From positions 372,001 to 436,000 of the forward strand of contig NZ_JMCB01000001.1 in the NCBI RefSeq assembly GCF_000737315.1: a stretch of DNA of 64,000 bases, in the 5' to 3' direction. The position numbers and the translations under genes are program-made. Of this stretch, positions 1 to 64,000 are shown in pieces (position 1 is the first letter of the stretch; each line of letters begins with the position of its first letter). The DNA comes from Hyalangium minutum (GTDB lineage: Bacteria; Myxococcota; Myxococcia; Myxococcales; Myxococcaceae). Below the pieces are notes generated by a model. It worked only from the letters and a program-made list of their open reading frames with translations. It was not told the DNA's origin and did no database searches.

Positions 1-500
1 TGCTCCCGGCCACGCAGGGCCAGCTCGAGGGTGGGCTCGGCCCGGTCGGCCTGATTCCGGAGGGTGTCGAACACCCAAGCGAGCTCGACAGCATGCTCCT
101 CCCGTGCTCGCGCTCGGCCTTCGGCCAGGCCTGACAGCAGCTCATCCCCTGAGACACCGCGCGCCACGTGCGTCATCGGCGTCACAGTGACCTCGGCATA
201 GCGCACGTTCTGCGCGGCGAGCCCCCGTGCCAGGTCGACGGTGATGGCGGTGAAGTCCTCGGCATCCGTGAGGCAACTCGAGAGGGCGAGATAGAGACGA
301 AGGAAATCGTCGAACGAGGTGAACCGGTAGTGCCGCCGCAGCCCCTCGACTCCCTCGTCGCTTCCCGGGAGCGAGCGGCCATGCCTGTTCGCGAGCCTCA
401 GGGCCAGCTCGGGTTGGATGCTCCCTTCGAGATGGAGGTGGAGTTCGGCCTTGGGCAGGCGGCGGATAAGCTCATCCCTGGGCAGTGCGAGTCCTGGCAT
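1..500 (-). CDS. add: Adenosine deaminase (5' part; 3' end runs off the window)
   Basis: Not in the ORF track. Manual translation from ATG at 500 gives MPGLALPRDELIRRLPKAELHLHLEGSIQPELALRL...YRFTSFDDFL; PKAELHxHLEG is the ADA signature. The start lies 4 nt after the stop of the upstream gene (TGAGGACATG). Confidence 0.88.
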   Translation of the reverse strand, partial: MPGLALPRDELIRRLPKAELHLHLEGSIQPELALRLANRHGRSLPGSDEGVEGLRRHYRFTSFDDFLRLYLALSSCLTDAEDFTAITVDLARGLAAQNVRYAEVTVTPMTHVARGVSGDELLSGLAEGRARAREEHAVELAWVFDTLRNQADRAEPTLELALRGRE

Positions 501-504
501 GTCC

Positions 505-2242
<1,738 letters not shown>

Positions 2243-2262
<20 letters not shown>

Positions 2263-3118
2263 CCTTCCTCCTCCAGAGAATGGCCAGCGTCAGGCCCGAC
2301 ACGATGTGCCAGATGCCCCAGAGGCTGGCGATGATCACCATGCTCAGGTTGGCGTTGAACTGCACGGCGATGATGCCGAGCGCCAGCCCTGAGTTCTGCA
2401 TGCCCCCTTCGATCATGACGGCGCGCCGATCCCGCTCGGGCACCCGCATGGCCATGGCCGACAGCCACCCGAACCCGAGGCCCGCCGCGTTGTGCAGCAC
2501 CACCAGCCCGAGCTGCGGAAGGATCTCCGCCGTCAACAGGTGTCGCTGGCGGATCAGCCCCAGCACGATGAAGGCAAGCAGCGCGAGCAGGCTGAAGTTC
2601 CCCAGGGGCTTCTGAAGCTTCGTGGCGGCGTCCGGCAACCGGTGGCGGAGCAGCAGACCCAGCGTCATCGGCGTGGCCAGGATGAGCACCAGGCTGACCC
2701 AGATGTCGGACGGATCGATCTCCAGCCCGCGCAGCCACGACGCAGTCACGGGATTGGCGGCCATCATCCAGCCGAAGTTGAACGGGGTGAGGACCAGCGC
2801 GAGCAGGCTGGCCACGGCCGAGACGCTGACGGACAGGGCGGTGTTGCCGCCACCATAGTGGGTGATGAAGTTGCTGAGGCTGCCGCCGGGACAGGCCGCC
2901 ACGAGGATCATCGCCGCCTCGATGGGCGGGGGGAGATCGAGCAGCAGGGTGGCGCACCAGGTGCCCACGGGGAGCAGTACGAACTGGGGGAGCAACCCGC
3001 ACACCACGCTGCTGGGCATCTGCGTGACGCGCCGGAAGTCCTCGACGCGCAGTTCCAGCGCCACCGAGAACACCATCACCGCCAGCACCAGGCTCAGCAC
3101 GAGTTGCTGCGCGGTCAC
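2243..3118 (-). CDS. Bile acid:sodium symporter (BASS) family transporter
   Basis: Hydrophobic; PGGSLSNF and IEGGMQNSGLA motifs. Start trimmed to GTG 3118, which has AGGAG upstream. Confidence 0.85.
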
Positions 3119-3266
3119 GCGAGGGCTCCTGCGACGGCGGTCCTCCCGTCGCACGAGCAGCCTAGCGCACAGCCGGGGAACGAGGACAGCCGTGTCCAGC
3201 CCGTTCTTGGGTATGACAGCGGGCAGTCCACCTGGGTGAGTGGACTGCCCCACCTCCAGACGAGAC

Positions 3267-4856
3267 TTACTTCACGAAGCCGTTCTCGAAGGCGGCGAAC
3301 TGGCTCTCGAGCTTCCACTGGAGCGCAGCGCGCTTGTTCGCAGTCAGGAAGGCCTCGCAGGCCGAGGAGGCGGGCACCGCGCCCAGATCCTGCTTGGCGC
3401 AGGCGCTCACCGGCTGGCCGTAGCCCTCGGACTGGGACCACAGGCTGTCGCCCTCGACGAAGGCGTTCTCCAGGCTGACGCGCGCCATGTACTTCAGCTT
3501 CGCGTAGTCCAGGCCCTGGTCCGTGGCCGCCGCCACGTACTCGTCGGTGATGGTGCCGCGCAGGATGCCCTGGTCATCGGTCGCCAGCGTCACCGGCACC
3601 TTGTAGTCCAGGTACTTGGAGAGCGGGTGCTTGGTGCCCGAGGCCCCCAGCAGCACCCGGTTGGACGTCAGGCAGATCTCCACCGTCACCCCGGCGGCGC
3701 TCATGTCCCGCAGCAGATCCTCCACGCCGTCGCCCGCGATCTCGGTCAGCACGTCCACACCGTGGCCGATGCGCTCCGCGTGAGCCTTCTCCACCGCGTT
3801 GCGGATGTGGAACGTCATGTGGTCCTGCGTGGAGGACGTCAGCACCTCGGAGATGAGCTCGCCCGCGTGCAGGGAGATGTGGACCGTCTTGCGGCCCGGC
3901 TGGTTGTCATTGAAGTCATCCAGCACCCCCAGGGCGAACATCTCGTCGTCGTAATAGGCGAGCGAGTTGGCGTTCTCCTCGGGGGACACGAGGTTGATGC
4001 CGACGATCTCCGGGACGATCTGCGCCAGCTCATAGGCATAGACCCACTGGCCGAACACCACGGCCCGGGTCCCCGTGCGGTTGGCGGAGACGATGAGCCG
4101 CACGTCCACGTCGCAGCCCGGGTCGGGCGAGGCCGTGTCGCAGCCGAGCAACTCGCGGGCGCCCTTGAGCGTCGCCGCGATGCTGGCGGCCTGGTTGTTG
4201 AGGGCGGTGGTGAAGGCCGGGGTGGTGATGATCTGCTGGCGCTTGGCCAGCAGGGTGGTGGCGTCCCACGGGTCCGAGGGGCCGAAGAGACCGGCCGCGA
4301 TGTTGCCGCCCGTGCCCGAGCCAAAGCCCTGCATCAGCTCTACGTAGATCTGCTTGTTCTGGCCCGCCTTGGAGAGGATGTCGGCATAGCTGTCGTCATT
4401 GCGCGCGTCGATCTGCACCGCGCCATACTTGCCGAAGGCGTCGAAGAAGTGCTGGTGCGCGCTGAGCAGCGGCCCAGGGTGGTCCTCCATGGACCAGGCG
4501 CTGAGCACGGCGTCGTAGAAAGCGCGATCCGTGGCGGTCTGGGACAAGGGCGTGGTGCCAGGCTGGCAGGGATTGCTGGCGACATAGGTGGTGGTGTTCA
4601 CGCACGCGCCATCCTCCGCGCCCCACTGAATGAGCTTCTCGGTGGTGATAGCTCCCGAGGTGTGGCTGTGCAGATCGCCACCCTTGGGCATGTCGCGGAG
4701 GAAGTTCTGGAGCGCCGTGGAGTCACCGCGGATGGACTCCATGTGGTCGCGCACTTCGCGCTCGCGCTCCTCCGCTGTCAGTTCATCCCCACAGCCCGCC
4801 AGCAAGAGCGCTGCCGTCACCACTGCCCACCGTTTCTTGTGCATCACGTCTGTCAC
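3267..4856 (-). CDS. Lipoprotein adenosine deaminase-like protein (ADGF/ADA2-like)
   Basis: Lipobox LLLAGC; MPKGGDLHSH, HAGEL, RIGHG and LATDD metal/catalytic motifs. Start may be ATG 4844. Confidence 0.8.
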   Translation of the reverse strand: MTDVMHKKRWAVVTAALLLAGCGDELTAEEREREVRDHMESIRGDSTALQNFLRDMPKGGDLHSHTSGAITTEKLIQWGAEDGACVNTTTYVASNPCQPGTTPLSQTATDRAFYDAVLSAWSMEDHPGPLLSAHQHFFDAFGKYGAVQIDARNDDSYADILSKAGQNKQIYVELMQGFGSGTGGNIAAGLFGPSDPWDATTLLAKRQQIITTPAFTTALNNQAASIAATLKGARELLGCDTASPDPGCDVDVRLIVSANRTGTRAVVFGQWVYAYELAQIVPEIVGINLVSPEENANSLAYYDDEMFALGVLDDFNDNQPGRKTVHISLHAGELISEVLTSSTQDHMTFHIRNAVEKAHAERIGHGVDVLTEIAGDGVEDLLRDMSAAGVTVEICLTSNRVLLGASGTKHPLSKYLDYKVPVTLATDDQGILRGTITDEYVAAATDQGLDYAKLKYMARVSLENAFVEGDSLWSQSEGYGQPVSACAKQDLGAVPASSACEAFLTANKRAALQWKLESQFAAFENGFVK

Positions 4857-4860
4857 CTTG

Positions 4861-4904
4861 AAGAGAAGAGAAAAGAGGCCCCCATGGCTTCATCGAGGGG
4901 CCTC
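4861..4904 (-). terminator. Intrinsic terminator-like hairpin in the 5' leader of the deaminase operon
   Basis: GAGGCCCC/GGGGCCTC inverted repeat (4875-4882 / 4897-4904) followed on the minus strand by TTTTCTCTTCTCTT. Confidence 0.5.
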
Positions 4905-4967
4905 GTTCCGAGCTCATACCTCAAGTGCGAACAATTGCACCTACGGTTGCACGGAGAGTGATGCACT

Positions 4968-4984
4968 TATATCAGACTGATATA
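4968..4984. promoter_or_regulatory. Candidate PadR operator
   Basis: Perfect AT-rich palindrome TATATCAG-A-CTGATATA, 21 nt upstream of the PadR start. Confidence 0.55.
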
Positions 4985-5005
4985 TACTGGGAGCCGGAGG
5001 TCACC

Positions 5006-5599
5006 GTGGCAAGAGAGAACACCTGCCAGTTCGCCATCCTGGGGATGCTGTGCCGGGAGCCCATGAGCGGTTACGGCCTGCGGCAGGCCATCGAGCGGAC
5101 CGTGGGGCACTTCTGGCAGGAGAGCTACGGCAACCTGTACCCGACGCTGGAGCGGATGGAGGGAGAGGGGCTGGTCGCGCTCGATCGGGAGGAGCATTCG
5201 CCGGGCGGGCGGGTGCGCAAGGTGTACCGGGTGACGGCGGAAGGGCGGCGGGTGCTCGCAGAGTGGCTGCGGCGGCCGGTGGTGCCCCACGTGGAGCGCA
5301 ACGAGTTGCTGCTCAAGCTCTTCTTCGGGGGACGGGTGGGACCGGAGGACTCGCTGGCGCACGTGGAGCGCAGCCGGGCCGAGGCCGAGGGGCTGCTGGC
5401 CGTGCTGCGGCTCATCGACGAGGACATCCACCGCTCGCGCGAGGACCACCCGGAGCTGCCCTACTGGCACCTGTCCATTCGCGCGGGGTTGCTTGGACTG
5501 GAGGCGCACCTGCGCTGGTGCGACGAGGCCCAAGAGACGCTCCAGCGTCTGGCACACACGAAGGATTCGAAAAAGAAGGGGGAGCGGGATGGGCGGTAA
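5006..5599 (+). CDS. PadR-family transcriptional regulator
   Basis: AILGML..PMSGYGL, YGNLYPTL..ME.EGLV, RKVYRVT.EG, ELLLKLFF; GTG start with GGAGG RBS. Confidence 0.9.
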   Translation: MARENTCQFAILGMLCREPMSGYGLRQAIERTVGHFWQESYGNLYPTLERMEGEGLVALDREEHSPGGRVRKVYRVTAEGRRVLAEWLRRPVVPHVERNELLLKLFFGGRVGPEDSLAHVERSRAEAEGLLAVLRLIDEDIHRSREDHPELPYWHLSIRAGLLGLEAHLRWCDEAQETLQRLAHTKDSKKKGERDGR

Positions 5600-7148
5600 A
5601 GAAGGCTCGCGGCGCTGGCAGGTGTTCCTGCCATGGCTCGCCCTGGTGGGCGGGGCCGGCATGTCAATGCTCTTGAACTCGCGTGGGTCGCTGCTGCCCG
5701 GCTGGTTCATGGGCGCCTTGTTGCTCTTCTTCGTCCGCCAGCAGCGGCCGTGGGTCGGCTTCGCCGGCATCCTCTGCGTGAGCACCCTCGCCACGGGCCT
5801 GACGAACCTGGAGGTGTTCCCAGGGTCCGTTGCGGGCAATTTCGGGATGGCCTTGGGTGGCGCATTCTTCCTGGCGCTGGTGTTCCTGGCGGACCGGCTC
5901 ATCGTGGGGCCGCGGGCGTCCTTCGCGGGGACGCTCTTCCTGCCTGCGGCGATGACGGGGCTGGAGTTCTTCAGCAGTCAGGGAAGCCCGTTCGGCACCT
6001 GGGGCTCGCTGGCCTACACCCAGGCTGGCGCACCCGTGCTGGTGCAGCTCGTGTCGGTGACGGGACTGTGGGGCCTGACGTTCGTCCTGGTGTGGTTCGC
6101 CTCCGTGGTCAACTGGGCCTCCGAGCACCGGGCCGAGGGGCGCCGCGTTCTGCCGGGAGTCGCGGTGTTCGTGGGCGTGCTCGGGGTCATCCTCGCCTTC
6201 GGCGCGCTGCGGCTCGCGGGGGCGGGACGCGGGGGCGAGCCCGTACGGGTCGCGGGCATCACGGTGGCGGGCGAGGTGGCTGCGGGACGCGAGGCGGGGC
6301 TGTCCCGGCTCATCCAGGGAGGAACCTTTGGGAACGAGGACTGGCGTGCCTTCGCCGAAGCCTCGGGTACGGTGAACGAGGAGTTGTTGCGCCTGTCGGA
6401 GCGGGAGGCCGAGCGAGGGGCGAAGCTCATCCTCTGGTCCGAGGGCAACGCGGTGGTGCTGGCCGAGCAACTGCCAGCCCTGCTCTCTCGGGGGACGGCC
6501 CTGGCGCGCGAGCGGAGCGTGTGGCTCGGCATGGCGGTGGCGAGCTTCGAGCCCTCGGTGGAGCGCATGTTGCGCAACGAGCTCATCCTGGTGGGGCCGG
6601 ATGGGAGCATGGCGTGGCGCTACGTGAAGGCCCGGCCTGTGCCCGGGTGGGAAGCAGACCACTCCATTCCGGGGAGCCAAGAGGTGCCGGTGCTGCGCAA
6701 CTCGGGCGTGGGAAACCTGGGGGGAGCCATCTGCTTCGATGGGGACTTCCCAGCGGCCTTCGCCGACCCTGGGTCGCGTGGACTCGAACTGCTCCTGCTG
6801 CCAGCGAGCGACTGGCAAGGCATCAGCTCACTGCACATGCGGCAGGCGGTGTTCCGCGCGGTGGAGCAGGGGTTCAGCATGTTGCGGCAAGCCAACCAAG
6901 GCCAGTCGGTGGCGGTGGATGGATACGGGCGCGTGTATGGCGAGCTGGACCACTTCACGACGGAGGATCGGGTGTTGCGCGCGGAGCTGCCGGTGGGGCG
7001 AGTACCCACGCTCTACGCGCGCATCGGCGATTCCGTGGGGATTCTCTCCGGGCTGGTCACGCTGGGATGGGTGGGCTGGGCCGTCGCAGGGGGACTTGCC
7101 CGGCGGTGGCGTGCGCGTGAGAGGCTTCACGCACAGCCAAACGCTTGA
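5589..7148 (+). CDS. Apolipoprotein N-acyltransferase-like membrane nitrilase/CN-hydrolase
   Basis: N-terminal TM helices, PFGTWGSLAYTQ, and the Glu-Lys-Cys triad (WSEG, YVKARPVP, ICFD). Confidence 0.75.
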   Translation: MGGKEGSRRWQVFLPWLALVGGAGMSMLLNSRGSLLPGWFMGALLLFFVRQQRPWVGFAGILCVSTLATGLTNLEVFPGSVAGNFGMALGGAFFLALVFLADRLIVGPRASFAGTLFLPAAMTGLEFFSSQGSPFGTWGSLAYTQAGAPVLVQLVSVTGLWGLTFVLVWFASVVNWASEHRAEGRRVLPGVAVFVGVLGVILAFGALRLAGAGRGGEPVRVAGITVAGEVAAGREAGLSRLIQGGTFGNEDWRAFAEASGTVNEELLRLSEREAERGAKLILWSEGNAVVLAEQLPALLSRGTALARERSVWLGMAVASFEPSVERMLRNELILVGPDGSMAWRYVKARPVPGWEADHSIPGSQEVPVLRNSGVGNLGGAICFDGDFPAAFADPGSRGLELLLLPASDWQGISSLHMRQAVFRAVEQGFSMLRQANQGQSVAVDGYGRVYGELDHFTTEDRVLRAELPVGRVPTLYARIGDSVGILSGLVTLGWVGWAVAGGLARRWRARERLHAQPNA

Positions 7149-7178
7149 AGCGTCTGGCCCTCGCCCTGCTCTATCCGC

Positions 7179-7763
7179 TCAAGCGCCGCGCAGAGCCGCC
7201 CGCCCCAGGGCGCGACAGGCCTCGAGGATCTCGTCGGAGAGCGGAGTGCCCTTGAGGGCGCGCGCCAGGCTCAGGCCCCCGCTCAGCAAGGCAATGACGC
7301 CCAGCGCCCGCTGCCGCCGCAGCCCCTTGTCTCCCGCGAGCAGCGCTCCCAATCCCTCTGCCCACGTCTCCAGCTCTTCCGCGAGCGCGTCACGCGCTTG
7401 CGGCGAGGCGTAGGCGTGGGCGGCCTCGCTCACCACGGATGGAAGAGGACATCCCTCCGCGGGGTTGTCGCGGTGCCTTCGAGACAGGTATCGGCGAAGG
7501 ACCACCTCCAGCGCCTCGGAGCCCGAGGACTGCACGACGCTCAACAGCTGGCGCCACCGCTCGCCCAGCGCCTGGCGCAGAGCAACTCCGACCAGCGCCT
7601 CCTTCGAGTCGAAGTGTGCGTAGAAGCCGCCCACCGTCAGGCCAGCGCCCTTCATCACCTCCGCCACGCTCGCCCCGGAGATGCCGCGCTCGCGCAGCAG
7701 CCGCACGGCTGATTCCAGAATCGCCTGGCGCGTGCGCTCCTTCTGTTCCTCGCGAATTCCCAT
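7179..7763 (-). CDS. TetR/AcrR-family regulator
   Basis: ILESAVRLLRERG..SVAEVMKGAGLTVGGFYAHFDSKE HTH; GCPL in the C-terminal domain. Confidence 0.9.
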   Translation of the reverse strand: MGIREEQKERTRQAILESAVRLLRERGISGASVAEVMKGAGLTVGGFYAHFDSKEALVGVALRQALGERWRQLLSVVQSSGSEALEVVLRRYLSRRHRDNPAEGCPLPSVVSEAAHAYASPQARDALAEELETWAEGLGALLAGDKGLRRQRALGVIALLSGGLSLARALKGTPLSDEILEACRALGRAALRGA

Positions 7764-7800
7764 AGCGTCTCCCGGCGGCTCCGGCTGGGAGCCTGTTCGT

Positions 7801-7846
7801 ATGATGGGCCTCATCTGTATGACGGCCGAAATATGATGCCCATCAT
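7801..7846. promoter_or_regulatory. Candidate TetR operators
   Basis: Perfect ATGATG-CC-CATCAT (7833-7846) and imperfect ATGATG-GG-CCTCAT (7801-7814) upstream of tetR. Confidence 0.5.
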
Positions 7847-7951
7847 GCCGATTTCCCAGGCTGGAATGGCGTCACCCGGTTGCAAAAGCACCTGGGCCCT
7901 CCTGTACACTCACCGCCATCGTCTCACTTCCTCTCACACGAGGGCGCCTCC

Positions 7952-9835
7952 ATGAGTGTCAGCTCCACCAGCGGCTCGAGCTCCAACCGAAGCTCGTCGT
8001 CTTCCTCCTCTTCTTCTTCTTCCTCCTCTTCTTCTTCTTCCTCTTCCTCCAGCAGCAAGACGGCCAATAGCCAGGACAAGAACAAGGAGAGCAAGAACAC
8101 GGCGTCTGGCAAGCAGACCCCTACGCAAGAGCGGCACTACCGCAGCAGCTTCCAGGATTCGGCTCCCACGAGCCCCAAGCTGCAGAACACGCCCAAGGAG
8201 GCGCAGGCGAAGAACCCTCAGCAGCTGCTGCACGCTCCCAACCTCACCCTGGATAACCTCGGACCGTTCCTGGATTCCACGCCCATGGCGCTGCAGAAGG
8301 ACACGCTCCAGGCGCCCAAGATGGACACGCTCGAGGACCTCAAGCCGGTTCTTCAGTCCAGGCCCCTCGGTCCTCCGTCCACCTTCACCAAGACGGCCCC
8401 TGCCACGTTCTCACAGGACGGCCAGAACTTCGCGGCCAACAATGGCTACCCGGTCTATGCCCAAGGCTCAGGAATGCCCTGGGCGGCGGACACGATGGGC
8501 AGGAGCGGAGACACTCTCAGCGGCTATGGCTGCGCTATTACCGCAGTGGCGATGGGAGTCAGCGGCATCACCGGGAAGACCGTCACCCCGGGCGAGATGA
8601 ACACGTTCATGAACGGGATCGACGGCTACAACGGCAATGGCGCCATCGACCGGTGGAACCAGATGGGGAATGTGGAGGCCGCGGGCGTCCAGGTGAAGCG
8701 CGAGGACTGGGGGACCTTCAAGGCGGACCAGATCGACCAGGAGCTGGACGCGGGCCGCCCGGTGGTCGTCCAAGTGGATTACAAGGGCAACACGGAGGGC
8801 GACCACTGGATCCTCGTCACAGGCCGCAACGCCGAGGGCCAGTACCAGGCGAACGACCCCGCTGGCGGCAAGGTGATCACCATGCACCGTAATGATGACG
8901 GTCAGCTCGTGGCGGACGAAGCCAATGCCCGGTCTGGCCGTCCGTACGTCACGACCGGGAATGCCACGACCTTCGACCGCGGTGCGCCGGCAAACGCGAC
9001 CAGTCCCACCACGTTCACGTTCCAGAAGCAGGCACCCACCCCGATGCCGCCCCTGGATCGCTCGAAGCTTCCGCAGCAGGCGCCCATCCCGATGCCGCCC
9101 CTGGATCGCTCGCAGTTCCAGCAGCAGGCGCCCATCCCGATGCCCGCTCCGGACCGGGCCAAGCTCGCCCTGACCATCCCTCACATGGAGAACGGACTGC
9201 TGCAGCCCGGCACCTCGGTCGAGGCCGCCATCGCCAACGCGGTGGATACGGTGGGCATCGGTTACGGGTACATGAAGGCCATGGGCAACCAGGAGAGCTC
9301 GTTCAATCCCTCGGCCAAGGCCGGAACCAGCAGCGCCACCGGCGTGTACCAGTTCCTCGATCAGACGTGGCTGGGGACGGTCAAAAAGCATGGGGCCGAG
9401 CACGGTCTGGGAGACATGGCCGCGCAGATCCAGTGGGACTCGAACGCGGGGAAGTACGTGGTGGCAGACGACACCGTGCGGCAGCAGATCCTCGACGAGC
9501 GCTACAACCCAACCTCCAGCGCGTTGATGGCGGCCGAGTTCACGCTGGAGAACCAGAACCACCTGAGGAGGACGCTGCAGATCGAGCCGGGACCGACCGA
9601 GCTCTACATGGCCCACTTCCTGGGGGCCGGGGGCGCAACGAAGTTCCTGGGCGCGCAGGGCAACGAAAAGGGCAGCCAGAGCGCGGCCGACATGTTCCCC
9701 GACCAGGCCGAAGCCAACCCCAACATCTTCTATACGAATGCCGGCACGGCGCGGACCCTGGATGAGGTCTACGCGGTGCTGCAGGCGAAGATCGCCCCCA
9801 AGGCCGAGGCCTACGAGCTCGCTCGCGGCAGCTGA
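7952..9835 (+). CDS. Peptidase C39-like + lytic transglycosylase (SLT-like) fusion with Ser-rich N-terminus
   Basis: YAQ..GCAITAVAM, HWILVTG and NDP (Cys-His-Asp); C-terminal QESSFNP.A...SSATGVYQF..TW and ELYMAHFLGAGGA. Confidence 0.7.
   Translation: MSVSSTSGSSSNRSSSSSSSSSSSSSSSSSSSSSSKTANSQDKNKESKNTASGKQTPTQERHYRSSFQDSAPTSPKLQNTPKEAQAKNPQQLLHAPNLTLDNLGPFLDSTPMALQKDTLQAPKMDTLEDLKPVLQSRPLGPPSTFTKTAPATFSQDGQNFAANNGYPVYAQGSGMPWAADTMGRSGDTLSGYGCAITAVAMGVSGITGKTVTPGEMNTFMNGIDGYNGNGAIDRWNQMGNVEAAGVQVKREDWGTFKADQIDQELDAGRPVVVQVDYKGNTEGDHWILVTGRNAEGQYQANDPAGGKVITMHRNDDGQLVADEANARSGRPYVTTGNATTFDRGAPANATSPTTFTFQKQAPTPMPPLDRSKLPQQAPIPMPPLDRSQFQQQAPIPMPAPDRAKLALTIPHMENGLLQPGTSVEAAIANAVDTVGIGYGYMKAMGNQESSFNPSAKAGTSSATGVYQFLDQTWLGTVKKHGAEHGLGDMAAQIQWDSNAGKYVVADDTVRQQILDERYNPTSSALMAAEFTLENQNHLRRTLQIEPGPTELYMAHFLGAGGATKFLGAQGNEKGSQSAADMFPDQAEANPNIFYTNAGTARTLDEVYAVLQAKIAPKAEAYELARGS
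7991..8056 (+). repeat. Poly-serine (TCN/AGC)n tract, 22 codons
   Basis: Read directly from sequence: agctcgtcgtcttcctcctcttcttcttct...tccagcagc. Confidence 0.95.
9023..9166 (+). repeat. Three tandem 48-bp repeats (QxQAPxPMPxxDRxxx)
   Basis: QKQAPTPMPPLDRSKL / PQQAPIPMPPLDRSQF / QQQAPIPMPAPDRAKL linker between the two catalytic domains. Confidence 0.9.
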
Positions 9836-9933
9836 CCACAGCTCAGGGCCCCTTGCGGGCATGCCCCCCCTGTACACCGGCGCGGCTTTCAGCGCGGCCG
9901 GTCAGGGGGCGAAGGAATTGCTAGCATGGCTCC

Positions 9934-10776
9934 GTGATCGTCTTCCTGCGGCGTCTCAGGTTCTTTGTGGCGATGGGGGCCGCAGGAGGTGCGCTGATCG
10001 CCCTGTGCTGCCTCGTTGCCTACCTGACCCGTTCATCGGTCGCGGGAGGCCTCCTGGGAACCCTCTTGGGGTCGGTCTTGTTGATCATGACCGTGCTCGA
10101 AGAGGAACACTGGGGCGGCTTACCCGGGGATGGGTTGGTCCTGGGGATCGCCACGGTGATCGCGGCTTGCCTGGCGGGGTTCGTCGGATGCCTGCCACTC
10201 CCGGAGTTCAGCCGTCTCCACTTCGCCGAGCAGCGGGAGGTCTCCAGCGAGGAGCTGGCGAACCACCCCGGGGTGACGCGCTTCCGGCTGCGCGACGGCC
10301 GCGTGGAGGCCCATACCGTTCACAAGAAGTACCACCGCCATGCGGACAAGAAGCCCGCCGTCACCTACGCACATGCCGTGGCGCCCGTGCGCCCTCCCGG
10401 GTGGCGCCCCGGTGATCCCGTGCGCGTGTGGGCGGTCTGCCACGACTTTAGCGAGAGTGACGAGCAGGCCGCGTGCCTCGATGCCTGGCATGAGCCGCCA
10501 GGAGGAGCCGTGGCCGTCGATCCCGAGCTCGAGCCCTGCTTTCAGGCCGCCGTGCCCGCGGAGACCGCTCCTCGGGATGGGCGCCTCGTGTTCGTACACT
10601 GGGTGAAGAGCCCGGAGACCTATGTCGAGGAGCGCTGGAACGAGGTCATCGGCTTTCTTCGAGGCACGGCCATCGGCTGGGGTGCCGTTGCCGGCCTCTG
10701 GTTCCTCGGGACCTCCGTGGTGAGGTTGCTCTTTGCGCTCCGAAACTTGAGAGCCACGGGAGATGACGCGCAGTAA
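9934..10776 (+). CDS. Hypothetical membrane protein
   Basis: Three N-terminal hydrophobic helices, a soluble domain with 3 Cys, and a C-terminal TM; no family recognised. Confidence 0.6.
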   Translation: MIVFLRRLRFFVAMGAAGGALIALCCLVAYLTRSSVAGGLLGTLLGSVLLIMTVLEEEHWGGLPGDGLVLGIATVIAACLAGFVGCLPLPEFSRLHFAEQREVSSEELANHPGVTRFRLRDGRVEAHTVHKKYHRHADKKPAVTYAHAVAPVRPPGWRPGDPVRVWAVCHDFSESDEQAACLDAWHEPPGGAVAVDPELEPCFQAAVPAETAPRDGRLVFVHWVKSPETYVEERWNEVIGFLRGTAIGWGAVAGLWFLGTSVVRLLFALRNLRATGDDAQ

Positions 10777-10781
10777 GCCTG

Positions 10782-10808
10782 TGGAGGCGGCGGGAATCGA
10801 ACCCGCCG
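10782..10808. repeat. att-like direct repeat, left copy; reverse complement of a tmRNA/tRNA 3' end (T-arm + acceptor)
   Basis: TGGAGGCGGCGGGAATCGAACCCGCCG; the minus strand reads CGGCGGGTTCGATTCCCGCCGCCTCCA. Confidence 0.7.
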
Positions 10809-11152
10809 CTCGGAGCTTCTGGCGAGAGCGGAGGCGGGATTTGATGTGGCCGAGAGGGGTCGAGCCCGTGCGATACTGCGATACCGCGATGCGGGTGACG
10901 GCCGATTGCGAGCTGCAGCCGTCGGAAACGCGACTTGCGGGATGACCGCTCGCGACGGCGCGCGCGGAACGTGGCGTGCCTCTGCGCACTGACGAGCGAC
11001 CGTGCAACCGCGCAAAGAGACCAGCCCAGAGGAGCGCAGCAAGACGGGGCGAGTTCCGTGCTCCGCCGTGGCAGACGGACAACGCCACCGCTCTAACGCG
11101 CGCCTCCAGCACCGGCATATTTTCATGCGCGCCGGGGCGCGGGCAGAACCCT

Positions 11153-12115
11153 TCAGCCGCGGGCCTTCAGAAGGACGCGGCCGAGCGGCCGGCCACGTTC
11201 CACGAAGGCATGGGCTTGCGCCGCGTCCGACAGCGCAAACACTTTTTCCACCGGCATCGATAATTCGCCGTCGGCGGCACGGCGCATCAGATCGGCAATG
11301 AGCCGCCTCACCCGATCCGTTCCCATTTCCCTGCCGAACATGAAGCTGAATACGGTCAGACCGTTCGTCAGCAAATCCTCGAAGGTTACCGAAGCGGTGA
11401 CGCCGCTCGCGGCGCCCACCAGCCCATAGCGTCCCTTGAAGGCGCAAGCGCCGAGCAGAGGGGCGCCGCCTGCCACGTCGAGGACGAGGTCGACGCCGCG
11501 GCCATCGGTCAGCTCGCGTGCGCGAGCGACCACATCCTCGTTCCGGTAGTCGATGACGTGGGTGGCACCGAGCTCGGAGACGCGCAGCAAACGCTCTGCG
11601 GTTGCCGCAACTGCGATCACCGTCGCGCCTGCCCGATGCGCGAGTTGTACCGCCGCGATCCCAACACCGCCCGTCGCACCGCGCACCAGAACGGTCTCGC
11701 CGGCCTTCAGCCGTCCGAACTCGAACAAGCCGTCACTGGCCGTGCCGAACTCGACCGGCAGCGCAGCGGCCACGGCGAAATCGAGCCCTTCTGGCAACGG
11801 ATAGACGTGCTGCTGGTCAACGCCGAACAGCTCGGCATGACTGCCGGCGAATGCGAACCCCGCTACCCGGTCGCCGGGCCGAACACTCGTGACCTGCTCC
11901 CCGACGGCTTCTACCGTCCCGGCTGCCTGGTAGCCGACGACATGAGGGGCTCCAGCTCGCGGTGGCGTGTTGCGCCGGTTGTAGATGTCGCCTCCCTGAA
12001 GCCCGACATAGGCGACGCGGATGAGGACAGTCGTGGGGGCGATCTCGGGGTCTGCGATCTCCTCGAAGCAGAGCACATCGGGATCACCATTCCTGTGGTA
12101 GACGGCAGCTTTCAA
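11153..12115 (-). CDS. Quinone oxidoreductase / MDR (zeta-crystallin-like)
   Basis: TTG-KAAVY start with AGAGG RBS; GDRV, GETVLVRGATGGVG, GRGVDLVLD, GRPLGRVLL. Confidence 0.85.
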   Translation of the reverse strand: MKAAVYHRNGDPDVLCFEEIADPEIAPTTVLIRVAYVGLQGGDIYNRRNTPPRAGAPHVVGYQAAGTVEAVGEQVTSVRPGDRVAGFAFAGSHAELFGVDQQHVYPLPEGLDFAVAAALPVEFGTASDGLFEFGRLKAGETVLVRGATGGVGIAAVQLAHRAGATVIAVAATAERLLRVSELGATHVIDYRNEDVVARARELTDGRGVDLVLDVAGGAPLLGACAFKGRYGLVGAASGVTASVTFEDLLTNGLTVFSFMFGREMGTDRVRRLIADLMRRAADGELSMPVEKVFALSDAAQAHAFVERGRPLGRVLLKARG

Positions 12116-12173
12116 CGACTTTTCCTCTCTGTATTGTCGGAGCGCGGCGTACGCAGCGCTCTCGCACAAAATG

Positions 12174-13085
12174 CTACTCGGAGCGAGCGGCGCTGGCGGC
12201 AAGTTCCTGTCGGTGTTCGGCCGCCCATTGCTTCCAGGTCAGGGCGGGACGGCCGGTGACGTGCGGCACGTCGTCTCGCACGCTCCCGATGCCGCCCAAC
12301 CGGCCATCGACGATCTGTCTCATGCACTCGACGCCGCTCTCCGCGTACCACTTCTCGGTCTCGAACTCGATCGAGTCGAAGGCCGCCTTGAACTCGTCCG
12401 GACCGAGCACGTTGCACGAGATCTCTCGTCCCGTGGCCTCGCTGAGGATCGCCGCGATCTGGGGACCGGTGGCCACCTCCGCGCTCAGCCAGTAGTCCTT
12501 TCCGTGGTGCCTCTCCGGCCCTTCGCGAAGCACGCTCGCGGCGACCGCGGCGATGTCGGCGGCGGCGATCCAGCCCGTGCGCTCTCCCTTCCAATAGGTG
12601 GTGATGGAGTCGTTCTTCGGATCGAAGAACAGCAGAATGTTCTCCATGAACATGTTGGGGTGAAGGTGGGTCCAGGCCATGCCGCTGGCCTTGACGTAGC
12701 TCTCGATAAGCTGATGCCAAGCGAAGTGGGGATCGGTGCAGTCCCATTCCGCGAACACGCCCAGATGCACGATGTGTTTCACACCCGCTTTGTACGCCGC
12801 GTCGATCAGCGTCTTGCTCTGGGCGAGCATCGCCACGGTGTAGCCGGTTAGGACGAAGAGCCGGTCGACGCCCGCGAGCGCGACCCCGAACGTTTCGGGC
12901 TTGTCGAGATCCAGGTAGACGGCGTCCTTTCCTTCGGACCTTAGCCGGTCCACGTCGGCGGGCCGACGCGAGCTGAGACGGACGCTCACGTCCTCGGACT
13001 GCGCGAGTTCCGCCACGATCTTCTTTCCGACCGTGCCGCTGGATCCCAAGACGAGCACTTTGGCCTTGCGTTGATTCTTTTCCAT
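12174..13085 (-). CDS. NmrA-like atypical SDR (NAD(P)H-binding)
   Basis: VLVLGSSGTVG Rossmann motif, GVDRLF, AGVKHIV, SGMAWTHLHPNMFMEN. The ORF-track extension upstream of 13085 is a shadow. Confidence 0.85.
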   Translation of the reverse strand: MEKNQRKAKVLVLGSSGTVGKKIVAELAQSEDVSVRLSSRRPADVDRLRSEGKDAVYLDLDKPETFGVALAGVDRLFVLTGYTVAMLAQSKTLIDAAYKAGVKHIVHLGVFAEWDCTDPHFAWHQLIESYVKASGMAWTHLHPNMFMENILLFFDPKNDSITTYWKGERTGWIAAADIAAVAASVLREGPERHHGKDYWLSAEVATGPQIAAILSEATGREISCNVLGPDEFKAAFDSIEFETEKWYAESGVECMRQIVDGRLGGIGSVRDDVPHVTGRPALTWKQWAAEHRQELAASAARSE

Positions 13086-13128
13086 GGCGTTCTGATCTCT
13101 GATTGAGGTGAGTCGTGACATCGACCGC

Positions 13129-13875
13129 TTACATGAACAGCGCACGAACCAGGCGAACGCCGTATTCCGCGCTCGGATTCGTGGTGCCGTCGCCGACCCG
13201 CTCTGCGATCGCCGCCGTCGACAGGTCGCGCCGCTTGGGCAAGCGGTCCCTTTCGGCCGCCGCCAGCGCCGCGGGCAACTGCTCCAAGTTGAGGTCGGTG
13301 CAGTAGCAGGGCGCGCCCGGCTGCTGTCGCCAAGACTCCGCGAGTGAGCCCGCGTCGTACGCGTCGAAGCCCGTGTCCCCGACGAGCGCCATGCCCACTT
13401 TCCGGTCCGCGTCGCTGTCGGCCGCGACCGGGAGTGCGATGCGCCCGGGCGTTCCCGAAGCTCCGCCCATCCTCGCGAAGGAGTCGGAGCCAATGGAGTT
13501 CCAAGCCTTCACGACCGGACGGCCCAGCTGCTCGGACACCCATAGGCTCTCAACTTGGCCGCTCTCGATGGCGTCGATCCGCTCGTCGCGCATGGGATAG
13601 TAGTTCGACGTGTCCATGACGACCGTGCTCTCCGGAAGGTCCGCGACCAGCGCGGCGATTCCAGGGATCTTGTTGAGGGGAATGGAGAGGATCGCCACGT
13701 CGACGCCCCTTAGGGCCTCGTCCATGCTGACCGCGCGAGCGCCGGTGGAGAGCGCCTCGGCGTCGATCGTCTCCGGCCCCCGAGAGTTGGCGACCGTCAC
13801 GTCGTGGCCGGCCGCGGCCAGCTTTCGAGCCAAGGTCTTTCCGATATGCCCCGCGCCGAGGATGCCGATCTTCAT
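13129..13875 (-). CDS. NADP oxidoreductase, F420_oxidored-like (paralogue 2)
   Basis: MKIGILGAGHIG, ANSRGPET, DTSNYYP, KAWN, SWRQQPG.P.YC. Confidence 0.85.
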   Translation of the reverse strand: MKIGILGAGHIGKTLARKLAAAGHDVTVANSRGPETIDAEALSTGARAVSMDEALRGVDVAILSIPLNKIPGIAALVADLPESTVVMDTSNYYPMRDERIDAIESGQVESLWVSEQLGRPVVKAWNSIGSDSFARMGGASGTPGRIALPVAADSDADRKVGMALVGDTGFDAYDAGSLAESWRQQPGAPCYCTDLNLEQLPAALAAAERDRLPKRRDLSTAAIAERVGDGTTNPSAEYGVRLVRALFM

Positions 13876-13973
13876 GGCCGCTCCTGTCGATTCGATGTCG
13901 CTTCGTTGTGGAGAGTTTTCATTGTGAATCCTAGGAACGGAAAGGCGCGATAGACGCTCGCGGGGACCGCGAC

Positions 13974-14720
13974 TCACATGTAGAGGGCGCGGTTCAGGCG
14001 AACCAAGTACTCGCCTTCGATGTTCAGGAAGTCGTCTCCGGCCCGCTCGGCGACCGCCGCCATGGCGAGATCGCGCCGCTTGGGCAAGCGGTCCCTTTCG
14101 GCCGCCGCCAGCGCCGCGGGCAACTGCTCCAAGCTGAGATCGGTGCAGTAGCAGGGCGCGCCCGGCTGTTGCCGCCATGACTCTGCGAGCGTGCCCGCGT
14201 CGTAGGCGTCGAAGCCGGTGTCCTCCACCAGCTCCAGAGCGACCTTGCGGTCCACGTCGCGGTCGGCTGCGATCGAGAGGGCGATGCGTCCTGGGCTGCC
14301 CGCAGGAAGGCCCTTCTTCGCGAAGGTGTCCGCGATCACCGAGTTCCAGGCCTTCGCCACGGGCCGGCCGAGCTGCTCGGCGAACCAAAGGCTCTCGACC
14401 TGCCCGGCCTCAAGAGCCTCGATCCTGTCGTCGCGCTGCGGGTAGTAGTTGGATGTGTCGATGACGACCGCATCGTCCTGAAGGCCCGAAAGAAGCGGCG
14501 CGACGGTGCGAAGCCGGGTGGGAGGGATCGACACGATCACGACGTCCACGTCTTTGACGGCCTCCGCCGCCGCGACCGCGCGAGCGCCGGTGGCCAGCGC
14601 TTCGGCGTCGATGGTCTCCGGGCCTCGCGAGTTGGAGACCTTGACGTCGTGCCCTGCGGCGGCGAGCTTAAGGGCCAGGGTTTTGCCGATCGAACCGGCT
14701 CCGATGATTCCAATTTTCAC
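13974..14720 (-). CDS. NADP oxidoreductase, F420_oxidored-like (paralogue 1)
   Basis: Same motifs and same length (248 aa) as the downstream copy. Confidence 0.85.
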   Translation of the reverse strand: MKIGIIGAGSIGKTLALKLAAAGHDVKVSNSRGPETIDAEALATGARAVAAAEAVKDVDVVIVSIPPTRLRTVAPLLSGLQDDAVVIDTSNYYPQRDDRIEALEAGQVESLWFAEQLGRPVAKAWNSVIADTFAKKGLPAGSPGRIALSIAADRDVDRKVALELVEDTGFDAYDAGTLAESWRQQPGAPCYCTDLSLEQLPAALAAAERDRLPKRRDLAMAAVAERAGDDFLNIEGEYLVRLNRALYM

Positions 14721-15292
14721 TTTTTGATTTCTCCTGATGGTTTCGTTGATCCAAGTAGGGCCGCTGGCACTGCCGATGCTCCTTGGCGGCGGTCAGCGTT
14801 CGGCGTCTCTTCGGCCTCTGTGGAACGGGCGATCCCGAGTCCGTTCAGGGTGTCGCGGAGCTGCACCAGGCCCTCGTCGGTGAGCTTGCACGCGGTCTCG
14901 ATGCGCTCCGGCACGGCGCATAGCTCTGCTCGAAGCGCCTCGCCCGCCTCGGTCAGCGCGATTTGGACGCGGCGCTCGTCACGCTCGTCCCGCGTCCGTG
15001 TGACCAGCCCTGCGGCGCCCAGCCGCTTGAGCAGGGGCGTGAGCGTTCCGTTGTCCATCCCGAGCTCGTTCCCGAGGCTTCCGACGGTGCGGGGCTCGCT
15101 GTCGTAGAGCGCCAGCATGACGAGGAATTGCGGGTAGGTCAGCCCGAACGGCTCTAGGAAAGGGCGATGGAGACGGATCATCCGACTGGCCGCGCCGTAC
15201 AGCGCAAACGAGAGCTGCGCCCCCACCCGTCGCCACTCCTTGCTTCCTCGCGTGAGTCTCGTACCAGGAGTTTTCGGCACGTTATTTCCCAT
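14717..15292 (-). CDS. MarR-family regulator, OhrR-like
   Basis: QLSFALY, PFLEPFGLTYPQFLVMLAL, GTLTPLLKRL, RTRDERDERRV. Confidence 0.85.
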   Translation of the reverse strand: MGNNVPKTPGTRLTRGSKEWRRVGAQLSFALYGAASRMIRLHRPFLEPFGLTYPQFLVMLALYDSEPRTVGSLGNELGMDNGTLTPLLKRLGAAGLVTRTRDERDERRVQIALTEAGEALRAELCAVPERIETACKLTDEGLVQLRDTLNGLGIARSTEAEETPNADRRQGASAVPAALLGSTKPSGEIKK

Positions 15293-15299
15293 TGCTTCT

Positions 15300-15320
15300 T
15301 ATTGTGTAGTGCACAACATA
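15300..15320. promoter_or_regulatory. Candidate OhrR/MarR operator
   Basis: AT-rich TTGTG-N5-CACAA inverted repeat directly upstream of the regulator start. Confidence 0.5.
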
Positions 15321-15493
15321 ATAAGTCAATAGGTGGTTCTCTGTTCCGGTTTGGACAACTCTTCTCTCGACGCGCAAGTACTGCGCACCCAGCCTTCCTG
15401 CCGTCTGCCTCTTCTGTTGCTCTGTCAGGTAGGACATGGGCTGTCCTACTTGACAGGTTGCCCGTCGCGCCCACCCATTCTGTGGGCGGGGTC

Positions 15494-15661
15494 ATGAGTT
15501 CTACTCCGCAGGCCCTGGCCAGAGAGAGGTACCCCTCGGATTTGACCGACGCGCAGTGGGAGCTGGTCGAGCCCTTCGTCCGCGGCAACCCCGTCGGTCC
15601 GCAGCCGGTGGTGCACTCACGGCGCGAGGTGCTCAACGCCATCCTCTACGTGTCGCGCACC
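15494..15661 (+). pseudogene. IS5-family transposase N-terminal fragment
   Basis: RYPSDLTDAQWELVEP...REVLNAILYVSRT; similarity stops where GCQWR would be expected, and no DDE domain follows. Confidence 0.8.
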
Positions 15662-15827
15662 CGCCTATACGCATACGCTTCCACTTGCCGATCCACGTCT
15701 TGCTCATGTCGTTTCCGTCGCCGGTTTGGTCCTTTTTCGGTCCCAAAAACCGGATTTGGTCCCAAAAATGCGAGCGCCGCCCCCGTTCTTAGAGGGCGGC
15801 GCCTTGAAAGCGGCGGGTTGCTCTACT

Positions 15828-15854
15828 TGGAAGCGGCGGCAATCGAACCCGCCG
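15828..15854. repeat. att-like direct repeat, right copy
   Basis: TGGAAGCGGCGGCAATCGAACCCGCCG; two mismatches versus 10782-10808. Confidence 0.7.
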
Positions 15855-15871
15855 CCATGCGGACCCACAGG

Positions 15872-18800
15872 CTACGCCTTCTTGAAGACCACGTAGCCAG
15901 CGGACGGAATGTTCACCTTCGTGTTGCCTCCGCCATTCAGCGTGGCGCCGAAGTTGCCGAAGTTCCCGCCGCCGTACGCCCCGGCGTCGCTGTTCAGCAC
16001 TTCCTTCCAGTTCCCTGGAGGCAACGGCATGTTGTAGCCGTCCAGGTTCTGGTGGTTGAGGCTGCCGACGATCAGGTACTCCTCGTTCCCGGACTTCCGC
16101 GTGAACGCCATCACCGAGTCGTTGTTGTGCGTGTACACCCGGTTCACCTCGGCATCCGCCTGGAACGCGGGGCTCGAGTTCCTCAGCGCGATGGCATCCT
16201 TGTAGAACTGGAACTGCTGCTTCCGGGTGATGTCCAGCATCGCCTCCGTGCGTTGCTCGCCGCCCAGGCCTGCCAGGTGGTTGAACACCTGCTTGTCCTG
16301 CGCCGACAGGCTCTTGTACGCCCCGTCCTGCTCACGCGCCTGCGGCGACAGCGTGAAGAGCCGCTCGTAGCTGGCCTTCTGCGCGTCGTTGAACGTCACC
16401 TTCGTCCAGTCCCAGTTCTTGCCCAGCGACTCCCAGCTCCAGTCGCTGTCCCACGTGGACGTGTTGCCCCACCGGAAGTCGTTCTGCGCTCCGAACTCGT
16501 CGCCCTGGAAGAACATCGGGATGCCCGGCGACGCGAACCCGATGCCCGCCGCGAACCGCGCCGCGTCCCGCGACCACTGGTCCGGAAAGTCCGTGGGCTT
16601 GTTGCCCTCGGCCGTGTTCATCGTCCGCTGCGCGTTCCCCACTTCGTCGTGGTTGGAGATGATCGACAGCGCGTGCTTCCAGCCGTCCAGCCCGCGCGGC
16701 GCCGTCAGCAGGTTCACGAACGCGTCCATGTCCGTCGTCTGGCCGCGCGACGCCGCCTGGATGAGCCCCGGCTTGCTGTTGTCGTTGATCAGCTTGTGCT
16801 GGAACTCTGTGTACCACTGCGCGTCGAAGCCGCCGCCCGTGCCGTCCGCCTTCGCCGGCCGCGAGATGGCCGGGTCGTAGTCAAACTGCTCCGCCACCGT
16901 CCACGTATTCGGGTTGACGAAGTGCACCTGGCGGTTGATCTCCCGCAGCATCTCCCAGCCGTCCTTGCCGCCCACGCCCTTGATGGGCTCGGTGAAGTCG
17001 AAGCGCAGGCCGTCGAACTTCAGCTCGGAGATCTGCTGCACCGCGTGGTCCACGAACAGCTGCTTCACCTTCGGGTTGTGGTACGCCGGCACCGCGCCCC
17101 ACGGCGTGTCCCGCTGCTCGAACTTCCCCGGCTCCTTGGACCAGTTGAAGTACGGGTTCTGCGCCCCGCCCAGGTTCCACAGGCCGTTGTTGTCCCCGTG
17201 CACGTGGTTGTACACGACGTCGGAAATCACGTTCAGTCCGCGCCCGTGCGCCTCGTCGATGAACCGCTTGAGCGCCTCATCGCCGGTCACCCACTTGCCC
17301 GTCTCGTCCTCGAAACCGAACGAACTCTCCGACGCCAGGCTGTTCACGCCCAGGTAGCCCCAGTTGCGGCTGCCCTCCACCTCGTTCGTCGGCAGCAGCT
17401 CCAGCGTGTTGACGCCCAGCTCCTTGAAGTGGTCCAGCTTCTTCGTCAAGTCCTCGAAGGTGGAGCGGTTCGAGTTACCGCCCTGCCCCAGGAAGCTCCC
17501 CACGTGCAGCTGGTACACCACCCACTTGCTCGGATCCTTCTCGCGCGGGGCGCTGTCGTTCTTCCACTGGAAGCTCGTCGGGTCAGTGACCACCGAGCCG
17601 CGGAAGCTCACGCCGCTGTCCGCGGTGATGAGATCGCTCCACGGATCATTGAAGCCCGACGCCTGGCGCTCCGCCGCGCTGTACGCCCCGTCCTTGTTCG
17701 TATCGTCGCGCAGCTGCAAGCCGCCCTTGCCGTCGCTCTCCATCACCTGGAACTCGTAGCGCAGGCCCACCAGCTTCTCGGGGTTGTTCACCAGCGCCGT
17801 CCACGCCCCGTCGTGGTTCGCCATCTTGATGCGGCCGTCCGCCTCGACGTTCTGCGACCACAGGTCGTTGAACTTGCCGCCGCGCACCTTGTCCACCAGC
17901 CCCGCGTCCCCTGCCCCGAGCCGCGCCAGCAGCTGCTCCCGGTTGAGCTGCTTGCCGTCCGCGTCCTTGAGCACCAGATAGGCGCCTGCGGCGTTCTCCT
18001 CGTCATCAATGGTGAAGCGCGTCAGCTCGGAGGCGCCCGGGAAGTACCGGTTCTCCTCGCGGCCCTTCATCGGATCCACATAGAGCCGGTCGATGCCGCG
18101 CTGCTCGCCCATCATCTGCCGCGCGTACGGATCCGGCCGGTCGCTCGTCAACCCTCCCGAGTCCACCACCTCGTAGACGTAGGACTTGCCCTCGAGCTGC
18201 TTCCAGCCGCCCTTCACCTCGGCGGCCCAGTCCCCGTTCTCCGCCTTCTGCATGGGGATGCGCTGCACGTTGCCCTGCTGATCCGTCACCTTCACCTGCA
18301 CCGCGCGCGCGTCCGGCGCCCAGAGCTTGAAGGAGATGTCGTCCCCGCGCTTCTGCGAGCCCATCTCGTGGTACGTCGTCGGCGCGTACGAGGCCGAGGG
18401 CTTGCTCAGGTCCAGCTTGAGGTTGCCCTCGCCCATCACCGCCCACTGGTCGTTACCCGAGGGCCCGTCCACCGTGACACCCCACTCCCAGTTGCGCGGC
18501 AGGCCATCGTCCTGCAGTTCCACCGTGGCCTCCCACTTGCCGTTGCCCAGCGAGCGCATGGGGATGGAGCCCGCGTCCCACTGGTTGCTGAAGCGGCCCT
18601 GGGCGTCCCAGCTCCCCTTCAGCTTCACGTCCGTGAGGTTGCTGTGCGGCCCGGCGTCATAGACGAGCGTCATCGTCTTCTTCACCGGCTGCCCCGGCGC
18701 CGCGGCCGTCGTCACCGCAGACAGGGACTGGGCCGCCGCCACGCCCGGGCGCGAAGCCTTGCCCGTGGACTCGAAGCCATCCGTGGCGCGCGCGGCGCTC

Positions 18801-18964
18801 GCCTTCGTGCTCGCCGTGGAGGCCGTAGCGTTGGAGCCCGCCGGCTTCTTCGCCGAGGCCGCCGAGCCCGTCTCCTTCGCAGTATTCGTGGGGGCGTTGC
18901 CCTTGGCCGCCGCAGGAGCCGGCGCCGGGTTCAGGGCGGGTCGGTTGATCTTGGTGTCGCTCAC
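15872..18964 (-). CDS. GH13 alpha-amylase-family enzyme (trehalohydrolase/branching-enzyme-like) with CBM-like modules and low-complexity N-terminus
   Basis: FKLWAPDA (CBM48-like), YQLHVG, NWGY, DVVYNH, DGLRFD, VAE, NHDE, PMFFQGDEFG. GTG start with GGAGG RBS. Confidence 0.85.
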   Translation of the reverse strand: MSDTKINRPALNPAPAPAAAKGNAPTNTAKETGSAASAKKPAGSNATASTASTKASAARATDGFESTGKASRPGVAAAQSLSAVTTAAAPGQPVKKTMTLVYDAGPHSNLTDVKLKGSWDAQGRFSNQWDAGSIPMRSLGNGKWEATVELQDDGLPRNWEWGVTVDGPSGNDQWAVMGEGNLKLDLSKPSASYAPTTYHEMGSQKRGDDISFKLWAPDARAVQVKVTDQQGNVQRIPMQKAENGDWAAEVKGGWKQLEGKSYVYEVVDSGGLTSDRPDPYARQMMGEQRGIDRLYVDPMKGREENRYFPGASELTRFTIDDEENAAGAYLVLKDADGKQLNREQLLARLGAGDAGLVDKVRGGKFNDLWSQNVEADGRIKMANHDGAWTALVNNPEKLVGLRYEFQVMESDGKGGLQLRDDTNKDGAYSAAERQASGFNDPWSDLITADSGVSFRGSVVTDPTSFQWKNDSAPREKDPSKWVVYQLHVGSFLGQGGNSNRSTFEDLTKKLDHFKELGVNTLELLPTNEVEGSRNWGYLGVNSLASESSFGFEDETGKWVTGDEALKRFIDEAHGRGLNVISDVVYNHVHGDNNGLWNLGGAQNPYFNWSKEPGKFEQRDTPWGAVPAYHNPKVKQLFVDHAVQQISELKFDGLRFDFTEPIKGVGGKDGWEMLREINRQVHFVNPNTWTVAEQFDYDPAISRPAKADGTGGGFDAQWYTEFQHKLINDNSKPGLIQAASRGQTTDMDAFVNLLTAPRGLDGWKHALSIISNHDEVGNAQRTMNTAEGNKPTDFPDQWSRDAARFAAGIGFASPGIPMFFQGDEFGAQNDFRWGNTSTWDSDWSWESLGKNWDWTKVTFNDAQKASYERLFTLSPQAREQDGAYKSLSAQDKQVFNHLAGLGGEQRTEAMLDITRKQQFQFYKDAIALRNSSPAFQADAEVNRVYTHNNDSVMAFTRKSGNEEYLIVGSLNHQNLDGYNMPLPPGNWKEVLNSDAGAYGGGNFGNFGATLNGGGNTKVNIPSAGYVVFKKA

Positions 18965-19060
18965 GTTCGCCTCCACTTAGATGTGGGATACTGTGTGGTG
19001 TGCGTATCTTCGCACCTTACCTGCACAAAGTTGCGTCTCTCTTGGAAGGAGTGTCCGAAA

Positions 19061-19858
19061 TCAGTGTCCCGCCAAGAGAAGGAGCAGCTCGATGGGCAAA
19101 GAGTTGATGCCGATGCCGATCGAGGCGTGAAGCGGGCTGCCCACCGAGATGCCAGCCCCGACGTTGAGGTGTCCAAATGGACCCAGGCACCATTTCACGC
19201 CAGCCTCGGCGCCCACGTTGACGGAATGCTGTTGGAAGGCGCCGCCCAGAAGCAAGGTGCCGTAGGGGACGACGTCCGGGGTGAGGAAGTACTGGTAGCC
19301 GATGGAGGCGTTGAGCTCGTTGGCGCCGAGATCATTGCCGGCGAAGTGCAGGCCCAGCGTCATGCGCCGCGCCCAGAAGCTCATCGGCTGGAAGGAGTAC
19401 GCCAGGGCGTAGGTGGTCTCCCCTCCGGTGGGCGAGGGCCGGTACCAGAAGATGAACTCGCGGTCCGGCTTGTCGATGGCGGGAGCTTCCCAGAGCATCA
19501 GCTGCGCCCGCTCCGCGTCCCCCGGCTGCCTGCGCGTCTGGTAGAGCTCCGCCAGCGCCCAAGTGGCCTGCTCGCTCTCGTATTCGTAGCCCTTGGTCAG
19601 CGGGGCCTCGGCGCCGTCGAGCTCGCCGCGCTCCAGCATCAGCTGGCCCTGGGTAATGCAGTCCTCGATGGTGCCGCCCTCGCACGAGCGGGCGAAGGCG
19701 TTCTCGGCCTGCTGCTTCTCCCCCTGTGCGAGGAGGTCGCTGCCCCACTGGCTGCACGCGTAGGTGCTGCCGCGCTCGCAGCCGGTGCGCAGGTCTCCGG
19801 AGGTGGTGGCACACGCGGCGGTCAGGAGGGGAAGGACCACCACAAGGAATCGCGCCAC
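19061..19858 (-). CDS. Lipoprotein with Sel1/TPR-like repeats and C-terminal beta-strand domain
   Basis: Lipobox LTAAC; AFARSCEGG..C..G repeats; alternating C-terminal strands. Start uncertain (19858 or 19918). Confidence 0.6.
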   Translation of the reverse strand: MARFLVVVLPLLTAACATTSGDLRTGCERGSTYACSQWGSDLLAQGEKQQAENAFARSCEGGTIEDCITQGQLMLERGELDGAEAPLTKGYEYESEQATWALAELYQTRRQPGDAERAQLMLWEAPAIDKPDREFIFWYRPSPTGGETTYALAYSFQPMSFWARRMTLGLHFAGNDLGANELNASIGYQYFLTPDVVPYGTLLLGGAFQQHSVNVGAEAGVKWCLGPFGHLNVGAGISVGSPLHASIGIGINSLPIELLLLLAGH

Positions 19859-20009
19859 ACGCCACGGGTAGGCTGCTCGAAGGCGCTCAGCGCGGGCGTG
19901 GCGGGGGGAACGCATCATCGAGCTCCGAGGGGGACAGCCGGGAGGATACCGCATTCCGCGGCGTCCCTTCTCGGGGGCCCGTGCCAGGAGGCCCGTGCCC
20001 TCGCGCGGG

Positions 20010-20534
20010 TCACGTCCTCCGGGTGGGCGCCCCACTGACGGACAGCTCGCCTCGGGCGCGCTCGCGGGACCTGAGCACGGAGCGCAAGGGATCCAACAGT
20101 CCGATGAGGGCCAGCCCCACCAGCACCGAGCCTCCCCCCGCGACGATGTAGTCCGCGATCCCCACGCTGCCGCAGTCGAGGCAGGCGAGCGAGGCATCGT
20201 CGGGGGCGTAGTGGATCTGCACCTCGGAGCCCTTCGGGTAGTGGTGCACGTAGGCGTTGGCGTCCTCGATGGCCCCGGCGGTGATGCCCGCGCCAAAGGC
20301 GAGCGTCTCGGAGGTATAGGTCTTCCCGTTCACCGCGTACTCGTAGCTCACGTGCGGCATGAAGCTCATCGAGCGGCGGGAGCGGATCTTCTCGACCGAG
20401 GAGGAGAGCACATGGCCCGGGACGGCCGGCCAGCGCTGGCTGGTATAGGCCCGGTAGAGCGATCGGCCCCCGCCAAAGGCGAGCGCCCCACCGAACACCA
20501 GCATTGCCAGTCCCAACAGCACGCTCCTCAGCAT
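20010..20534 (-). CDS. DUF3592-like membrane protein
   Basis: TM, WPAVPGHVLSS, P.VSYEYAVNGKTY, YPKGSEVQIHYAP, TM. Confidence 0.75.
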   Translation of the reverse strand: MLRSVLLGLAMLVFGGALAFGGGRSLYRAYTSQRWPAVPGHVLSSSVEKIRSRRSMSFMPHVSYEYAVNGKTYTSETLAFGAGITAGAIEDANAYVHHYPKGSEVQIHYAPDDASLACLDCGSVGIADYIVAGGGSVLVGLALIGLLDPLRSVLRSRERARGELSVSGAPTRRT

Positions 20535-20751
20535 GATCCGACCTCGGCGAGCCCTGCCCCGACGGCTTCGCCAGCAGGCAGGCGCCGCGACTCACGAGGC
20601 TCGGGACAGAGCAGCCTCGTGGGCCACGAATGCACACGCCGCGCCAGGGCTGGTTCGTGGACACAGCCTTCGCTTCAGAGGGCCGGGCGCGGGGCATTGC
20701 GCCCCCGAGCACGTTCCCTGGGGCATTGTGCCCCGCTCGCGAAGCCTCGCG

Positions 20752-23700
20752 TCAGTCCCAGCCGCGTAGCTCGACGCGGACGCGCCGCATGAGCACTTCG
20801 AGCTGCTGGCGCTTCAGCGTGGCCAGCACCCGTCCACTGACGATGGTGAGCCCGGTGAGCGTCATCACCAGGAAGCCCACGCGGTGGTCTCTCAGTCCGG
20901 CATGCACGAGGTTTGCCACCACGTCGAGCGTGAGGAACAACGTGCCCAGGGCGAGGTAGGCGCGGATGTGGAGGACCATGCCCACCATCACGCCCAGCAG
21001 GCACGTGCCTCCGAAAATGAGGGCGTACGTGCCGTCCGCGGCCAGTCCCACCTGGAGGGACAGCTTGGCGGCTGCGGGGACGTAGAGCAGCAGGCCGCCG
21101 AGGACGCGCAGCGCGTTGCGCGCGGCGTGAGGCAGGCTGGAGGTGAAGAGCTGGCCCAGCATCAGCAACAGCAACCCCAGGGGCGCCAGGTAGATCTCGA
21201 GGCCATCCAGCCCGAACGCGAGCGCGCCGATGAGCAGCGCCAGGTTGCAGGCCGCCGCCGCCAGCGAGCCGAACCAGCGGCTGTTCTCCACCCCGCCTAT
21301 GGCCGCATAGAGCATGCCCGAGCCGCCCGCGAGCAGCGCCGCCTGATGGGTGGCCTCGGCGGGGAGCACCCACCACATCACGAGGGGCAGGAAGGCCGCG
21401 AACCGGCGCGTCGCATCGGCCACCGGAGGGATTCCAGCCCGGCGGGCCAGCACGGTGACGCCCACCAGCGCGAAGCCCAGGGCCAGCGCGAAGAGTGCAT
21501 CATGCTCGGGCCGCAGGCCGGTGACGTACAGCGAGCGCACCATGGCGTAGACGCCCACCACGGCCACCTGGACGAAGTACACGTGCCGGCCCGTGTGCTC
21601 GCTCCAAGCGCAGTGCAGCGCCACGATCACCGCGAGCCCGAGTGCCGCCAGCGCCAGCGGGAGCGCGTCTGCGCTGACGCTCTGGGCCCGGACTGCCACG
21701 ACCGAGAGCAGCACGCCACATCCGATGAGCCACACGTCCCGTCCCCGCCCGAGGCCTCGGCTGATGTCCTGGCGGCGGTCCTTCAGCCACAGCCCGGCCC
21801 CATGCGCGAGGGCGGCACTTCCTGCGGCTCCCAGCGCCAGCGCCGCGCCGAACTGGGTGAAGAGCGTTTCGTAGAGGGCCTGCGGCCCACTCTCGAAGGC
21901 TCGGGCCATCAGCACCACCGAGAGACCACAGAGGCCCGCGAACCCCGCGAGGATCGAGCCCCAGGCCGCGGACAGCGAGGCGAGCGCGCCCCTCCACTGG
22001 ACGGCTCCCACGAGCACCGTGGTGGCCACGATCGCGGCCGTGACCGGGAAGGCGGCCCAGCGCATCCAACTGCCTTCCAGGCTGGAGAGCGCGCCGGAGA
22101 TCAACTGAATCACCGCCAGCGACGAATGAGTGGGTCGCTGCGTAGCCAGCGCGTAGCCGACAGCGGCCAGAGCATAGAGGGCCCCCGCCAGATGCAGGCT
22201 CAACCGGTGCTGAGCTTCGTCGCGTCCTCTCCAGCGGACGATCCTGGGCCCCAGGGCCACCACCGCGAGCCCCACCAGTGCGAGCACCGGTCCCGGCCAC
22301 GCGGGGAACCAGCGCTCCCGGTGCGCCAGAGCGTGGACGATCAAGAGGATGCCCAGCCCCACGGTGTTCCGACCCTTGCCTTGCGCCCATCCGAGGAAGA
22401 GCAGCACACCGGTGGCGAGGGTCAGCTCGGCCGAAGTCAGCCCCGGCTGGAAGAACGCCGCAGCAGCAACGAGCGCCACGGCCCACACAGCCCATTGCTG
22501 GAGGAGCTGCCGCAGGTCCGCGCTGAAGCCCTCCGGGCTCCGCACCTGTGCCGCGTGCTGTACCTCGGGCTCCCAGGCCAGCAGGCGCCGGAGGAAGGCC
22601 AGACGTGCACCGGCCCGAGCCACCCCGGCGGCCACTGCGGCATACACCAGCGCGGCAGCGGCGATGCCCGCGAAGGCTCGCTGCCAGAGGAGGAACACAG
22701 TCGCACCGGGAGGCATCCATGCCTGGAGCGCGGTCCACCCTATGGAAGAGCCGCTGGCCAGGGCCGTCGCCTCCGCCCGGATCCACTGTCCATCCGGGGG
22801 CATCAGCGGCACCATCTGAGGGCCAAGGACCGCTTGCTGCGCGGAGACGAGCGCGGCCCCAACCAGTCCCAACACGAGCCCTTGGTGAACGAGGTACCTG
22901 GAGCGGAACGAGCCCACCAGCAGCATCGAGAGCATCGCGGCGCCCAGGGGCATGAGCGGCGGAACCATGGCCAGCGCGCGGGAGGGATACAAAGGAAGAG
23001 CGACGCGATAGGCGCCCATCAGCAGGACCGCGATGAGCGCCACCACTCCGGCGTGGGGGACCCAGTGGTAGAAGCGGCCCTGGGGCTCATTCTCCAGCCT
23101 GCGGGCGAGCCATGGCCCGAAGCGCCTCGCCACCAGGGCCAGGGCCCAGAGCCCGGCGCCGATGAGCGGCATCCTCAAGGCCACGACGTCCGGAGGCAAC
23201 GGCCGCCCGGCGCGGTTGATGACGGCGGTGAGGACGATGAGCAGCCCTCCTGCGGCGAGCGCCACCACCGAGCCTCTGAGGCGCCAGGCCACGAAGCCCC
23301 GCGAGAAGAACACCGCGAGCGCGCTGAGCACGAGCAGTCCGCTCTGGAGCAGAAGGAGCGGCCGCTCGGCATCCACGGGATTGGAGGTCCAGGCAGCGAG
23401 CCTCTGAACGGCCCACAGACACAGCACGAGCGCCGCGCTGGCGAAGCCATCGGTGAAGAGGGGGCGGCCCGACTCCGGGAACGGCAAGGGGACACGTCCC
23501 AGCAATGAGCGTCCCTGCGGCCTCGGCTCGCCCGGGCTGGCCGTGGAGAGGAGCACTCCCCTCCCCCTGAATGCGGCGATGAGAGAGAACCCAAGGACCA
23601 CGGCGGGGATGAAGGGACTGAAGCTACCGGGGACGTACTCCGTCCCGGGAGAGAGCCACAGCGGGAGCGCTTGCAGGGTGAAGACGCAGCCCACAGCCGC

Positions 23701-25821
23701 CACGAATGACACGAGGCGGCTCCGGTCCCGCCGCACTCTCAGGAGCAGCAGCACCGTGGCCAGGGCGGTGGGAACCGAGCCCAGCTGGAGCGGCCCTATG
23801 ATCGCAATGGCCGCCGCGAGCAGGGAGAGATCATCCAAAGGCGACAGCTCCATCGCTTGACTGGCGCGCCGAGCCCAGGCTCCGTGGAGAAGGGCAGCGA
23901 GGCCGTAGATGCCTCCCACGCCAACGAAGACGGCCTGGGCCGGCCAGGGTCCCCCGAGCGTGGGGAACTCCTGAAGCGCCGCGAGCAGCGCGAACGGGAC
24001 CGCGAACCCGCCCAGGTAGTGCAGGCCTCGCCATTGGTGCCCCGCGGCCAGATGGGCCGCCACGGCGATCAGCGCACCCGTCGCGACTTGGGGCCAGGCA
24101 CTCCCCTGCCCCGAGTCCTGCACCGGCACGGACGCAGAGAACCGGGCTGCAGAGACGCAGAGCATCGAACCCACGGAGAGAACGACGCCCCAGAGCAGCA
24201 GCCAGATCCTCAGGTAGCCCGTCCGCTGCTGGCGCGCCATGAGCAGGAGCCCGGAGGCCACGGCAGCGGGCCCCACGAACCACCAAGCCAGGTTGCCGGG
24301 CTCCAGGAGACGCATCAGCAGGGAGCCCGTGAGGGTCGTGGCCAGCACTCCCAGATGAACGAGCGAGTGGCGACGGGGGTGAAGCAGGAAGAAGATCAGA
24401 GCCGCAGCGGCGGGCGCGAAGGCAGAGGCGACATCCACCCAAGGCTCGACGCCCGGAACGAGGGAGAAGGCCGCGACGCACCCGGCGACCGCACCGCTGG
24501 CGGCCACCGCATGCGCCAGCACCTCCACCACGGGAGCGGCGCGGGCATAGGCCTTGCGCACGGATTCCCCCATCGCGGCTGCGGCGAGGAGCCCCGAGAG
24601 CGTCACGGCCCACAGCACCATCCCCACGAAGGAGGCACTCCCAGGCTGGAGCGCATCAAAGCCGTCCGAAGAGCCGGCCACGGAGAAGACGGCCAACGCC
24701 AGCGCTCCATAGAGCGCCACACCCACGCTGACGAGCGGCGCCTTTCCCTCCTCCGTGCGGGAAGACCGCCACACAGAGCCGCCGACAGCGGCTACGCCCA
24801 CGAAGGCACAGAGGGTGCGCAGCCAGGGCGAGCTGTCCAGCCAAGGAACCGGAACCTCCGCCAGCAATGAGGGGAAGAGCGCGAGCGTCAGCTCCGCCAG
24901 AGGCGTGCGGTGGAGCAGAAGCCCGGCGACCCGCAACGTGATCAATCCGGTGCCTGTGACCACGAGGGCGCAGGGAAGCCCCGCCATCGGCGACAGCGCA
25001 ACCAAGGCTGCCAGCGCCACGAACACCACGGGCATCAGCGCGAGGCCAATGCTGGCGAGCACCCGGCCTGCGGAAAGCGAGCGCCGCGCCAGGAACACAC
25101 CGAGCCCGACGAAGCCCGCGTGGTAGATGAAGAGCGCGCCTGTCACAATGAGCTGGCGCGGCACACCGCCCAGGGCCCGCCACGCCTCGCGGACACCCAT
25201 GATGGAGCCGCCGAGCACGAGCAGTGCGCCGAGGAACCACCACACGTACTCATGCAGCTTGAGCGAACCTTCTCTGCCGGAAGCGCTGCCAGCGCCATCG
25301 AGCGCTACCAGTGCCTCCAGCCCGCCAAGCGTCCCCGAAGCGCCCTGGCCGAAGAGCGCACTCCCGGACCCCATTGCCGAGCCCAGATCGCTCTCCTGGG
25401 GGGCATCCTCTTCGGCGAGTCTCCGCCGCTCCTGTTGGGCGGCCTCGCGCTCCGCACGAGCCGCCTCCTCCATCGCGTGGAAGAACGCGGCCCCCCAACC
25501 GGGACGCCAGGCCGCGGCCCGGTGGATCGAAGCGGCAATCTCATCCGCCTGCGTCTCCAAGGCCTGGGCCGAGCCGGGAGCAGGCTCCGCGGAGTGGGGT
25601 TCTGCGGGCGCATCCAACGACGCCATCAGTTGGACGGCGGTATCAGGAGCCAGGAGCCCCTGGGCGCGCCAGCCCTCGACTCGCTTCCTCAGCCGGGCTC
25701 GAACGAGCGCCTCGAGATGAGGCTCGCTAACAGCCACGAGCACGGCGTGGCACGTCGGGCAAGTGCCCCCAACCTCAGGGGTTCGAAACTCCGTGCAGGC
25801 AGGACAGATCAGGGGACTCAC
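20752..25821 (-). CDS. Giant (~1690 aa) polytopic membrane protein with N-terminal CxxC..CxxC ribbon (DUF2157-like)
   Basis: CPAC...CPTC, then W.A.GLL motif and many hydrophobic helices. GTG start with GAGG RBS. Confidence 0.7.
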   Translation of the reverse strand: MSPLICPACTEFRTPEVGGTCPTCHAVLVAVSEPHLEALVRARLRKRVEGWRAQGLLAPDTAVQLMASLDAPAEPHSAEPAPGSAQALETQADEIAASIHRAAAWRPGWGAAFFHAMEEAARAEREAAQQERRRLAEEDAPQESDLGSAMGSGSALFGQGASGTLGGLEALVALDGAGSASGREGSLKLHEYVWWFLGALLVLGGSIMGVREAWRALGGVPRQLIVTGALFIYHAGFVGLGVFLARRSLSAGRVLASIGLALMPVVFVALAALVALSPMAGLPCALVVTGTGLITLRVAGLLLHRTPLAELTLALFPSLLAEVPVPWLDSSPWLRTLCAFVGVAAVGGSVWRSSRTEEGKAPLVSVGVALYGALALAVFSVAGSSDGFDALQPGSASFVGMVLWAVTLSGLLAAAAMGESVRKAYARAAPVVEVLAHAVAASGAVAGCVAAFSLVPGVEPWVDVASAFAPAAAALIFFLLHPRRHSLVHLGVLATTLTGSLLMRLLEPGNLAWWFVGPAAVASGLLLMARQQRTGYLRIWLLLWGVVLSVGSMLCVSAARFSASVPVQDSGQGSAWPQVATGALIAVAAHLAAGHQWRGLHYLGGFAVPFALLAALQEFPTLGGPWPAQAVFVGVGGIYGLAALLHGAWARRASQAMELSPLDDLSLLAAAIAIIGPLQLGSVPTALATVLLLLRVRRDRSRLVSFVAAVGCVFTLQALPLWLSPGTEYVPGSFSPFIPAVVLGFSLIAAFRGRGVLLSTASPGEPRPQGRSLLGRVPLPFPESGRPLFTDGFASAALVLCLWAVQRLAAWTSNPVDAERPLLLLQSGLLVLSALAVFFSRGFVAWRLRGSVVALAAGGLLIVLTAVINRAGRPLPPDVVALRMPLIGAGLWALALVARRFGPWLARRLENEPQGRFYHWVPHAGVVALIAVLLMGAYRVALPLYPSRALAMVPPLMPLGAAMLSMLLVGSFRSRYLVHQGLVLGLVGAALVSAQQAVLGPQMVPLMPPDGQWIRAEATALASGSSIGWTALQAWMPPGATVFLLWQRAFAGIAAAALVYAAVAAGVARAGARLAFLRRLLAWEPEVQHAAQVRSPEGFSADLRQLLQQWAVWAVALVAAAAFFQPGLTSAELTLATGVLLFLGWAQGKGRNTVGLGILLIVHALAHRERWFPAWPGPVLALVGLAVVALGPRIVRWRGRDEAQHRLSLHLAGALYALAAVGYALATQRPTHSSLAVIQLISGALSSLEGSWMRWAAFPVTAAIVATTVLVGAVQWRGALASLSAAWGSILAGFAGLCGLSVVLMARAFESGPQALYETLFTQFGAALALGAAGSAALAHGAGLWLKDRRQDISRGLGRGRDVWLIGCGVLLSVVAVRAQSVSADALPLALAALGLAVIVALHCAWSEHTGRHVYFVQVAVVGVYAMVRSLYVTGLRPEHDALFALALGFALVGVTVLARRAGIPPVADATRRFAAFLPLVMWWVLPAEATHQAALLAGGSGMLYAAIGGVENSRWFGSLAAAACNLALLIGALAFGLDGLEIYLAPLGLLLLMLGQLFTSSLPHAARNALRVLGGLLLYVPAAAKLSLQVGLAADGTYALIFGGTCLLGVMVGMVLHIRAYLALGTLFLTLDVVANLVHAGLRDHRVGFLVMTLTGLTIVSGRVLATLKRQQLEVLMRRVRVELRGWD

Positions 25822-25912
25822 CGGAACCTCTCCCTCCAGAGCATACGCCAGACGGCTCTCGCCCTTCCGGCCGGGGCCCGCTAGCCTGTAGCCCTCTCTT
25901 TTGGGGGCACCC

Positions 25913-28216
25913 ATGATCGTTGTCCCATCCGTCCTGGACGCAGTCTCGGTCCACGCCGACGGAGCGCTCTGCACCCGCGTGGCCATGGTGCCTGCCGAGA
26001 ATGGCCGGCTCCCTCTACAGGTCCGCATCAACGGCCTGCCGCTCGGGCTTACCACCGGCTCCCTGCGCGCCTCCATCCTCCAAGGCCCCGCAGGCCTCGC
26101 CGTCCGCGACATCCGCCCTGGCTTCGATGCGCAGCTCCCGCCCGAGCCCGATGTCCCTGCCGAGCAGCGCGCCCTCGAAGAGGCCCTCGAGGCACTCGCC
26201 AAGCTCAGCCTGGAGCTCCAGCGCGTGGACCAGGAGATCGCAGGCATCAAGCTCCTGCCCTCCTTCCCCAAACCCAAGACCGGAGACGAGCCCCGCGAGG
26301 CCTCTCCCACCGCCATCCTCACCCTGGCCCACTTCGTCGACGAGGAGCTCGCCGCCCTCCATGCCCGGAAGCTGGACCTGGAGCGGCGCCAGCGCGACGC
26401 CGAGGCCGAGCTGGAGCTGCGTCGGCGGAGACTCCATGAGGGCTCCACCTCTGTGCGCGGCCAGCGGGCCGTGCTGTACCGGGCCGCGCTCATCACCCTC
26501 TCCGAAACAGGCGAGGCCCAGGGCGAGGTGCGGCTCGCCCTCGAGTACGCCGTGCATGGAGCACGCTGGGTCCCTGGGTACGAGCTGCGGATGCCTCGCA
26601 CGCTCGACGGCGGGACGCTGCGGATGCGCGCCTCCGTGCTCCAGCGCACGGGCGAAGACTGGCAGAACGTGAAGCTCTCCCTCTCCACCGCCGAGCTGCA
26701 CCGCCGCGCGGATGTGCCCGAGCTCAAGGCCCTGCGCATCGGCCGGCGCCAGCCTCCTCCGGCCCGCTCGGGTTGGCGCGAGCCTCCTCCCGGCCTGGAT
26801 GAACTCTTCGCCGGGTATGACGCCGCGGGCGGCCCTCCCCGCCCGTCTCCCTCCACTCCCGCCAGCTTTCTGCCTCAGGGCGAGAGTCGGCAACGCACCG
26901 TCGCCCGGGAGATCCCCGCGAGCAATGCCCGAGACCGTGCCGAAGCGACGGCTTACAAGCCCATGCCGAAACCCGAGCCCATCCCCGCTGACGAGTCCGA
27001 GGACCTCGACATGCTGATGGACGCGGATGAGCCCATGCCGGCCCAGGCAGCCCCGATGAAGAAGAAGAGCGGTGGGGCCCTCTCAGGGCTCTTCTCGGCC
27101 AGCGCCCCCCCTCCCCCGCCTCCTCCGGCTCCCGCAGCCGCCGCTCCCATGCGCGGTGGAGCACCGGGAGGCGGAGGTCCGGCCCGCGCCAGGAGGTCCC
27201 AGGCTCCCCTCGAAGAGATGGCCAAGGATGCGGCCTACGGCGCTCCCATGATGGAGATGGAGGGCGGCGCCATGGATGGCTTCGGTGGAGCCGCCCCCGG
27301 GGAGCCCGAGCCTCCCTCAGGACTCGAACTCGGGGCCAACCTGCTGGACTACGACTCGCTGGAACTGCCTCCCGCGAATCAGCAGGGCGTGCGAGGCCGG
27401 CTCCAGCCCCAGCCGGTCTGGTCCTCCCAGGAGATGATCGCCCTGACCCACATGCACATGCGCGTGGACGTCATCTCCCTGCTCATCGCCCGCCAGGAAA
27501 ACATGGCGACCGTGCACCGCGTCAGCCCGCCCACATGGGCGGTGCCGCCGCGCCAGTCCACGCCCCACTTCGACTACCGCTATGACGTGGAGACGCGGAT
27601 TGACGTGCCCTCGGATGGCGTGTGGCACTCGGTGCCGGTGTTCGCGGCGCCCGTGGGGCTCACCGCCGAGTACCTCTGCGTCCCCTCCATGGAGCCGCAG
27701 GTGTTTCGCACCGTGAAGGTGGAGAACCGCACGCCCCACGCGCTGCTCGCGGGCCCGGTGGACGTGACGCTCGGGGACGAGTTCCTGATGACATCTCCCC
27801 TACCCACCCTGGCCCCAGGCGCCACGCAGCGGCTCGGGCTGGGCGTCGAGGAGTCCATCAAGGTGTCGCGCAACACGCGCTACGACGAGGCCTCGGGCGG
27901 CGTCTTCGGAGGCGCCAACGTGCTCACGCACCGCGTCTCCGTCGAGGTGGCCAACCGCCTGGGCCGGCCCGCCACCGTGGAGATCCGCGAGCGCGTGCCC
28001 GTCATCCCCAAGGACGAGAAGGACATCAAGGTCGAGGAGACCGAGATCAAGCCCCCGTGGCGCTCCCCCGAGCCGCTGCCCGGCGACGCGCCGGTGGACG
28101 GCGAGCGGGCGTGGCGGGTGACGCTGCAGTCCGGTGAGAAGCAGTCGCTGGATGCCACCTGGGTCGTGAAGATCCCCTCGAGCAAGATGCTCCAGGGCGG
28201 GAACCGGAGGACATAA
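25913..28216 (+). CDS. DUF4139/DUF4140 (MuiA-like) protein with Pro/Ala-rich insert
   Basis: V.VHADGA, coiled coil, ARWVPGYELR, QRTGEDWQNV.LSLSTA, LLAGPVDV, LGLGVEESIKV.R. Confidence 0.75.
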   Translation: MIVVPSVLDAVSVHADGALCTRVAMVPAENGRLPLQVRINGLPLGLTTGSLRASILQGPAGLAVRDIRPGFDAQLPPEPDVPAEQRALEEALEALAKLSLELQRVDQEIAGIKLLPSFPKPKTGDEPREASPTAILTLAHFVDEELAALHARKLDLERRQRDAEAELELRRRRLHEGSTSVRGQRAVLYRAALITLSETGEAQGEVRLALEYAVHGARWVPGYELRMPRTLDGGTLRMRASVLQRTGEDWQNVKLSLSTAELHRRADVPELKALRIGRRQPPPARSGWREPPPGLDELFAGYDAAGGPPRPSPSTPASFLPQGESRQRTVAREIPASNARDRAEATAYKPMPKPEPIPADESEDLDMLMDADEPMPAQAAPMKKKSGGALSGLFSASAPPPPPPPAPAAAAPMRGGAPGGGGPARARRSQAPLEEMAKDAAYGAPMMEMEGGAMDGFGGAAPGEPEPPSGLELGANLLDYDSLELPPANQQGVRGRLQPQPVWSSQEMIALTHMHMRVDVISLLIARQENMATVHRVSPPTWAVPPRQSTPHFDYRYDVETRIDVPSDGVWHSVPVFAAPVGLTAEYLCVPSMEPQVFRTVKVENRTPHALLAGPVDVTLGDEFLMTSPLPTLAPGATQRLGLGVEESIKVSRNTRYDEASGGVFGGANVLTHRVSVEVANRLGRPATVEIRERVPVIPKDEKDIKVEETEIKPPWRSPEPLPGDAPVDGERAWRVTLQSGEKQSLDATWVVKIPSSKMLQGGNRRT

Positions 28217-29770
28217 GTGAGCACCACCGTCACACTTCCTGTCGTCAAGGTCACCGTCCTCGAGGACCGCGCGCTCGTGGAGCGCCGTGGCGAGGTGACG
28301 CTCCCCGCCGGCCCCCAGCGGCTGCGGGTCGAGGGCCTCTCTCCGCTCGCGGTGGACCGGTCGCTGCAGATCTCCCTGGTGGGAGGCAACATCATCGGCG
28401 CCCGCGTGAGCCGCATCTGGAAGGAGCAGCCCAAGGAGGGCCTGCGCGAGCACCGCACGGAGCTCGGGCGCCGCGTCGAGTCGCTCGAACAGGCGCAGAG
28501 GCTCGCCGAGAGCGACATCCAGCGCCTGCTGGCAAGGCTGAGCGTGGCGAACACGGCGCACGCGGACGTGCTGCGCTCCATCTCCGAGGGTGTCGGAGCT
28601 GGCAAGGCCTCGGCGGACACCTGGCGCCAGCACCTGGCAGCGGTGCGCGCGGAGGTGGCCTCCACAGAGGAGGCGCTGCGGCAGGCACGAAAGCGCGAGG
28701 AGCAAACCCGGCAGCGCCTGGAGGAGGCCCGCTCGGCGCTCACCCAGGGCGAGCAGCCGGAGTCCAAGCTCCTCACCTCGGCCGAGGTGGAGCTGAACCA
28801 CCCCACCGGAGGTGCCGTCACCGTAGGCGTGGCGTACCTGGTGCCCTGTGCCGTGTGGCGCCCGGCGTACCGCGCCACGCTGCGCCGCGTCGAGAGCGGC
28901 GAGACGGTGACGCTCGAGTGCGAAGCGGTGGTGTGGCAGCGGACGGAGGAGGACTGGAAGGACGTGGAGATGGCCTTCTCGACGGCCCGCCCCACGCTCG
29001 GAGCCACTCCGCCACGGCTGGTGGAAGACAGGCTGTACCTCCGCGAGAAGACGCAGCAGGAGAAGCACACGGTCGAGGTGACGATCCGCGAGGAGACCAT
29101 CCAGACCACCGGAGAGGGCGGCACCCCGCAGGCTGAAGGCATGCCCGGCCTGGACGACGGTGGCGAGCCGCTCACGCTCAAGGCGATCCACCGCGTCACC
29201 CTTCCCTCGGACGGGTCGCCCCACCGGGTGCCTCTGTTCCAGTTCACGGCGCCAGCCACCTCGGAGCTGGTAGGGACGCCGGAGCACTCGCCGCTGGTGC
29301 ACCGGGTGGCTCGCTTCGAGAACAAGGGCGGCTCGGTACTGCTGGCAGGCCCGGTGGATCTGGTGCGCACGAGCGGCTACGTGGGCCGCGCGCAGCTGAC
29401 CTTCGCGGGTGTGGGCGAGCGCGTGAAGCTGGGCTTCGGCAGCGAGGATGCGCTGCGCATCTTCCGGCAGGTGGAGACGAAGCTGGACACCCACCGGCTC
29501 ACGGGCCGCAAGGTACGCACGCACTTCGTGAAGCTGTTCCTCTCCAACACGGGCAGCCGCCCGGAGCAGATCGCCCTCGAGGAGCGAATGCCCGTCTCCG
29601 AGGTGGAGGCCGTGGAGGTAGAGCTGCTCAAGGACAAGGCGAAGCCCGCCCCGGCGAAGGTGAGCCAGGACGGGATTCTCCGCTTCGAGCTCCCGGCCCC
29701 CGCGCGCTCTCAGCAGGAGCTGGCGTTCGCGTACACCGTCGCCAGCTCCGCCAAGGTCGCGGGGCTCTGA
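28217..29770 (+). CDS. DUF4139/DUF4140 (MuiA-like) protein
   Basis: VTVLEDRALVERRG, AVWRPAYRA, WQRTEEDWKDV, LLAGPVDL, LGFGSED, IALEERMPVSE. Confidence 0.8.
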   Translation: MSTTVTLPVVKVTVLEDRALVERRGEVTLPAGPQRLRVEGLSPLAVDRSLQISLVGGNIIGARVSRIWKEQPKEGLREHRTELGRRVESLEQAQRLAESDIQRLLARLSVANTAHADVLRSISEGVGAGKASADTWRQHLAAVRAEVASTEEALRQARKREEQTRQRLEEARSALTQGEQPESKLLTSAEVELNHPTGGAVTVGVAYLVPCAVWRPAYRATLRRVESGETVTLECEAVVWQRTEEDWKDVEMAFSTARPTLGATPPRLVEDRLYLREKTQQEKHTVEVTIREETIQTTGEGGTPQAEGMPGLDDGGEPLTLKAIHRVTLPSDGSPHRVPLFQFTAPATSELVGTPEHSPLVHRVARFENKGGSVLLAGPVDLVRTSGYVGRAQLTFAGVGERVKLGFGSEDALRIFRQVETKLDTHRLTGRKVRTHFVKLFLSNTGSRPEQIALEERMPVSEVEAVEVELLKDKAKPAPAKVSQDGILRFELPAPARSQQELAFAYTVASSAKVAGL

Positions 29771-31969
29771 TTACGTCGTCAGCAGCTTGTCCAGCGTGAG
29801 GGGCAGCGTCCGGAGGCGCTTGCCCGTCGCGTGGTAGACGGCGTTGGCGATGGCGGGGGCCACACCGGTGATGCCGATCTCGCCGATGCCCTTGATGCCG
29901 AGCTCGTTCACGTACGGATCGTTCTCGGGCACGAAGATGACATCAATGTCGGGCACATCCGGGTTCACCGGCACGTGGTAGTCCGCCAGATCCTTGGTGA
30001 CGAAGTGGCCGGTCCGCTCATCCACCACGGACTCCTCCATCAGCGCCATGCCGAGCCCCATGATGATGCCGCCCTGGAGCTGGCTCCGGGCAGTCTTCTC
30101 GTTCAGCACGCGGCCCACGCCGAAGGCGCCGACGAAGCGGCTGACGCGGACCTGTCCGAGATCCGGATCCACCCGCACCTCGGCGAACTGCGCCCCGAAG
30201 GCGTGCATCGCATACTTCTTCATCTCGTCCCCGGGCTGAGCGTCCGCCTGGGCGTCGATCGATGGGAGCTTCTGGCGCTTCATCAGGGCAGCAAAACTCT
30301 CCTTCTTCGAGCCCGCGATGAGATCGCCGTTCTCCACCTTCACCTGCTTGGGGTCGGCGCCCTTCAGCGGGGAGCCCGCGTCAGCCACGGCCGTGGCGAT
30401 GATCTTGTCCCGCAGCGCCGCCGCCACGCGCTTCACGGCCGGGGCCACGGTGGCCGACGTCCAGGAGCCTCCCGAGACCGGCGCCTCAGGCATCTGAGTG
30501 TCGCCGAGATCGAAGCGCACCTTCTGCACGGGGAGCCCCAGTTCGTCCGCCGCGACCTGCGACATCACCGTATAGGTGCCGGTGCCAATGTCTTGCGTGC
30601 CGACAGCGACCGCCACGGTGCCATCGGGCAGCAGCGACGCCTTGGCGGCACCTTTCTGGCGCATCGTTGGATAGGTGGCGGTCGCCATGCCCCAACCGAT
30701 CAGGGTGCGCCCATCCTTCATGGAGCCCGGCATGGGGTTGCGCTTGGACCAGCCGAACTTCTCGGCCCCCGCCCGGTAGCACTCCTTGAGCGACTTGCTG
30801 CTCCAGGGGCGTCCAGACTCGGGATCCGTGTCCGCGTGGTTCACGATCCGCAGCTGCACCGGATCCATGTTGAGCTTGTAGGCCAGCTCGTCCAGGGCGG
30901 ACTCGAGCGCGAACATGCCGGGGGACTCACCTGGCGCACGCATGAACGTCGGCGTGGGCATCGTCGTCCTCACCAGCCGGTGCGACGTGATGATCTGCTC
31001 GCTGGCGTACATCATGCGCGACGTGAAGCCCGCGGGCTCGGTGAACTCGTCGAACGTGGAGGTCGAGGTCAGCGTCTCGTGGCGCACGAGAAGCAGCTTG
31101 CCGTCCTTGCGGGCCTTGAGCTGCACGCGCTGCTCCGTCTCCGGCCGGTAGCCCACGCCCGCGAACATCTGGTCGCGGCGGAGCACCAGCTTCACCGGCT
31201 TGCTCACGGCCTTGGCCGCCATGGCCGCGAGGATCGTGTGTCCCCACCCGGAGCCCTTGCCGCCGAAGCCTCCGCCCACGAACTTGGCGATGCAGCGCAC
31301 GTTCTCCGGCGGCAAACCGAACAGCTGCGCCAGACGCGAGCGCACCCCGAAGACGCCTTGGGTGGCATCATAGACCGTGAGGCGCTCGCCCTCCCACACG
31401 GCGGTCGTCGCGTGCGGCTCCATGGGGTTGTGGTGCTCGAACGGAGTGCCGTACATGGCGTCCACCTCCGCAGCCGGCGTCTCCGCCGAGGCCTTGCCGT
31501 GCTCGGTGTCCGGCGGCCGGAAGATGATGTGCTTGGGTGCGTAGGCTTGGGCCTTCTGGGCCTTCAGCCCCAGCTTCGGCTTCTCCGCCTGGTACTGCAC
31601 CTTCACCAGCGCGGCGGCATGGGTGGCCCGCTCGAAGGTGTCCGCTACCACCACGGCCACGGGCTGGCCCTGGTAGTCCACCCGCCGGTTCTGCAGCAGG
31701 TGGACCATGGGCTCCAGCGGGCTCTGGCGCTTCGCGGGATCGCCCGCGAGCTTAGGAGGTTTCTCGGGTGACAGCACCGCGAGCACCCCCGGCGCCTTCT
31801 CCGCCGCCGAGGCGTCCACCTTCGTGATGGTTCCACTGGGGATGGTGCTGCCCACGATGACGGCGTAGACCAGTCCCTCTTGAGGGAACTCGGCGGCGTA
31901 CTTCGCCGCGCCTGTCACCTTGAGCCGTCCATCCACCCGGTTCAGCGGCTTTCCGACTGACTTGTCCAT
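29771..31969 (-). CDS. paoC: Aldehyde oxidoreductase/xanthine dehydrogenase molybdopterin subunit
   Basis: RVDGRLKVTGAAKYA, HHNPMEPH, VGGGFGGKG, FMRAPGE, KGIGEIG. Confidence 0.85.
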   Translation of the reverse strand: MDKSVGKPLNRVDGRLKVTGAAKYAAEFPQEGLVYAVIVGSTIPSGTITKVDASAAEKAPGVLAVLSPEKPPKLAGDPAKRQSPLEPMVHLLQNRRVDYQGQPVAVVVADTFERATHAAALVKVQYQAEKPKLGLKAQKAQAYAPKHIIFRPPDTEHGKASAETPAAEVDAMYGTPFEHHNPMEPHATTAVWEGERLTVYDATQGVFGVRSRLAQLFGLPPENVRCIAKFVGGGFGGKGSGWGHTILAAMAAKAVSKPVKLVLRRDQMFAGVGYRPETEQRVQLKARKDGKLLLVRHETLTSTSTFDEFTEPAGFTSRMMYASEQIITSHRLVRTTMPTPTFMRAPGESPGMFALESALDELAYKLNMDPVQLRIVNHADTDPESGRPWSSKSLKECYRAGAEKFGWSKRNPMPGSMKDGRTLIGWGMATATYPTMRQKGAAKASLLPDGTVAVAVGTQDIGTGTYTVMSQVAADELGLPVQKVRFDLGDTQMPEAPVSGGSWTSATVAPAVKRVAAALRDKIIATAVADAGSPLKGADPKQVKVENGDLIAGSKKESFAALMKRQKLPSIDAQADAQPGDEMKKYAMHAFGAQFAEVRVDPDLGQVRVSRFVGAFGVGRVLNEKTARSQLQGGIIMGLGMALMEESVVDERTGHFVTKDLADYHVPVNPDVPDIDVIFVPENDPYVNELGIKGIGEIGITGVAPAIANAVYHATGKRLRTLPLTLDKLLTT

Positions 31970-31986
31970 GGTGAGCTCCGCTCCGT

Positions 31987-32973
31987 TCAGGCGAGTCCAG
32001 CAGCTTGAGACAGCGCACGGATCAGGGTCCGCCGCGCGAGTTCGACCTTGAAGCCGTTGTGCTTCTGCGGCTTCGCTCCCTTCAGCGCCGCGGCGGCGGC
32101 CGCCTTGAAGCGCACCTCGTCCGCGGGCTGGCCGATGAGGGCCTTCTCGGCCTCGGGCGAGCGCCAGGGCTTGGTGCCCACGCCGCCCAGCGCCACGCGT
32201 GCGCTCTTCACGGTCTTGCCCTCCAGTTCGAGCGCCACCGCCGCCGAGGTCAGCGCGAACGCGTACGAGGCCCGGTCGCGCACCTTCAGGTAGTGGGAGT
32301 TCGCCGCGAAGCCAGAGGCGGGCAGCGTCACGTGGGTGATGAGCTCGCCCGGCTGCAGCACCGTCTCACGCTCGGGGTGCGCCCCCGGCACGAGGTGGAA
32401 GTCCCCGAAGGCAATCTTTCGATCGCCCTTGGGCCCCGTCACGTGCACGGTGGCATCCAGGACAGCGAGCGCCACGTTCATGTCCGAGGGGTTCGTGGCG
32501 ATGCACTTGTCGCTGGTGCCCAGCACCGCGTGCATGCGGTTGAAGCCCTGCAGCGCCGCGCAGCCAGAGCCGGGCTCGCGCTTGTTACAAGGCTGGGAGA
32601 CGTCCCGGAAGTACGAACAGCGCGTCTTCTGAAGGATGTTGCCGCCCACGGTGGCCAGGTTGCGCAGCTGCGGCGAGGCGCCCGCGAGCAGGGCCTCGGA
32701 GAGCACGGGGTAGCGCTGGCGCACGAGCGGGTGGTTCGCGAGATCGCTGTTGCGGACCAACGCGCCAATGCGCAGCCCTCCGTCCGCCTCCTCGATCTGA
32801 GAGAGTGGCAGGGCGTTGATGTCCACGAGCAGGGCCGGGTTCTGCACGTGGATCTTCATGAGGTCCACGAGGTTGGTGCCTCCGCCAATGGGCACCGCGT
32901 CCGTGGGGCGGGAGCCCAGCTTCTCGAGGGCTCCCTTCATGTCCTGAGCGGCGACGTAGTCGATGGGGCGCAT
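31987..32973 (-). CDS. paoB: Aldehyde oxidoreductase FAD subunit
   Basis: GGGTNLVDLMK, GASPQLRNLATVGGN, 4-Cys 4Fe-4S insert (C..CNKR..GSGC..C), KVRDRASYAFAL. Confidence 0.88.
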   Translation of the reverse strand: MRPIDYVAAQDMKGALEKLGSRPTDAVPIGGGTNLVDLMKIHVQNPALLVDINALPLSQIEEADGGLRIGALVRNSDLANHPLVRQRYPVLSEALLAGASPQLRNLATVGGNILQKTRCSYFRDVSQPCNKREPGSGCAALQGFNRMHAVLGTSDKCIATNPSDMNVALAVLDATVHVTGPKGDRKIAFGDFHLVPGAHPERETVLQPGELITHVTLPASGFAANSHYLKVRDRASYAFALTSAAVALELEGKTVKSARVALGGVGTKPWRSPEAEKALIGQPADEVRFKAAAAAALKGAKPQKHNGFKVELARRTLIRALSQAAGLA

Positions 32974-32982
32974 GGTGGCTCC

Positions 32983-33654
32983 TCAGGCCTTCTTCCCGCG
33001 GCCGTCGCGAACGGCAGCCACGATGTGAGGGTAGGCTCCGCAGCGGCAGATGTTCCCGCACATGCCCTCGCGGATGTCCGCGTCGGTCTGTCCCCAGTTC
33101 TCCTGGGAGAAGCCCACCGCGCTCATGATCTGTCCAGGGGTGCAGTAGCCGCACTGAAAGGCGTCGTGCTCGATAAAGGACTCCTGCATGGGGTGCAGGG
33201 TGTCGCCCTGGGCGAGCCCCTCGATGGTGGTGATGCGCTTGCCCTGCTGCATCACGGCGAGCATGAGGCAGGCGTTCACGCGGCGGTCATCCACCAGGAC
33301 AGTGCACGCGCCGCACTGGCCCATGTCGCAGCCCTTCTTCGAGCCGGTGAGTTCAAGCCGCTCGCGGAGCGCGTCGAGCAGCGTCACGCGTGGCTCGACC
33401 TGGAGCGTGTGCTCCTTGCCGTTCACATTGAGCTTGATGTTCACGGCGGGCACAGCGGGCCCGTCGAGGTTGGCAGGCTTGGGGCTCGCCGCCTCGGCGG
33501 TGTCGGGCACCGTGAGCAGGCCGGTGGAGAGCAGCGCGCCCCCCACCACCGCCGTGCCGACGAACTCGCGCCGGGTTGCCTTTCCATCGTCGAAGACGGT
33601 CAGCGCGTCGCTCGACGTACTGTCGTCAGGGGGAAGCAGCTTCGGATCGGACAT
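32983..33654 (-). CDS. paoA: Aldehyde oxidoreductase 2Fe-2S subunit with Tat signal
   Basis: TRREFV twin-arginine motif, GCDMGQCGACT, QCGYCTPGQ, GNICRCG. Confidence 0.88.
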   Translation of the reverse strand: MSDPKLLPPDDSTSSDALTVFDDGKATRREFVGTAVVGGALLSTGLLTVPDTAEAASPKPANLDGPAVPAVNIKLNVNGKEHTLQVEPRVTLLDALRERLELTGSKKGCDMGQCGACTVLVDDRRVNACLMLAVMQQGKRITTIEGLAQGDTLHPMQESFIEHDAFQCGYCTPGQIMSAVGFSQENWGQTDADIREGMCGNICRCGAYPHIVAAVRDGRGKKA

Positions 33655-33859
33655 GCGGGCGAACCCTCCAGAGCTCCACACTCAACCTGTCTGAAAGGAC
33701 TATTCCACCTTCCACACCGAAGGGCACCTCCGTCGTACTGCCCACGGCCGAAGCGAGTGTCCACTGCGTGGCAACTGCGTCACGACAGGCCCACTTCGAC
33801 CTGCGGCTCCCCGAACCGGTCCAGTTGTTGGACAGGTTCAGGGAGCGCGCGGAGGGGAC

Positions 33860-36157
33860 CTATCCGCAGGTGAACGACCAGCGGCAGTTGTTGGACACGC
33901 ACTCGCGGTCGGACGCGCACGCCGCGCCACGGGACTTCTTGTTCTGGCACTTGCCTGAGTTCGTGCCCCAGCCGCAGTACTGGTTCGAGGCGCAGTGCGA
34001 GTCGCTCTGGCACAGGCACGAGCCCGTGGGGTTGATGTAGCAGTCCGCGCTGCACCGATCCGTGGTGCACTCCCGGTCTGCCTTGCACGCCTGTCCATAC
34101 GCCTTCGAGCGCGGCGTGTAGCACCACCCCGTCAGGGTCGCGCAGCCACCACAGGCTCCAGACTGGCACTGCCCATCCCGGCTGCACGAGACCCAGTTCG
34201 CCTTCTTCGCCACGCAGTCGTTGTCACCCGGCCCCGGCAGCTCCTCCTGGCAGTAGCTCGCGCTGCCGCAGTCGCCGTCGTCGTTGCACACGCACCGGCC
34301 GTCGAACGTGGAGCACAGCACCGAGGTGCACTGGTCACTCTGGCACTCGGCGTCGAAGCGGCACCCCTGCCCCAGCACCTTCGAGTCCGGCGCGTACGCC
34401 ATGCCGCACACCGTGGGGAACTGGGCCTCGCGCGTCTCCTTGGAGACGTAGGGTGCGACGCCCGAGGTGTCGATGTCGCTCGCCGCATCCGCCATGCCCG
34501 TGCGAGCCGCCGTCGCGCGCTCCCACATGCGGATGAACGTCTCCGCCGAGTTCTCCAGCCCCGTGGTGTTCACGCCCAGGTTCTTCAAGTCCCTCAGCAG
34601 ATCCGGCAGCAGGCCGATGTGCGCCAGGCCGTTCTCGTCGAACTCCGTGCCCAGGCGGCCCGGCCCGGAGAGCGTCTGCTGGTAGGCCTGCACATCCGCC
34701 TCGGCCTGGAACGTCGCCGAGCACGCCCCGTTCGGGCCAAAGCGCGGCCGCGTCTGCTGGATGAAGCCGTTCAGGTCGGCGCCGAACGCCATGGGCACCT
34801 TCAGTCCCTGGCGGCCGAACTCGTACGCCTGCGCCAGGGAGCGCGTGGAGCCGTGGCAGTTGTTGGCCACCGCCGTCTTCGTGTACGTGCGGACCTCGTC
34901 GTGCGCCGTGCGCAGACCGAACATGCCGCCCGTCTGCCGCAGGTAGCGCACCACCCACGACGGCGTGGACTTCTCCTGCTCGGCCACCTTCGGGTTCATC
35001 ACCTCGCGGAAGTGCCCGTGGGAGATCATCAGCGGGTAGTACGTGTTGGTCTGTGCCAGCGCGAACGTGTCCTGCACGGAGCGCTCGGACATGTGCGCCA
35101 TGTCCACCAGCATCCCCTTGCTCATCATCGCCTGGACCATGGCCTTGCCCTCGGGCGTCAGGCCCTTCACGTTGCGGCAGGCCGAGTCCACGTCAAAGCC
35201 CAGCGTGAACGAGCCCGTCGTCACACCGCAGTCCGTGTCGATGTGGCAGTTCTCCAGGAACTCGGCCGCCTGGAAGATGGCGTTGTGCGGCGCCGCGCCC
35301 GCGAAGCGGTTGTCCAGCTGGTGCACGGGCTGCAGCGAGCGAACGCCCAGGCTGTAGAAGCGGTCCAGCTCCGTCCGCCAGTCCTTGCTGCCGAACAGCT
35401 TGCTCGTCTCGATGGAGAGCACCATGGCCAGCTTGCCCGAGGCGATGATCTGCCGCGCATGCGCCGGCGACAGGGCGATCTCCACCCAATCCGTGCGAGC
35501 GTCGAAGTCACGGGCCATCTGCAGCTGCACCTCGATGTCCGCCATCTCGTCGCAGGGCCGCTTCAGGTTCTGGTACGGCAGCGCGTTGCAGAGAAAGCCG
35601 TTGCTCACCAGGGAGACCATCACCAGCGACAGGCCGCCATCCTTGGCCTTGCGCAGCCAGCCCTCCCACGCCTGCTGGTGGGCGATGGTGTCCCAGCGCG
35701 GCCACTGCGTGGGCACATCCCGCCGGCCCAGGTGCAGACCCGTGTCGCCCTGCGTGCCCTCCATCTTCGCGATGAACTCCGAGCCCACTGCACCACCAAC
35801 GCCGAAGAGCGCCGCCAGCAGCGGGTTGGCTCTCAAGTCCACGCCGCCCGAGTTCGGGCACAGGTTCAGCAGGTTGCTCAGGTCCATGCGCACCCGGGCG
35901 TGGCTGCTCTCCGGCATGCCGCCGTCACAGCGGTTCAGCGTCCCGGTGTAGCTGCCGTGGAACCAGCCTCCACCGAAGGCCTGCTCGGCGAACATGTGGT
36001 GGTGCAGCTCCGCGAAGCCCGGGACGCCCAGGCCCTGCTGAACCTTGGCGGGCTCGACGGGCACCTCTTCTTCGGTGGGACCACAGCCTTGGAGGACGGC
36101 GAGCGTGAGCCCAAGGCTCAGCAAGCCAGAGCGGCTGACTCGGGGAAGTCTCTGCAT
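33860..36157 (-). CDS. Membrane dipeptidase (M19)-like lipoprotein with C-terminal Cys-rich repeats
   Basis: Lipobox LQGC; LHHH, LSIE, DMAHMS, SHG, GADLNG, GLAHIGLLPD; repeated G..C..D..C.S..C. Confidence 0.75.
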   Translation of the reverse strand: MQRLPRVSRSGLLSLGLTLAVLQGCGPTEEEVPVEPAKVQQGLGVPGFAELHHHMFAEQAFGGGWFHGSYTGTLNRCDGGMPESSHARVRMDLSNLLNLCPNSGGVDLRANPLLAALFGVGGAVGSEFIAKMEGTQGDTGLHLGRRDVPTQWPRWDTIAHQQAWEGWLRKAKDGGLSLVMVSLVSNGFLCNALPYQNLKRPCDEMADIEVQLQMARDFDARTDWVEIALSPAHARQIIASGKLAMVLSIETSKLFGSKDWRTELDRFYSLGVRSLQPVHQLDNRFAGAAPHNAIFQAAEFLENCHIDTDCGVTTGSFTLGFDVDSACRNVKGLTPEGKAMVQAMMSKGMLVDMAHMSERSVQDTFALAQTNTYYPLMISHGHFREVMNPKVAEQEKSTPSWVVRYLRQTGGMFGLRTAHDEVRTYTKTAVANNCHGSTRSLAQAYEFGRQGLKVPMAFGADLNGFIQQTRPRFGPNGACSATFQAEADVQAYQQTLSGPGRLGTEFDENGLAHIGLLPDLLRDLKNLGVNTTGLENSAETFIRMWERATAARTGMADAASDIDTSGVAPYVSKETREAQFPTVCGMAYAPDSKVLGQGCRFDAECQSDQCTSVLCSTFDGRCVCNDDGDCGSASYCQEELPGPGDNDCVAKKANWVSCSRDGQCQSGACGGCATLTGWCYTPRSKAYGQACKADRECTTDRCSADCYINPTGSCLCQSDSHCASNQYCGWGTNSGKCQNKKSRGAACASDRECVSNNCRWSFTCG

Positions 36158-36240
36158 ACAGGGACTCCTGTTTTGACTGGGAGTGAAGGGTTCCTCTTAC
36201 CCTTTCCCTCCCCCCTTCGCGCAAGCCCCCTGGTCAGGTC

Positions 36241-37305
36241 TCAGCCCGAAACAGGCTCGAAGGGTCCTCTCAAGCCCGAGCGGAAGAGGGCCAGGCTGAT
36301 CAGCGTGGGGATCGCGGAGAAGATGATCAGCCCCACCTTGGCGCCCGTCGTGAGGGGCTCGCCCGAGCTGTCGGGCATGAAGAGGACGGCAGCCACGCCC
36401 AGCCACCAGAGGCCGCAGAACGAGAGCCCGATCCCGCCGAACCCCAGCTTGAGCCACGACCCGAAGGTGCGCACGGGGGGACCGTGCCGGACAGCGCGCC
36501 GGGGAAGCTCCGGCTCGCGCACGGCCTCGGTGCCCTCGCCCCCCGCCATCAGCGCTCCCAGAGACGTCACCAGGACCGGCTGCTCCGTGGGAACCGGGGC
36601 CGTCAGCAGGGCCCCCGCGAAGACGGCCTGCCCGGCCAGCACCTGCTCGGACTGCAACTGCTTGTAGAGCTTGCGCCCCCAGCGGACCTCGATGAACAGC
36701 ACCACGAGCGCCAACACCGCGAATCCAGAGCCCGTGAAGAGGAAGGCGTCATAAGCACCGTGAAGGAGGATGGCCGAGCCCAGGCCCATCCACATCAAAG
36801 CGGAGCGCTGCCCTCCCTCGGCGAACCGCGCCCGGCCCAGGAAGGCGCCCATCACCACGCCCGCGAAGGCGTGACACGGCACGGCCGTGACCGCGCGCAG
36901 CACCGCCGTCTCCAGTCCGCCCGACCCCACGTAGAGGATGTTCTCCAGCGTCGCGAAGCCAAGCGAGGCGGTGGCGCCGTACACCACGCCATCCAGCGGC
37001 TCGTCGAAGTGGGACTTGCGCCACACGTACCAGCGCAGCACGAGGAACTTGAAGAACTCCTCCGGAATGGCCGCGCCGAGGAACGCCTTCACCAGCGCAT
37101 CGCTCCACATGTCGCCGGTGAAGCCCTGCCCCATGCTCTCGAGCGCCATCGCCACGGGCACCACGGGGACGCAGATGAACGCGCCCCACAGGAATGTCCT
37201 GATGAGCAGCCCACGGGGCTCGGGGTTCTTGTCCCTCGCGTAGACGTACCAGAGCAGCAACAGCGACGGGACGACCGCGGAGCCCCCCAACATGAGCACG
37301 GACAT
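36241..37305 (-). CDS. prsW: PrsW-family intramembrane metalloprotease
   Basis: D..PEP, PEEFFK, FDEPLDG..YG, GFATLEN, HAF, LHGAYD. Confidence 0.85.
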   Translation of the reverse strand: MSVLMLGGSAVVPSLLLLWYVYARDKNPEPRGLLIRTFLWGAFICVPVVPVAMALESMGQGFTGDMWSDALVKAFLGAAIPEEFFKFLVLRWYVWRKSHFDEPLDGVVYGATASLGFATLENILYVGSGGLETAVLRAVTAVPCHAFAGVVMGAFLGRARFAEGGQRSALMWMGLGSAILLHGAYDAFLFTGSGFAVLALVVLFIEVRWGRKLYKQLQSEQVLAGQAVFAGALLTAPVPTEQPVLVTSLGALMAGGEGTEAVREPELPRRAVRHGPPVRTFGSWLKLGFGGIGLSFCGLWWLGVAAVLFMPDSSGEPLTTGAKVGLIIFSAIPTLISLALFRSGLRGPFEPVSG

Positions 37306-37392
37306 GCGCCCACGGTAGCAGCACTCCCAGGCCGCGCCCTCCGCGGAGGTAGAACCCTCTTACGCCTGAGCTCTCCTCGGACACCGGCCTGG

Positions 37393-37438
37393 CCTGTCCG
37401 CTATAGCGGACAGGTTGACTCCATCTGCTATAGCGGAT
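37393..37438. promoter_or_regulatory. Tandem palindromic operator-like boxes flanking a TTGACT -35 element
   Basis: Perfect 22-bp CCTGTCCGCTATAGCGGACAGG (37393-37414); TTGACT (37415-37420); near-perfect ATCTGCTATAGCGGAT (37423-37438); weak -10 candidate TAGATA 17 bp after the -35. Confidence 0.6.
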
Positions 37439-37453
37439 AGATAGTTGAACATA

Positions 37454-37531
37454 ATGACATCCCCCGCTCCCCACTCGTGCTGTACGGGACGCGCCCCTCT
37501 CCACGCGCGTTGTTGCCAGCGATCTCGCTGA
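37454..37531 (+). CDS. Candidate cys-operon leader peptide MTSPAPHSCCTGRAPLHARCCQRSR
   Basis: 25-codon ORF with TGC-TGT and TGT-TGC pairs, upstream of cysH and followed by attenuator-like helices. No SD, so probably (near-)leaderless. Confidence 0.7.
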   Translation: MTSPAPHSCCTGRAPLHARCCQRSR

Positions 37532-37576
37532 TCGCAGCCGCCGGAGGTGTGACGCGTTTCGTGAGTGGTGTGTCAT

Positions 37577-37618
37577 ACGGCCCGCCCTCTTCACGAGGGC
37601 CGGGCCGTTTCTTTTTTC
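37577..37618 (+). terminator. Intrinsic terminator in the cys leader (attenuator)
   Basis: ACGGCCCGCCCTC-TTCAC-GAGGG(C)CGGGCCGT followed by TTCTTTTTTC, 16 nt before the cysH ATG. Confidence 0.8.
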
Positions 37619-37634
37619 TGTCTGGAGTCCCCCC

Positions 37635-38375
37635 ATGTCGCTGGCTCAGCCCCTCTCCGCGCAGCTCTCCCAGGCAGAGCTCGCCGCCGCTGCCGTGGAG
37701 CTGAAGACGGCCCCCGCTGAGCAGGTCCTCGCCTGGGCCGAACGCCGGTTCGGCTCCAGCGCAGCCATCGCGTCCAGCTTCGGCGCGGAGGATGTGGTCC
37801 TCATCGATCTGGCGCGCCAGCACGCGCCCAGCCTGCGCCTGTTCACGCTCGACACCGGCCGGCTGCCTCCGGAGACGTACGAGCTGATCGAGACGCTGCG
37901 CAAACGCTACGGGCTGGAGGTAGAGACCTTCTTCCCCCAGCGCGAGCGCGTGGAGACACTGGTGTCCACCCAGGGGTACTTCTCCTTTCGCCAGAGCCTG
38001 GAGGCTCGCAAGGCGTGTTGTGGCATCCGCAAGGTGGAGCCCCTGAAGCGCGCGCTCACGGGCCGGCAAGCGTGGGTGACGGGGATGCGCCGCGAGCAGT
38101 CCGTCACCCGCACCGGCGTGGAGACCGTGGAGTTCGACGCGGACCACGGCGGCCTGGCCAAGCTCAACCCGCTGGCGTCCTGGAGCGCGAAGCAGATCTG
38201 GTCGTACATCCAGGAGAACGGCGTCCCGTACAACGCGCTCCATGATCGCGGCTACCCGTCCATCGGCTGCGCGCCCTGCACGCGCGCGGTAAAGCCCTAC
38301 GAGGACGAGCGCGCCGGGCGCTGGTGGTGGGAGTCCGCAGACAAGAAGGAATGCGGGCTGCACGTGCGCGGCTGA
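37635..38375 (+). CDS. cysH: APS reductase (CysH, 4Fe-4S type)
   Basis: SSFG, DTG, CCGIRKVEPL, WVTGMRREQS, GYPSIGCAPCT, ECGLH. Confidence 0.93.
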   Translation: MSLAQPLSAQLSQAELAAAAVELKTAPAEQVLAWAERRFGSSAAIASSFGAEDVVLIDLARQHAPSLRLFTLDTGRLPPETYELIETLRKRYGLEVETFFPQRERVETLVSTQGYFSFRQSLEARKACCGIRKVEPLKRALTGRQAWVTGMRREQSVTRTGVETVEFDADHGGLAKLNPLASWSAKQIWSYIQENGVPYNALHDRGYPSIGCAPCTRAVKPYEDERAGRWWWESADKKECGLHVRG

Positions 38376-38393
38376 GCTCCCCGAGAACGGATC

Positions 38394-39044
38394 ATGGCCT
38401 CGCCCAGCACAGCTTTCGATTACCCGGTCTGCCTCCGGCTGCACGGCAAGCGCGTTCTCCTCATTGGCGCCGGAAACATCGCCGAGGGCCGTGCGCTCCA
38501 GCTCATCGAGACCGGCGCGCGGGTGAGAATGATCGCACCCCAGGCCACCGCCACGCTGAGGCGCCTCGCCGAGCAGGGACAATTGGAGCTGCTGGAGCGC
38601 CCTTATGCCCAGGGCGACCTGTCCGGGCATGCGCTGGTGTTCGTCGCCACGGATGATCGGCGGGTGAGCGAGGCGGTCGCGGAGGAGGCGCGAGCGCTCG
38701 GCATCTGGCTGAACGCGGCGGACGAGCCCGACCTGTGCGACTTCACGATTCCCTCCATTGGCCGCCGGGGCGCCATCACCGTTGCGGTCTCCACCCAGGG
38801 ACAGTCGCCCGCGCTGGCGCGGCACCTGCGGCAGAAGCTGACCGAGCAGATCTCGCTCCACCATGTGCAGCTCGCCCGCCTCAGCGGGTGGCTCCGGGAG
38901 CGGCTGCCCCGAGGACCTCGGCGCAGCCGGCTGCTGCGGCTGCTGGTGGAGGAAGACATTCGCGGACTGCTGGCCAAGGGCCAGCGCCGGGAGGCGTGGG
39001 CCCGGCTCCGCGCCGAGTTGGAAGCACTGGGAGAGACAACATGA
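38394..39044 (+). CDS. Precorrin-2 dehydrogenase/ferrochelatase (CysG N-terminal half)
   Basis: YPVCL.L.GKRVL.IGAG, LNAADEPDLCDF..P, AVST.G.SP.LAR. Confidence 0.85.
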   Translation: MASPSTAFDYPVCLRLHGKRVLLIGAGNIAEGRALQLIETGARVRMIAPQATATLRRLAEQGQLELLERPYAQGDLSGHALVFVATDDRRVSEAVAEEARALGIWLNAADEPDLCDFTIPSIGRRGAITVAVSTQGQSPALARHLRQKLTEQISLHHVQLARLSGWLRERLPRGPRRSRLLRLLVEEDIRGLLAKGQRREAWARLRAELEALGETT

Positions 39045-39838
39045 GTGGCGGTAACAAAGGTTGGGTGTACCTGGTGGGCGCGGGACCTGGAGATCCAGGC
39101 CTGCTGACGCTCCGGGCGGCGAGCCTGCTCGCCAGCGCGGACACCGTGGTGCATGACCGGCTCATCCACCCGGGAGTGCTGGAGCACGCGCGTCCCCACG
39201 CCCGCCTCATCTACGTGGGCAAGGAGGGTGGCGGAGACTCCGTACGGCAGGAGGACATCCACACCCTGCTCGTCCAGCAGGCGAGGCTGGGCCGAGCCGT
39301 GGTGCGGCTCAAGGGCGGCGACCCGTTCGTCTTCGGCCGAGGCGGCGAGGAGGCCCTCGCGCTCGAGGAGGCGGGCGTTCCGTACGAGGTGGTGCCGGGT
39401 GTCTCTAGCATCTCGGCCGTGCCCGCGGCGGCCGCCATCCCCATCACCCACCGGGGCCTGTCGGGGACGGTGACGTTCGCCACCGCGCACCTCGCGCATG
39501 AGACGCCGGACTGGGAGCACCTGGCCCGTTCGGAGACGTTGGTCCTCTTCATGGCGGGCCGGAAGCTGGAGGAGGCGACGCACGCGCTCATCAGCGCGGG
39601 GATGTCTCCGGGCACGCTCGCCGCCGCCGTGGAAGCTGGCACTTGGGAACACCAGCGCGTCGTCGAGGGAACGGCGGCCACCATTGCCTCGCGCGTGAGG
39701 GAGGCCGAGCTGGGCTCTCCCACGCTCCTCATCCTGGGCGCGGTGGTGTCGCTGCGCTCGCAGCTCACCTCGCTGGTGGCGAATACAGAAGCCGCGGGGC
39801 GCTCGCAGCCCCGCGTGGCGGAGGCTGGTCATGAGTGA
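39041..39838 (+). CDS. cobA: Uroporphyrinogen-III C-methyltransferase
   Basis: [37 protein letters not shown]. Confidence 0.92.
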
Positions 39839-40748
39839 GTCCACGTCCGCACGGCTGTCACACCTGTCGGTGCTCGAGGCGGAGAGCATCCACATCCTCC
39901 GCGAGACGGTGGCGGAGTTCGCCAACCCGGTGATGCTCTACAGCATCGGCAAGGACTCGCAGGTGCTGCTGCACCTGGCGCGCAAGGCCTTCCACCCGGC
40001 GCCCCTGCCCTTCCCGCTGCTCCACGTGGACACCACCTGGAAGTTCCGGGACATGTACACGTTCCGCGACCGGTTCACCGCGCAGCACGGGTTCCGGTTG
40101 CTGGTGCACACGAACCGCAAGGCGCTGGCCGAAGGCATGAACCCCTTCGACCACACCAGCCAGAAGTACACGCACGCGATGAAGACGCAGGCGCTGCTGG
40201 AGGCCCTGGCGATGCACGGCTTCGACGCGGCGTTCGGCGGAGCGCGGCGCGACGAGGAGAAGTCCCGCGCCAAGGAGCGGGTGTTCTCGTTCCGGGATCG
40301 CCACGGGCAGTGGGAGCCGCGGCGCCAGCGGCCCGAGCTGTGGAACCTCTACAACGGCCGCATCGACACGGGCGAGAGCATGCGCGTCTTCCCGCTCTCC
40401 AACTGGACCGAGCTGGACGTGTGGCACTACATCCTCAAGGAGAAGATCCCCGTGGTGCCCCTGTACTTCGCCGCCGAGCGTCCGGTGGTGGAGCGCAGCG
40501 GCAACCTCATCATGGTGGATGACGAGCGCATGCGGCTGAAGCCGGGCGAGAAGCCCGTGCTCAAGCGCGTACGGTTCCGGACGCTGGGCTGCTACCCGCT
40601 CAGCGGCGCCATCGAGTCCTCGGCCACCACGGTCGAGTCCGTCATCCACGAGATGGTCACCGCCCGCCACTCCGAGCGCCAGGGCCGGCTCATCGACCAC
40701 GACGAAGAGGGCTCCATGGAGCTCAAGAAGCGCGAGGGCTACTTCTAA
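39831..40748 (+). CDS. cysD: Sulfate adenylyltransferase subunit 2
   Basis: [36 protein letters not shown]. Confidence 0.95.
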
Positions 40749-42490
40749 TGGACACCTCACTCCAAGCGCCCGTCACGGACATCCAGCAGTTCCTGGTCGA
40801 CCACGCGAACAAGGAACTGCTGCGGCTGGTGGTGGTGGGCTCCGTGGACGACGGAAAGTCCACGCTCATCGGCCGGCTCCTCTACGAGTGCGACGGCCTG
40901 TTCGAGGATCAGATCTCCGCCGTGAAGCGCGCCACCGCCAAGCGCGTGGCGGCCAACGAGGGCGCCACGCCCACCACCGAGCTGCTGGCCCGAGGGCTTC
41001 AGGCGGCGGCCTCGGCGGCGCTGCCTCAGGAGGAGGAGATCGACTTCTCGCTCTTCACGGACGGCCTGCGCGCCGAGCGCGAGCAGGGCATCACGATTGA
41101 CGTGGCGTACCGGTACTTCTCCACGGCCAAGCGGAAGATCATCGTCGCGGACACTCCGGGACACATCCAGTACACGCGCAACATGGCCACCGGCGCCTCC
41201 ACGGCGGACGCGGCGGTCATCCTCGTGGACGCGCGCCTGGGCGTGCTGCCGCAGACGCGGCGCCATGCGTACATCGCCTCGCTGCTGGGCATCCCCTACC
41301 TGGCCGTCGCGGTGAACAAGATGGACTTGATGGGATTTGACCGGGCGCTCTTCGAGCGCATCGGCAGCGAGCTGGCCGGGTTCGCGAAGTCGCTCGGGTT
41401 CACCCAGGTGAAGCTGTTCCCCGTCAGCGCGAGCAAGGGCGACAACGTCACGCGCCCGAGCACCCGCACGCCGTGGCACGAGGGCGGCACGCTCCTGGGC
41501 TGGCTGGAGTCCCTGCCCCACCAGCGCCACCAGGACGAGGCTCCGTTCCGCTTCCCCGTGCAGTACGTGCTGCGCCCGCACCTGGACTACCGCGGGTTCG
41601 CCGGGCAGATCGCCTCGGGCACCGTGCGCGTGGGCGACGAGGTGGTGGTGCTGCCCTCGCAGCGCCGCACGCGGGTGACGGCCATCGACACCTTCGAGGG
41701 CGAGCTCCCGGCGCAGAGCGCGCCGTTCTCCGTCACGCTGCGGCTGGCGGATGAGGTGGACATCAGCCGCGGGGATGTCATCGCCCACGTGGCCGAGCCA
41801 CCTCAGGCGCTGAGCCGGCTGGACGCCATGCTGGTGTGGTTCGGCGAGCAGCCGCTGGATGGCTCCCGCCGTTACCTGGTGAAGAACTCCACGCGCACGG
41901 TGCCGGCCACGCTGGAGCAGATCCTCTGGCGCAAGGACCTGGAGAACCTCACCGAGGTCCCCGCGGATACGCTGTCGCTCAATGACATCGGCAAGGTGCG
42001 GCTCGCGGCCAAGCGCCCGCTGCTCTGCGATCCCTACCAGGACAACCGGAGCACTGGCGCCTTCATCGTCATCGACGCGCTCACCCACGACACGGTGGCA
42101 GCGGGGATGATCCTCGGACCCGCGAGCGATGGGGACAAGGCGGCACGCACCCTCATCAGCGCGCAGGAGCGGCGCGAGCGGCTCGGCCAGAAGGGCGAGG
42201 TCATCCTCCTGCCGGATTCCCCCGAGGCCGAGCAGCGGGCGTACCAACTGGAGCGCCACCTGTTCGATCAGGGGCGGCATGTCTCGGTCGTCCGGGGTGA
42301 CACAGAGGTGGCGTTGGCGCTGGCGGAGGCAGGGCTCATCGTCCTCCTGCACACCGTCGCGCCGCAGGCCCGGCGCGCGCTCCGCAACCAACTCCGTGAC
42401 GCGGGGCTGGGCGGAGGCGAGTTGGAGGCCACGGAGAATCTGGACGGATGGGTACGCCAGGTCCTAGCGGCTCAGGAGTCGAAGTCATGA
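40748..42490 (+). CDS. cysN: Sulfate adenylyltransferase subunit 1 with degenerate APS-kinase tail
   Basis: GSVDDGKSTLIGRL, EREQGITIDVAYRYF, DTPGH, NKMD, FRFPVQ, TGAFIVID. Confidence 0.93.
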   Translation: MDTSLQAPVTDIQQFLVDHANKELLRLVVVGSVDDGKSTLIGRLLYECDGLFEDQISAVKRATAKRVAANEGATPTTELLARGLQAAASAALPQEEEIDFSLFTDGLRAEREQGITIDVAYRYFSTAKRKIIVADTPGHIQYTRNMATGASTADAAVILVDARLGVLPQTRRHAYIASLLGIPYLAVAVNKMDLMGFDRALFERIGSELAGFAKSLGFTQVKLFPVSASKGDNVTRPSTRTPWHEGGTLLGWLESLPHQRHQDEAPFRFPVQYVLRPHLDYRGFAGQIASGTVRVGDEVVVLPSQRRTRVTAIDTFEGELPAQSAPFSVTLRLADEVDISRGDVIAHVAEPPQALSRLDAMLVWFGEQPLDGSRRYLVKNSTRTVPATLEQILWRKDLENLTEVPADTLSLNDIGKVRLAAKRPLLCDPYQDNRSTGAFIVIDALTHDTVAAGMILGPASDGDKAARTLISAQERRERLGQKGEVILLPDSPEAEQRAYQLERHLFDQGRHVSVVRGDTEVALALAEAGLIVLLHTVAPQARRALRNQLRDAGLGGGELEATENLDGWVRQVLAAQESKS

Positions 42491-44346
42491 GCTCGCTGCC
42501 CGCCAAGGGAGCGGGACGGCCTACAGGAGCACTGCCGATGGTCTCACCCTACGTGAGCGCCATGCTGGGCGAGGAGCGGAGCGCCCTTCTCCAGCGCGTG
42601 GTGGAGGGTCTGCCGTCCGAGACGCTCCACTGGCTGAGCGGCTACTTCGCCGGCCTCGCCACGCAGCGCGGCCCCGTTCAGGAGCAGGCGCCCGCGCCCA
42701 CGCCCGTGGTCCAGGCCGTGCCGGAGGCGTGGCTCACCATCATCTATGGCACGCAGACCAACAACAGCCGCATGCTGGCCGAGCGCCTCAAGCACCAGGC
42801 AGAGGCCTCGGGCCTCTCGGTGCGCCTGTACCGCGCGTCGGACTACCCGGTCCGGGAGATCGCGAAGGAGCGGCTGCTCTACATCGTCATCAGCACCCAG
42901 GGTGATGGAGATCCGCCGGATGACTCGCGCGGCTTCGTCGAGTTCCTCCTGAGCAAGAAGGCTCCCAAGCTGGAGCAACTGCGCTTCTCGGTGCTGGGCC
43001 TGGGCGATTCGAGCTATCCCAAGTACTGCGAGATCGGGAAGATCCTCGACACGCGGCTGGCCCAGCTGGGAGCCACCCGGCTGCTGAATCGCGCGGACTG
43101 CGATGTCGACTTCGAGCCTGTCGCCCAGGGCTGGCTCGATCAAGCTGTGGGCAAGGCCACGGAGGAGCTTGCGCCCAAGACGGCCACCGCGGTCGTCACG
43201 CCGCTGCGCACGGCCCCTCCCGCGCCAAAGCACGGCAAGGAGGCTCCCGTCACGGCGGAGATCCTCGTCAACCAGCGCCTGACCGGGCGCGGTGCGAACA
43301 AGGACGTGCGGCACATTGAGCTGTCGCTCGGGGACTCGGGCTTGGCGTACGAGCCCGGAGATTCGCTCGGCGTGTGGCCACGGAACGCTCCGGAGCTCGT
43401 GGCTGACTTCGTGTCCCTGCTCAAGGTCAACGGAGAGACAGAGGTCACCCGGGACGGCCGCGCCCTGCCCCTGCAGCAGTGGCTGACCGAGGAGCTGGAG
43501 CTGACCAAGGTGAGTAAGCCCTTCCTGGAGCGCCATGCCGCGCTCTCCGGGAGCACGGACCTCCAGCGCCTGCTCGCCCCTGAGGGGGCAGAGGCCTTCC
43601 GTGCGCTGCTCAAAACCCACCAGATCATCGACCTGCTGCGGCTGTGGCCCGCGCCATGGACGGCGGAGGAGCTGGTCCGCGCGCTGCGCAAGCTGGCACC
43701 TCGGAGCTACTCCATCGCTTCCAGCCAGAAGCGGGTCGGCACCGAGGCCCACCTGACGGTGGCGGTGGTGGACTACGTCGCCTTCGGGGCCCGCCACACG
43801 GGCACGGCCTCCTACTTCCTGGCCACGCGCACGGGAGACGAGGAGCGCGTGCGCGTCTTCGTCGAGCCGAACGATCGCTTCCGCCTGCCGCGCGACTCTG
43901 CCCGGGACGTCATCATGATCGGCCCTGGAACAGGGGTGGCCCCCTTCCGCGCCTTCGTACAGGAGCGCGCCGAGACGGGCGCGAAGGGCCGCAACTGGCT
44001 CTTCTTCGGTGAGCAGCACTTCCGCTCGCAGTTCCTCTACCAGACGGAGTGGCAGGAGGCGCTGAAGAAGGGCGAGCTGCACCGCATCTCCCTCGCCTTC
44101 TCGCGAGACCAGGTGGAGAAGATCTACGTGCAGCAGCGCCTGCGCGAGGCGGGCAAGGACCTCTACGCGTGGCTGGAGGGCGGCGCACACCTCTACGTGT
44201 GCGGCGATGCCCAGCGGATGGCGCCGGACGTCCACGAGGCCCTCATCGACATCGCCACCACCCACGGAGGCCGGAGCCGCGAGGACGCGGAGTCCTGGCT
44301 GTCCACCCTGCGCGACGAACAGCGCTACCAGCGCGACGTCTACTGA
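42487..44346 (+). CDS. cysJ: Sulfite reductase flavoprotein
   Basis: [53 protein letters not shown]. Confidence 0.93.
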
Positions 44347-44360
44347 TTCGGAGCATCGCC

Positions 44361-46076
44361 ATGAGCACCCCCACCAAGCCCCCAGCGCTCTCGGAGGCGG
44401 AGCAGATCAAGGCCAAGAGCCGCCGCCTGCGTGGCACCCTCGTCGAGAGCCTCGCCGATCCCGTGACGGGAGGGCTCGCTCCCGCGGACCAGAACCTCAT
44501 CAAGTTCCACGGCAGCTACCAGCAGGACAACCGGGACGTGCGCGAGGAGCGGCGGCAGCAGAAGCTCGAGCCGGCCTACGACTTCATGATCCGCACCCGC
44601 CTGCCCGGCGGCGTGGCGACCCCGGCACAGTGGCTCGCGCTGGATGCGCTCGCGCAGAAGTACGCCAACGGGACGCTGCGGCTCACCACCCGGCAGGCCT
44701 TCCAGCTCCACGGCGTCATCAAGACGGACCTGAAGCGCACCATGCAGGGGATCAACGCAGCGCTCCTGGACACCATCGCAGCCTGCGGAGACGTGAACCG
44801 CAACGTGATGTGCAATCCCAACCCCGTGGACTCGCGCGTCCACGAGGAGGCGCACCAGTGGGCGGTGAAGCTGTCCGAGCACCTGCTGCCGAAGACCCGG
44901 GCCTATTACGAGGTCTGGCTCGACAAGGAGAAGGTCGCAGGGAGCGGCGAGGAGGAGGAGCCCATCCTCGGCGCCACCTACCTGCCCCGGAAGTTCAAGG
45001 CCGCCATCGCGGTGCCTCCCATCAATGACGTGGACGTCTTCTCGCAAGACCTGGGTTTCATCGCCATCCACGAGGAGGACCGGCTGCTCGGGTTCAACGT
45101 CACCGTCGGCGGAGGCATGGGCGCCACGCACGGGGACGCCGCCACCTTCCCGCGGCTCGCGGACGTCATCGGCTTCATCCTCCCCGAGCAGCTCCTGGCC
45201 GTCGCGGAGAACGTGGTGAAGGTGCAGCGCGACTACGGCGACCGCACCACCCGAAAGCACGCGCGCTTGAAGTACACCATCGAGGATCGCGGCATCGCAT
45301 GGTTCGTCTCCGAGCTGGAGTCGCGGCTGGGCTTCTCACTGCAGCCCACGCGTCCCTTCACCTTCGAGCACAACGGCGACCTCTTCGGGTGGCGCGAGGG
45401 CCATGACGGGCGCTGGCACCTGACGCTGCGCCTGGAGAGCGGGCGCGTGGCGGACACCCCGGGGGCGCGGATGCTCACAGGCCTGCGGGAGATCGCCCAG
45501 CTGCACCCCGGAGACTTCCGGCTGACGCCCAACCAGAACCTGATCATCGCCGGCGTGACGCCGGAGTGGAAAGAGGACATCGACTCGCTCGTGGAGGCCC
45601 ACGGTCTGGGGGGCTTCCGCCGCGCGAGCCCGCTGCGCCTCAACGCGCTCGCCTGCGTGGCGCTACCCACGTGCGGCCTGGCCATGGCCGAGGCTGAGCG
45701 CTACCTGCCTGACATCGTCGGAAAGCTGGAGGAGCGCCTCGCGGCGCACGGCCTCCAGGACGAGAAGATCCTCCTGAGAATCACGGGATGTCCCAACGGC
45801 TGCGCACGCCCCTACCTGGCGGAGATCGCGCTCGTGGGCAAAGCCCCCGGCCGCTACAACCTCTTCCTGGGTGGGGACGTGCGCGGACAGCGGCTCAACC
45901 GCCTATACCGGGAGAACATCGACGAAGCGGGCGTCCTCGCGGCGCTCGAGCCGCTGTTCTCCCAGTACGCGCGGGAGCGCCGTCCCGGCGAGGGCTTCGG
46001 TGACTTCACCGTCCGCGCCGGCCACGTCTCGTCTCCTCCTGCTTCCCCACCCCTTGCTGCTGCTGCCTCGAGGTAG
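44361..46076 (+). CDS. cysI: Sulfite reductase hemoprotein
   Basis: [33 protein letters not shown]. Confidence 0.93.
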
Positions 46077-46079
46077 CCC

Positions 46080-47150
46080 ATGTCTTCCGTTCCCTCTGTG
46101 AACCGTTCCATCTCCTGGATGCTGAGCTCCGCCGCGGTGCTCCTGCTCCCCGGCCTCCTGGCGTCGCTGAGTGCGTGCACGAAACCGGGCCCGGCGGGTG
46201 CCGAGCCCGTGACGCTGCTCAACGTCTCCTATGATCCGACGCGGGAGCTCTACGAGGACTTCAACACCACCTTCGCGAAGCACTACGAGGCCACCCACGA
46301 CGGTGCGAAGATCTCCGTGAAGCAGTCCCACGGCGGCTCCGGCAAGCAGGCGCGCGCGGTGATCGACGGGCTGGACGCGGACATCGTCACGCTGGCGCTC
46401 GCGTACGACGTGGACATGCTCCACGACAAGGGCAACCTCATCCCAAAGGACTGGCAGGCGCGGCTGCCGAACAACAGCTCGCCGTACACCTCCACCATCG
46501 TCTTCGTGGTGCGCAAGGGCAACCCGAAGAACATCCGCGACTGGGAGGACCTCGTGCAGCCGGGCGTGGCCGTCATCACCCCCAATCCGAAGACCTCGGG
46601 TGGCGCGCGGTGGAACTACCTGGCCGCCTGGGGCCACGCGCTGCGCAAGGCCGGCAATGACGAGGCCAAGGCGCAGGAGTTCGTGGCGGCCCTCTTCAAG
46701 AACGTGCCCGTGCTGGACTCGGGCGCCCGGGGCTCCACCACCACGTTCGCCGAGCGCGGCCTGGGGGATGTACTCATCGCATGGGAGAACGAGGCGCTCC
46801 TGCTGACCGACGAGGTGGGCAAGGACAAGTTCGAGATCATCGTGCCCTCGGACAGCATCCTCGCCGAGCCGCCCGTCACGATCGTGGACAAGAACGTAGA
46901 CAGGAAGGGCACGCGGGCCGCGGCGGAGGCGTATCTCCAGTACCTCTACTCCGACGAGGGCCAGGAGCTCGCCGCGAAGCACCACTACCGCCCGCGCTCG
47001 GAGAAGGTGGCCGCGAAGTACGCCAGCCACTTCCCCTCCGTGCGCCTGTTCACCATCGACGAGGTCTTCGGAGGCTGGCGCAAGGCGCAGCAGACGCACT
47101 TCGATGACCGCGGCGTGTTCGACACCATCTACACGCCGAAGGCGCAGTAG
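46080..47150 (+). CDS. sbp: Sulfate ABC transporter substrate-binding protein
   Basis: [36 protein letters not shown]. Confidence 0.93.
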
Positions 47151-47159
47151 CCGGACTCC

Positions 47160-48002
47160 TTGGCCATGGCACGACGCGCGCGCCGCATCCTCCCAGGCTT
47201 CGGACTGTCGCTGGGGCTGAGCTGGCTCTACCTGGGCCTGCTCGTGCTGCTGCCGCTGTCCGGGCTCTTCCTCAAGACGTTCACGCTGACGTGGGAGCAC
47301 TTCTGGGAGACGGTGGCTTCCCCGCGCGCGCTCGCTGCCTACCAGCTCACGTTCGGTGCCTCGGTGGTGGCGGCGCTGGCCAATGCCGTCTTCGGCCTGC
47401 TCGTGGCCTGGGTGCTGGTCCGCTACCGCTTCCCGGGCAAGAGCCTCGTGGATGCGCTGGTGGATCTGCCCTTCGCCCTGCCCACCGCCGTCGCGGGCCT
47501 GACGCTGACGAGTCTGTATGCCAGCACTGGCTGGTACGGGCGCTACCTGGAGGCCGCGGGCATCAAGGTGGCGTACTCCTCGATTGGAATCGTGGTGGCG
47601 CTCACCTTCATCGGGCTGCCCTTCGTGGTGCGCACCGTCCAGCCCGTCCTCGAGGAGATCGACGCAGATGTGGAGGAGGCCGCCGCCACGCTTGGGGCGA
47701 CGCCATGGCAGACCTTCACCCGCATCATCTTCCCCAGCATCCTTCCGGCGCTGCTGAGTGGCTTCACGCTGGCGCTCGCACGGGCCATTGGGGAGTACGG
47801 CTCGGTCGTCTTCATCTCCGGCAACATGCCCATGCGTACGGAGATCGTCCCGCTGCTCATCATCACCAAGCTGGAGCAGTACGACTACGCGGGTGCCACG
47901 GCTCTGGCCGTCGTGATGCTGACGGTGTCGTTCGGCCTGCTGCTGGCCATCAACCTGCTCCAGCGCTGGGCCCAGCGCCGGTTCGAAGTCCGGCCGGGAT
48001 AG
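47160..48002 (+). CDS. cysT: Sulfate ABC permease CysT/CysU
   Basis: DLPFALPTAVAG, VVRTVQPVLE, GEYGSVVFISGN. Confidence 0.93.
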   Translation: MAMARRARRILPGFGLSLGLSWLYLGLLVLLPLSGLFLKTFTLTWEHFWETVASPRALAAYQLTFGASVVAALANAVFGLLVAWVLVRYRFPGKSLVDALVDLPFALPTAVAGLTLTSLYASTGWYGRYLEAAGIKVAYSSIGIVVALTFIGLPFVVRTVQPVLEEIDADVEEAAATLGATPWQTFTRIIFPSILPALLSGFTLALARAIGEYGSVVFISGNMPMRTEIVPLLIITKLEQYDYAGATALAVVMLTVSFGLLLAINLLQRWAQRRFEVRPG

Positions 48003-48008
48003 CTTTCC

Positions 48009-48857
48009 ATGCACGTCTCCTCGCTCCCGCTTCAACGCAGGACCCACGCCGCGGCGGGCTCGACGCTCGTGCGCTGGCTGTTGATCGGCGGGGCCCTGCT
48101 CTTCCTGGGCATCTTCCTCGTCGTCCCCTTGGTGGCCGTCTTCACCTATGCCTTCCAGAAGGGCGTGGGGGCCTACCTGGCGGCGCTGGCGGAGCCGGAG
48201 ACTTGGTCCGCCATCCGCCTAACTCTGATGGCTGCGGTGATCGCGGTTCCCGCCAACCTCATCTTTGGCGTGGCCGCCGCGTGGCTCATCGCCCGGTTCC
48301 GGTTCCGTGGGCGGGACCTGCTCGTCACGCTCATCGATCTTCCGTTCAGCGTGTCGCCGGTGATCGCAGGCCTCATCTTCGTGCTGCTCTTCGGGCGGCA
48401 GGGCTGGTTGGGGCCGTGGCTGGCCGAGCATGATCTCCACATCATCTTCGCCGTGCCGGGCATCGTGCTGGCCACGCTCTTCGTGACGTTCCCCTTCGTC
48501 GCTCGCGAGGTGCTTCCGGTGATGCAGGCACAGGGAAGCGACGAGGAGGAGGCGGCCCTCACCCTGGGCGCCAGCGGCTGGTACATGTTCCTGCGCGTGA
48601 CGCTGCCGAAGGTGAAGTGGGGCGTCATCTACGGCGTCATCCTCTGCAACGCGCGGGCGATGGGCGAGTTCGGCGCGGTCTCGGTGGTCTCCGGGCACGT
48701 GCGCGGGGTGACCACCACGCTGCCGCTGCACGCGGAGATCCTCTACAACGAGTACGACTTCGTCGGGGCCTTCGCTGCGGCCTCGCTGCTGACCGTGCTC
48801 GCGCTCATCACCCTGGTCATCAAGAAGTACGTAGAATGGAGGGCGCACGCGCCATGA
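48009..48857 (+). CDS. cysW: Sulfate ABC permease CysW
   Basis: DLPFSVSPVIAG, FPFVAREV, ARAMGEFGAVSVVSG. Confidence 0.93.
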   Translation: MHVSSLPLQRRTHAAAGSTLVRWLLIGGALLFLGIFLVVPLVAVFTYAFQKGVGAYLAALAEPETWSAIRLTLMAAVIAVPANLIFGVAAAWLIARFRFRGRDLLVTLIDLPFSVSPVIAGLIFVLLFGRQGWLGPWLAEHDLHIIFAVPGIVLATLFVTFPFVAREVLPVMQAQGSDEEEAALTLGASGWYMFLRVTLPKVKWGVIYGVILCNARAMGEFGAVSVVSGHVRGVTTTLPLHAEILYNEYDFVGAFAAASLLTVLALITLVIKKYVEWRAHAP

Positions 48858-49930
48858 GCGTCGTCGTCGAGTCGCTGACCAAGCGCTTCACCGCGGGAGG
48901 CACGCCGGCTGTCTCGGACGTGTCGTTCCAAGCGCCAGCCGGGGCCATCACCACCCTGCTGGGCCCTTCAGGGGCGGGCAAGTCCACCATCCTCCGGTTG
49001 ATCGCCGGGCTGGAGCTTCCGGATGCGGGGCGGGTGCTGATCGATGGCGTGGACTGCACGGAGCTGTCCGTGCAGCGGCGCGGCATCGGGGTGGTGTTCC
49101 AGAGCTACGCCCTCTTCAAGCACATGACGGTGCGGGAGAACATCGCGTTCGGGCTGAACGTCCGCAAGCAGTCCCGCTCCGAGACCGAGGCGCGGGTCGA
49201 CGAGATGCTCAAGCTGGTCCAGCTCGAGGAGCTGGGACATCGCTACCCAGGGCAGCTCTCGGGGGGACAGCGACAGCGCGTGGCCTTTGCGCGAGCCCTG
49301 GCGATCCGGCCCAAGCTGCTGCTGCTGGACGAGCCGTTCGGAGCGCTCGACACCCGGGTGCGCGTGGAGCTGCGCGAGTGGCTGCACGAGCTGCATGTGC
49401 AGACCGGCGTGACGACCCTGCTCGTGACGCACGACCAGGAGGAGGCGCTGGAGATCTCCCAGCACGTCGTCATCATGGAGGCGGGCCGGGTTGCCCAGGC
49501 TGGACCGCCCGCGGAGATCTATGACCGTCCCGCGACGCCCTTCGTCGCCTCGTTCGTCGGCGGCACAAGCGTCCTGAGCGGGCACGTCCGTGAGGGCCGG
49601 GCGCACCTGGGCTCGCTCCACGTGGCGGCGCCCGCGACGGCGCGGGAAGGCGAAGCGGTGAGGGTCTTCGTCCGGCCGCACGACATCAAGCTCGTGAAGA
49701 CGGTGGGAGGCAACCACGTCAACGGGGCCAACGGCGCGGTTCCCAGCCGGGTCGAGCGCTTCAAGCCCGTGGGCGGCTACGTGAAGGTGCTGCTCAAGCT
49801 GCCCTCGGGAGACACGGTGGCGGTGGAGGTACCGCGCTCCGAGTTCGATCAGCTCGGAGTCGCGGAGGGTGACTCGGTTCAGGCTGACGTGCGCACGGCC
49901 AGCGTCTTCGTGGGCGACTTCTCGATCTGA
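48854..49930 (+). CDS. cysA: Sulfate ABC ATPase
   Basis: GPSGAGKS, LSGGQRQR, LLLDEPFGALD, C-terminal TOBE-like region. Confidence 0.92.
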   Translation: MSVVVESLTKRFTAGGTPAVSDVSFQAPAGAITTLLGPSGAGKSTILRLIAGLELPDAGRVLIDGVDCTELSVQRRGIGVVFQSYALFKHMTVRENIAFGLNVRKQSRSETEARVDEMLKLVQLEELGHRYPGQLSGGQRQRVAFARALAIRPKLLLLDEPFGALDTRVRVELREWLHELHVQTGVTTLLVTHDQEEALEISQHVVIMEAGRVAQAGPPAEIYDRPATPFVASFVGGTSVLSGHVREGRAHLGSLHVAAPATAREGEAVRVFVRPHDIKLVKTVGGNHVNGANGAVPSRVERFKPVGGYVKVLLKLPSGDTVAVEVPRSEFDQLGVAEGDSVQADVRTASVFVGDFSI

Positions 49931-49966
49931 TCGCCCACGGCCTCGCCGGCCGCGTGGATGCTCCGC

Positions 49967-52264
49967 TCACACCTGGATCGACCGTGAGAGTGGCAACTCG
50001 CGGATGCGCTGGCCCGTGAGCGCGAAGATCGCGTTCGCGATGGCCGGCGCCACCGGCGGCACACCCGGCTCGCCGATGCCTCCCGGGCGCCCCTCGCTCT
50101 GGACGATCTCCACGTGGATCTTCCGTGGAGCCTCGCCGATGCGCACCAGCTTGTAGTTGTGGAAGCTGGACTGCTCCGGCACCCCACCCTTCATCGTGAT
50201 GGCTCCGTGCATCGCGATGCTCATCCCGAAGATGATCGAGCCCTCCATCTGGGCTCGGACGCGATCCGGGTTGATGACCGTGCCCGCATCCACCACCACC
50301 CAGGCCTCGTCGATTCCGATCCGGCCATCGGGCTTGCGCACCGCGGACACCACCACCCCCACATAGGAGAGGAAGCTCCGGTGGGCCGCGAGCCCCAGTG
50401 CCCGGCCGTCCTTCTTCCGGTCCTTCCAGCGCGAGAACTCCGTGACGCGCTCGACCACTCCTCGCAAGCGCCCCGCGTCCACCGGGTGCTCCTCCACCGG
50501 CTGGCCATAGTTCGCCAGCTGCTCGATGCCGAGCTCCTTCAGCGTCGCCACCCGGGGCGGCCCGATCAGCTCCAGCCTCACGTCGCGGGGATCCTCACCC
50601 CGGTCATGCGCCAGCTCGTCGATGAAGGAGTTCACCGCGAACGAGTGGAAGATGTTGTACACGGACCGCAGCCAGCCGATCCGCACATAGGCCTTCGCCT
50701 CGCACGCCTCCGCCCGGACGTTGGGCACCGCGAGCGCCAGATCCAGCACGCCCTGCTGAAGATCCCGCGCCGACGGCTTCGCAGGCCCGCCGAACACCGT
50801 CCCGATCGGAGGGAACGCCGTACGGTGCCGCCACGCGATAACCTTGTTGCTCGCGTCGAGCCCCGCGCTCAGCCGCTGCGCGCTGACCGAGTGGTAGTAG
50901 TCGTGCTGGATGTCATCGTCGCGCGTCCACTGCACGCGCACCGGAACACCCGCCTCCTTCGCCAGCCAGCAAACCTCGGAGACGAAGTCCGCTTTCGACT
51001 TGCGGCCAAAGCCGCCCCCCAGGAACGTCACATGGACCTGGACCTTGTCCTCAGTCAGCCCGAGCACACGGGCCGCCTCGGTGCGCGCGGCCTGGGGGTT
51101 CTGCGTGGGCGCCCACACCTCGCAGGTGCCCCCCTCGAAGCGCGCCAGCGCGACCGGCGGCTCCATCGGCACGTGTGACTGATGGGGAATGTAGTACTCG
51201 GCCTCGACCAGACGCGCGGCCTTGGCCAGAGCGCCCTCGGTGTCTCCCACGTTGCGAACGGCTGTGCCCGGCTTCCGCACGGACTCGAGCAGCGTCTGGT
51301 GGTACGTCTCCGAATCGTAGACCGTGTTCTCTCCGTGGTCCCACGTGATGTCGAGCGCCGCGCGGCCTCGCATCGCCGCCCAGGTGTTCTCCGCGAGCAC
51401 GGCGATGCCGCCCCACGGCTGGAAGGCGTACGGCGGCTTCGGCGCGGGAATCTCGATGACGCGCTTCACCCCAGGAATCGCGAGCGCCTTGCTCGCATCG
51501 AACTTCGTCACGCGCCCGCCCACCACGGGAGGCCGCGCAATCACCGCGATGAGCATCCCCGGGAGCCGGACATCCGCGCCGAAGCTGGCCTTGCCCGTGA
51601 CGTAGGCGGGACCATCCAGGAGCGGCAGCGGTTGACCCACGTGACGCAGCTCGGACCGGGGCCGGAGCTTGACGTCCGCGGGCTTGGGCACCGTCAGCTT
51701 CCCGGCCTCCAGCGCCAGCTCGCCGAAGCCCAGCGTCTCCTTGCCTTCACGGCGGAAGACGGCGTGGTCCCGCGCCTCGCAGTCCTCCGGCTTCACCTTC
51801 CACCGCTTCGCCGCAACCGCCACCAACATCACCCGCGCGGTGGCGCCCACGCGGCGCATCTCCTCATAGATGGTCCGCACGCTGCTGGAGCCATCCGTGT
51901 TCTGGTCGCCGTAGGCCTTGTCTCCATCCGCCTGGAGGATCTTCACCCGCGCCATATCCGCGCCGAGCTCGTCGGCGATCAGCACGGGCAGCGAGCTGCG
52001 GATGCCCTGCCCCATCTCGGAGCGGTGGCACACGATCGTCACCACCCCATCCGGGGCCACGTGCAGGTAGACGTTGGGGTTCAGCCCCGGCGCTGCCAGT
52101 TCCTGGACCTGATGGGTCGTCTGCTGCTTGGACCCCGAGGACTCCTTCGTGGGCTTCTGTGCCTCCGCTTCCGAGGCGAAGAAGCCGAGGGCGAGGCCGC
52201 CCACCGAGAGATTCAGCCCCGCGAGGAAGGTCCGCCGGGCGATCAACATGCGCTCTTGGCTCAT
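49967..52264 (-). CDS. iorB: Isoquinoline 1-oxidoreductase beta-like molybdopterin subunit (Tat signal)
   Basis: RRTFL, RSEMGQG, GGGFGRK, GWLRSV, AQMEG, GIGEPG.P. Confidence 0.85.
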   Translation of the reverse strand: MSQERMLIARRTFLAGLNLSVGGLALGFFASEAEAQKPTKESSGSKQQTTHQVQELAAPGLNPNVYLHVAPDGVVTIVCHRSEMGQGIRSSLPVLIADELGADMARVKILQADGDKAYGDQNTDGSSSVRTIYEEMRRVGATARVMLVAVAAKRWKVKPEDCEARDHAVFRREGKETLGFGELALEAGKLTVPKPADVKLRPRSELRHVGQPLPLLDGPAYVTGKASFGADVRLPGMLIAVIARPPVVGGRVTKFDASKALAIPGVKRVIEIPAPKPPYAFQPWGGIAVLAENTWAAMRGRAALDITWDHGENTVYDSETYHQTLLESVRKPGTAVRNVGDTEGALAKAARLVEAEYYIPHQSHVPMEPPVALARFEGGTCEVWAPTQNPQAARTEAARVLGLTEDKVQVHVTFLGGGFGRKSKADFVSEVCWLAKEAGVPVRVQWTRDDDIQHDYYHSVSAQRLSAGLDASNKVIAWRHRTAFPPIGTVFGGPAKPSARDLQQGVLDLALAVPNVRAEACEAKAYVRIGWLRSVYNIFHSFAVNSFIDELAHDRGEDPRDVRLELIGPPRVATLKELGIEQLANYGQPVEEHPVDAGRLRGVVERVTEFSRWKDRKKDGRALGLAAHRSFLSYVGVVVSAVRKPDGRIGIDEAWVVVDAGTVINPDRVRAQMEGSIIFGMSIAMHGAITMKGGVPEQSSFHNYKLVRIGEAPRKIHVEIVQSEGRPGGIGEPGVPPVAPAIANAIFALTGQRIRELPLSRSIQV

Positions 52265-52274
52265 GGCGTCCTCG

Positions 52275-52732
<458 letters not shown>

Positions 52733-52736
<4 letters not shown>

Positions 52737-53413
52737 GGCCGTGCCTCCTCGCTCGGGCACTCGGCGCCCGTCTCCGCCCAGGCCGCGACGATGGCGCCGA
52801 AGCTCTCCTGGGTTCCCGGCACGGGCTCGCGGTCCCAACCGGGCTTCCATCCCCAGCCCACGAGCTCGTCGTGCGCGTTGTGCTCGACGATCTGGGCCAG
52901 CGTCTTCCCGCCGTTCCGGGACTTGTCCTTCAACTGCTCGCAGATCTGGTGCGGCGTGCGGCCCACCCATGCCATCGAGCGGGGCGCCAGGTGCCAGTTC
53001 GGAGCTCCGGGCACGCGCGCCAGCTCCAGGTTCTTGTCCTGGTGGCAGCTCGTGCACTCCATGCCTACGACGCCGCGGTCCTCGGGACCACGCACCACCG
53101 GCGGATCGTGCAGGGCCTTCTGGGTCCCCTGATAGGGGGAATCCCCGTCCGGGTGGCAGTTGGCGCACCTCGGGTGCAGCAACACCCGGCTGGCCTCCAA
53201 AAAGAGCGCCCGAGAGCGATCTGCCCGGTCCGTGATGATGTTGAACGCCTCGACCGCGCGCAGCTCGTGGGGTCCGACTTGGGGAAGGACGTCGGACAAC
53301 CGAGGGGTGGGCTCGGGCGCATTCTTGGTGCAGCCCATGGCCGCGAGCAGCACGAGAGCGGAGGTCCAGCCGCACAGGCGCGGTGGCTTCCTAGAGTGGA
53401 ACAACCGGTTCAT
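52733..53413 (-). CDS. Diheme c-type cytochrome lipoprotein associated with IorAB
   Basis: Lipobox AAMGC; two CxxCH motifs (RCANCH, CTSCH). Confidence 0.75.
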
Positions 53414-53534
53414 GGTCGAACTCGTGGACAAAGTGCTCAAGGAAAGAAGGCACACGATACGGCGGACAGGACGCCGCGCGTAGCACTTCCTCCACGCCCC
53501 GAGCCGCGCAGGAGCGGTGACTGCTCACTCCGCG

Positions 53535-54053
53535 TCACTTCCCGTGCTCAGCCACCGTGATGGCCCACCACGGCCCTCGCGTCTGCCCGAGCAGCGCCTC
53601 CCAGTACCACTGCGACACCTCGGTCCACCGGCCTGCCGTTCCTTCCAGGATGGCCTCTCGCACCGTGAGCCTCACTTCGCCACGCGAGGCGGTGAACCGG
53701 TGCCAGGCGCTCCCGTCCGCCTCGCGCCAGAACGCCGGCGGTGACGTCGAGTAACCAAGCCCCCGGAAACAGTCCGCCGCTGGGTGAAGTTGGCGCGTGG
53801 GCGCCGCCACCCACCGGAGGATGAGCTCCCGCTGCCCATCCGTGAAGCGGCCGATACGGCCTGGGAAGCCCGCGCCGAACCGCTCCTCCCGCTCCGAGAG
53901 GGGTAGCTCTCGCAGCGTCCGCCCCTCGAAAGACGTGGGCCAGCCCGGGAAGGAGTCCTCCACCGGCGCACGCTCGCGGGCAGCACGCCAGAAGGGCGCC
54001 GTGGCCAGCAGCACGCCCGAGAGCATGAACACGCCCCAGGAAATCCGGCTCAT
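53535..54053 (-). CDS. Exosortase-associated protein (EpsI-like)
   Basis: N-terminal TM; FPG.I.RFT, RQLHPAADCFRG.GY, S.WYW; overlaps the exosortase stop. Confidence 0.65.
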   Translation of the reverse strand: MSRISWGVFMLSGVLLATAPFWRAARERAPVEDSFPGWPTSFEGRTLRELPLSEREERFGAGFPGRIGRFTDGQRELILRWVAAPTRQLHPAADCFRGLGYSTSPPAFWREADGSAWHRFTASRGEVRLTVREAILEGTAGRWTEVSQWYWEALLGQTRGPWWAITVAEHGK

Positions 54054-54847
54054 CCGTGCACCGCCACGGCCCGCTGCCGCTCGCGCTGCCACAGGCAGAT
54101 GGCCGCGATGAGGAGGCACACCGGGAGGAAGGACGCCACGCCCACGCCCTCGTGGAGCCACGAGGGCCCAAGGATTCGCCCCCGCTCCACGAGCGTGAGC
54201 GCGCTGACTCGAAGTGCATTGCCGAAGAGGATGACGCCCACTCCGAGCACGCACACCCAGAGCGTCCGCCCCGCCCCCAGCCGCAACAGACAGGCCAGCA
54301 TGACCACCAGGAAGAGCCCCACCCAGAGCATGCGCGCCCCGCTGCACGGCGCGTCCACGAGGATGACGTCCGAGCCGATCGCCAGGCTGGCCCCCTCTCG
54401 CACCGCGGGCAGCCCCATCCCTCGCAGCATGGGCACAGCCAGCGCCGCCGCAGCGAGCCGCAGCGGATAGCCCAGGTAGAACTGCACCGACGACAGGACC
54501 GGCAGCGCCAGGAGCGCCAGCAGCCAGGTGCCCAGATGGAACGCACGGCCCTCGGTCATCCTCGAGACGATCGCGGTGACACACAGCAAGCACACCGCGG
54601 CGCGCACCAGCGGTGGCAGCCACGAGTGGCTCACGGCCACCGCCACATTGACGGCCGCGAGCCTCCAGACATCCCGCTCCGGCAGCGGGTGCCGTGCGCC
54701 CCGAGGCAGCAGCAGCACCAGCGCCAGCAGGGCCAACAGGCCCCACGGCTCATCCGAGCCGTCCTGGACTCGGCGGGCGTACCAGCTCCACGCCTCCCAG
54801 CCGGCGAGGAACTGCACCCCGAGGAGCAAATACGAGCGCCGCATCAT
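54050..54847 (-). CDS. Exosortase (XrtQ-like)
   Basis: Cys-Arg-His triad: VDAPCSG, GNALRV, WLHEGVG; N-terminal DGSDEPWG. Confidence 0.8.
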   Translation of the reverse strand: MMRRSYLLLGVQFLAGWEAWSWYARRVQDGSDEPWGLLALLALVLLLPRGARHPLPERDVWRLAAVNVAVAVSHSWLPPLVRAAVCLLCVTAIVSRMTEGRAFHLGTWLLALLALPVLSSVQFYLGYPLRLAAAALAVPMLRGMGLPAVREGASLAIGSDVILVDAPCSGARMLWVGLFLVVMLACLLRLGAGRTLWVCVLGVGVILFGNALRVSALTLVERGRILGPSWLHEGVGVASFLPVCLLIAAICLWQRERQRAVAVHG

Positions 54848-57264
54848 CAGGGCGCCCGGCGCAGGCGGAAGGCGAAGGCCCCCAGGAGGGCACAGGCTAC
54901 GGCCAACAGCATCCACGTCTCCGGCTCGGGCACACTGGGCACGGTGCCCGGCTCCACGGGCCTCAGGCCCGCCTCGTCGTACTGTTCCTTGCGCTCCAGC
55001 ACCACCGCGCCCGACACCTCCGTGACGAGCTGGTGCCGAGCCGCGAGCGCCCCCGCCTGCTCCCGGGACTCATCGCCTCCTTCGGCCAGGAGCCGATCGG
55101 ACTCGCTGCTCGCCCAGAGGCGCGCCAGGTGCGACGACGTCTTCCAGGCCTCTCCCGTGGAGGAGACCTCCGTCACCGGCAGCCGATCTCTCTGGAGCAC
55201 ATAGGAATGCCCGCCCCACGAGGTGAACACCCGCCGCAGATCCTCCTCCAGCGTCCCGAGCCGCGGCACCGGGCGGAAGCGCACGGCGCGGGAGAGATCC
55301 ACCGCGATCCGGTTCGGGCCCCGGCCCACCATCACGTCGAGCACTTCGTGCGGATGACGGGATGTAATCCACCAGTTGGGGGCGTCCCCTACCGCACCAG
55401 GCTCCAGCGGATGAGGCCCGTGGACCCAGATCACCGTCGAGCGCTCCGAGCCTGCGGCCAGCTCCCACGCTCGGGCCAGCGCCGGGCTGCCGTCCTGGCC
55501 GCCCGCGGCGCGCAGCCCCTGCAGCTCCTTCGCCGCGCGCTGAAGCCCCTCGTCGCTCACCGGACCGAGCGGCAGGATCTCCTCGACCCCATCTCTCGAC
55601 GCCAGCACCGCCAGCTCGGTGCCCTTGGGGAAGACGCTCAGGGCCGAGGCGATCTCCGGCAGCGCCTCCTTCATCGCCTTGGAGCCCTCGACGACCAGGA
55701 TGACCCGTGCGGGCAGCTCCACCGTGGACCTGCGAAGCTGCTGGCGCACGATGTAGCCCTGGGCATCCATGAGGTCCTCCGTCCAGGCCACCTCCGCCGC
55801 GCCCTTGCGCTCGACGGTGAGCATCGCCTTGGGAGGCTGGAGCGCCTCGTCCGCCAGGGAGCCCAGCCACTCGCTCACCCCGTCATGGCGCTGCTCCACG
55901 CTGCCGCCCGCTGCCGTCGTGAGCGGGCGTCGGGACTCCACACGCACCACGTGCCGGAAGTCCTCGGGGATGTGGAAGTTGCGCTCGGCGAAAGACGGCA
56001 GCAGGAGCGTGGCGAAGCGGGCCTCGTCCCGAGGCAGCAGCGGCACGGTGAAGCCGATCTTGATCTTCATCGGCGTGGCCTTCACCACGGGGAAGCACTG
56101 GACCTGGAGCCGATCCGGCCCCCGCAGGGTGACCAGCAGCGGATCCCGCCGCGCCCGGACGATCTTGGCGTAGGCCGCCTCGACCTTGCCGGTGGAGGCA
56201 AAGGCCGCCTCGCGCTCCTGGCCGTCGATGAACAGCGTCACCCGCGAGACGACCGCTCCGGGCGGGAGGAGCACTTGGGTGCGCGCCTCGGACTGGCCTT
56301 CCGCTGTCGTGGCGAAGCTCATCGTCCACTCCAGGTAGGCGAGTGCCGCGTCCCCATCCACCGAGCCCTTCAGCTCCGAGCTGGCCAGCGAGAGCCCCGG
56401 AACCCGGCCGCCCACCGTGGAGGTCGCCAGCTCCCAGTCCACACGGGCGGGATCCGGAGGCCCGTCCTCGTCCGCGAGGTGGAAGAACCTCCCGGTACTC
56501 AGGCCGTCGGGCTTGGGGCGCGTGTTGAACGGCTGCCCCGTCACCCGGTAGTACGCCGTCCTCGCCTCGGCGGTGCTCACCGCACCATCAAAGGACATCA
56601 GGAAGTCCAGGAGACTGGCCCGCTGCGGAGCCACATAGCAGGCGGCCCGGAGGATCTCCTCGCTGCCGGCCTCGCGCAGCCACTCGAGCGCCGCGCGCTG
56701 GGTCTTCGGCCCTCCATTCACTGCCGCGTGCAGTGCCAGCCGGGTCCCCGCCACCCGCCCCTCCGCAGCGAAGAACGCCACCAGGGCCACGGCCGCACCG
56801 ATCCACGCCCGAGGGAGCGGAGCCTCCGCAGGAAGCGCTCGCTTCAGTCGGCCTCGAATGATGAGGGCCGTGATGAGCGAGAACAAGGGCGCCAGAGGCA
56901 GCAGGCCCATGCCGACAATCAAGATAGCGATCACCGACAGGGGCAGCAGCGGCAGGAAGATCGCCGTGTAGACCGCGCTGATTCCGAGCACCGCGCCATT
57001 GGCCACCAGGGCGGCGCGCATCCAGCGAGGAGAACCCTCGAGCGTGGCAACCAATCCGAAACCGTTGGCCAGAGGAACACATGCCACCAGGAAGACGTGC
57101 ATCCACGTGGGCAGCGGATCGAAGAACTCCTCGGCGCACATCCGCGAGTTCAGCTCGATGAGCAGCGTCAGCGCGGGCAGCAGAACGCCCAGGGCCCACG
57201 CCAAGAAGGTCACCACGGCGGGCCACCACCGCCATCCCGATGGCTGATTCGAAGCTCCGTTCAC
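54847..57264 (-). CDS. VIT-domain protein with PEP-CTERM sorting signal
   Basis: N-terminal TMs; VIT-like EAR..VLLPPGAVVSRVTLFIDGQEREA; degenerate vWA; C-terminal VPEPETW + TM + RLRR. Confidence 0.8.
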   Translation of the reverse strand: MNGASNQPSGWRWWPAVVTFLAWALGVLLPALTLLIELNSRMCAEEFFDPLPTWMHVFLVACVPLANGFGLVATLEGSPRWMRAALVANGAVLGISAVYTAIFLPLLPLSVIAILIVGMGLLPLAPLFSLITALIIRGRLKRALPAEAPLPRAWIGAAVALVAFFAAEGRVAGTRLALHAAVNGGPKTQRAALEWLREAGSEEILRAACYVAPQRASLLDFLMSFDGAVSTAEARTAYYRVTGQPFNTRPKPDGLSTGRFFHLADEDGPPDPARVDWELATSTVGGRVPGLSLASSELKGSVDGDAALAYLEWTMSFATTAEGQSEARTQVLLPPGAVVSRVTLFIDGQEREAAFASTGKVEAAYAKIVRARRDPLLVTLRGPDRLQVQCFPVVKATPMKIKIGFTVPLLPRDEARFATLLLPSFAERNFHIPEDFRHVVRVESRRPLTTAAGGSVEQRHDGVSEWLGSLADEALQPPKAMLTVERKGAAEVAWTEDLMDAQGYIVRQQLRRSTVELPARVILVVEGSKAMKEALPEIASALSVFPKGTELAVLASRDGVEEILPLGPVSDEGLQRAAKELQGLRAAGGQDGSPALARAWELAAGSERSTVIWVHGPHPLEPGAVGDAPNWWITSRHPHEVLDVMVGRGPNRIAVDLSRAVRFRPVPRLGTLEEDLRRVFTSWGGHSYVLQRDRLPVTEVSSTGEAWKTSSHLARLWASSESDRLLAEGGDESREQAGALAARHQLVTEVSGAVVLERKEQYDEAGLRPVEPGTVPSVPEPETWMLLAVACALLGAFAFRLRRAP

Positions 57265-57344
57265 GCCACGCTCACCTTGGAAGCTGGGCTTGCCCAGTGT
57301 GGAAATGGTACCGAATAGGCCGCAGCGTACCTAAGGAGCAGCGG

Positions 57345-57797
57345 ATGCTTCACTGGCAGTGGAAACCTTTCACGGCGCTCACGGTGGAGGAGCTCTACCA
57401 GGTGCTTGCCCTGCGCTCGGAGGTCTTCGTGGTGGAGCAGAAGTCCATCTACCTGGACGCGGATGGCTATGACCGGCGCGCACATCACCTGCTCGGCATC
57501 CAGCCGGACGAGCCGGAGTCCTTCCTCGCGGCCTACCTCCGCGTACTCCCTCCCGGGCTGAAGTACCCGGAGGCCAGCCTGGGCCGCGTCGTCACGTCGC
57601 CCCGGGCGCGCCGCTACGGCTACGGCAAGACGCTGGTGGAGCGAGGCCTCGCCTTCATTGATGCGACCTACCCCGGAGCGGCGGTCCGCATCGGCGCCCA
57701 GCACTACCTCCAGCGCTTCTATGAGGGGTTTGGCTTCCGCCGCATCAGCGACGTGTACGACGAGGACGGCATCCCCCACATCGACATGCTCCGCTGA
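57345..57797 (+). CDS. elaA: ElaA-family GNAT acetyltransferase
   Basis: ELY..L.LRSEVFVVEQ..Y.D.DG.D, GRVVT, AQHYL..FY..FGF, YDEDGIPHIDM. Confidence 0.9.
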   Translation: MLHWQWKPFTALTVEELYQVLALRSEVFVVEQKSIYLDADGYDRRAHHLLGIQPDEPESFLAAYLRVLPPGLKYPEASLGRVVTSPRARRYGYGKTLVERGLAFIDATYPGAAVRIGAQHYLQRFYEGFGFRRISDVYDEDGIPHIDMLR

Positions 57798-57808
57798 GGG
57801 TTCGCCGC

Positions 57809-59077
57809 ATGCGCCAGCGCCTGCTCTCCATCTTCGGCGGCTCGGTGGGCAACCTCATCGAGTGGTACGACTTCTACATCTACTCGGCCTTCTCCCTGTA
57901 CTTCGCGAAGGCCTTCTTCCCGGGAGGGGACCCGCTCGTCGAGCAGCTCAATACGGCCGGCGTCTTCGCCCTGGGCTTCCTGATCCGGCCCATTGGCGGC
58001 TGGTTGATGGGCATGTACGCGGACCTGCGGGGGCGCCGGGCTGCGCTGTCGCTGTCCGTCACGCTGATGTGCCTGGGCTCGCTCGTCATCGCCACGTGCC
58101 CGACGTACGAGCAGATCGGCGTGCTGGCGCCCATCGTCTTGATCCTGGCCCGGCTGCTCCAGGGGCTGTCGCTGGGCGGCGAGTACGGCACGAGCGCCAC
58201 GTACCTCAGCGAGGTGGCCACCTCGCGCCACCGAGGTTTCTACAGCTCCTTCCAGTACGTCACGCTCATCATGGGCCAGCTCCTGGCCACGATGACGCTG
58301 CTGGTGCTTCAGCGTCTGGTGCTCACGGGTCCCCAGCTGGAGGCGTGGGGGTGGCGGATTCCGTTCCTGTGCGGCGCGGCGCTGGCGGTGGTGGGCTTCT
58401 ACATGCGCCGCAACATGGTGGAGACGGAGGCCTTCCAGGCGGAGGCGGCCCGGCCGAAAGAGCACCGGCCCATGCGCGAGCTGCTGCGGCACCCGAGGGA
58501 GCTTGCCCTCGTGGTGGGGCTCACCATGGGAGGCACGCTCGCCTTCTACACGTACACCGTCTACATGCAGAAGTTCCTGGTGAACTCGGTGGGCCTGAGC
58601 CGGGACCAGGCCACGCTGATCTCGGTGTCCTCGCTGTTCTTCTACATGCTGTTGCAGCCGGTGTTCGGCCTGCTCTCGGACAAGATTGGCCGCAGGCCCG
58701 TGTTGATGGGATTCGGCGTGCTGGGAACGCTGTGCACGGTGCCGCTGCTGACGTCGCTGACGCAGACGCGGGACTCCTTCACGGCGTTCCTGCTGGTGAT
58801 GGCGGCGCTGGTGATTGTCTCGGGCTATACGTCCATCAACGCCGTGGTGAAGGCCGAGCTGTTCCCCGCCAACATCCGGGCCCTGGGCGTGGGCCTGCCC
58901 TATGCGCTGACCGTGTCCCTCTTCGGCGGCACGGCCGAGTACGTGGGCACCTGGCTCAAGGTGAAGGGCCACGAGTCCTGGTTCTTCTGGTACGTGTCCG
59001 GCTGCATCCTGTGCTCGCTGCTGGTCTACACCTTCATGCGCGACACGAGGCACCAGCACCGGTTCGATGCCACCTGA
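57809..59077 (+). CDS. kgtP: MFS alpha-ketoglutarate permease-like (MHS family)
   Basis: GNLIEWYDF, RLLQGLSLGGEYG, WGWRIPF, KAELFP..IRALGVG. Confidence 0.85.
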   Translation: MRQRLLSIFGGSVGNLIEWYDFYIYSAFSLYFAKAFFPGGDPLVEQLNTAGVFALGFLIRPIGGWLMGMYADLRGRRAALSLSVTLMCLGSLVIATCPTYEQIGVLAPIVLILARLLQGLSLGGEYGTSATYLSEVATSRHRGFYSSFQYVTLIMGQLLATMTLLVLQRLVLTGPQLEAWGWRIPFLCGAALAVVGFYMRRNMVETEAFQAEAARPKEHRPMRELLRHPRELALVVGLTMGGTLAFYTYTVYMQKFLVNSVGLSRDQATLISVSSLFFYMLLQPVFGLLSDKIGRRPVLMGFGVLGTLCTVPLLTSLTQTRDSFTAFLLVMAALVIVSGYTSINAVVKAELFPANIRALGVGLPYALTVSLFGGTAEYVGTWLKVKGHESWFFWYVSGCILCSLLVYTFMRDTRHQHRFDAT

Positions 59078-59080
59078 CCG

Positions 59081-60832
59081 CTAGTTCTCCCCCATGCGCG
59101 CCAGGGAGTTCCGCGCGTCCCTCGAGAACCGGCCGGAGGGATCCAGGACGAGGTACTGCTTGTAGGCGTCGGCCGCCTCCTTTTCCTCCTTGGTGGCCTG
59201 GAGCGCCATGCCCAGGAAGTACCACGCGTGGGCCTTCAGCGAGTCCTGCTCCACCACGTCTTGCAGCAGCTTGACGGCCTCGGCGTTGCTGTCCTCGTCG
59301 GTCCGGCCCAGCACCAGCGCGAAGCCCAGCCCCTCCTTGGCCTCCAGCGAGCCCGGCTGGAACTTCAGCGCCGCGCGGTAGTTCTCCGCGGCAACCTCGT
59401 AGCGCCTGCCGGTGAGCGCGGCCTTCGCCTGCTGGAGGTACTTCTCGATATCCACCACGGGCGGGGACGGAGTCAGCTTCCGGGGCGGAGGCGGCACCTC
59501 GGGCCCTGTCTTGGAACCGCCTGGCACCACGGAGGCCTCGGTGGCCGCCGGTGGCGCGTCCGTCTCGGGATGCGGCGTCCGCTTGATGGCGATGGCCGTG
59601 AGACCAATGGCCAACCACCCGAGTGCCGTGCCAGCCCCCACCGTCCACCGCCACACCGCCGGGGACAGCTTCGGCGCGAGGGGCTGTGTGCCAGGAACCG
59701 CGGGCGCAGGACTCGCAGGAGCGGGCGTGGAGGGGCTCGCGGCGGGGACGGCAGCCATCACCTCGGGGCGAGGGCTCTCGGGAGCGGGGGCCGGCAGGGC
59801 TGCTGGCACCGCGACCGCGGAGGGGCGCTCGGACCGCCACGAGGCCATCTCGTCCTGGAACGAGGCCGGTACCGAGACATCTCGCCCCGCGCGCAGCAGC
59901 GCGTCCCGGAACATCTCCTGCATGAAGTACGACAGCGTCATCGTGGAGAACTGCGGCGCGTAGGAGTACAGGAACTCCGCCAGCGCATCCCCAAAGACGT
60001 GGCTGGAGGAATAGCGGTCCTCCCGGCGCACCGTGAGCGCGCCCATGATGATGTCCTCCAGTTCCTGGGGCACCTTGGGATTGATGTCCCGAGGGCGAGG
60101 AAACTCGCCCTGGCTGAGCTTCGGCATCACCACGTACTCGGGGCCCTCGACGGGGACCTTTCCGCAGAGCATCTCGTACATGACGATGCCCGTGGCCCAC
60201 ACGTCCGTGCGCGCATCCACCTCCAGGCCTCGCGCCTGCTCGGGAGAGAAGAACAGGTACTTGCCTTTCACCACTCCGGGCTCGGTGTTCATGTCGCGCA
60301 GTTCGCGCGCCTTGGCCAGCCCGAAGTCGACGATCTTGACCTGCCCCTCGTAGCTGACGAGCACGTTCTCCGGAGAGATGTCCCGGTGGACGATGCTCAG
60401 CGGCTTGCCCGCCCCATCCTTGCGGGTGTGGGCGTAGTGCAGCCCCCGGCAGATGTGGATGCCGATGAAGGCCGCTGGAGGCACGGGGACACCGCCGCCT
60501 CCCATGCGCGCCATGTGCTGGACGATGTTGTTGAGCGGCTGCCCGTCCACGTACTCCATGCCCAGGTAGTACTCGTTGCCCACCCGGCCGAAGTCGAACA
60601 CCTGGGCGATGTTGTCGTGGGAGAGCGTGCCGCAGATGCGCGCCTCGCTGATCAACATGCTGGTGAAGGCGTAGTCGTCGGCGTACTCGGGGAGGACCTT
60701 CTTGATGAGCACCGTCTTGGCGAAGCCCGCCTCACCGAGAAGCCGGGCGAGCCAGGTCTCGGCCATGCCGCCATAGCCGAGCCGTGAGACCAGCTCATAG
60801 CGGCCGAACTGAGTTCCGGGTTGGAGCGTCAT
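59081..60832 (-). CDS. Membrane Ser/Thr protein kinase with C-terminal TPRs
   Basis: LGYGGMAE, VHRDISPEN, VKIVDFG, TM, TPR-like repeats. Confidence 0.9.
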   Translation of the reverse strand: MTLQPGTQFGRYELVSRLGYGGMAETWLARLLGEAGFAKTVLIKKVLPEYADDYAFTSMLISEARICGTLSHDNIAQVFDFGRVGNEYYLGMEYVDGQPLNNIVQHMARMGGGGVPVPPAAFIGIHICRGLHYAHTRKDGAGKPLSIVHRDISPENVLVSYEGQVKIVDFGLAKARELRDMNTEPGVVKGKYLFFSPEQARGLEVDARTDVWATGIVMYEMLCGKVPVEGPEYVVMPKLSQGEFPRPRDINPKVPQELEDIIMGALTVRREDRYSSSHVFGDALAEFLYSYAPQFSTMTLSYFMQEMFRDALLRAGRDVSVPASFQDEMASWRSERPSAVAVPAALPAPAPESPRPEVMAAVPAASPSTPAPASPAPAVPGTQPLAPKLSPAVWRWTVGAGTALGWLAIGLTAIAIKRTPHPETDAPPAATEASVVPGGSKTGPEVPPPPRKLTPSPPVVDIEKYLQQAKAALTGRRYEVAAENYRAALKFQPGSLEAKEGLGFALVLGRTDEDSNAEAVKLLQDVVEQDSLKAHAWYFLGMALQATKEEKEAADAYKQYLVLDPSGRFSRDARNSLARMGEN

Positions 60833-60952
60833 TCGGCGCCCATTCTACCCATGCTTGCAAGGCGCCTGCTCGCCCTGTTGAGGGGCAAGGGACCAGCCTC
60901 CAGGATTCCAGCCGCGCTTGGTAACTGGCGCGCACTGCACATCTCTATATCC

Positions 60953-61216
60953 ATGGAGATGATCGCCTTCATTCTCGTGGGATTGGCCACCGGTCTGGTC
61001 TGCCGCTTCATCATACCCAACCCTCGGATGGGGGGCCTGCGTGTGCCGCTCATTGGCATGGTGGGAGGCTGCTTTGGCGGCCTGGTAGGGGGAAGCTTGC
61101 AACCGGGCTCGGCGAAGATGGCCATCGCGGCGCCCAGCCTCATCGGAGCCTTCTTGGGTGCCCTCCTCACCGTGACCGTGGTGACGCTCCTCACCCGGAA
61201 CCGGGCCCACGTTTAA
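60953..61216 (+). CDS. GlsB/YeaQ/YmgE-like small membrane protein
   Basis: I.VGL..GL..RFI.P, IGMVGG.FGGLVG, LIGAFLGA.L. Confidence 0.7.
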   Translation: MEMIAFILVGLATGLVCRFIIPNPRMGGLRVPLIGMVGGCFGGLVGGSLQPGSAKMAIAAPSLIGAFLGALLTVTVVTLLTRNRAHV

Positions 61217-61231
61217 CGAGGCGGCCCGGAC

Positions 61232-64000
61232 TCACAGCGTGAGCCAGTAGGCCAGACCGTTCAGGTCTGCCAGCGACAGCGACACCGAGAGGCTCCGGAA
61301 CGGCTCCCCGGCGAAGGGGTTCTCGCGGACCCCGACGCTCACTCCTACCCGGTCCTGCAGCAGCGAGCCATGGACCTCCAGCCCCCAATCGAACCGGCGC
61401 GTTCCCCTCCAGTGCAGCGAGGCCCGAGGCCCCGCGCCCAGGGACACGCCTCCCAGGTGCAGCGTGGGCCGCAGCCCCACCGTGCTCGAGAGTCTGTCAT
61501 TCGGGCTCTCGTAGTCGAGGGGCTCCACCTTGGAGAGCAGGGACAGCCGGGGCGAGAGCCTCAACGCGGGCTCCACCCACGCCAGCGCCACGCCACCCTG
61601 GGCCGCATCGAACGCCAGCCGGTAGGGCAGCAGGTGCATCATCCGCAGCCGCCAGGCGCCCGAGCCCGGAGGCGATGACGCGGGCAGACTGGAGGGATCG
61701 AACTCGAACCGAGGGGTGGGCGCGAGGTTCACATCCCGCCGCGCCAACAACTGCCCCGCCGCGAGCCCCAGCCGCACGCCCCGCCGCGCCGAGGAAGCCG
61801 TGGCCCCCGCGGGAGCGGCCTGTTGCAGTTCCACCACCGTGGCGCGATCCATCGCCCGGCGAATCGTCGTGCCCCACCACCGCGTCGGGTCCTGCAGCGC
61901 CAGGCGCATGTTCGCCTCCTGGCCCTGGTAACCGTGCTCCTTCAAGCCGGTCAGAAACGCGTCGAAGCCCGGGTCCGCCAGGCACAGCTGCTCCGACTCT
62001 CCCTCCTTGCACGGCCTCCTGTGGGAACGGGCCGCCGCGAGCGCCGCGGCGAGGGGATCGTCCTCGGCGAGCCGATCACCCTCCTCCACCCAGGCCCAGG
62101 CGGGCTCGCGCAGCAGTTCCTGTGCCCTCTTCCGGCTGCCCAGGGCAATCGCCAGCTCCTCCTGGGCCAGCGCGGAGAGGACGTGCCGGGCCCGCTTCGA
62201 GGCAAGCAGTCCCATCCACTCCGCATTGTCGCGCATCATCATCCCTACGCAGCGCTGGGTCTGAGGGTCTCCCAGGTCCAGCTCGTCCGAGGGCCCCGGA
62301 AGCCGTGCGGGCGCGGGCCGGCCTGTGAAGTACGGGTCCTGCGCGGCACAGCCCTGCACCGAGAGCGAGTGCACCGCGTCGTACACCCCGGCGTAGTAGT
62401 CCAGCTCGCGCAGAGGCCGATCCAGGAAGGCCGCGAAGTTGCCGAGCTGTGAACCCGCCAGCGGCGCGAAGCGCGTCGTGACGAAGAGGCGCCGCTCGGG
62501 GACCCGGCCCTGCTCGAGCGCCGAGGCATGCTGGGAGATCGTGTCCAACGCCCCCTGCAGTTGCCGCAGCGTGGGCACCAGCCCCACCAACACTTCGATC
62601 ACCCGTGCCCGCTGAGCGAGCAACTGGAGATCGCCTGCGCGCTCACTCACCTCGGACGCGGCGTCGAGCAGAGGCTGGACGGTCTTCGGATCGAAGAGGG
62701 CTCCCTTGGGCAGCTCTCGCAACTGTCCTCGGGCCTCGCGCGACAGCTCGGAGAACCGGGGCTCCGGCATGGCTTCGATCCACCGGAGCTGCTCGTCCAA
62801 CACCGTGTTGGCCAACAGGTGCGTGGCCGCTCCCAGTCCCTGGGCATTGCGCAACGTACTCAGGAAGGCCGCGCGCAGCTGCCACTGCTGCTCCTCGGAG
62901 ATCTCGCTGCGCGAGAGCAGATCCAGCTCTCCGGCAAAGAACTCGATGACCGACGAGCTCAGCTCCATGCCACTGCGGAACGCGTCCTGGACGCGCAGCC
63001 CCGGGTCCTCTTCCTGGGTCAGCGGCGCGTCCACATAGCGGCGGAACTGTCCCCGCGCATCGAGCAGCCTCGCCAGCGACGTGCCGAGCGAGACCAGCTC
63101 CTCCACCGACAGCCGCTCGCCCACCTTCGCGGCCTGACCGGCATCCGCCTGGAGCGGATCCTCGCCGGGCTCTCCCCGCAGCACCCGGGCGCAGCTCGTG
63201 AGCAAGCCCGGGTTTGCGGTGGCGCTGCCCTGCGCCGACAACCTCCGCACACAGGAGAGCAGCACTCGTCCGCGCCGCAGCCGCTCGGGCACAGTCATCG
63301 AGCCGCGGGCGGGAAGCTCGGGCAGCCGTGCCTCGGTGACGCGCCCGTGCACCAACGAGGCGAGCACGCCATGAACTCCCGCGTACCGCCGGCCCGCATC
63401 CGCCGCGCTCATGAGCAAGGTGCGCGTAGTCCGGTTCCAGTGCATGGCCCGCGCCGTGCGCCCCAGCTCCGAATTGCGCGCGGTCGCCACCAAGCCGGTG
63501 AAGAACTCCAGGCTGCCCACGAGGCTCGCCCCTGTGGGCCCCCCAGAAGCCGAGACCGAGGCGGCCCGAGACTCGAAGCGGCGAAAGTCGGGATCGACGA
63601 AGACGTAGGAGACCGGGTTCCACAGGCTGGGCCCTCGCCTCGACTCCACGAGCTCGATGGCCAGCCCCACCGGCGCGTTGTCGAAGACGCCACCATCCAC
63701 ATAGGGGCGGCGGCACAGCTTCAGCTCCTGCCCCGGCGTGGAGTGCGCGGCGCAGGAGAGTCCCGTCAGAGGCCGCGACGCATCGGGTCCGGGGCACATT
63801 CCCTGTGTCACTGTCTGCTCGGCCGGACAGGAGGCCGTGCAGTCACACAGCTCGCGAGGGCTGAAGGCCACGGGGAACGCAGCGGAGGCCAGCACCGCCT
63901 GGCTCACCTGATCCGAGTCGACAGAATGCCCGGGAGGCTCGGGATCGGAGCGCTCGCCCAGCATCAACGCGCTGGGGGCCAGCTCGCCATCGCTCGGCAG
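61232..64000 (-). CDS. Patatin-like phospholipase (5' end outside window)
   Basis: ASAAFPVAF, YVDGGVFDNAP (DGG motif); frame appears open to the window edge; the GxSxG motif would lie upstream. Confidence 0.7.
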   Translation of the reverse strand: MPSDGELAPSALMLGERSDPEPPGHSVDSDQVSQAVLASAAFPVAFSPRELCDCTASCPAEQTVTQGMCPGPDASRPLTGLSCAAHSTPGQELKLCRRPYVDGGVFDNAPVGLAIELVESRRGPSLWNPVSYVFVDPDFRRFESRAASVSASGGPTGASLVGSLEFFTGLVATARNSELGRTARAMHWNRTTRTLLMSAADAGRRYAGVHGVLASLVHGRVTEARLPELPARGSMTVPERLRRGRVLLSCVRRLSAQGSATANPGLLTSCARVLRGEPGEDPLQADAGQAAKVGERLSVEELVSLGTSLARLLDARGQFRRYVDAPLTQEEDPGLRVQDAFRSGMELSSSVIEFFAGELDLLSRSEISEEQQWQLRAAFLSTLRNAQGLGAATHLLANTVLDEQLRWIEAMPEPRFSELSREARGQLRELPKGALFDPKTVQPLLDAASEVSERAGDLQLLAQRARVIEVLVGLVPTLRQLQGALDTISQHASALEQGRVPERRLFVTTRFAPLAGSQLGNFAAFLDRPLRELDYYAGVYDAVHSLSVQGCAAQDPYFTGRPAPARLPGPSDELDLGDPQTQRCVGMMMRDNAEWMGLLASKRARHVLSALAQEELAIALGSRKRAQELLREPAWAWVEEGDRLAEDDPLAAALAAARSHRRPCKEGESEQLCLADPGFDAFLTGLKEHGYQGQEANMRLALQDPTRWWGTTIRRAMDRATVVELQQAAPAGATASSARRGVRLGLAAGQLLARRDVNLAPTPRFEFDPSSLPASSPPGSGAWRLRMMHLLPYRLAFDAAQGGVALAWVEPALRLSPRLSLLSKVEPLDYESPNDRLSSTVGLRPTLHLGGVSLGAGPRASLHWRGTRRFDWGLEVHGSLLQDRVGVSVGVRENPFAGEPFRSLSVSLSLADLNGLAYWLTL

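What the first reader, a model, noticed from the sequence alone, without database searches (positions are those of the whole stretch)
37454..37618. Candidate cysteine-sensing leader-peptide attenuator for the whole sulfate assimilation operon
Seen: a 25-aa ORF (MTSPAPHSCCTGRAPLHARCCQRSR) with Cys9-Cys10 and Cys20-Cys21. Segment 1, CGCGUUGU (37506-13, overlapping Cys20), can pair with segment 2, GUGACGCG (37549-56). Segment 2, GCCG+UGUGAC (37540-53), can instead pair with GUCAUACGGC (37572-81), which removes the 5' arm of the strong terminator (37577-37618) lying 16 nt before cysH. Established: this matches trp/his-type geometry. A ribosome stalled at Cys20-21 would mask segment 1 and allow the antiterminator; a ribosome at the stop (37529-31) would cover the start of segment 2 and allow termination. 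Cys-rich leader ORFs are known in actinobacteria, but I know of no such intrinsic-terminator attenuator for a myxobacterial cysH-cysG-cysDN-cysJI-sbp-cysTWA operon. Function is inference, and the pairings were found by eye.
Basis: partly seen in the sequence, partly recalled or inferred. Interest (0 to 1): 0.9.

Follow-up and report, generated by a model that had tools for sequence, protein, structure and literature searches.

The report
Cysteine-codon leader attenuator before cysH operon
The leader in front of an 11-gene sulfate-to-cysteine operon of a myxobacterium holds a tiny cysteine-codon reading frame, a tightly folded RNA and a strong transcription stop signal, so it probably switches the operon on when cysteine runs short, although this copy looks weaker than the clear double versions found in Myxococcus relatives.

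Summary
These are the 25-codon ORF (37454-37531) with Cys9-10 and Cys20-21, and an intrinsic terminator (37577-37617, -26 kcal/mol) 16 nt before cysH. It is the strongest of only four canonical terminators in the 64-kb window. No Rfam family matches.

A second candidate (37559-37596, -15 kcal/mol) covers more.

A folding model shows ribosome-dependent switching. With no ribosome the terminator arm is almost unpaired (0.11; 0.5% of shuffles as low). With a ribosome on the ORF it is about 0.5 paired. Stalling at Cys is not clearly distinguished from sitting at the stop codon.

In the two closest relatives the ORF keeps its start, length and stop, but only Cys20 is invariant. Hyalangium versicolor has lost the ORF.

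Myxococcus and Pyxidicoccus cysH leaders carry two tandem Cys-rich ORFs (5-8 Cys); seven of the eight units also have a predicted antiterminator and terminator.

Two palindromic operators overlap the promoter.

Verdict: partly supported, a new variant of ribosome-mediated attenuation.

The parts
37393..37414 (.). Operator-like site O1, a perfect 22-bp palindrome CCTGTCCGCTATAGCGGACAGG that abuts the -35 box
   Evidence: Related sites lie at the same place in L081-L084, L087 and L001, with weaker versions in L085, L086, L088 and L213. The only strong matches in the 64-kb window are this site and O2.
37415..37420 (+). -35 box TTGACT
   Evidence: Read by eye. TTGAC[T/G], 17 nt, TAnnnN recurs in all 13 related leaders. 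The consensus scan did not call it because TAGATA lacks T at position 6.
37420..37441 (.). Operator-like site O2 (TCCATCTGCTATAGCGGATAGA), covering the promoter spacer and part of the -10 box
   Evidence: 27-nt start-to-start spacing from O1 and 88% identity to the O1 core.
37438..37443 (+). -10 box TAGATA. The inferred transcription start is near 37449-37451, which leaves a 5' UTR of about 3-5 nt
   Evidence: Spacing read. An ATG lies 9-11 nt after the -10 box in 5 independent lineages. The transcription start is inferred, not measured.
37454..37531 (+). Leader ORF of 25 codons plus TGA (MTSPAPHSCCTGRAPLHARCCQRSR). It has no Shine-Dalgarno sequence, so translation would be nearly leaderless
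   Evidence: Start, length and stop are kept in L081 and L082 without indels.
37478..37483 (+). Cys9-Cys10 codons TGC TGT
   Evidence: The relatives have Leu-Cys (L081) and Ser-Ser (L082) here.
37511..37516 (+). Cys20-Cys21 codons TGT TGC
   Evidence: Cys20 is invariant in the three clade sequences. Cys21 is Arg in L081. These codons also lie in a conserved stem, so codon and structure constraints cannot be separated.
37455..37573 (+). Closed leader domain P1. The 5' end of the ORF (37455-69) pairs with 37561-73, and the domain encloses the long hairpin 37484-37562 (-38.8 kcal/mol). It acts as an anti-antiterminator that keeps the terminator arm free
   Evidence: consensus fold of window, L081 and L082. 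Fold z = -4.3. With no ribosome the terminator arm is paired upstream with probability 0.11, and only 0.5% of shuffles are as low.
37540..37581 (+). It overlaps the basal 2-5 nt of the terminator arm
   Evidence: -11.8 and -14.9 kcal/mol. 91% of cells pair in the 3-sequence alignment, with no compensatory change.
37559..37596 (+). Alternative antiterminator AT2. UCGUGAG, GGUG and GUC pair with GGC, CGCC and UUCACGA of the terminator 5' arm, the loop and the first 2 nt of the 3' arm. It ties up 7 of the 13 arm nucleotides plus the loop
   Evidence: -15 to -16 kcal/mol and within 0.2 kcal/mol of the best fold of 37532-37594. It is the predicted stall-state fold in L081. 95% of cells pair and 13 of 14 pairs are invariant.
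37577..37617 (+). Intrinsic terminator: a 13-bp G+C-rich stem with one bulge, a 5-nt loop, then UUUCUUUUUU
   Evidence: It is the strongest of 4 in the window. Position and hairpin are conserved in 13 leaders, with a different sequence in Stigmatella.
37624..38375 (+). cysH Shine-Dalgarno GGAG (37624-27) and cysH (37635-38375, PAPS/APS reductase)
37635..49930 (+). The controlled operon: cysH, precorrin-2 dehydrogenase/ferrochelatase, uroporphyrinogen methyltransferase, cysD, cysN, cysJ, cysI, sbp, cysT, cysW, cysA. Genes are tightly spaced or overlapping, and a convergent gene follows
   Evidence: The same gene order is called in the relatives.

Best explanation
Positions 37393-37634 are the promoter and 5' leader of the sulfate-assimilation operon, and they carry two stacked controls.

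(1) Operators. A sigma-70-type promoter (TTGACT, 17 nt, TAGATA) is flanked and overlapped by two palindromic operators for an unidentified transcription factor.

(2) Attenuator. The transcript starts about 3-5 nt before an AUG, so a ribosome can load almost at the 5' end and translate a 25-codon ORF containing two Cys-Cys pairs.
- With no ribosome on the leader, it folds into a closed domain (37455-37573). This leaves the terminator's 5' arm free, and the -26 kcal/mol terminator stops most transcripts 16 nt before cysH.
- With a ribosome held on the ORF, as expected when Cys-tRNA is scarce, the domain cannot form. RNA polymerase then reads into cysH.

Shown: the sequence elements, the folds, the conservation of terminator and promoter, the position of the start codon, and Cys-rich tandem versions in relatives.
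Inferred: the transcription start, translation of the ORF, stalling at Cys codons, and read-through.

The copy in this window looks weaker than the Myxococcus ones. It has fewer Cys codons, a modest antiterminator, and a switch that depends on whether a ribosome is present rather than on where it sits.
For: - The ORF, Cys codons and terminator are at the stated coordinates.
- Cys content is unusual: P about 0.012, and this is one of 2 among 226 sORFs with two CC pairs.
- The terminator is the strongest of only 4 in 64 kb, and it lies in a leader between divergent genes.
- The terminator is conserved in 13 leaders although the upstream neighbour gene differs between species.
- There is no Rfam match.
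- The leader folds far better than shuffles (z = -4.3).
- Probability that the terminator arm pairs upstream is 0.11 without a ribosome and 0.38-0.61 with one at a Cys codon. Both the low free value and the free-to-stall jump are reached by only 0.5% of shuffles.
- AT2 is nearly isoenergetic with the best fold and is kept in L081 and L082.
- An ATG lies 9-11 nt after the -10 box in five non-alignable lineages.
- Myxococcus and Pyxidicoccus leaders have two tandem ORFs with 5-8 Cys (P = 6e-5 to 0.036 each). In seven of the eight units (not L212 unit A) the stop codon lies in or next to the antiterminator's 5' arm, and the predicted antiterminators are -30 to -47 kcal/mol.
- Cys codons in the 11 leader ORFs counted (window, L081, L082 and the 8 Myxococcus/Pyxidicoccus ORFs) are 66% TGT, against 14% in the operon genes and 22% out of frame.
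- The operon makes cysteine, the amino acid that would be sensed.
- Cys-codon leader ORFs that sense cysteine are experimentally established in mycobacteria (bioRxiv 10.1101/834739).
Against: - In the two closest relatives only Cys20 is invariant, and their ORFs hold 2 Cys, which is not enriched (P = 0.23).
- H. versicolor keeps the promoter, operators and terminator but has a 4-codon ORF.
- Hyalangium rubrum, Archangium, Stigmatella and a Myxococcaceae MAG have no clear Cys-rich ORF.
- The pairing level in the stall state (0.51) is no higher than in shuffled leaders (mean 0.49), and the stall-versus-stop difference is not significant (17% of shuffles).
- At equilibrium the terminator forms in every ribosome state.
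- Candidate pairings show no compensatory changes, but there are only 3 close sequences.
- The conserved TGT of Cys20 also lies in a conserved stem.
- There is no Shine-Dalgarno sequence, and the transcription start is inferred only.
- The 5' part of the window leader is not significantly alignable to the Myxococcus units.
Confidence: 0.55

Rival explanations
1. The operators do the regulating, and the terminator is a translation-independent damper or a target of an unknown trans-acting factor. An unidentified transcription factor binding the two palindromes senses sulfur status. The 25-codon ORF is a decaying remnant or a chance open frame in G+C-rich sequence, and its Cys codons no longer matter.
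For: - The perfect 22-bp palindrome and a second copy overlap the promoter and are conserved across genera.
- H. versicolor and the MAG L001 keep the operators and terminator with no Cys ORF.
- Cys codons are poorly conserved in the nearest relatives.
- Open frames of 25 codons are common at this G+C content.
- Stall-state pairing is no better than in shuffles.
Against: - A start codon 9-11 nt after the -10 box is conserved in five independent lineages.
- Two tandem Cys pairs directly in front of a cysteine-synthesis operon are unlikely by chance.
- The closed leader domain is disrupted specifically when the ORF is occupied.
- Related genera show clear Cys-rich attenuator units, and Pyxidicoccus has both operator-like repeats and attenuators, so the two layers can coexist.
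Confidence: 0.3
2. The leader is a riboswitch-like RNA, or a target of an RNA-binding protein, that senses a sulfur metabolite or a protein directly and controls the terminator without translation.
For: The leader is highly structured (z = -4.3), and a terminator-based expression platform is conserved.
Against: - No Rfam family matches, even at E = 10.
- The interior of the leader turns over completely between genera and even within Hyalangium, in both length and sequence, so there is no conserved aptamer core.
- The features that are conserved are the start codon position and the terminator, not an RNA core.
Confidence: 0.07
3. The leader works like the mycobacterial translational attenuators. 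A ribosome stalled in the Cys ORF unmasks the cysH ribosome-binding site rather than preventing transcription termination.
For: The sORF is nearly leaderless and carries Cys codons, as in the mycobacterial Cys ribulon (bioRxiv 10.1101/834739).
Against: - The cysH Shine-Dalgarno sequence (37624-27) lies downstream of the terminator and is unpaired in the predicted folds.
- A canonical hairpin with a U-tract sits between the ORF and cysH.
- No duplex that sequesters the ribosome-binding site was found.
Confidence: 0.04

Closest known systems
Classical ribosome-mediated (leader-peptide) transcription attenuators of amino-acid operons: trpL, hisL, leuL, thrL, pheL, ilvL in Proteobacteria and trp/ilvB in Actinobacteria
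   Same: A short leader ORF rich in codons for the operon's end product, an intrinsic terminator just before the first structural gene, and alternative RNA folds whose choice depends on the ribosome. The Myxococcus and Pyxidicoccus units fit this scheme in seven of eight units: the stop codon lies in or next to the antiterminator's 5' arm.
   Different: The sensed amino acid is cysteine. I found no terminator-based example for cysteine in the literature searched. The ORF has no Shine-Dalgarno sequence and starts about 3-5 nt from the inferred 5' end. In this window the antiterminator is weak, the stop codon is 45 nt from the terminator, and the switch appears to be ribosome present versus absent. 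The relatives carry two units in tandem, and the promoter also bears operators.
Mycobacterial polycysteine leaderless sORF attenuators, the 'Cys ribulon' (Canestrari et al., bioRxiv 10.1101/834739 and Mol Microbiol 2020), and the Cys leader ORFs predicted in Actinobacteria (PMC1262725)
   Same: Unannotated Cys-codon sORFs at the very 5' end of transcripts of cysteine and sulfur-assimilation operons, proposed to sense Cys-tRNA by ribosome stalling.
   Different: In mycobacteria the stalled ribosome opens a duplex that masks the downstream ribosome-binding site, and no conserved terminator hairpin was found (PMC1262725). Here a canonical hairpin with a U-tract lies between the ORF and cysH, and the cysH ribosome-binding site is not masked. 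The phylum is different (Myxococcota), and there is no sequence homology.
Transcription-factor control of cys regulons (CysB in gamma-proteobacteria, CymR in Bacillus)
   Same: Palindromic sites overlap the promoter of the sulfate-assimilation operon.
   Different: The factor is unidentified. The motif (G/A)TCCG(C/T)TATAnYGGA(C/T) was not matched to any described regulator here, and it is combined with a leader terminator.

Membership tests
Leader-peptide (ribosome-mediated) transcription attenuator | A short translatable ORF in the 5' leader | tested here: inconclusive
   The ORF at 37454-37531 is present, and its start, length and stop are kept in L081 and L082. It has no Shine-Dalgarno sequence. 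Translation relies on an inferred transcription start about 3-5 nt upstream. This is supported only indirectly, by an ATG 9-11 nt after the -10 box in 5 lineages.
Leader-peptide (ribosome-mediated) transcription attenuator | Enrichment of codons for the amino acid made by the operon | tested here: inconclusive
   The window has 4 Cys in 25 aa as two tandem pairs (P about 0.012). L081 and L082 have 2 Cys (P = 0.23), and H. versicolor has lost the ORF. Enrichment is strong in Myxococcus and Pyxidicoccus (5-8 Cys per ORF).
Leader-peptide (ribosome-mediated) transcription attenuator | An intrinsic terminator between the leader ORF and the first structural gene | tested here: met
   Positions 37577-37617: 13 bp plus UUUCUUUUUU, -26 kcal/mol. 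It is the strongest in the window and is conserved in 13 leaders.
Leader-peptide (ribosome-mediated) transcription attenuator | An antiterminator that overlaps the terminator's 5' arm and forms only when the ribosome stalls at the regulatory codons | tested here: inconclusive
The arm pairs upstream with probability 0.11 free, about 0.5 stalled and 0.35 at the stop. The free-to-stall jump is significant (0.5% of shuffles), but the stall-versus-stop difference is not (17%). There is no covariation among the 3 sequences.
Leader-peptide (ribosome-mediated) transcription attenuator | The downstream operon synthesises the sensed amino acid | tested here: met
   The operon runs cysH, siroheme genes, cysDN, cysJI, sbp, cysTWA.
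Leader-peptide (ribosome-mediated) transcription attenuator | Read-through responds to supply of the amino acid and depends on the regulatory codons | not testable with these tools
   This needs Term-seq or a Northern blot, and reporter mutants.
Mycobacterial polycysteine leaderless sORF translational attenuator | The transcript begins at or next to the sORF start codon | tested here: inconclusive
   The inferred promoter places the transcription start 3-5 nt before the ATG. There are no transcription-start data.
Mycobacterial polycysteine leaderless sORF translational attenuator | [quoted passage not shown] | tested here: not met
   The cysH GGAG (37624-27) lies 3' of the terminator and is unpaired in the predicted folds. 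A canonical terminator is present instead.
Known riboswitch or leader RNA families (Rfam 15) | A match to a curated covariance model | tested here: not met
   There are only three chance-level hits (E about 6-7) across 36800-38200, all far below the gathering scores.

The most novel reading that the evidence does not exclude
Myxococcaceae and Archangiaceae control sulfate assimilation with a previously undescribed family of nearly leaderless Cys-codon leader ORFs coupled to canonical intrinsic terminators. This would be the first terminator-based attenuator for cysteine and the first leader-peptide attenuation reported in Myxococcota. The unit is duplicated in tandem in Myxococcus and Pyxidicoccus, and it is layered on, and over evolution traded against, an unknown factor that binds the promoter palindromes. 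The window holds a reduced single-unit form.
Probability: 0.6. Interest if true: 0.65.

Novelty: new variant of a known kind. Interest (0 to 1): 0.5.

Why it matters
Cysteine is the one biosynthetic amino acid for which textbook terminator-based attenuation has not been described. Known control is by transcription factors (CysB, CymR), by T-box or S-box RNAs, or, in mycobacteria, by translational attenuation.

A myxobacterial Cys attenuator would extend the classical mechanism to a new amino acid and a new phylum. It would also give a natural series for studying how attenuators and repressors replace each other: tandem double units, a single weakened unit, and operator-only leaders.

It would explain how a 12-kb, 11-gene sulfur-assimilation operon is tuned in organisms where canonical terminators are rare. 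On the practical side, these sORFs are essentially absent from protein databases (one match in a 5.8-billion-sequence search), so genome annotation of this group misses them.

Tried and rejected
Only L001 and L002 were useful.
- The single metagenome scan, with the 16-mer GTTGAMCATAATGACA, returned chance matches only. None of L090-L169 aligns to the leader. This scan was wasted.
They yielded only 3 distinct leaders from the window's own clade, so covariation could not be tested properly.
- Rfam at E up to 10 gave nothing real.
- NCBIfam gave nothing for 7 leader peptides.
- A profile of the ORF-B peptides searched against 5.8 billion proteins gave a single unnamed hit.
- I tested whether the window leader is a truncated homologue of Myxococcus unit A, because an in-frame TGA at 37550-52 resembles the unit-A stop context. 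Local alignment scores outside the terminator are within the shuffle range, so I dropped the idea.
- I tested whether the operators are SahR sites. The SahR papers do not cover Myxococcales, and the consensus they state (ATC, 10 nt, GAT) does not fit, so I dropped it.
- Equilibrium folding with a masked ribosome predicts that the terminator forms in every state. It therefore cannot support or refute a kinetic switch.
- The ensemble metric gives stall-versus-stop differences for the Myxococcus units in the expected direction in 4 of the 5 units tested, at only P about 0.06-0.08 per unit against shuffles. L213 unit A shows no difference (P = 0.48).
- The promoter scan tool found no site, and the terminator scan tool missed the bulged terminator.
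Full report
1. WHAT IS THERE

Positions 37306-37634 are a divergent intergenic region. On one side is a PrsW-family protease gene (36241-37305, minus strand). On the other is cysH (37635-38375, PAPS_reduct).

cysH opens a tightly packed plus-strand operon that ends at about 49930, in front of a convergent gene. Its genes, in order:
- precorrin-2 dehydrogenase/ferrochelatase
- uroporphyrinogen-III methyltransferase
- cysD and cysN
- cysJ and cysI
- a sulfate-binding protein
- cysT, cysW and cysA

The closest CysH proteins come from uncultured relatives (91-92% identity), then Hyalangium and Stigmatella (80-83%). The window is therefore from an Archangiaceae-like myxobacterium.

2. CHECK OF THE OBSERVATION

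- the 25-codon ORF (ATG 37454, TGA 37529-31) with TGC TGT at 37478-83 and TGT TGC at 37511-16;
- the complementary segments;
- a terminator with 5' arm 37577-89, loop 37590-94, 3' arm 37595-608 and UUUCUUUUUU, 16 nt before the cysH ATG.

Its free energy is -26.2 to -26.7 kcal/mol. The pattern scanner missed it because of one bulge.

My own scan of the whole window on both strands found only four hairpin-plus-U-tract sites. This one is the strongest. It cannot be a gene-end terminator, because the upstream gene is on the other strand.

The ORF's cysteine content is unusual but not extreme. Of 226 ATG-sORFs of 15-60 aa in the window, 15 have at least 4 Cys and only 2 have two CC pairs. Binomial P is about 0.012.

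3. STRUCTURE OF THE LEADER

No Rfam family matches. The leader folds much better than shuffles (z = -4.3).

It is a long hairpin 37484-37562 (-38.8 kcal/mol), enclosed by pairing of the ORF's first codons (37455-69) with 37561-73, and followed by the terminator.

It overlaps only the basal 2-5 nt of the 13-nt terminator arm.

A second candidate, AT2 (37559-37596, -15 to -16 kcal/mol), ties up 7 arm nucleotides plus the loop. It is within 0.2 kcal/mol of the best fold of 37532-37594, and it is the predicted stall-state fold in relative L081.

None shows a compensatory change, so they cannot be ranked by covariation.

4. RIBOSOME-MASK MODELLING

I masked the RNA up to 13 nt past the A-site codon and folded the transcript as it exists just before the terminator's 3' arm is made.

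The mean probability that the terminator's 5' arm is paired with upstream sequence was:
- 0.11 with no ribosome;
- 0.38-0.61 with a ribosome at a Cys codon;
- 0.35 with a ribosome at the stop codon.

Comparison with 200 dinucleotide shuffles of the upstream leader:
- The low free value is reached by only 0.5% of shuffles, and so is the free-to-stall jump.
- The stall value itself is ordinary (shuffle mean 0.49).
- The stall-versus-stop difference is not significant (17% of shuffles).

At equilibrium the terminator forms in every state, as in classical attenuators, where control is kinetic.

What can be said for this window is limited. The leader is built so that, left alone, it insulates the terminator arm. 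A ribosome occupying the ORF breaks that insulation. The model gives no support for a trp-like distinction between a ribosome at the Cys codons and one at the stop codon.

5. RELATIVES

Twelve contig look-ups plus two useful genome hits gave 13 distinct cysH leaders.

(a) The terminator and the GGAG ribosome-binding site are conserved in all of them, although the upstream neighbour gene differs. In Stigmatella the hairpin is kept with a different sequence.

(b) A TTGAC[T/G], 17 nt, TAnnnN promoter recurs in all of them. A start codon lies 9-11 nt after the -10 box in five lineages whose leaders do not otherwise align: the window clade, H. rubrum, Stigmatella, Archangium, and Myxococcus hansupus with L002. 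By my estimate the chance is about 0.03 per lineage. A nearly leaderless sORF is therefore the conserved feature.

(c) In the window's own clade the ORF keeps start, length and stop without indels, while a 13-nt indel lies just after the stop. The peptides are:
- window: MTSPAPHSCCTGRAPLHARCCQRSR
- L081: MTSPAPHSLCPGRAPSPARCRQRPH
- L082: MTSPVPTASSPRRAPPAARCCQRLR

Only Cys20 is invariant, and it also lies in a conserved stem. H. versicolor keeps the operators, the promoter, the sequence CATAATGACA and the terminator, but its ORF is MTNR*.

(d) M. hansupus, L002, M. stipitatus and Pyxidicoccus parkwayensis carry two tandem units.
- ORF-A examples: MTHLPTPTAALFSRRCCRTCSCCRLPDLGC and MTSTPMAALLRRCCRRACACCALSGLGC.
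- ORF-B examples: ...GACCRCCACPPPSGCRASRSA and ...GMCCACCLACACPVCPPPGGCRAARSG.
- These ORFs hold 5-8 Cys (P = 6e-5 to 0.036), and their length differences are whole codons.
- With a ribosome at the Cys cluster, a -30 to -47 kcal/mol hairpin sequesters 6-10 of the 11-14 arm nucleotides. With a ribosome at the stop codon, the 5' half of that hairpin is covered.
- M. stipitatus unit A lacks a clear terminator.
- The unit-B antiterminator keeps 94% of cells paired in four species, against 38-48% when the partner columns are slid, with one compensatory pair.
- The ensemble metric goes in the expected direction in 4 of the 5 units tested, at only P about 0.06-0.08 per unit against shuffles. L213 unit A shows no difference.

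(e) Cys codons in the 11 leader ORFs counted (window, L081, L082 and the 8 Myxococcus/Pyxidicoccus ORFs) are 66% TGT. The figure is 14% in the operon genes and 22% out of frame.

(f) Outside the terminator, the window leader is not significantly alignable to the Myxococcus units.

Two palindromic sites flank and overlap the promoter:
- 37393-37414, a perfect 22-mer, CCTGTCCGCTATAGCGGACAGG;
- 37420-37441.

They are the only strong matches to this motif in the window.

Related sites, with consensus (G/A)TCCG(C/T)TATAnYGGA(C/T), sit at the same place in the window clade, both Hyalangium species and L001. Weaker versions occur in Stigmatella, Archangium and Pyxidicoccus. They are absent from M. 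hansupus, L002 and M. stipitatus. The factor that binds them is unknown.

7. INTERPRETATION

Most likely (0.55), the leader is a ribosome-dependent transcription attenuator that senses cysteine through Cys-tRNA, working together with a promoter-bound factor. The copy in this window is a reduced form:
- four Cys codons;
- a switch that depends on ribosome presence.

The main rival (0.3) is that the operators and a translation-independent terminator do the work and the ORF is vestigial. This is supported by the weak conservation of Cys codons in the nearest relatives and the loss of the ORF in H. versicolor.

A riboswitch is unlikely because the interior of the leader turns over completely between genera. 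Mycobacterial-type masking of the ribosome-binding site is not seen.

8. COMPARISON WITH WHAT IS KNOWN

Cys-codon leader ORFs were predicted in Actinobacteria without terminators (PMC1262725). In mycobacteria they were shown to act by unmasking a ribosome-binding site (bioRxiv 10.1101/834739, cited as established in PMC13236596 and PMC13402693).

My literature searches found no description of a leader-peptide attenuator in Myxococcus, and no terminator-based one for cysteine. The leader peptides match no NCBIfam model and are essentially absent from a 5.8-billion-sequence protein collection.

I therefore rate this a new variant of a known kind. At the family level it is moderately interesting. 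For this particular window the case is only half made.

9. LIMITS

- Only three distinct sequences represent the window's clade.
- The metagenome scan was wasted on a pattern that was too short.
- The transcription start, translation of the ORF, stalling and read-through are all inferred.

Noticed in passing
window 37393-37414 and 37420-37441: Two palindromic operator-like sites flank and overlap the cysH promoter. The first is a perfect 22-mer, CCTGTCCGCTATAGCGGACAGG. The motif (G/A)TCCG(C/T)TATAnYGGA(C/T) is conserved at the same position in several genera. The factor that binds it is unknown, and there are no other sites in the window.
   Followed up: partly
L089 about 2045-2500, L002 about 2474-2937, L212 about 2043-2500, L213 about 2026-2500: Myxococcus and Pyxidicoccus cysH leaders carry two tandem Cys-rich sORFs (5-8 Cys each). 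Seven of the eight units also have a predicted antiterminator and terminator; in M. stipitatus (L212) unit A no clear terminator was found. A double attenuator of this kind was not found in the literature searched.
   Followed up: yes
window 37635-49930: The 11 proteins of the sulfate-assimilation operon are very poor in cysteine: 22 Cys in 4106 codons (0.54%), with TGC 19 and TGT 3. The 11 leader ORFs counted in this window and its relatives use TGT for 39 of 59 Cys codons.
   Followed up: partly
whole window, both strands: Only four canonical hairpin-plus-U-tract terminators occur in 64 kb: 37577-37608 (+), 39815-39793 (-), 27110-27071 (-) and 4909-4870 (-). Intrinsic terminators seem rare in this genome, which makes the one in the leader stand out.
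   Followed up: partly
window 33860-36157 (-): This 765-aa protein combines a membrane dipeptidase domain (Peptidase_M19) with a C-terminal Dickkopf_N cysteine-rich domain, a domain best known from animal Wnt antagonists. The same gene lies next to cysH in L081.
   Followed up: no
L002 (BNCN01000014.1): The record is titled 'Comamonas sp. KCTC 72670'. Its cysH (80% identical to the window) and its leader are almost identical to those of Myxococcus hansupus (L089). The assembly is probably mislabelled or contaminated.
   Followed up: no
L084 about 2330-2504; L085 and L088 leaders: In H. versicolor, Stigmatella sp. and Archangium gephyra a leader ORF reads through the terminator hairpin. In H. 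versicolor a GTG-ORF ends in an ATGA overlap with the cysH start and has two Cys codons just before the terminator arm. This may be a different, occlusion-type arrangement.
   Followed up: no
window 37495-37505 and 37585-37595: There is a direct repeat, CCCTCTCCACG and CCCTCTTCACG. The first copy is inside the leader ORF. The second is the distal terminator arm plus the loop. Both are complementary to the G-rich segments 37543-49 and 37559-68, which gives those segments a choice of partner.
   Followed up: partly
window 54631-54753 (-): This is the only other sORF in the window with two CC pairs (MSRGACWPCWRWCCCCLGAHG...). It lies inside and overlaps long ORFs, and it is probably a chance out-of-frame product.
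   Followed up: no
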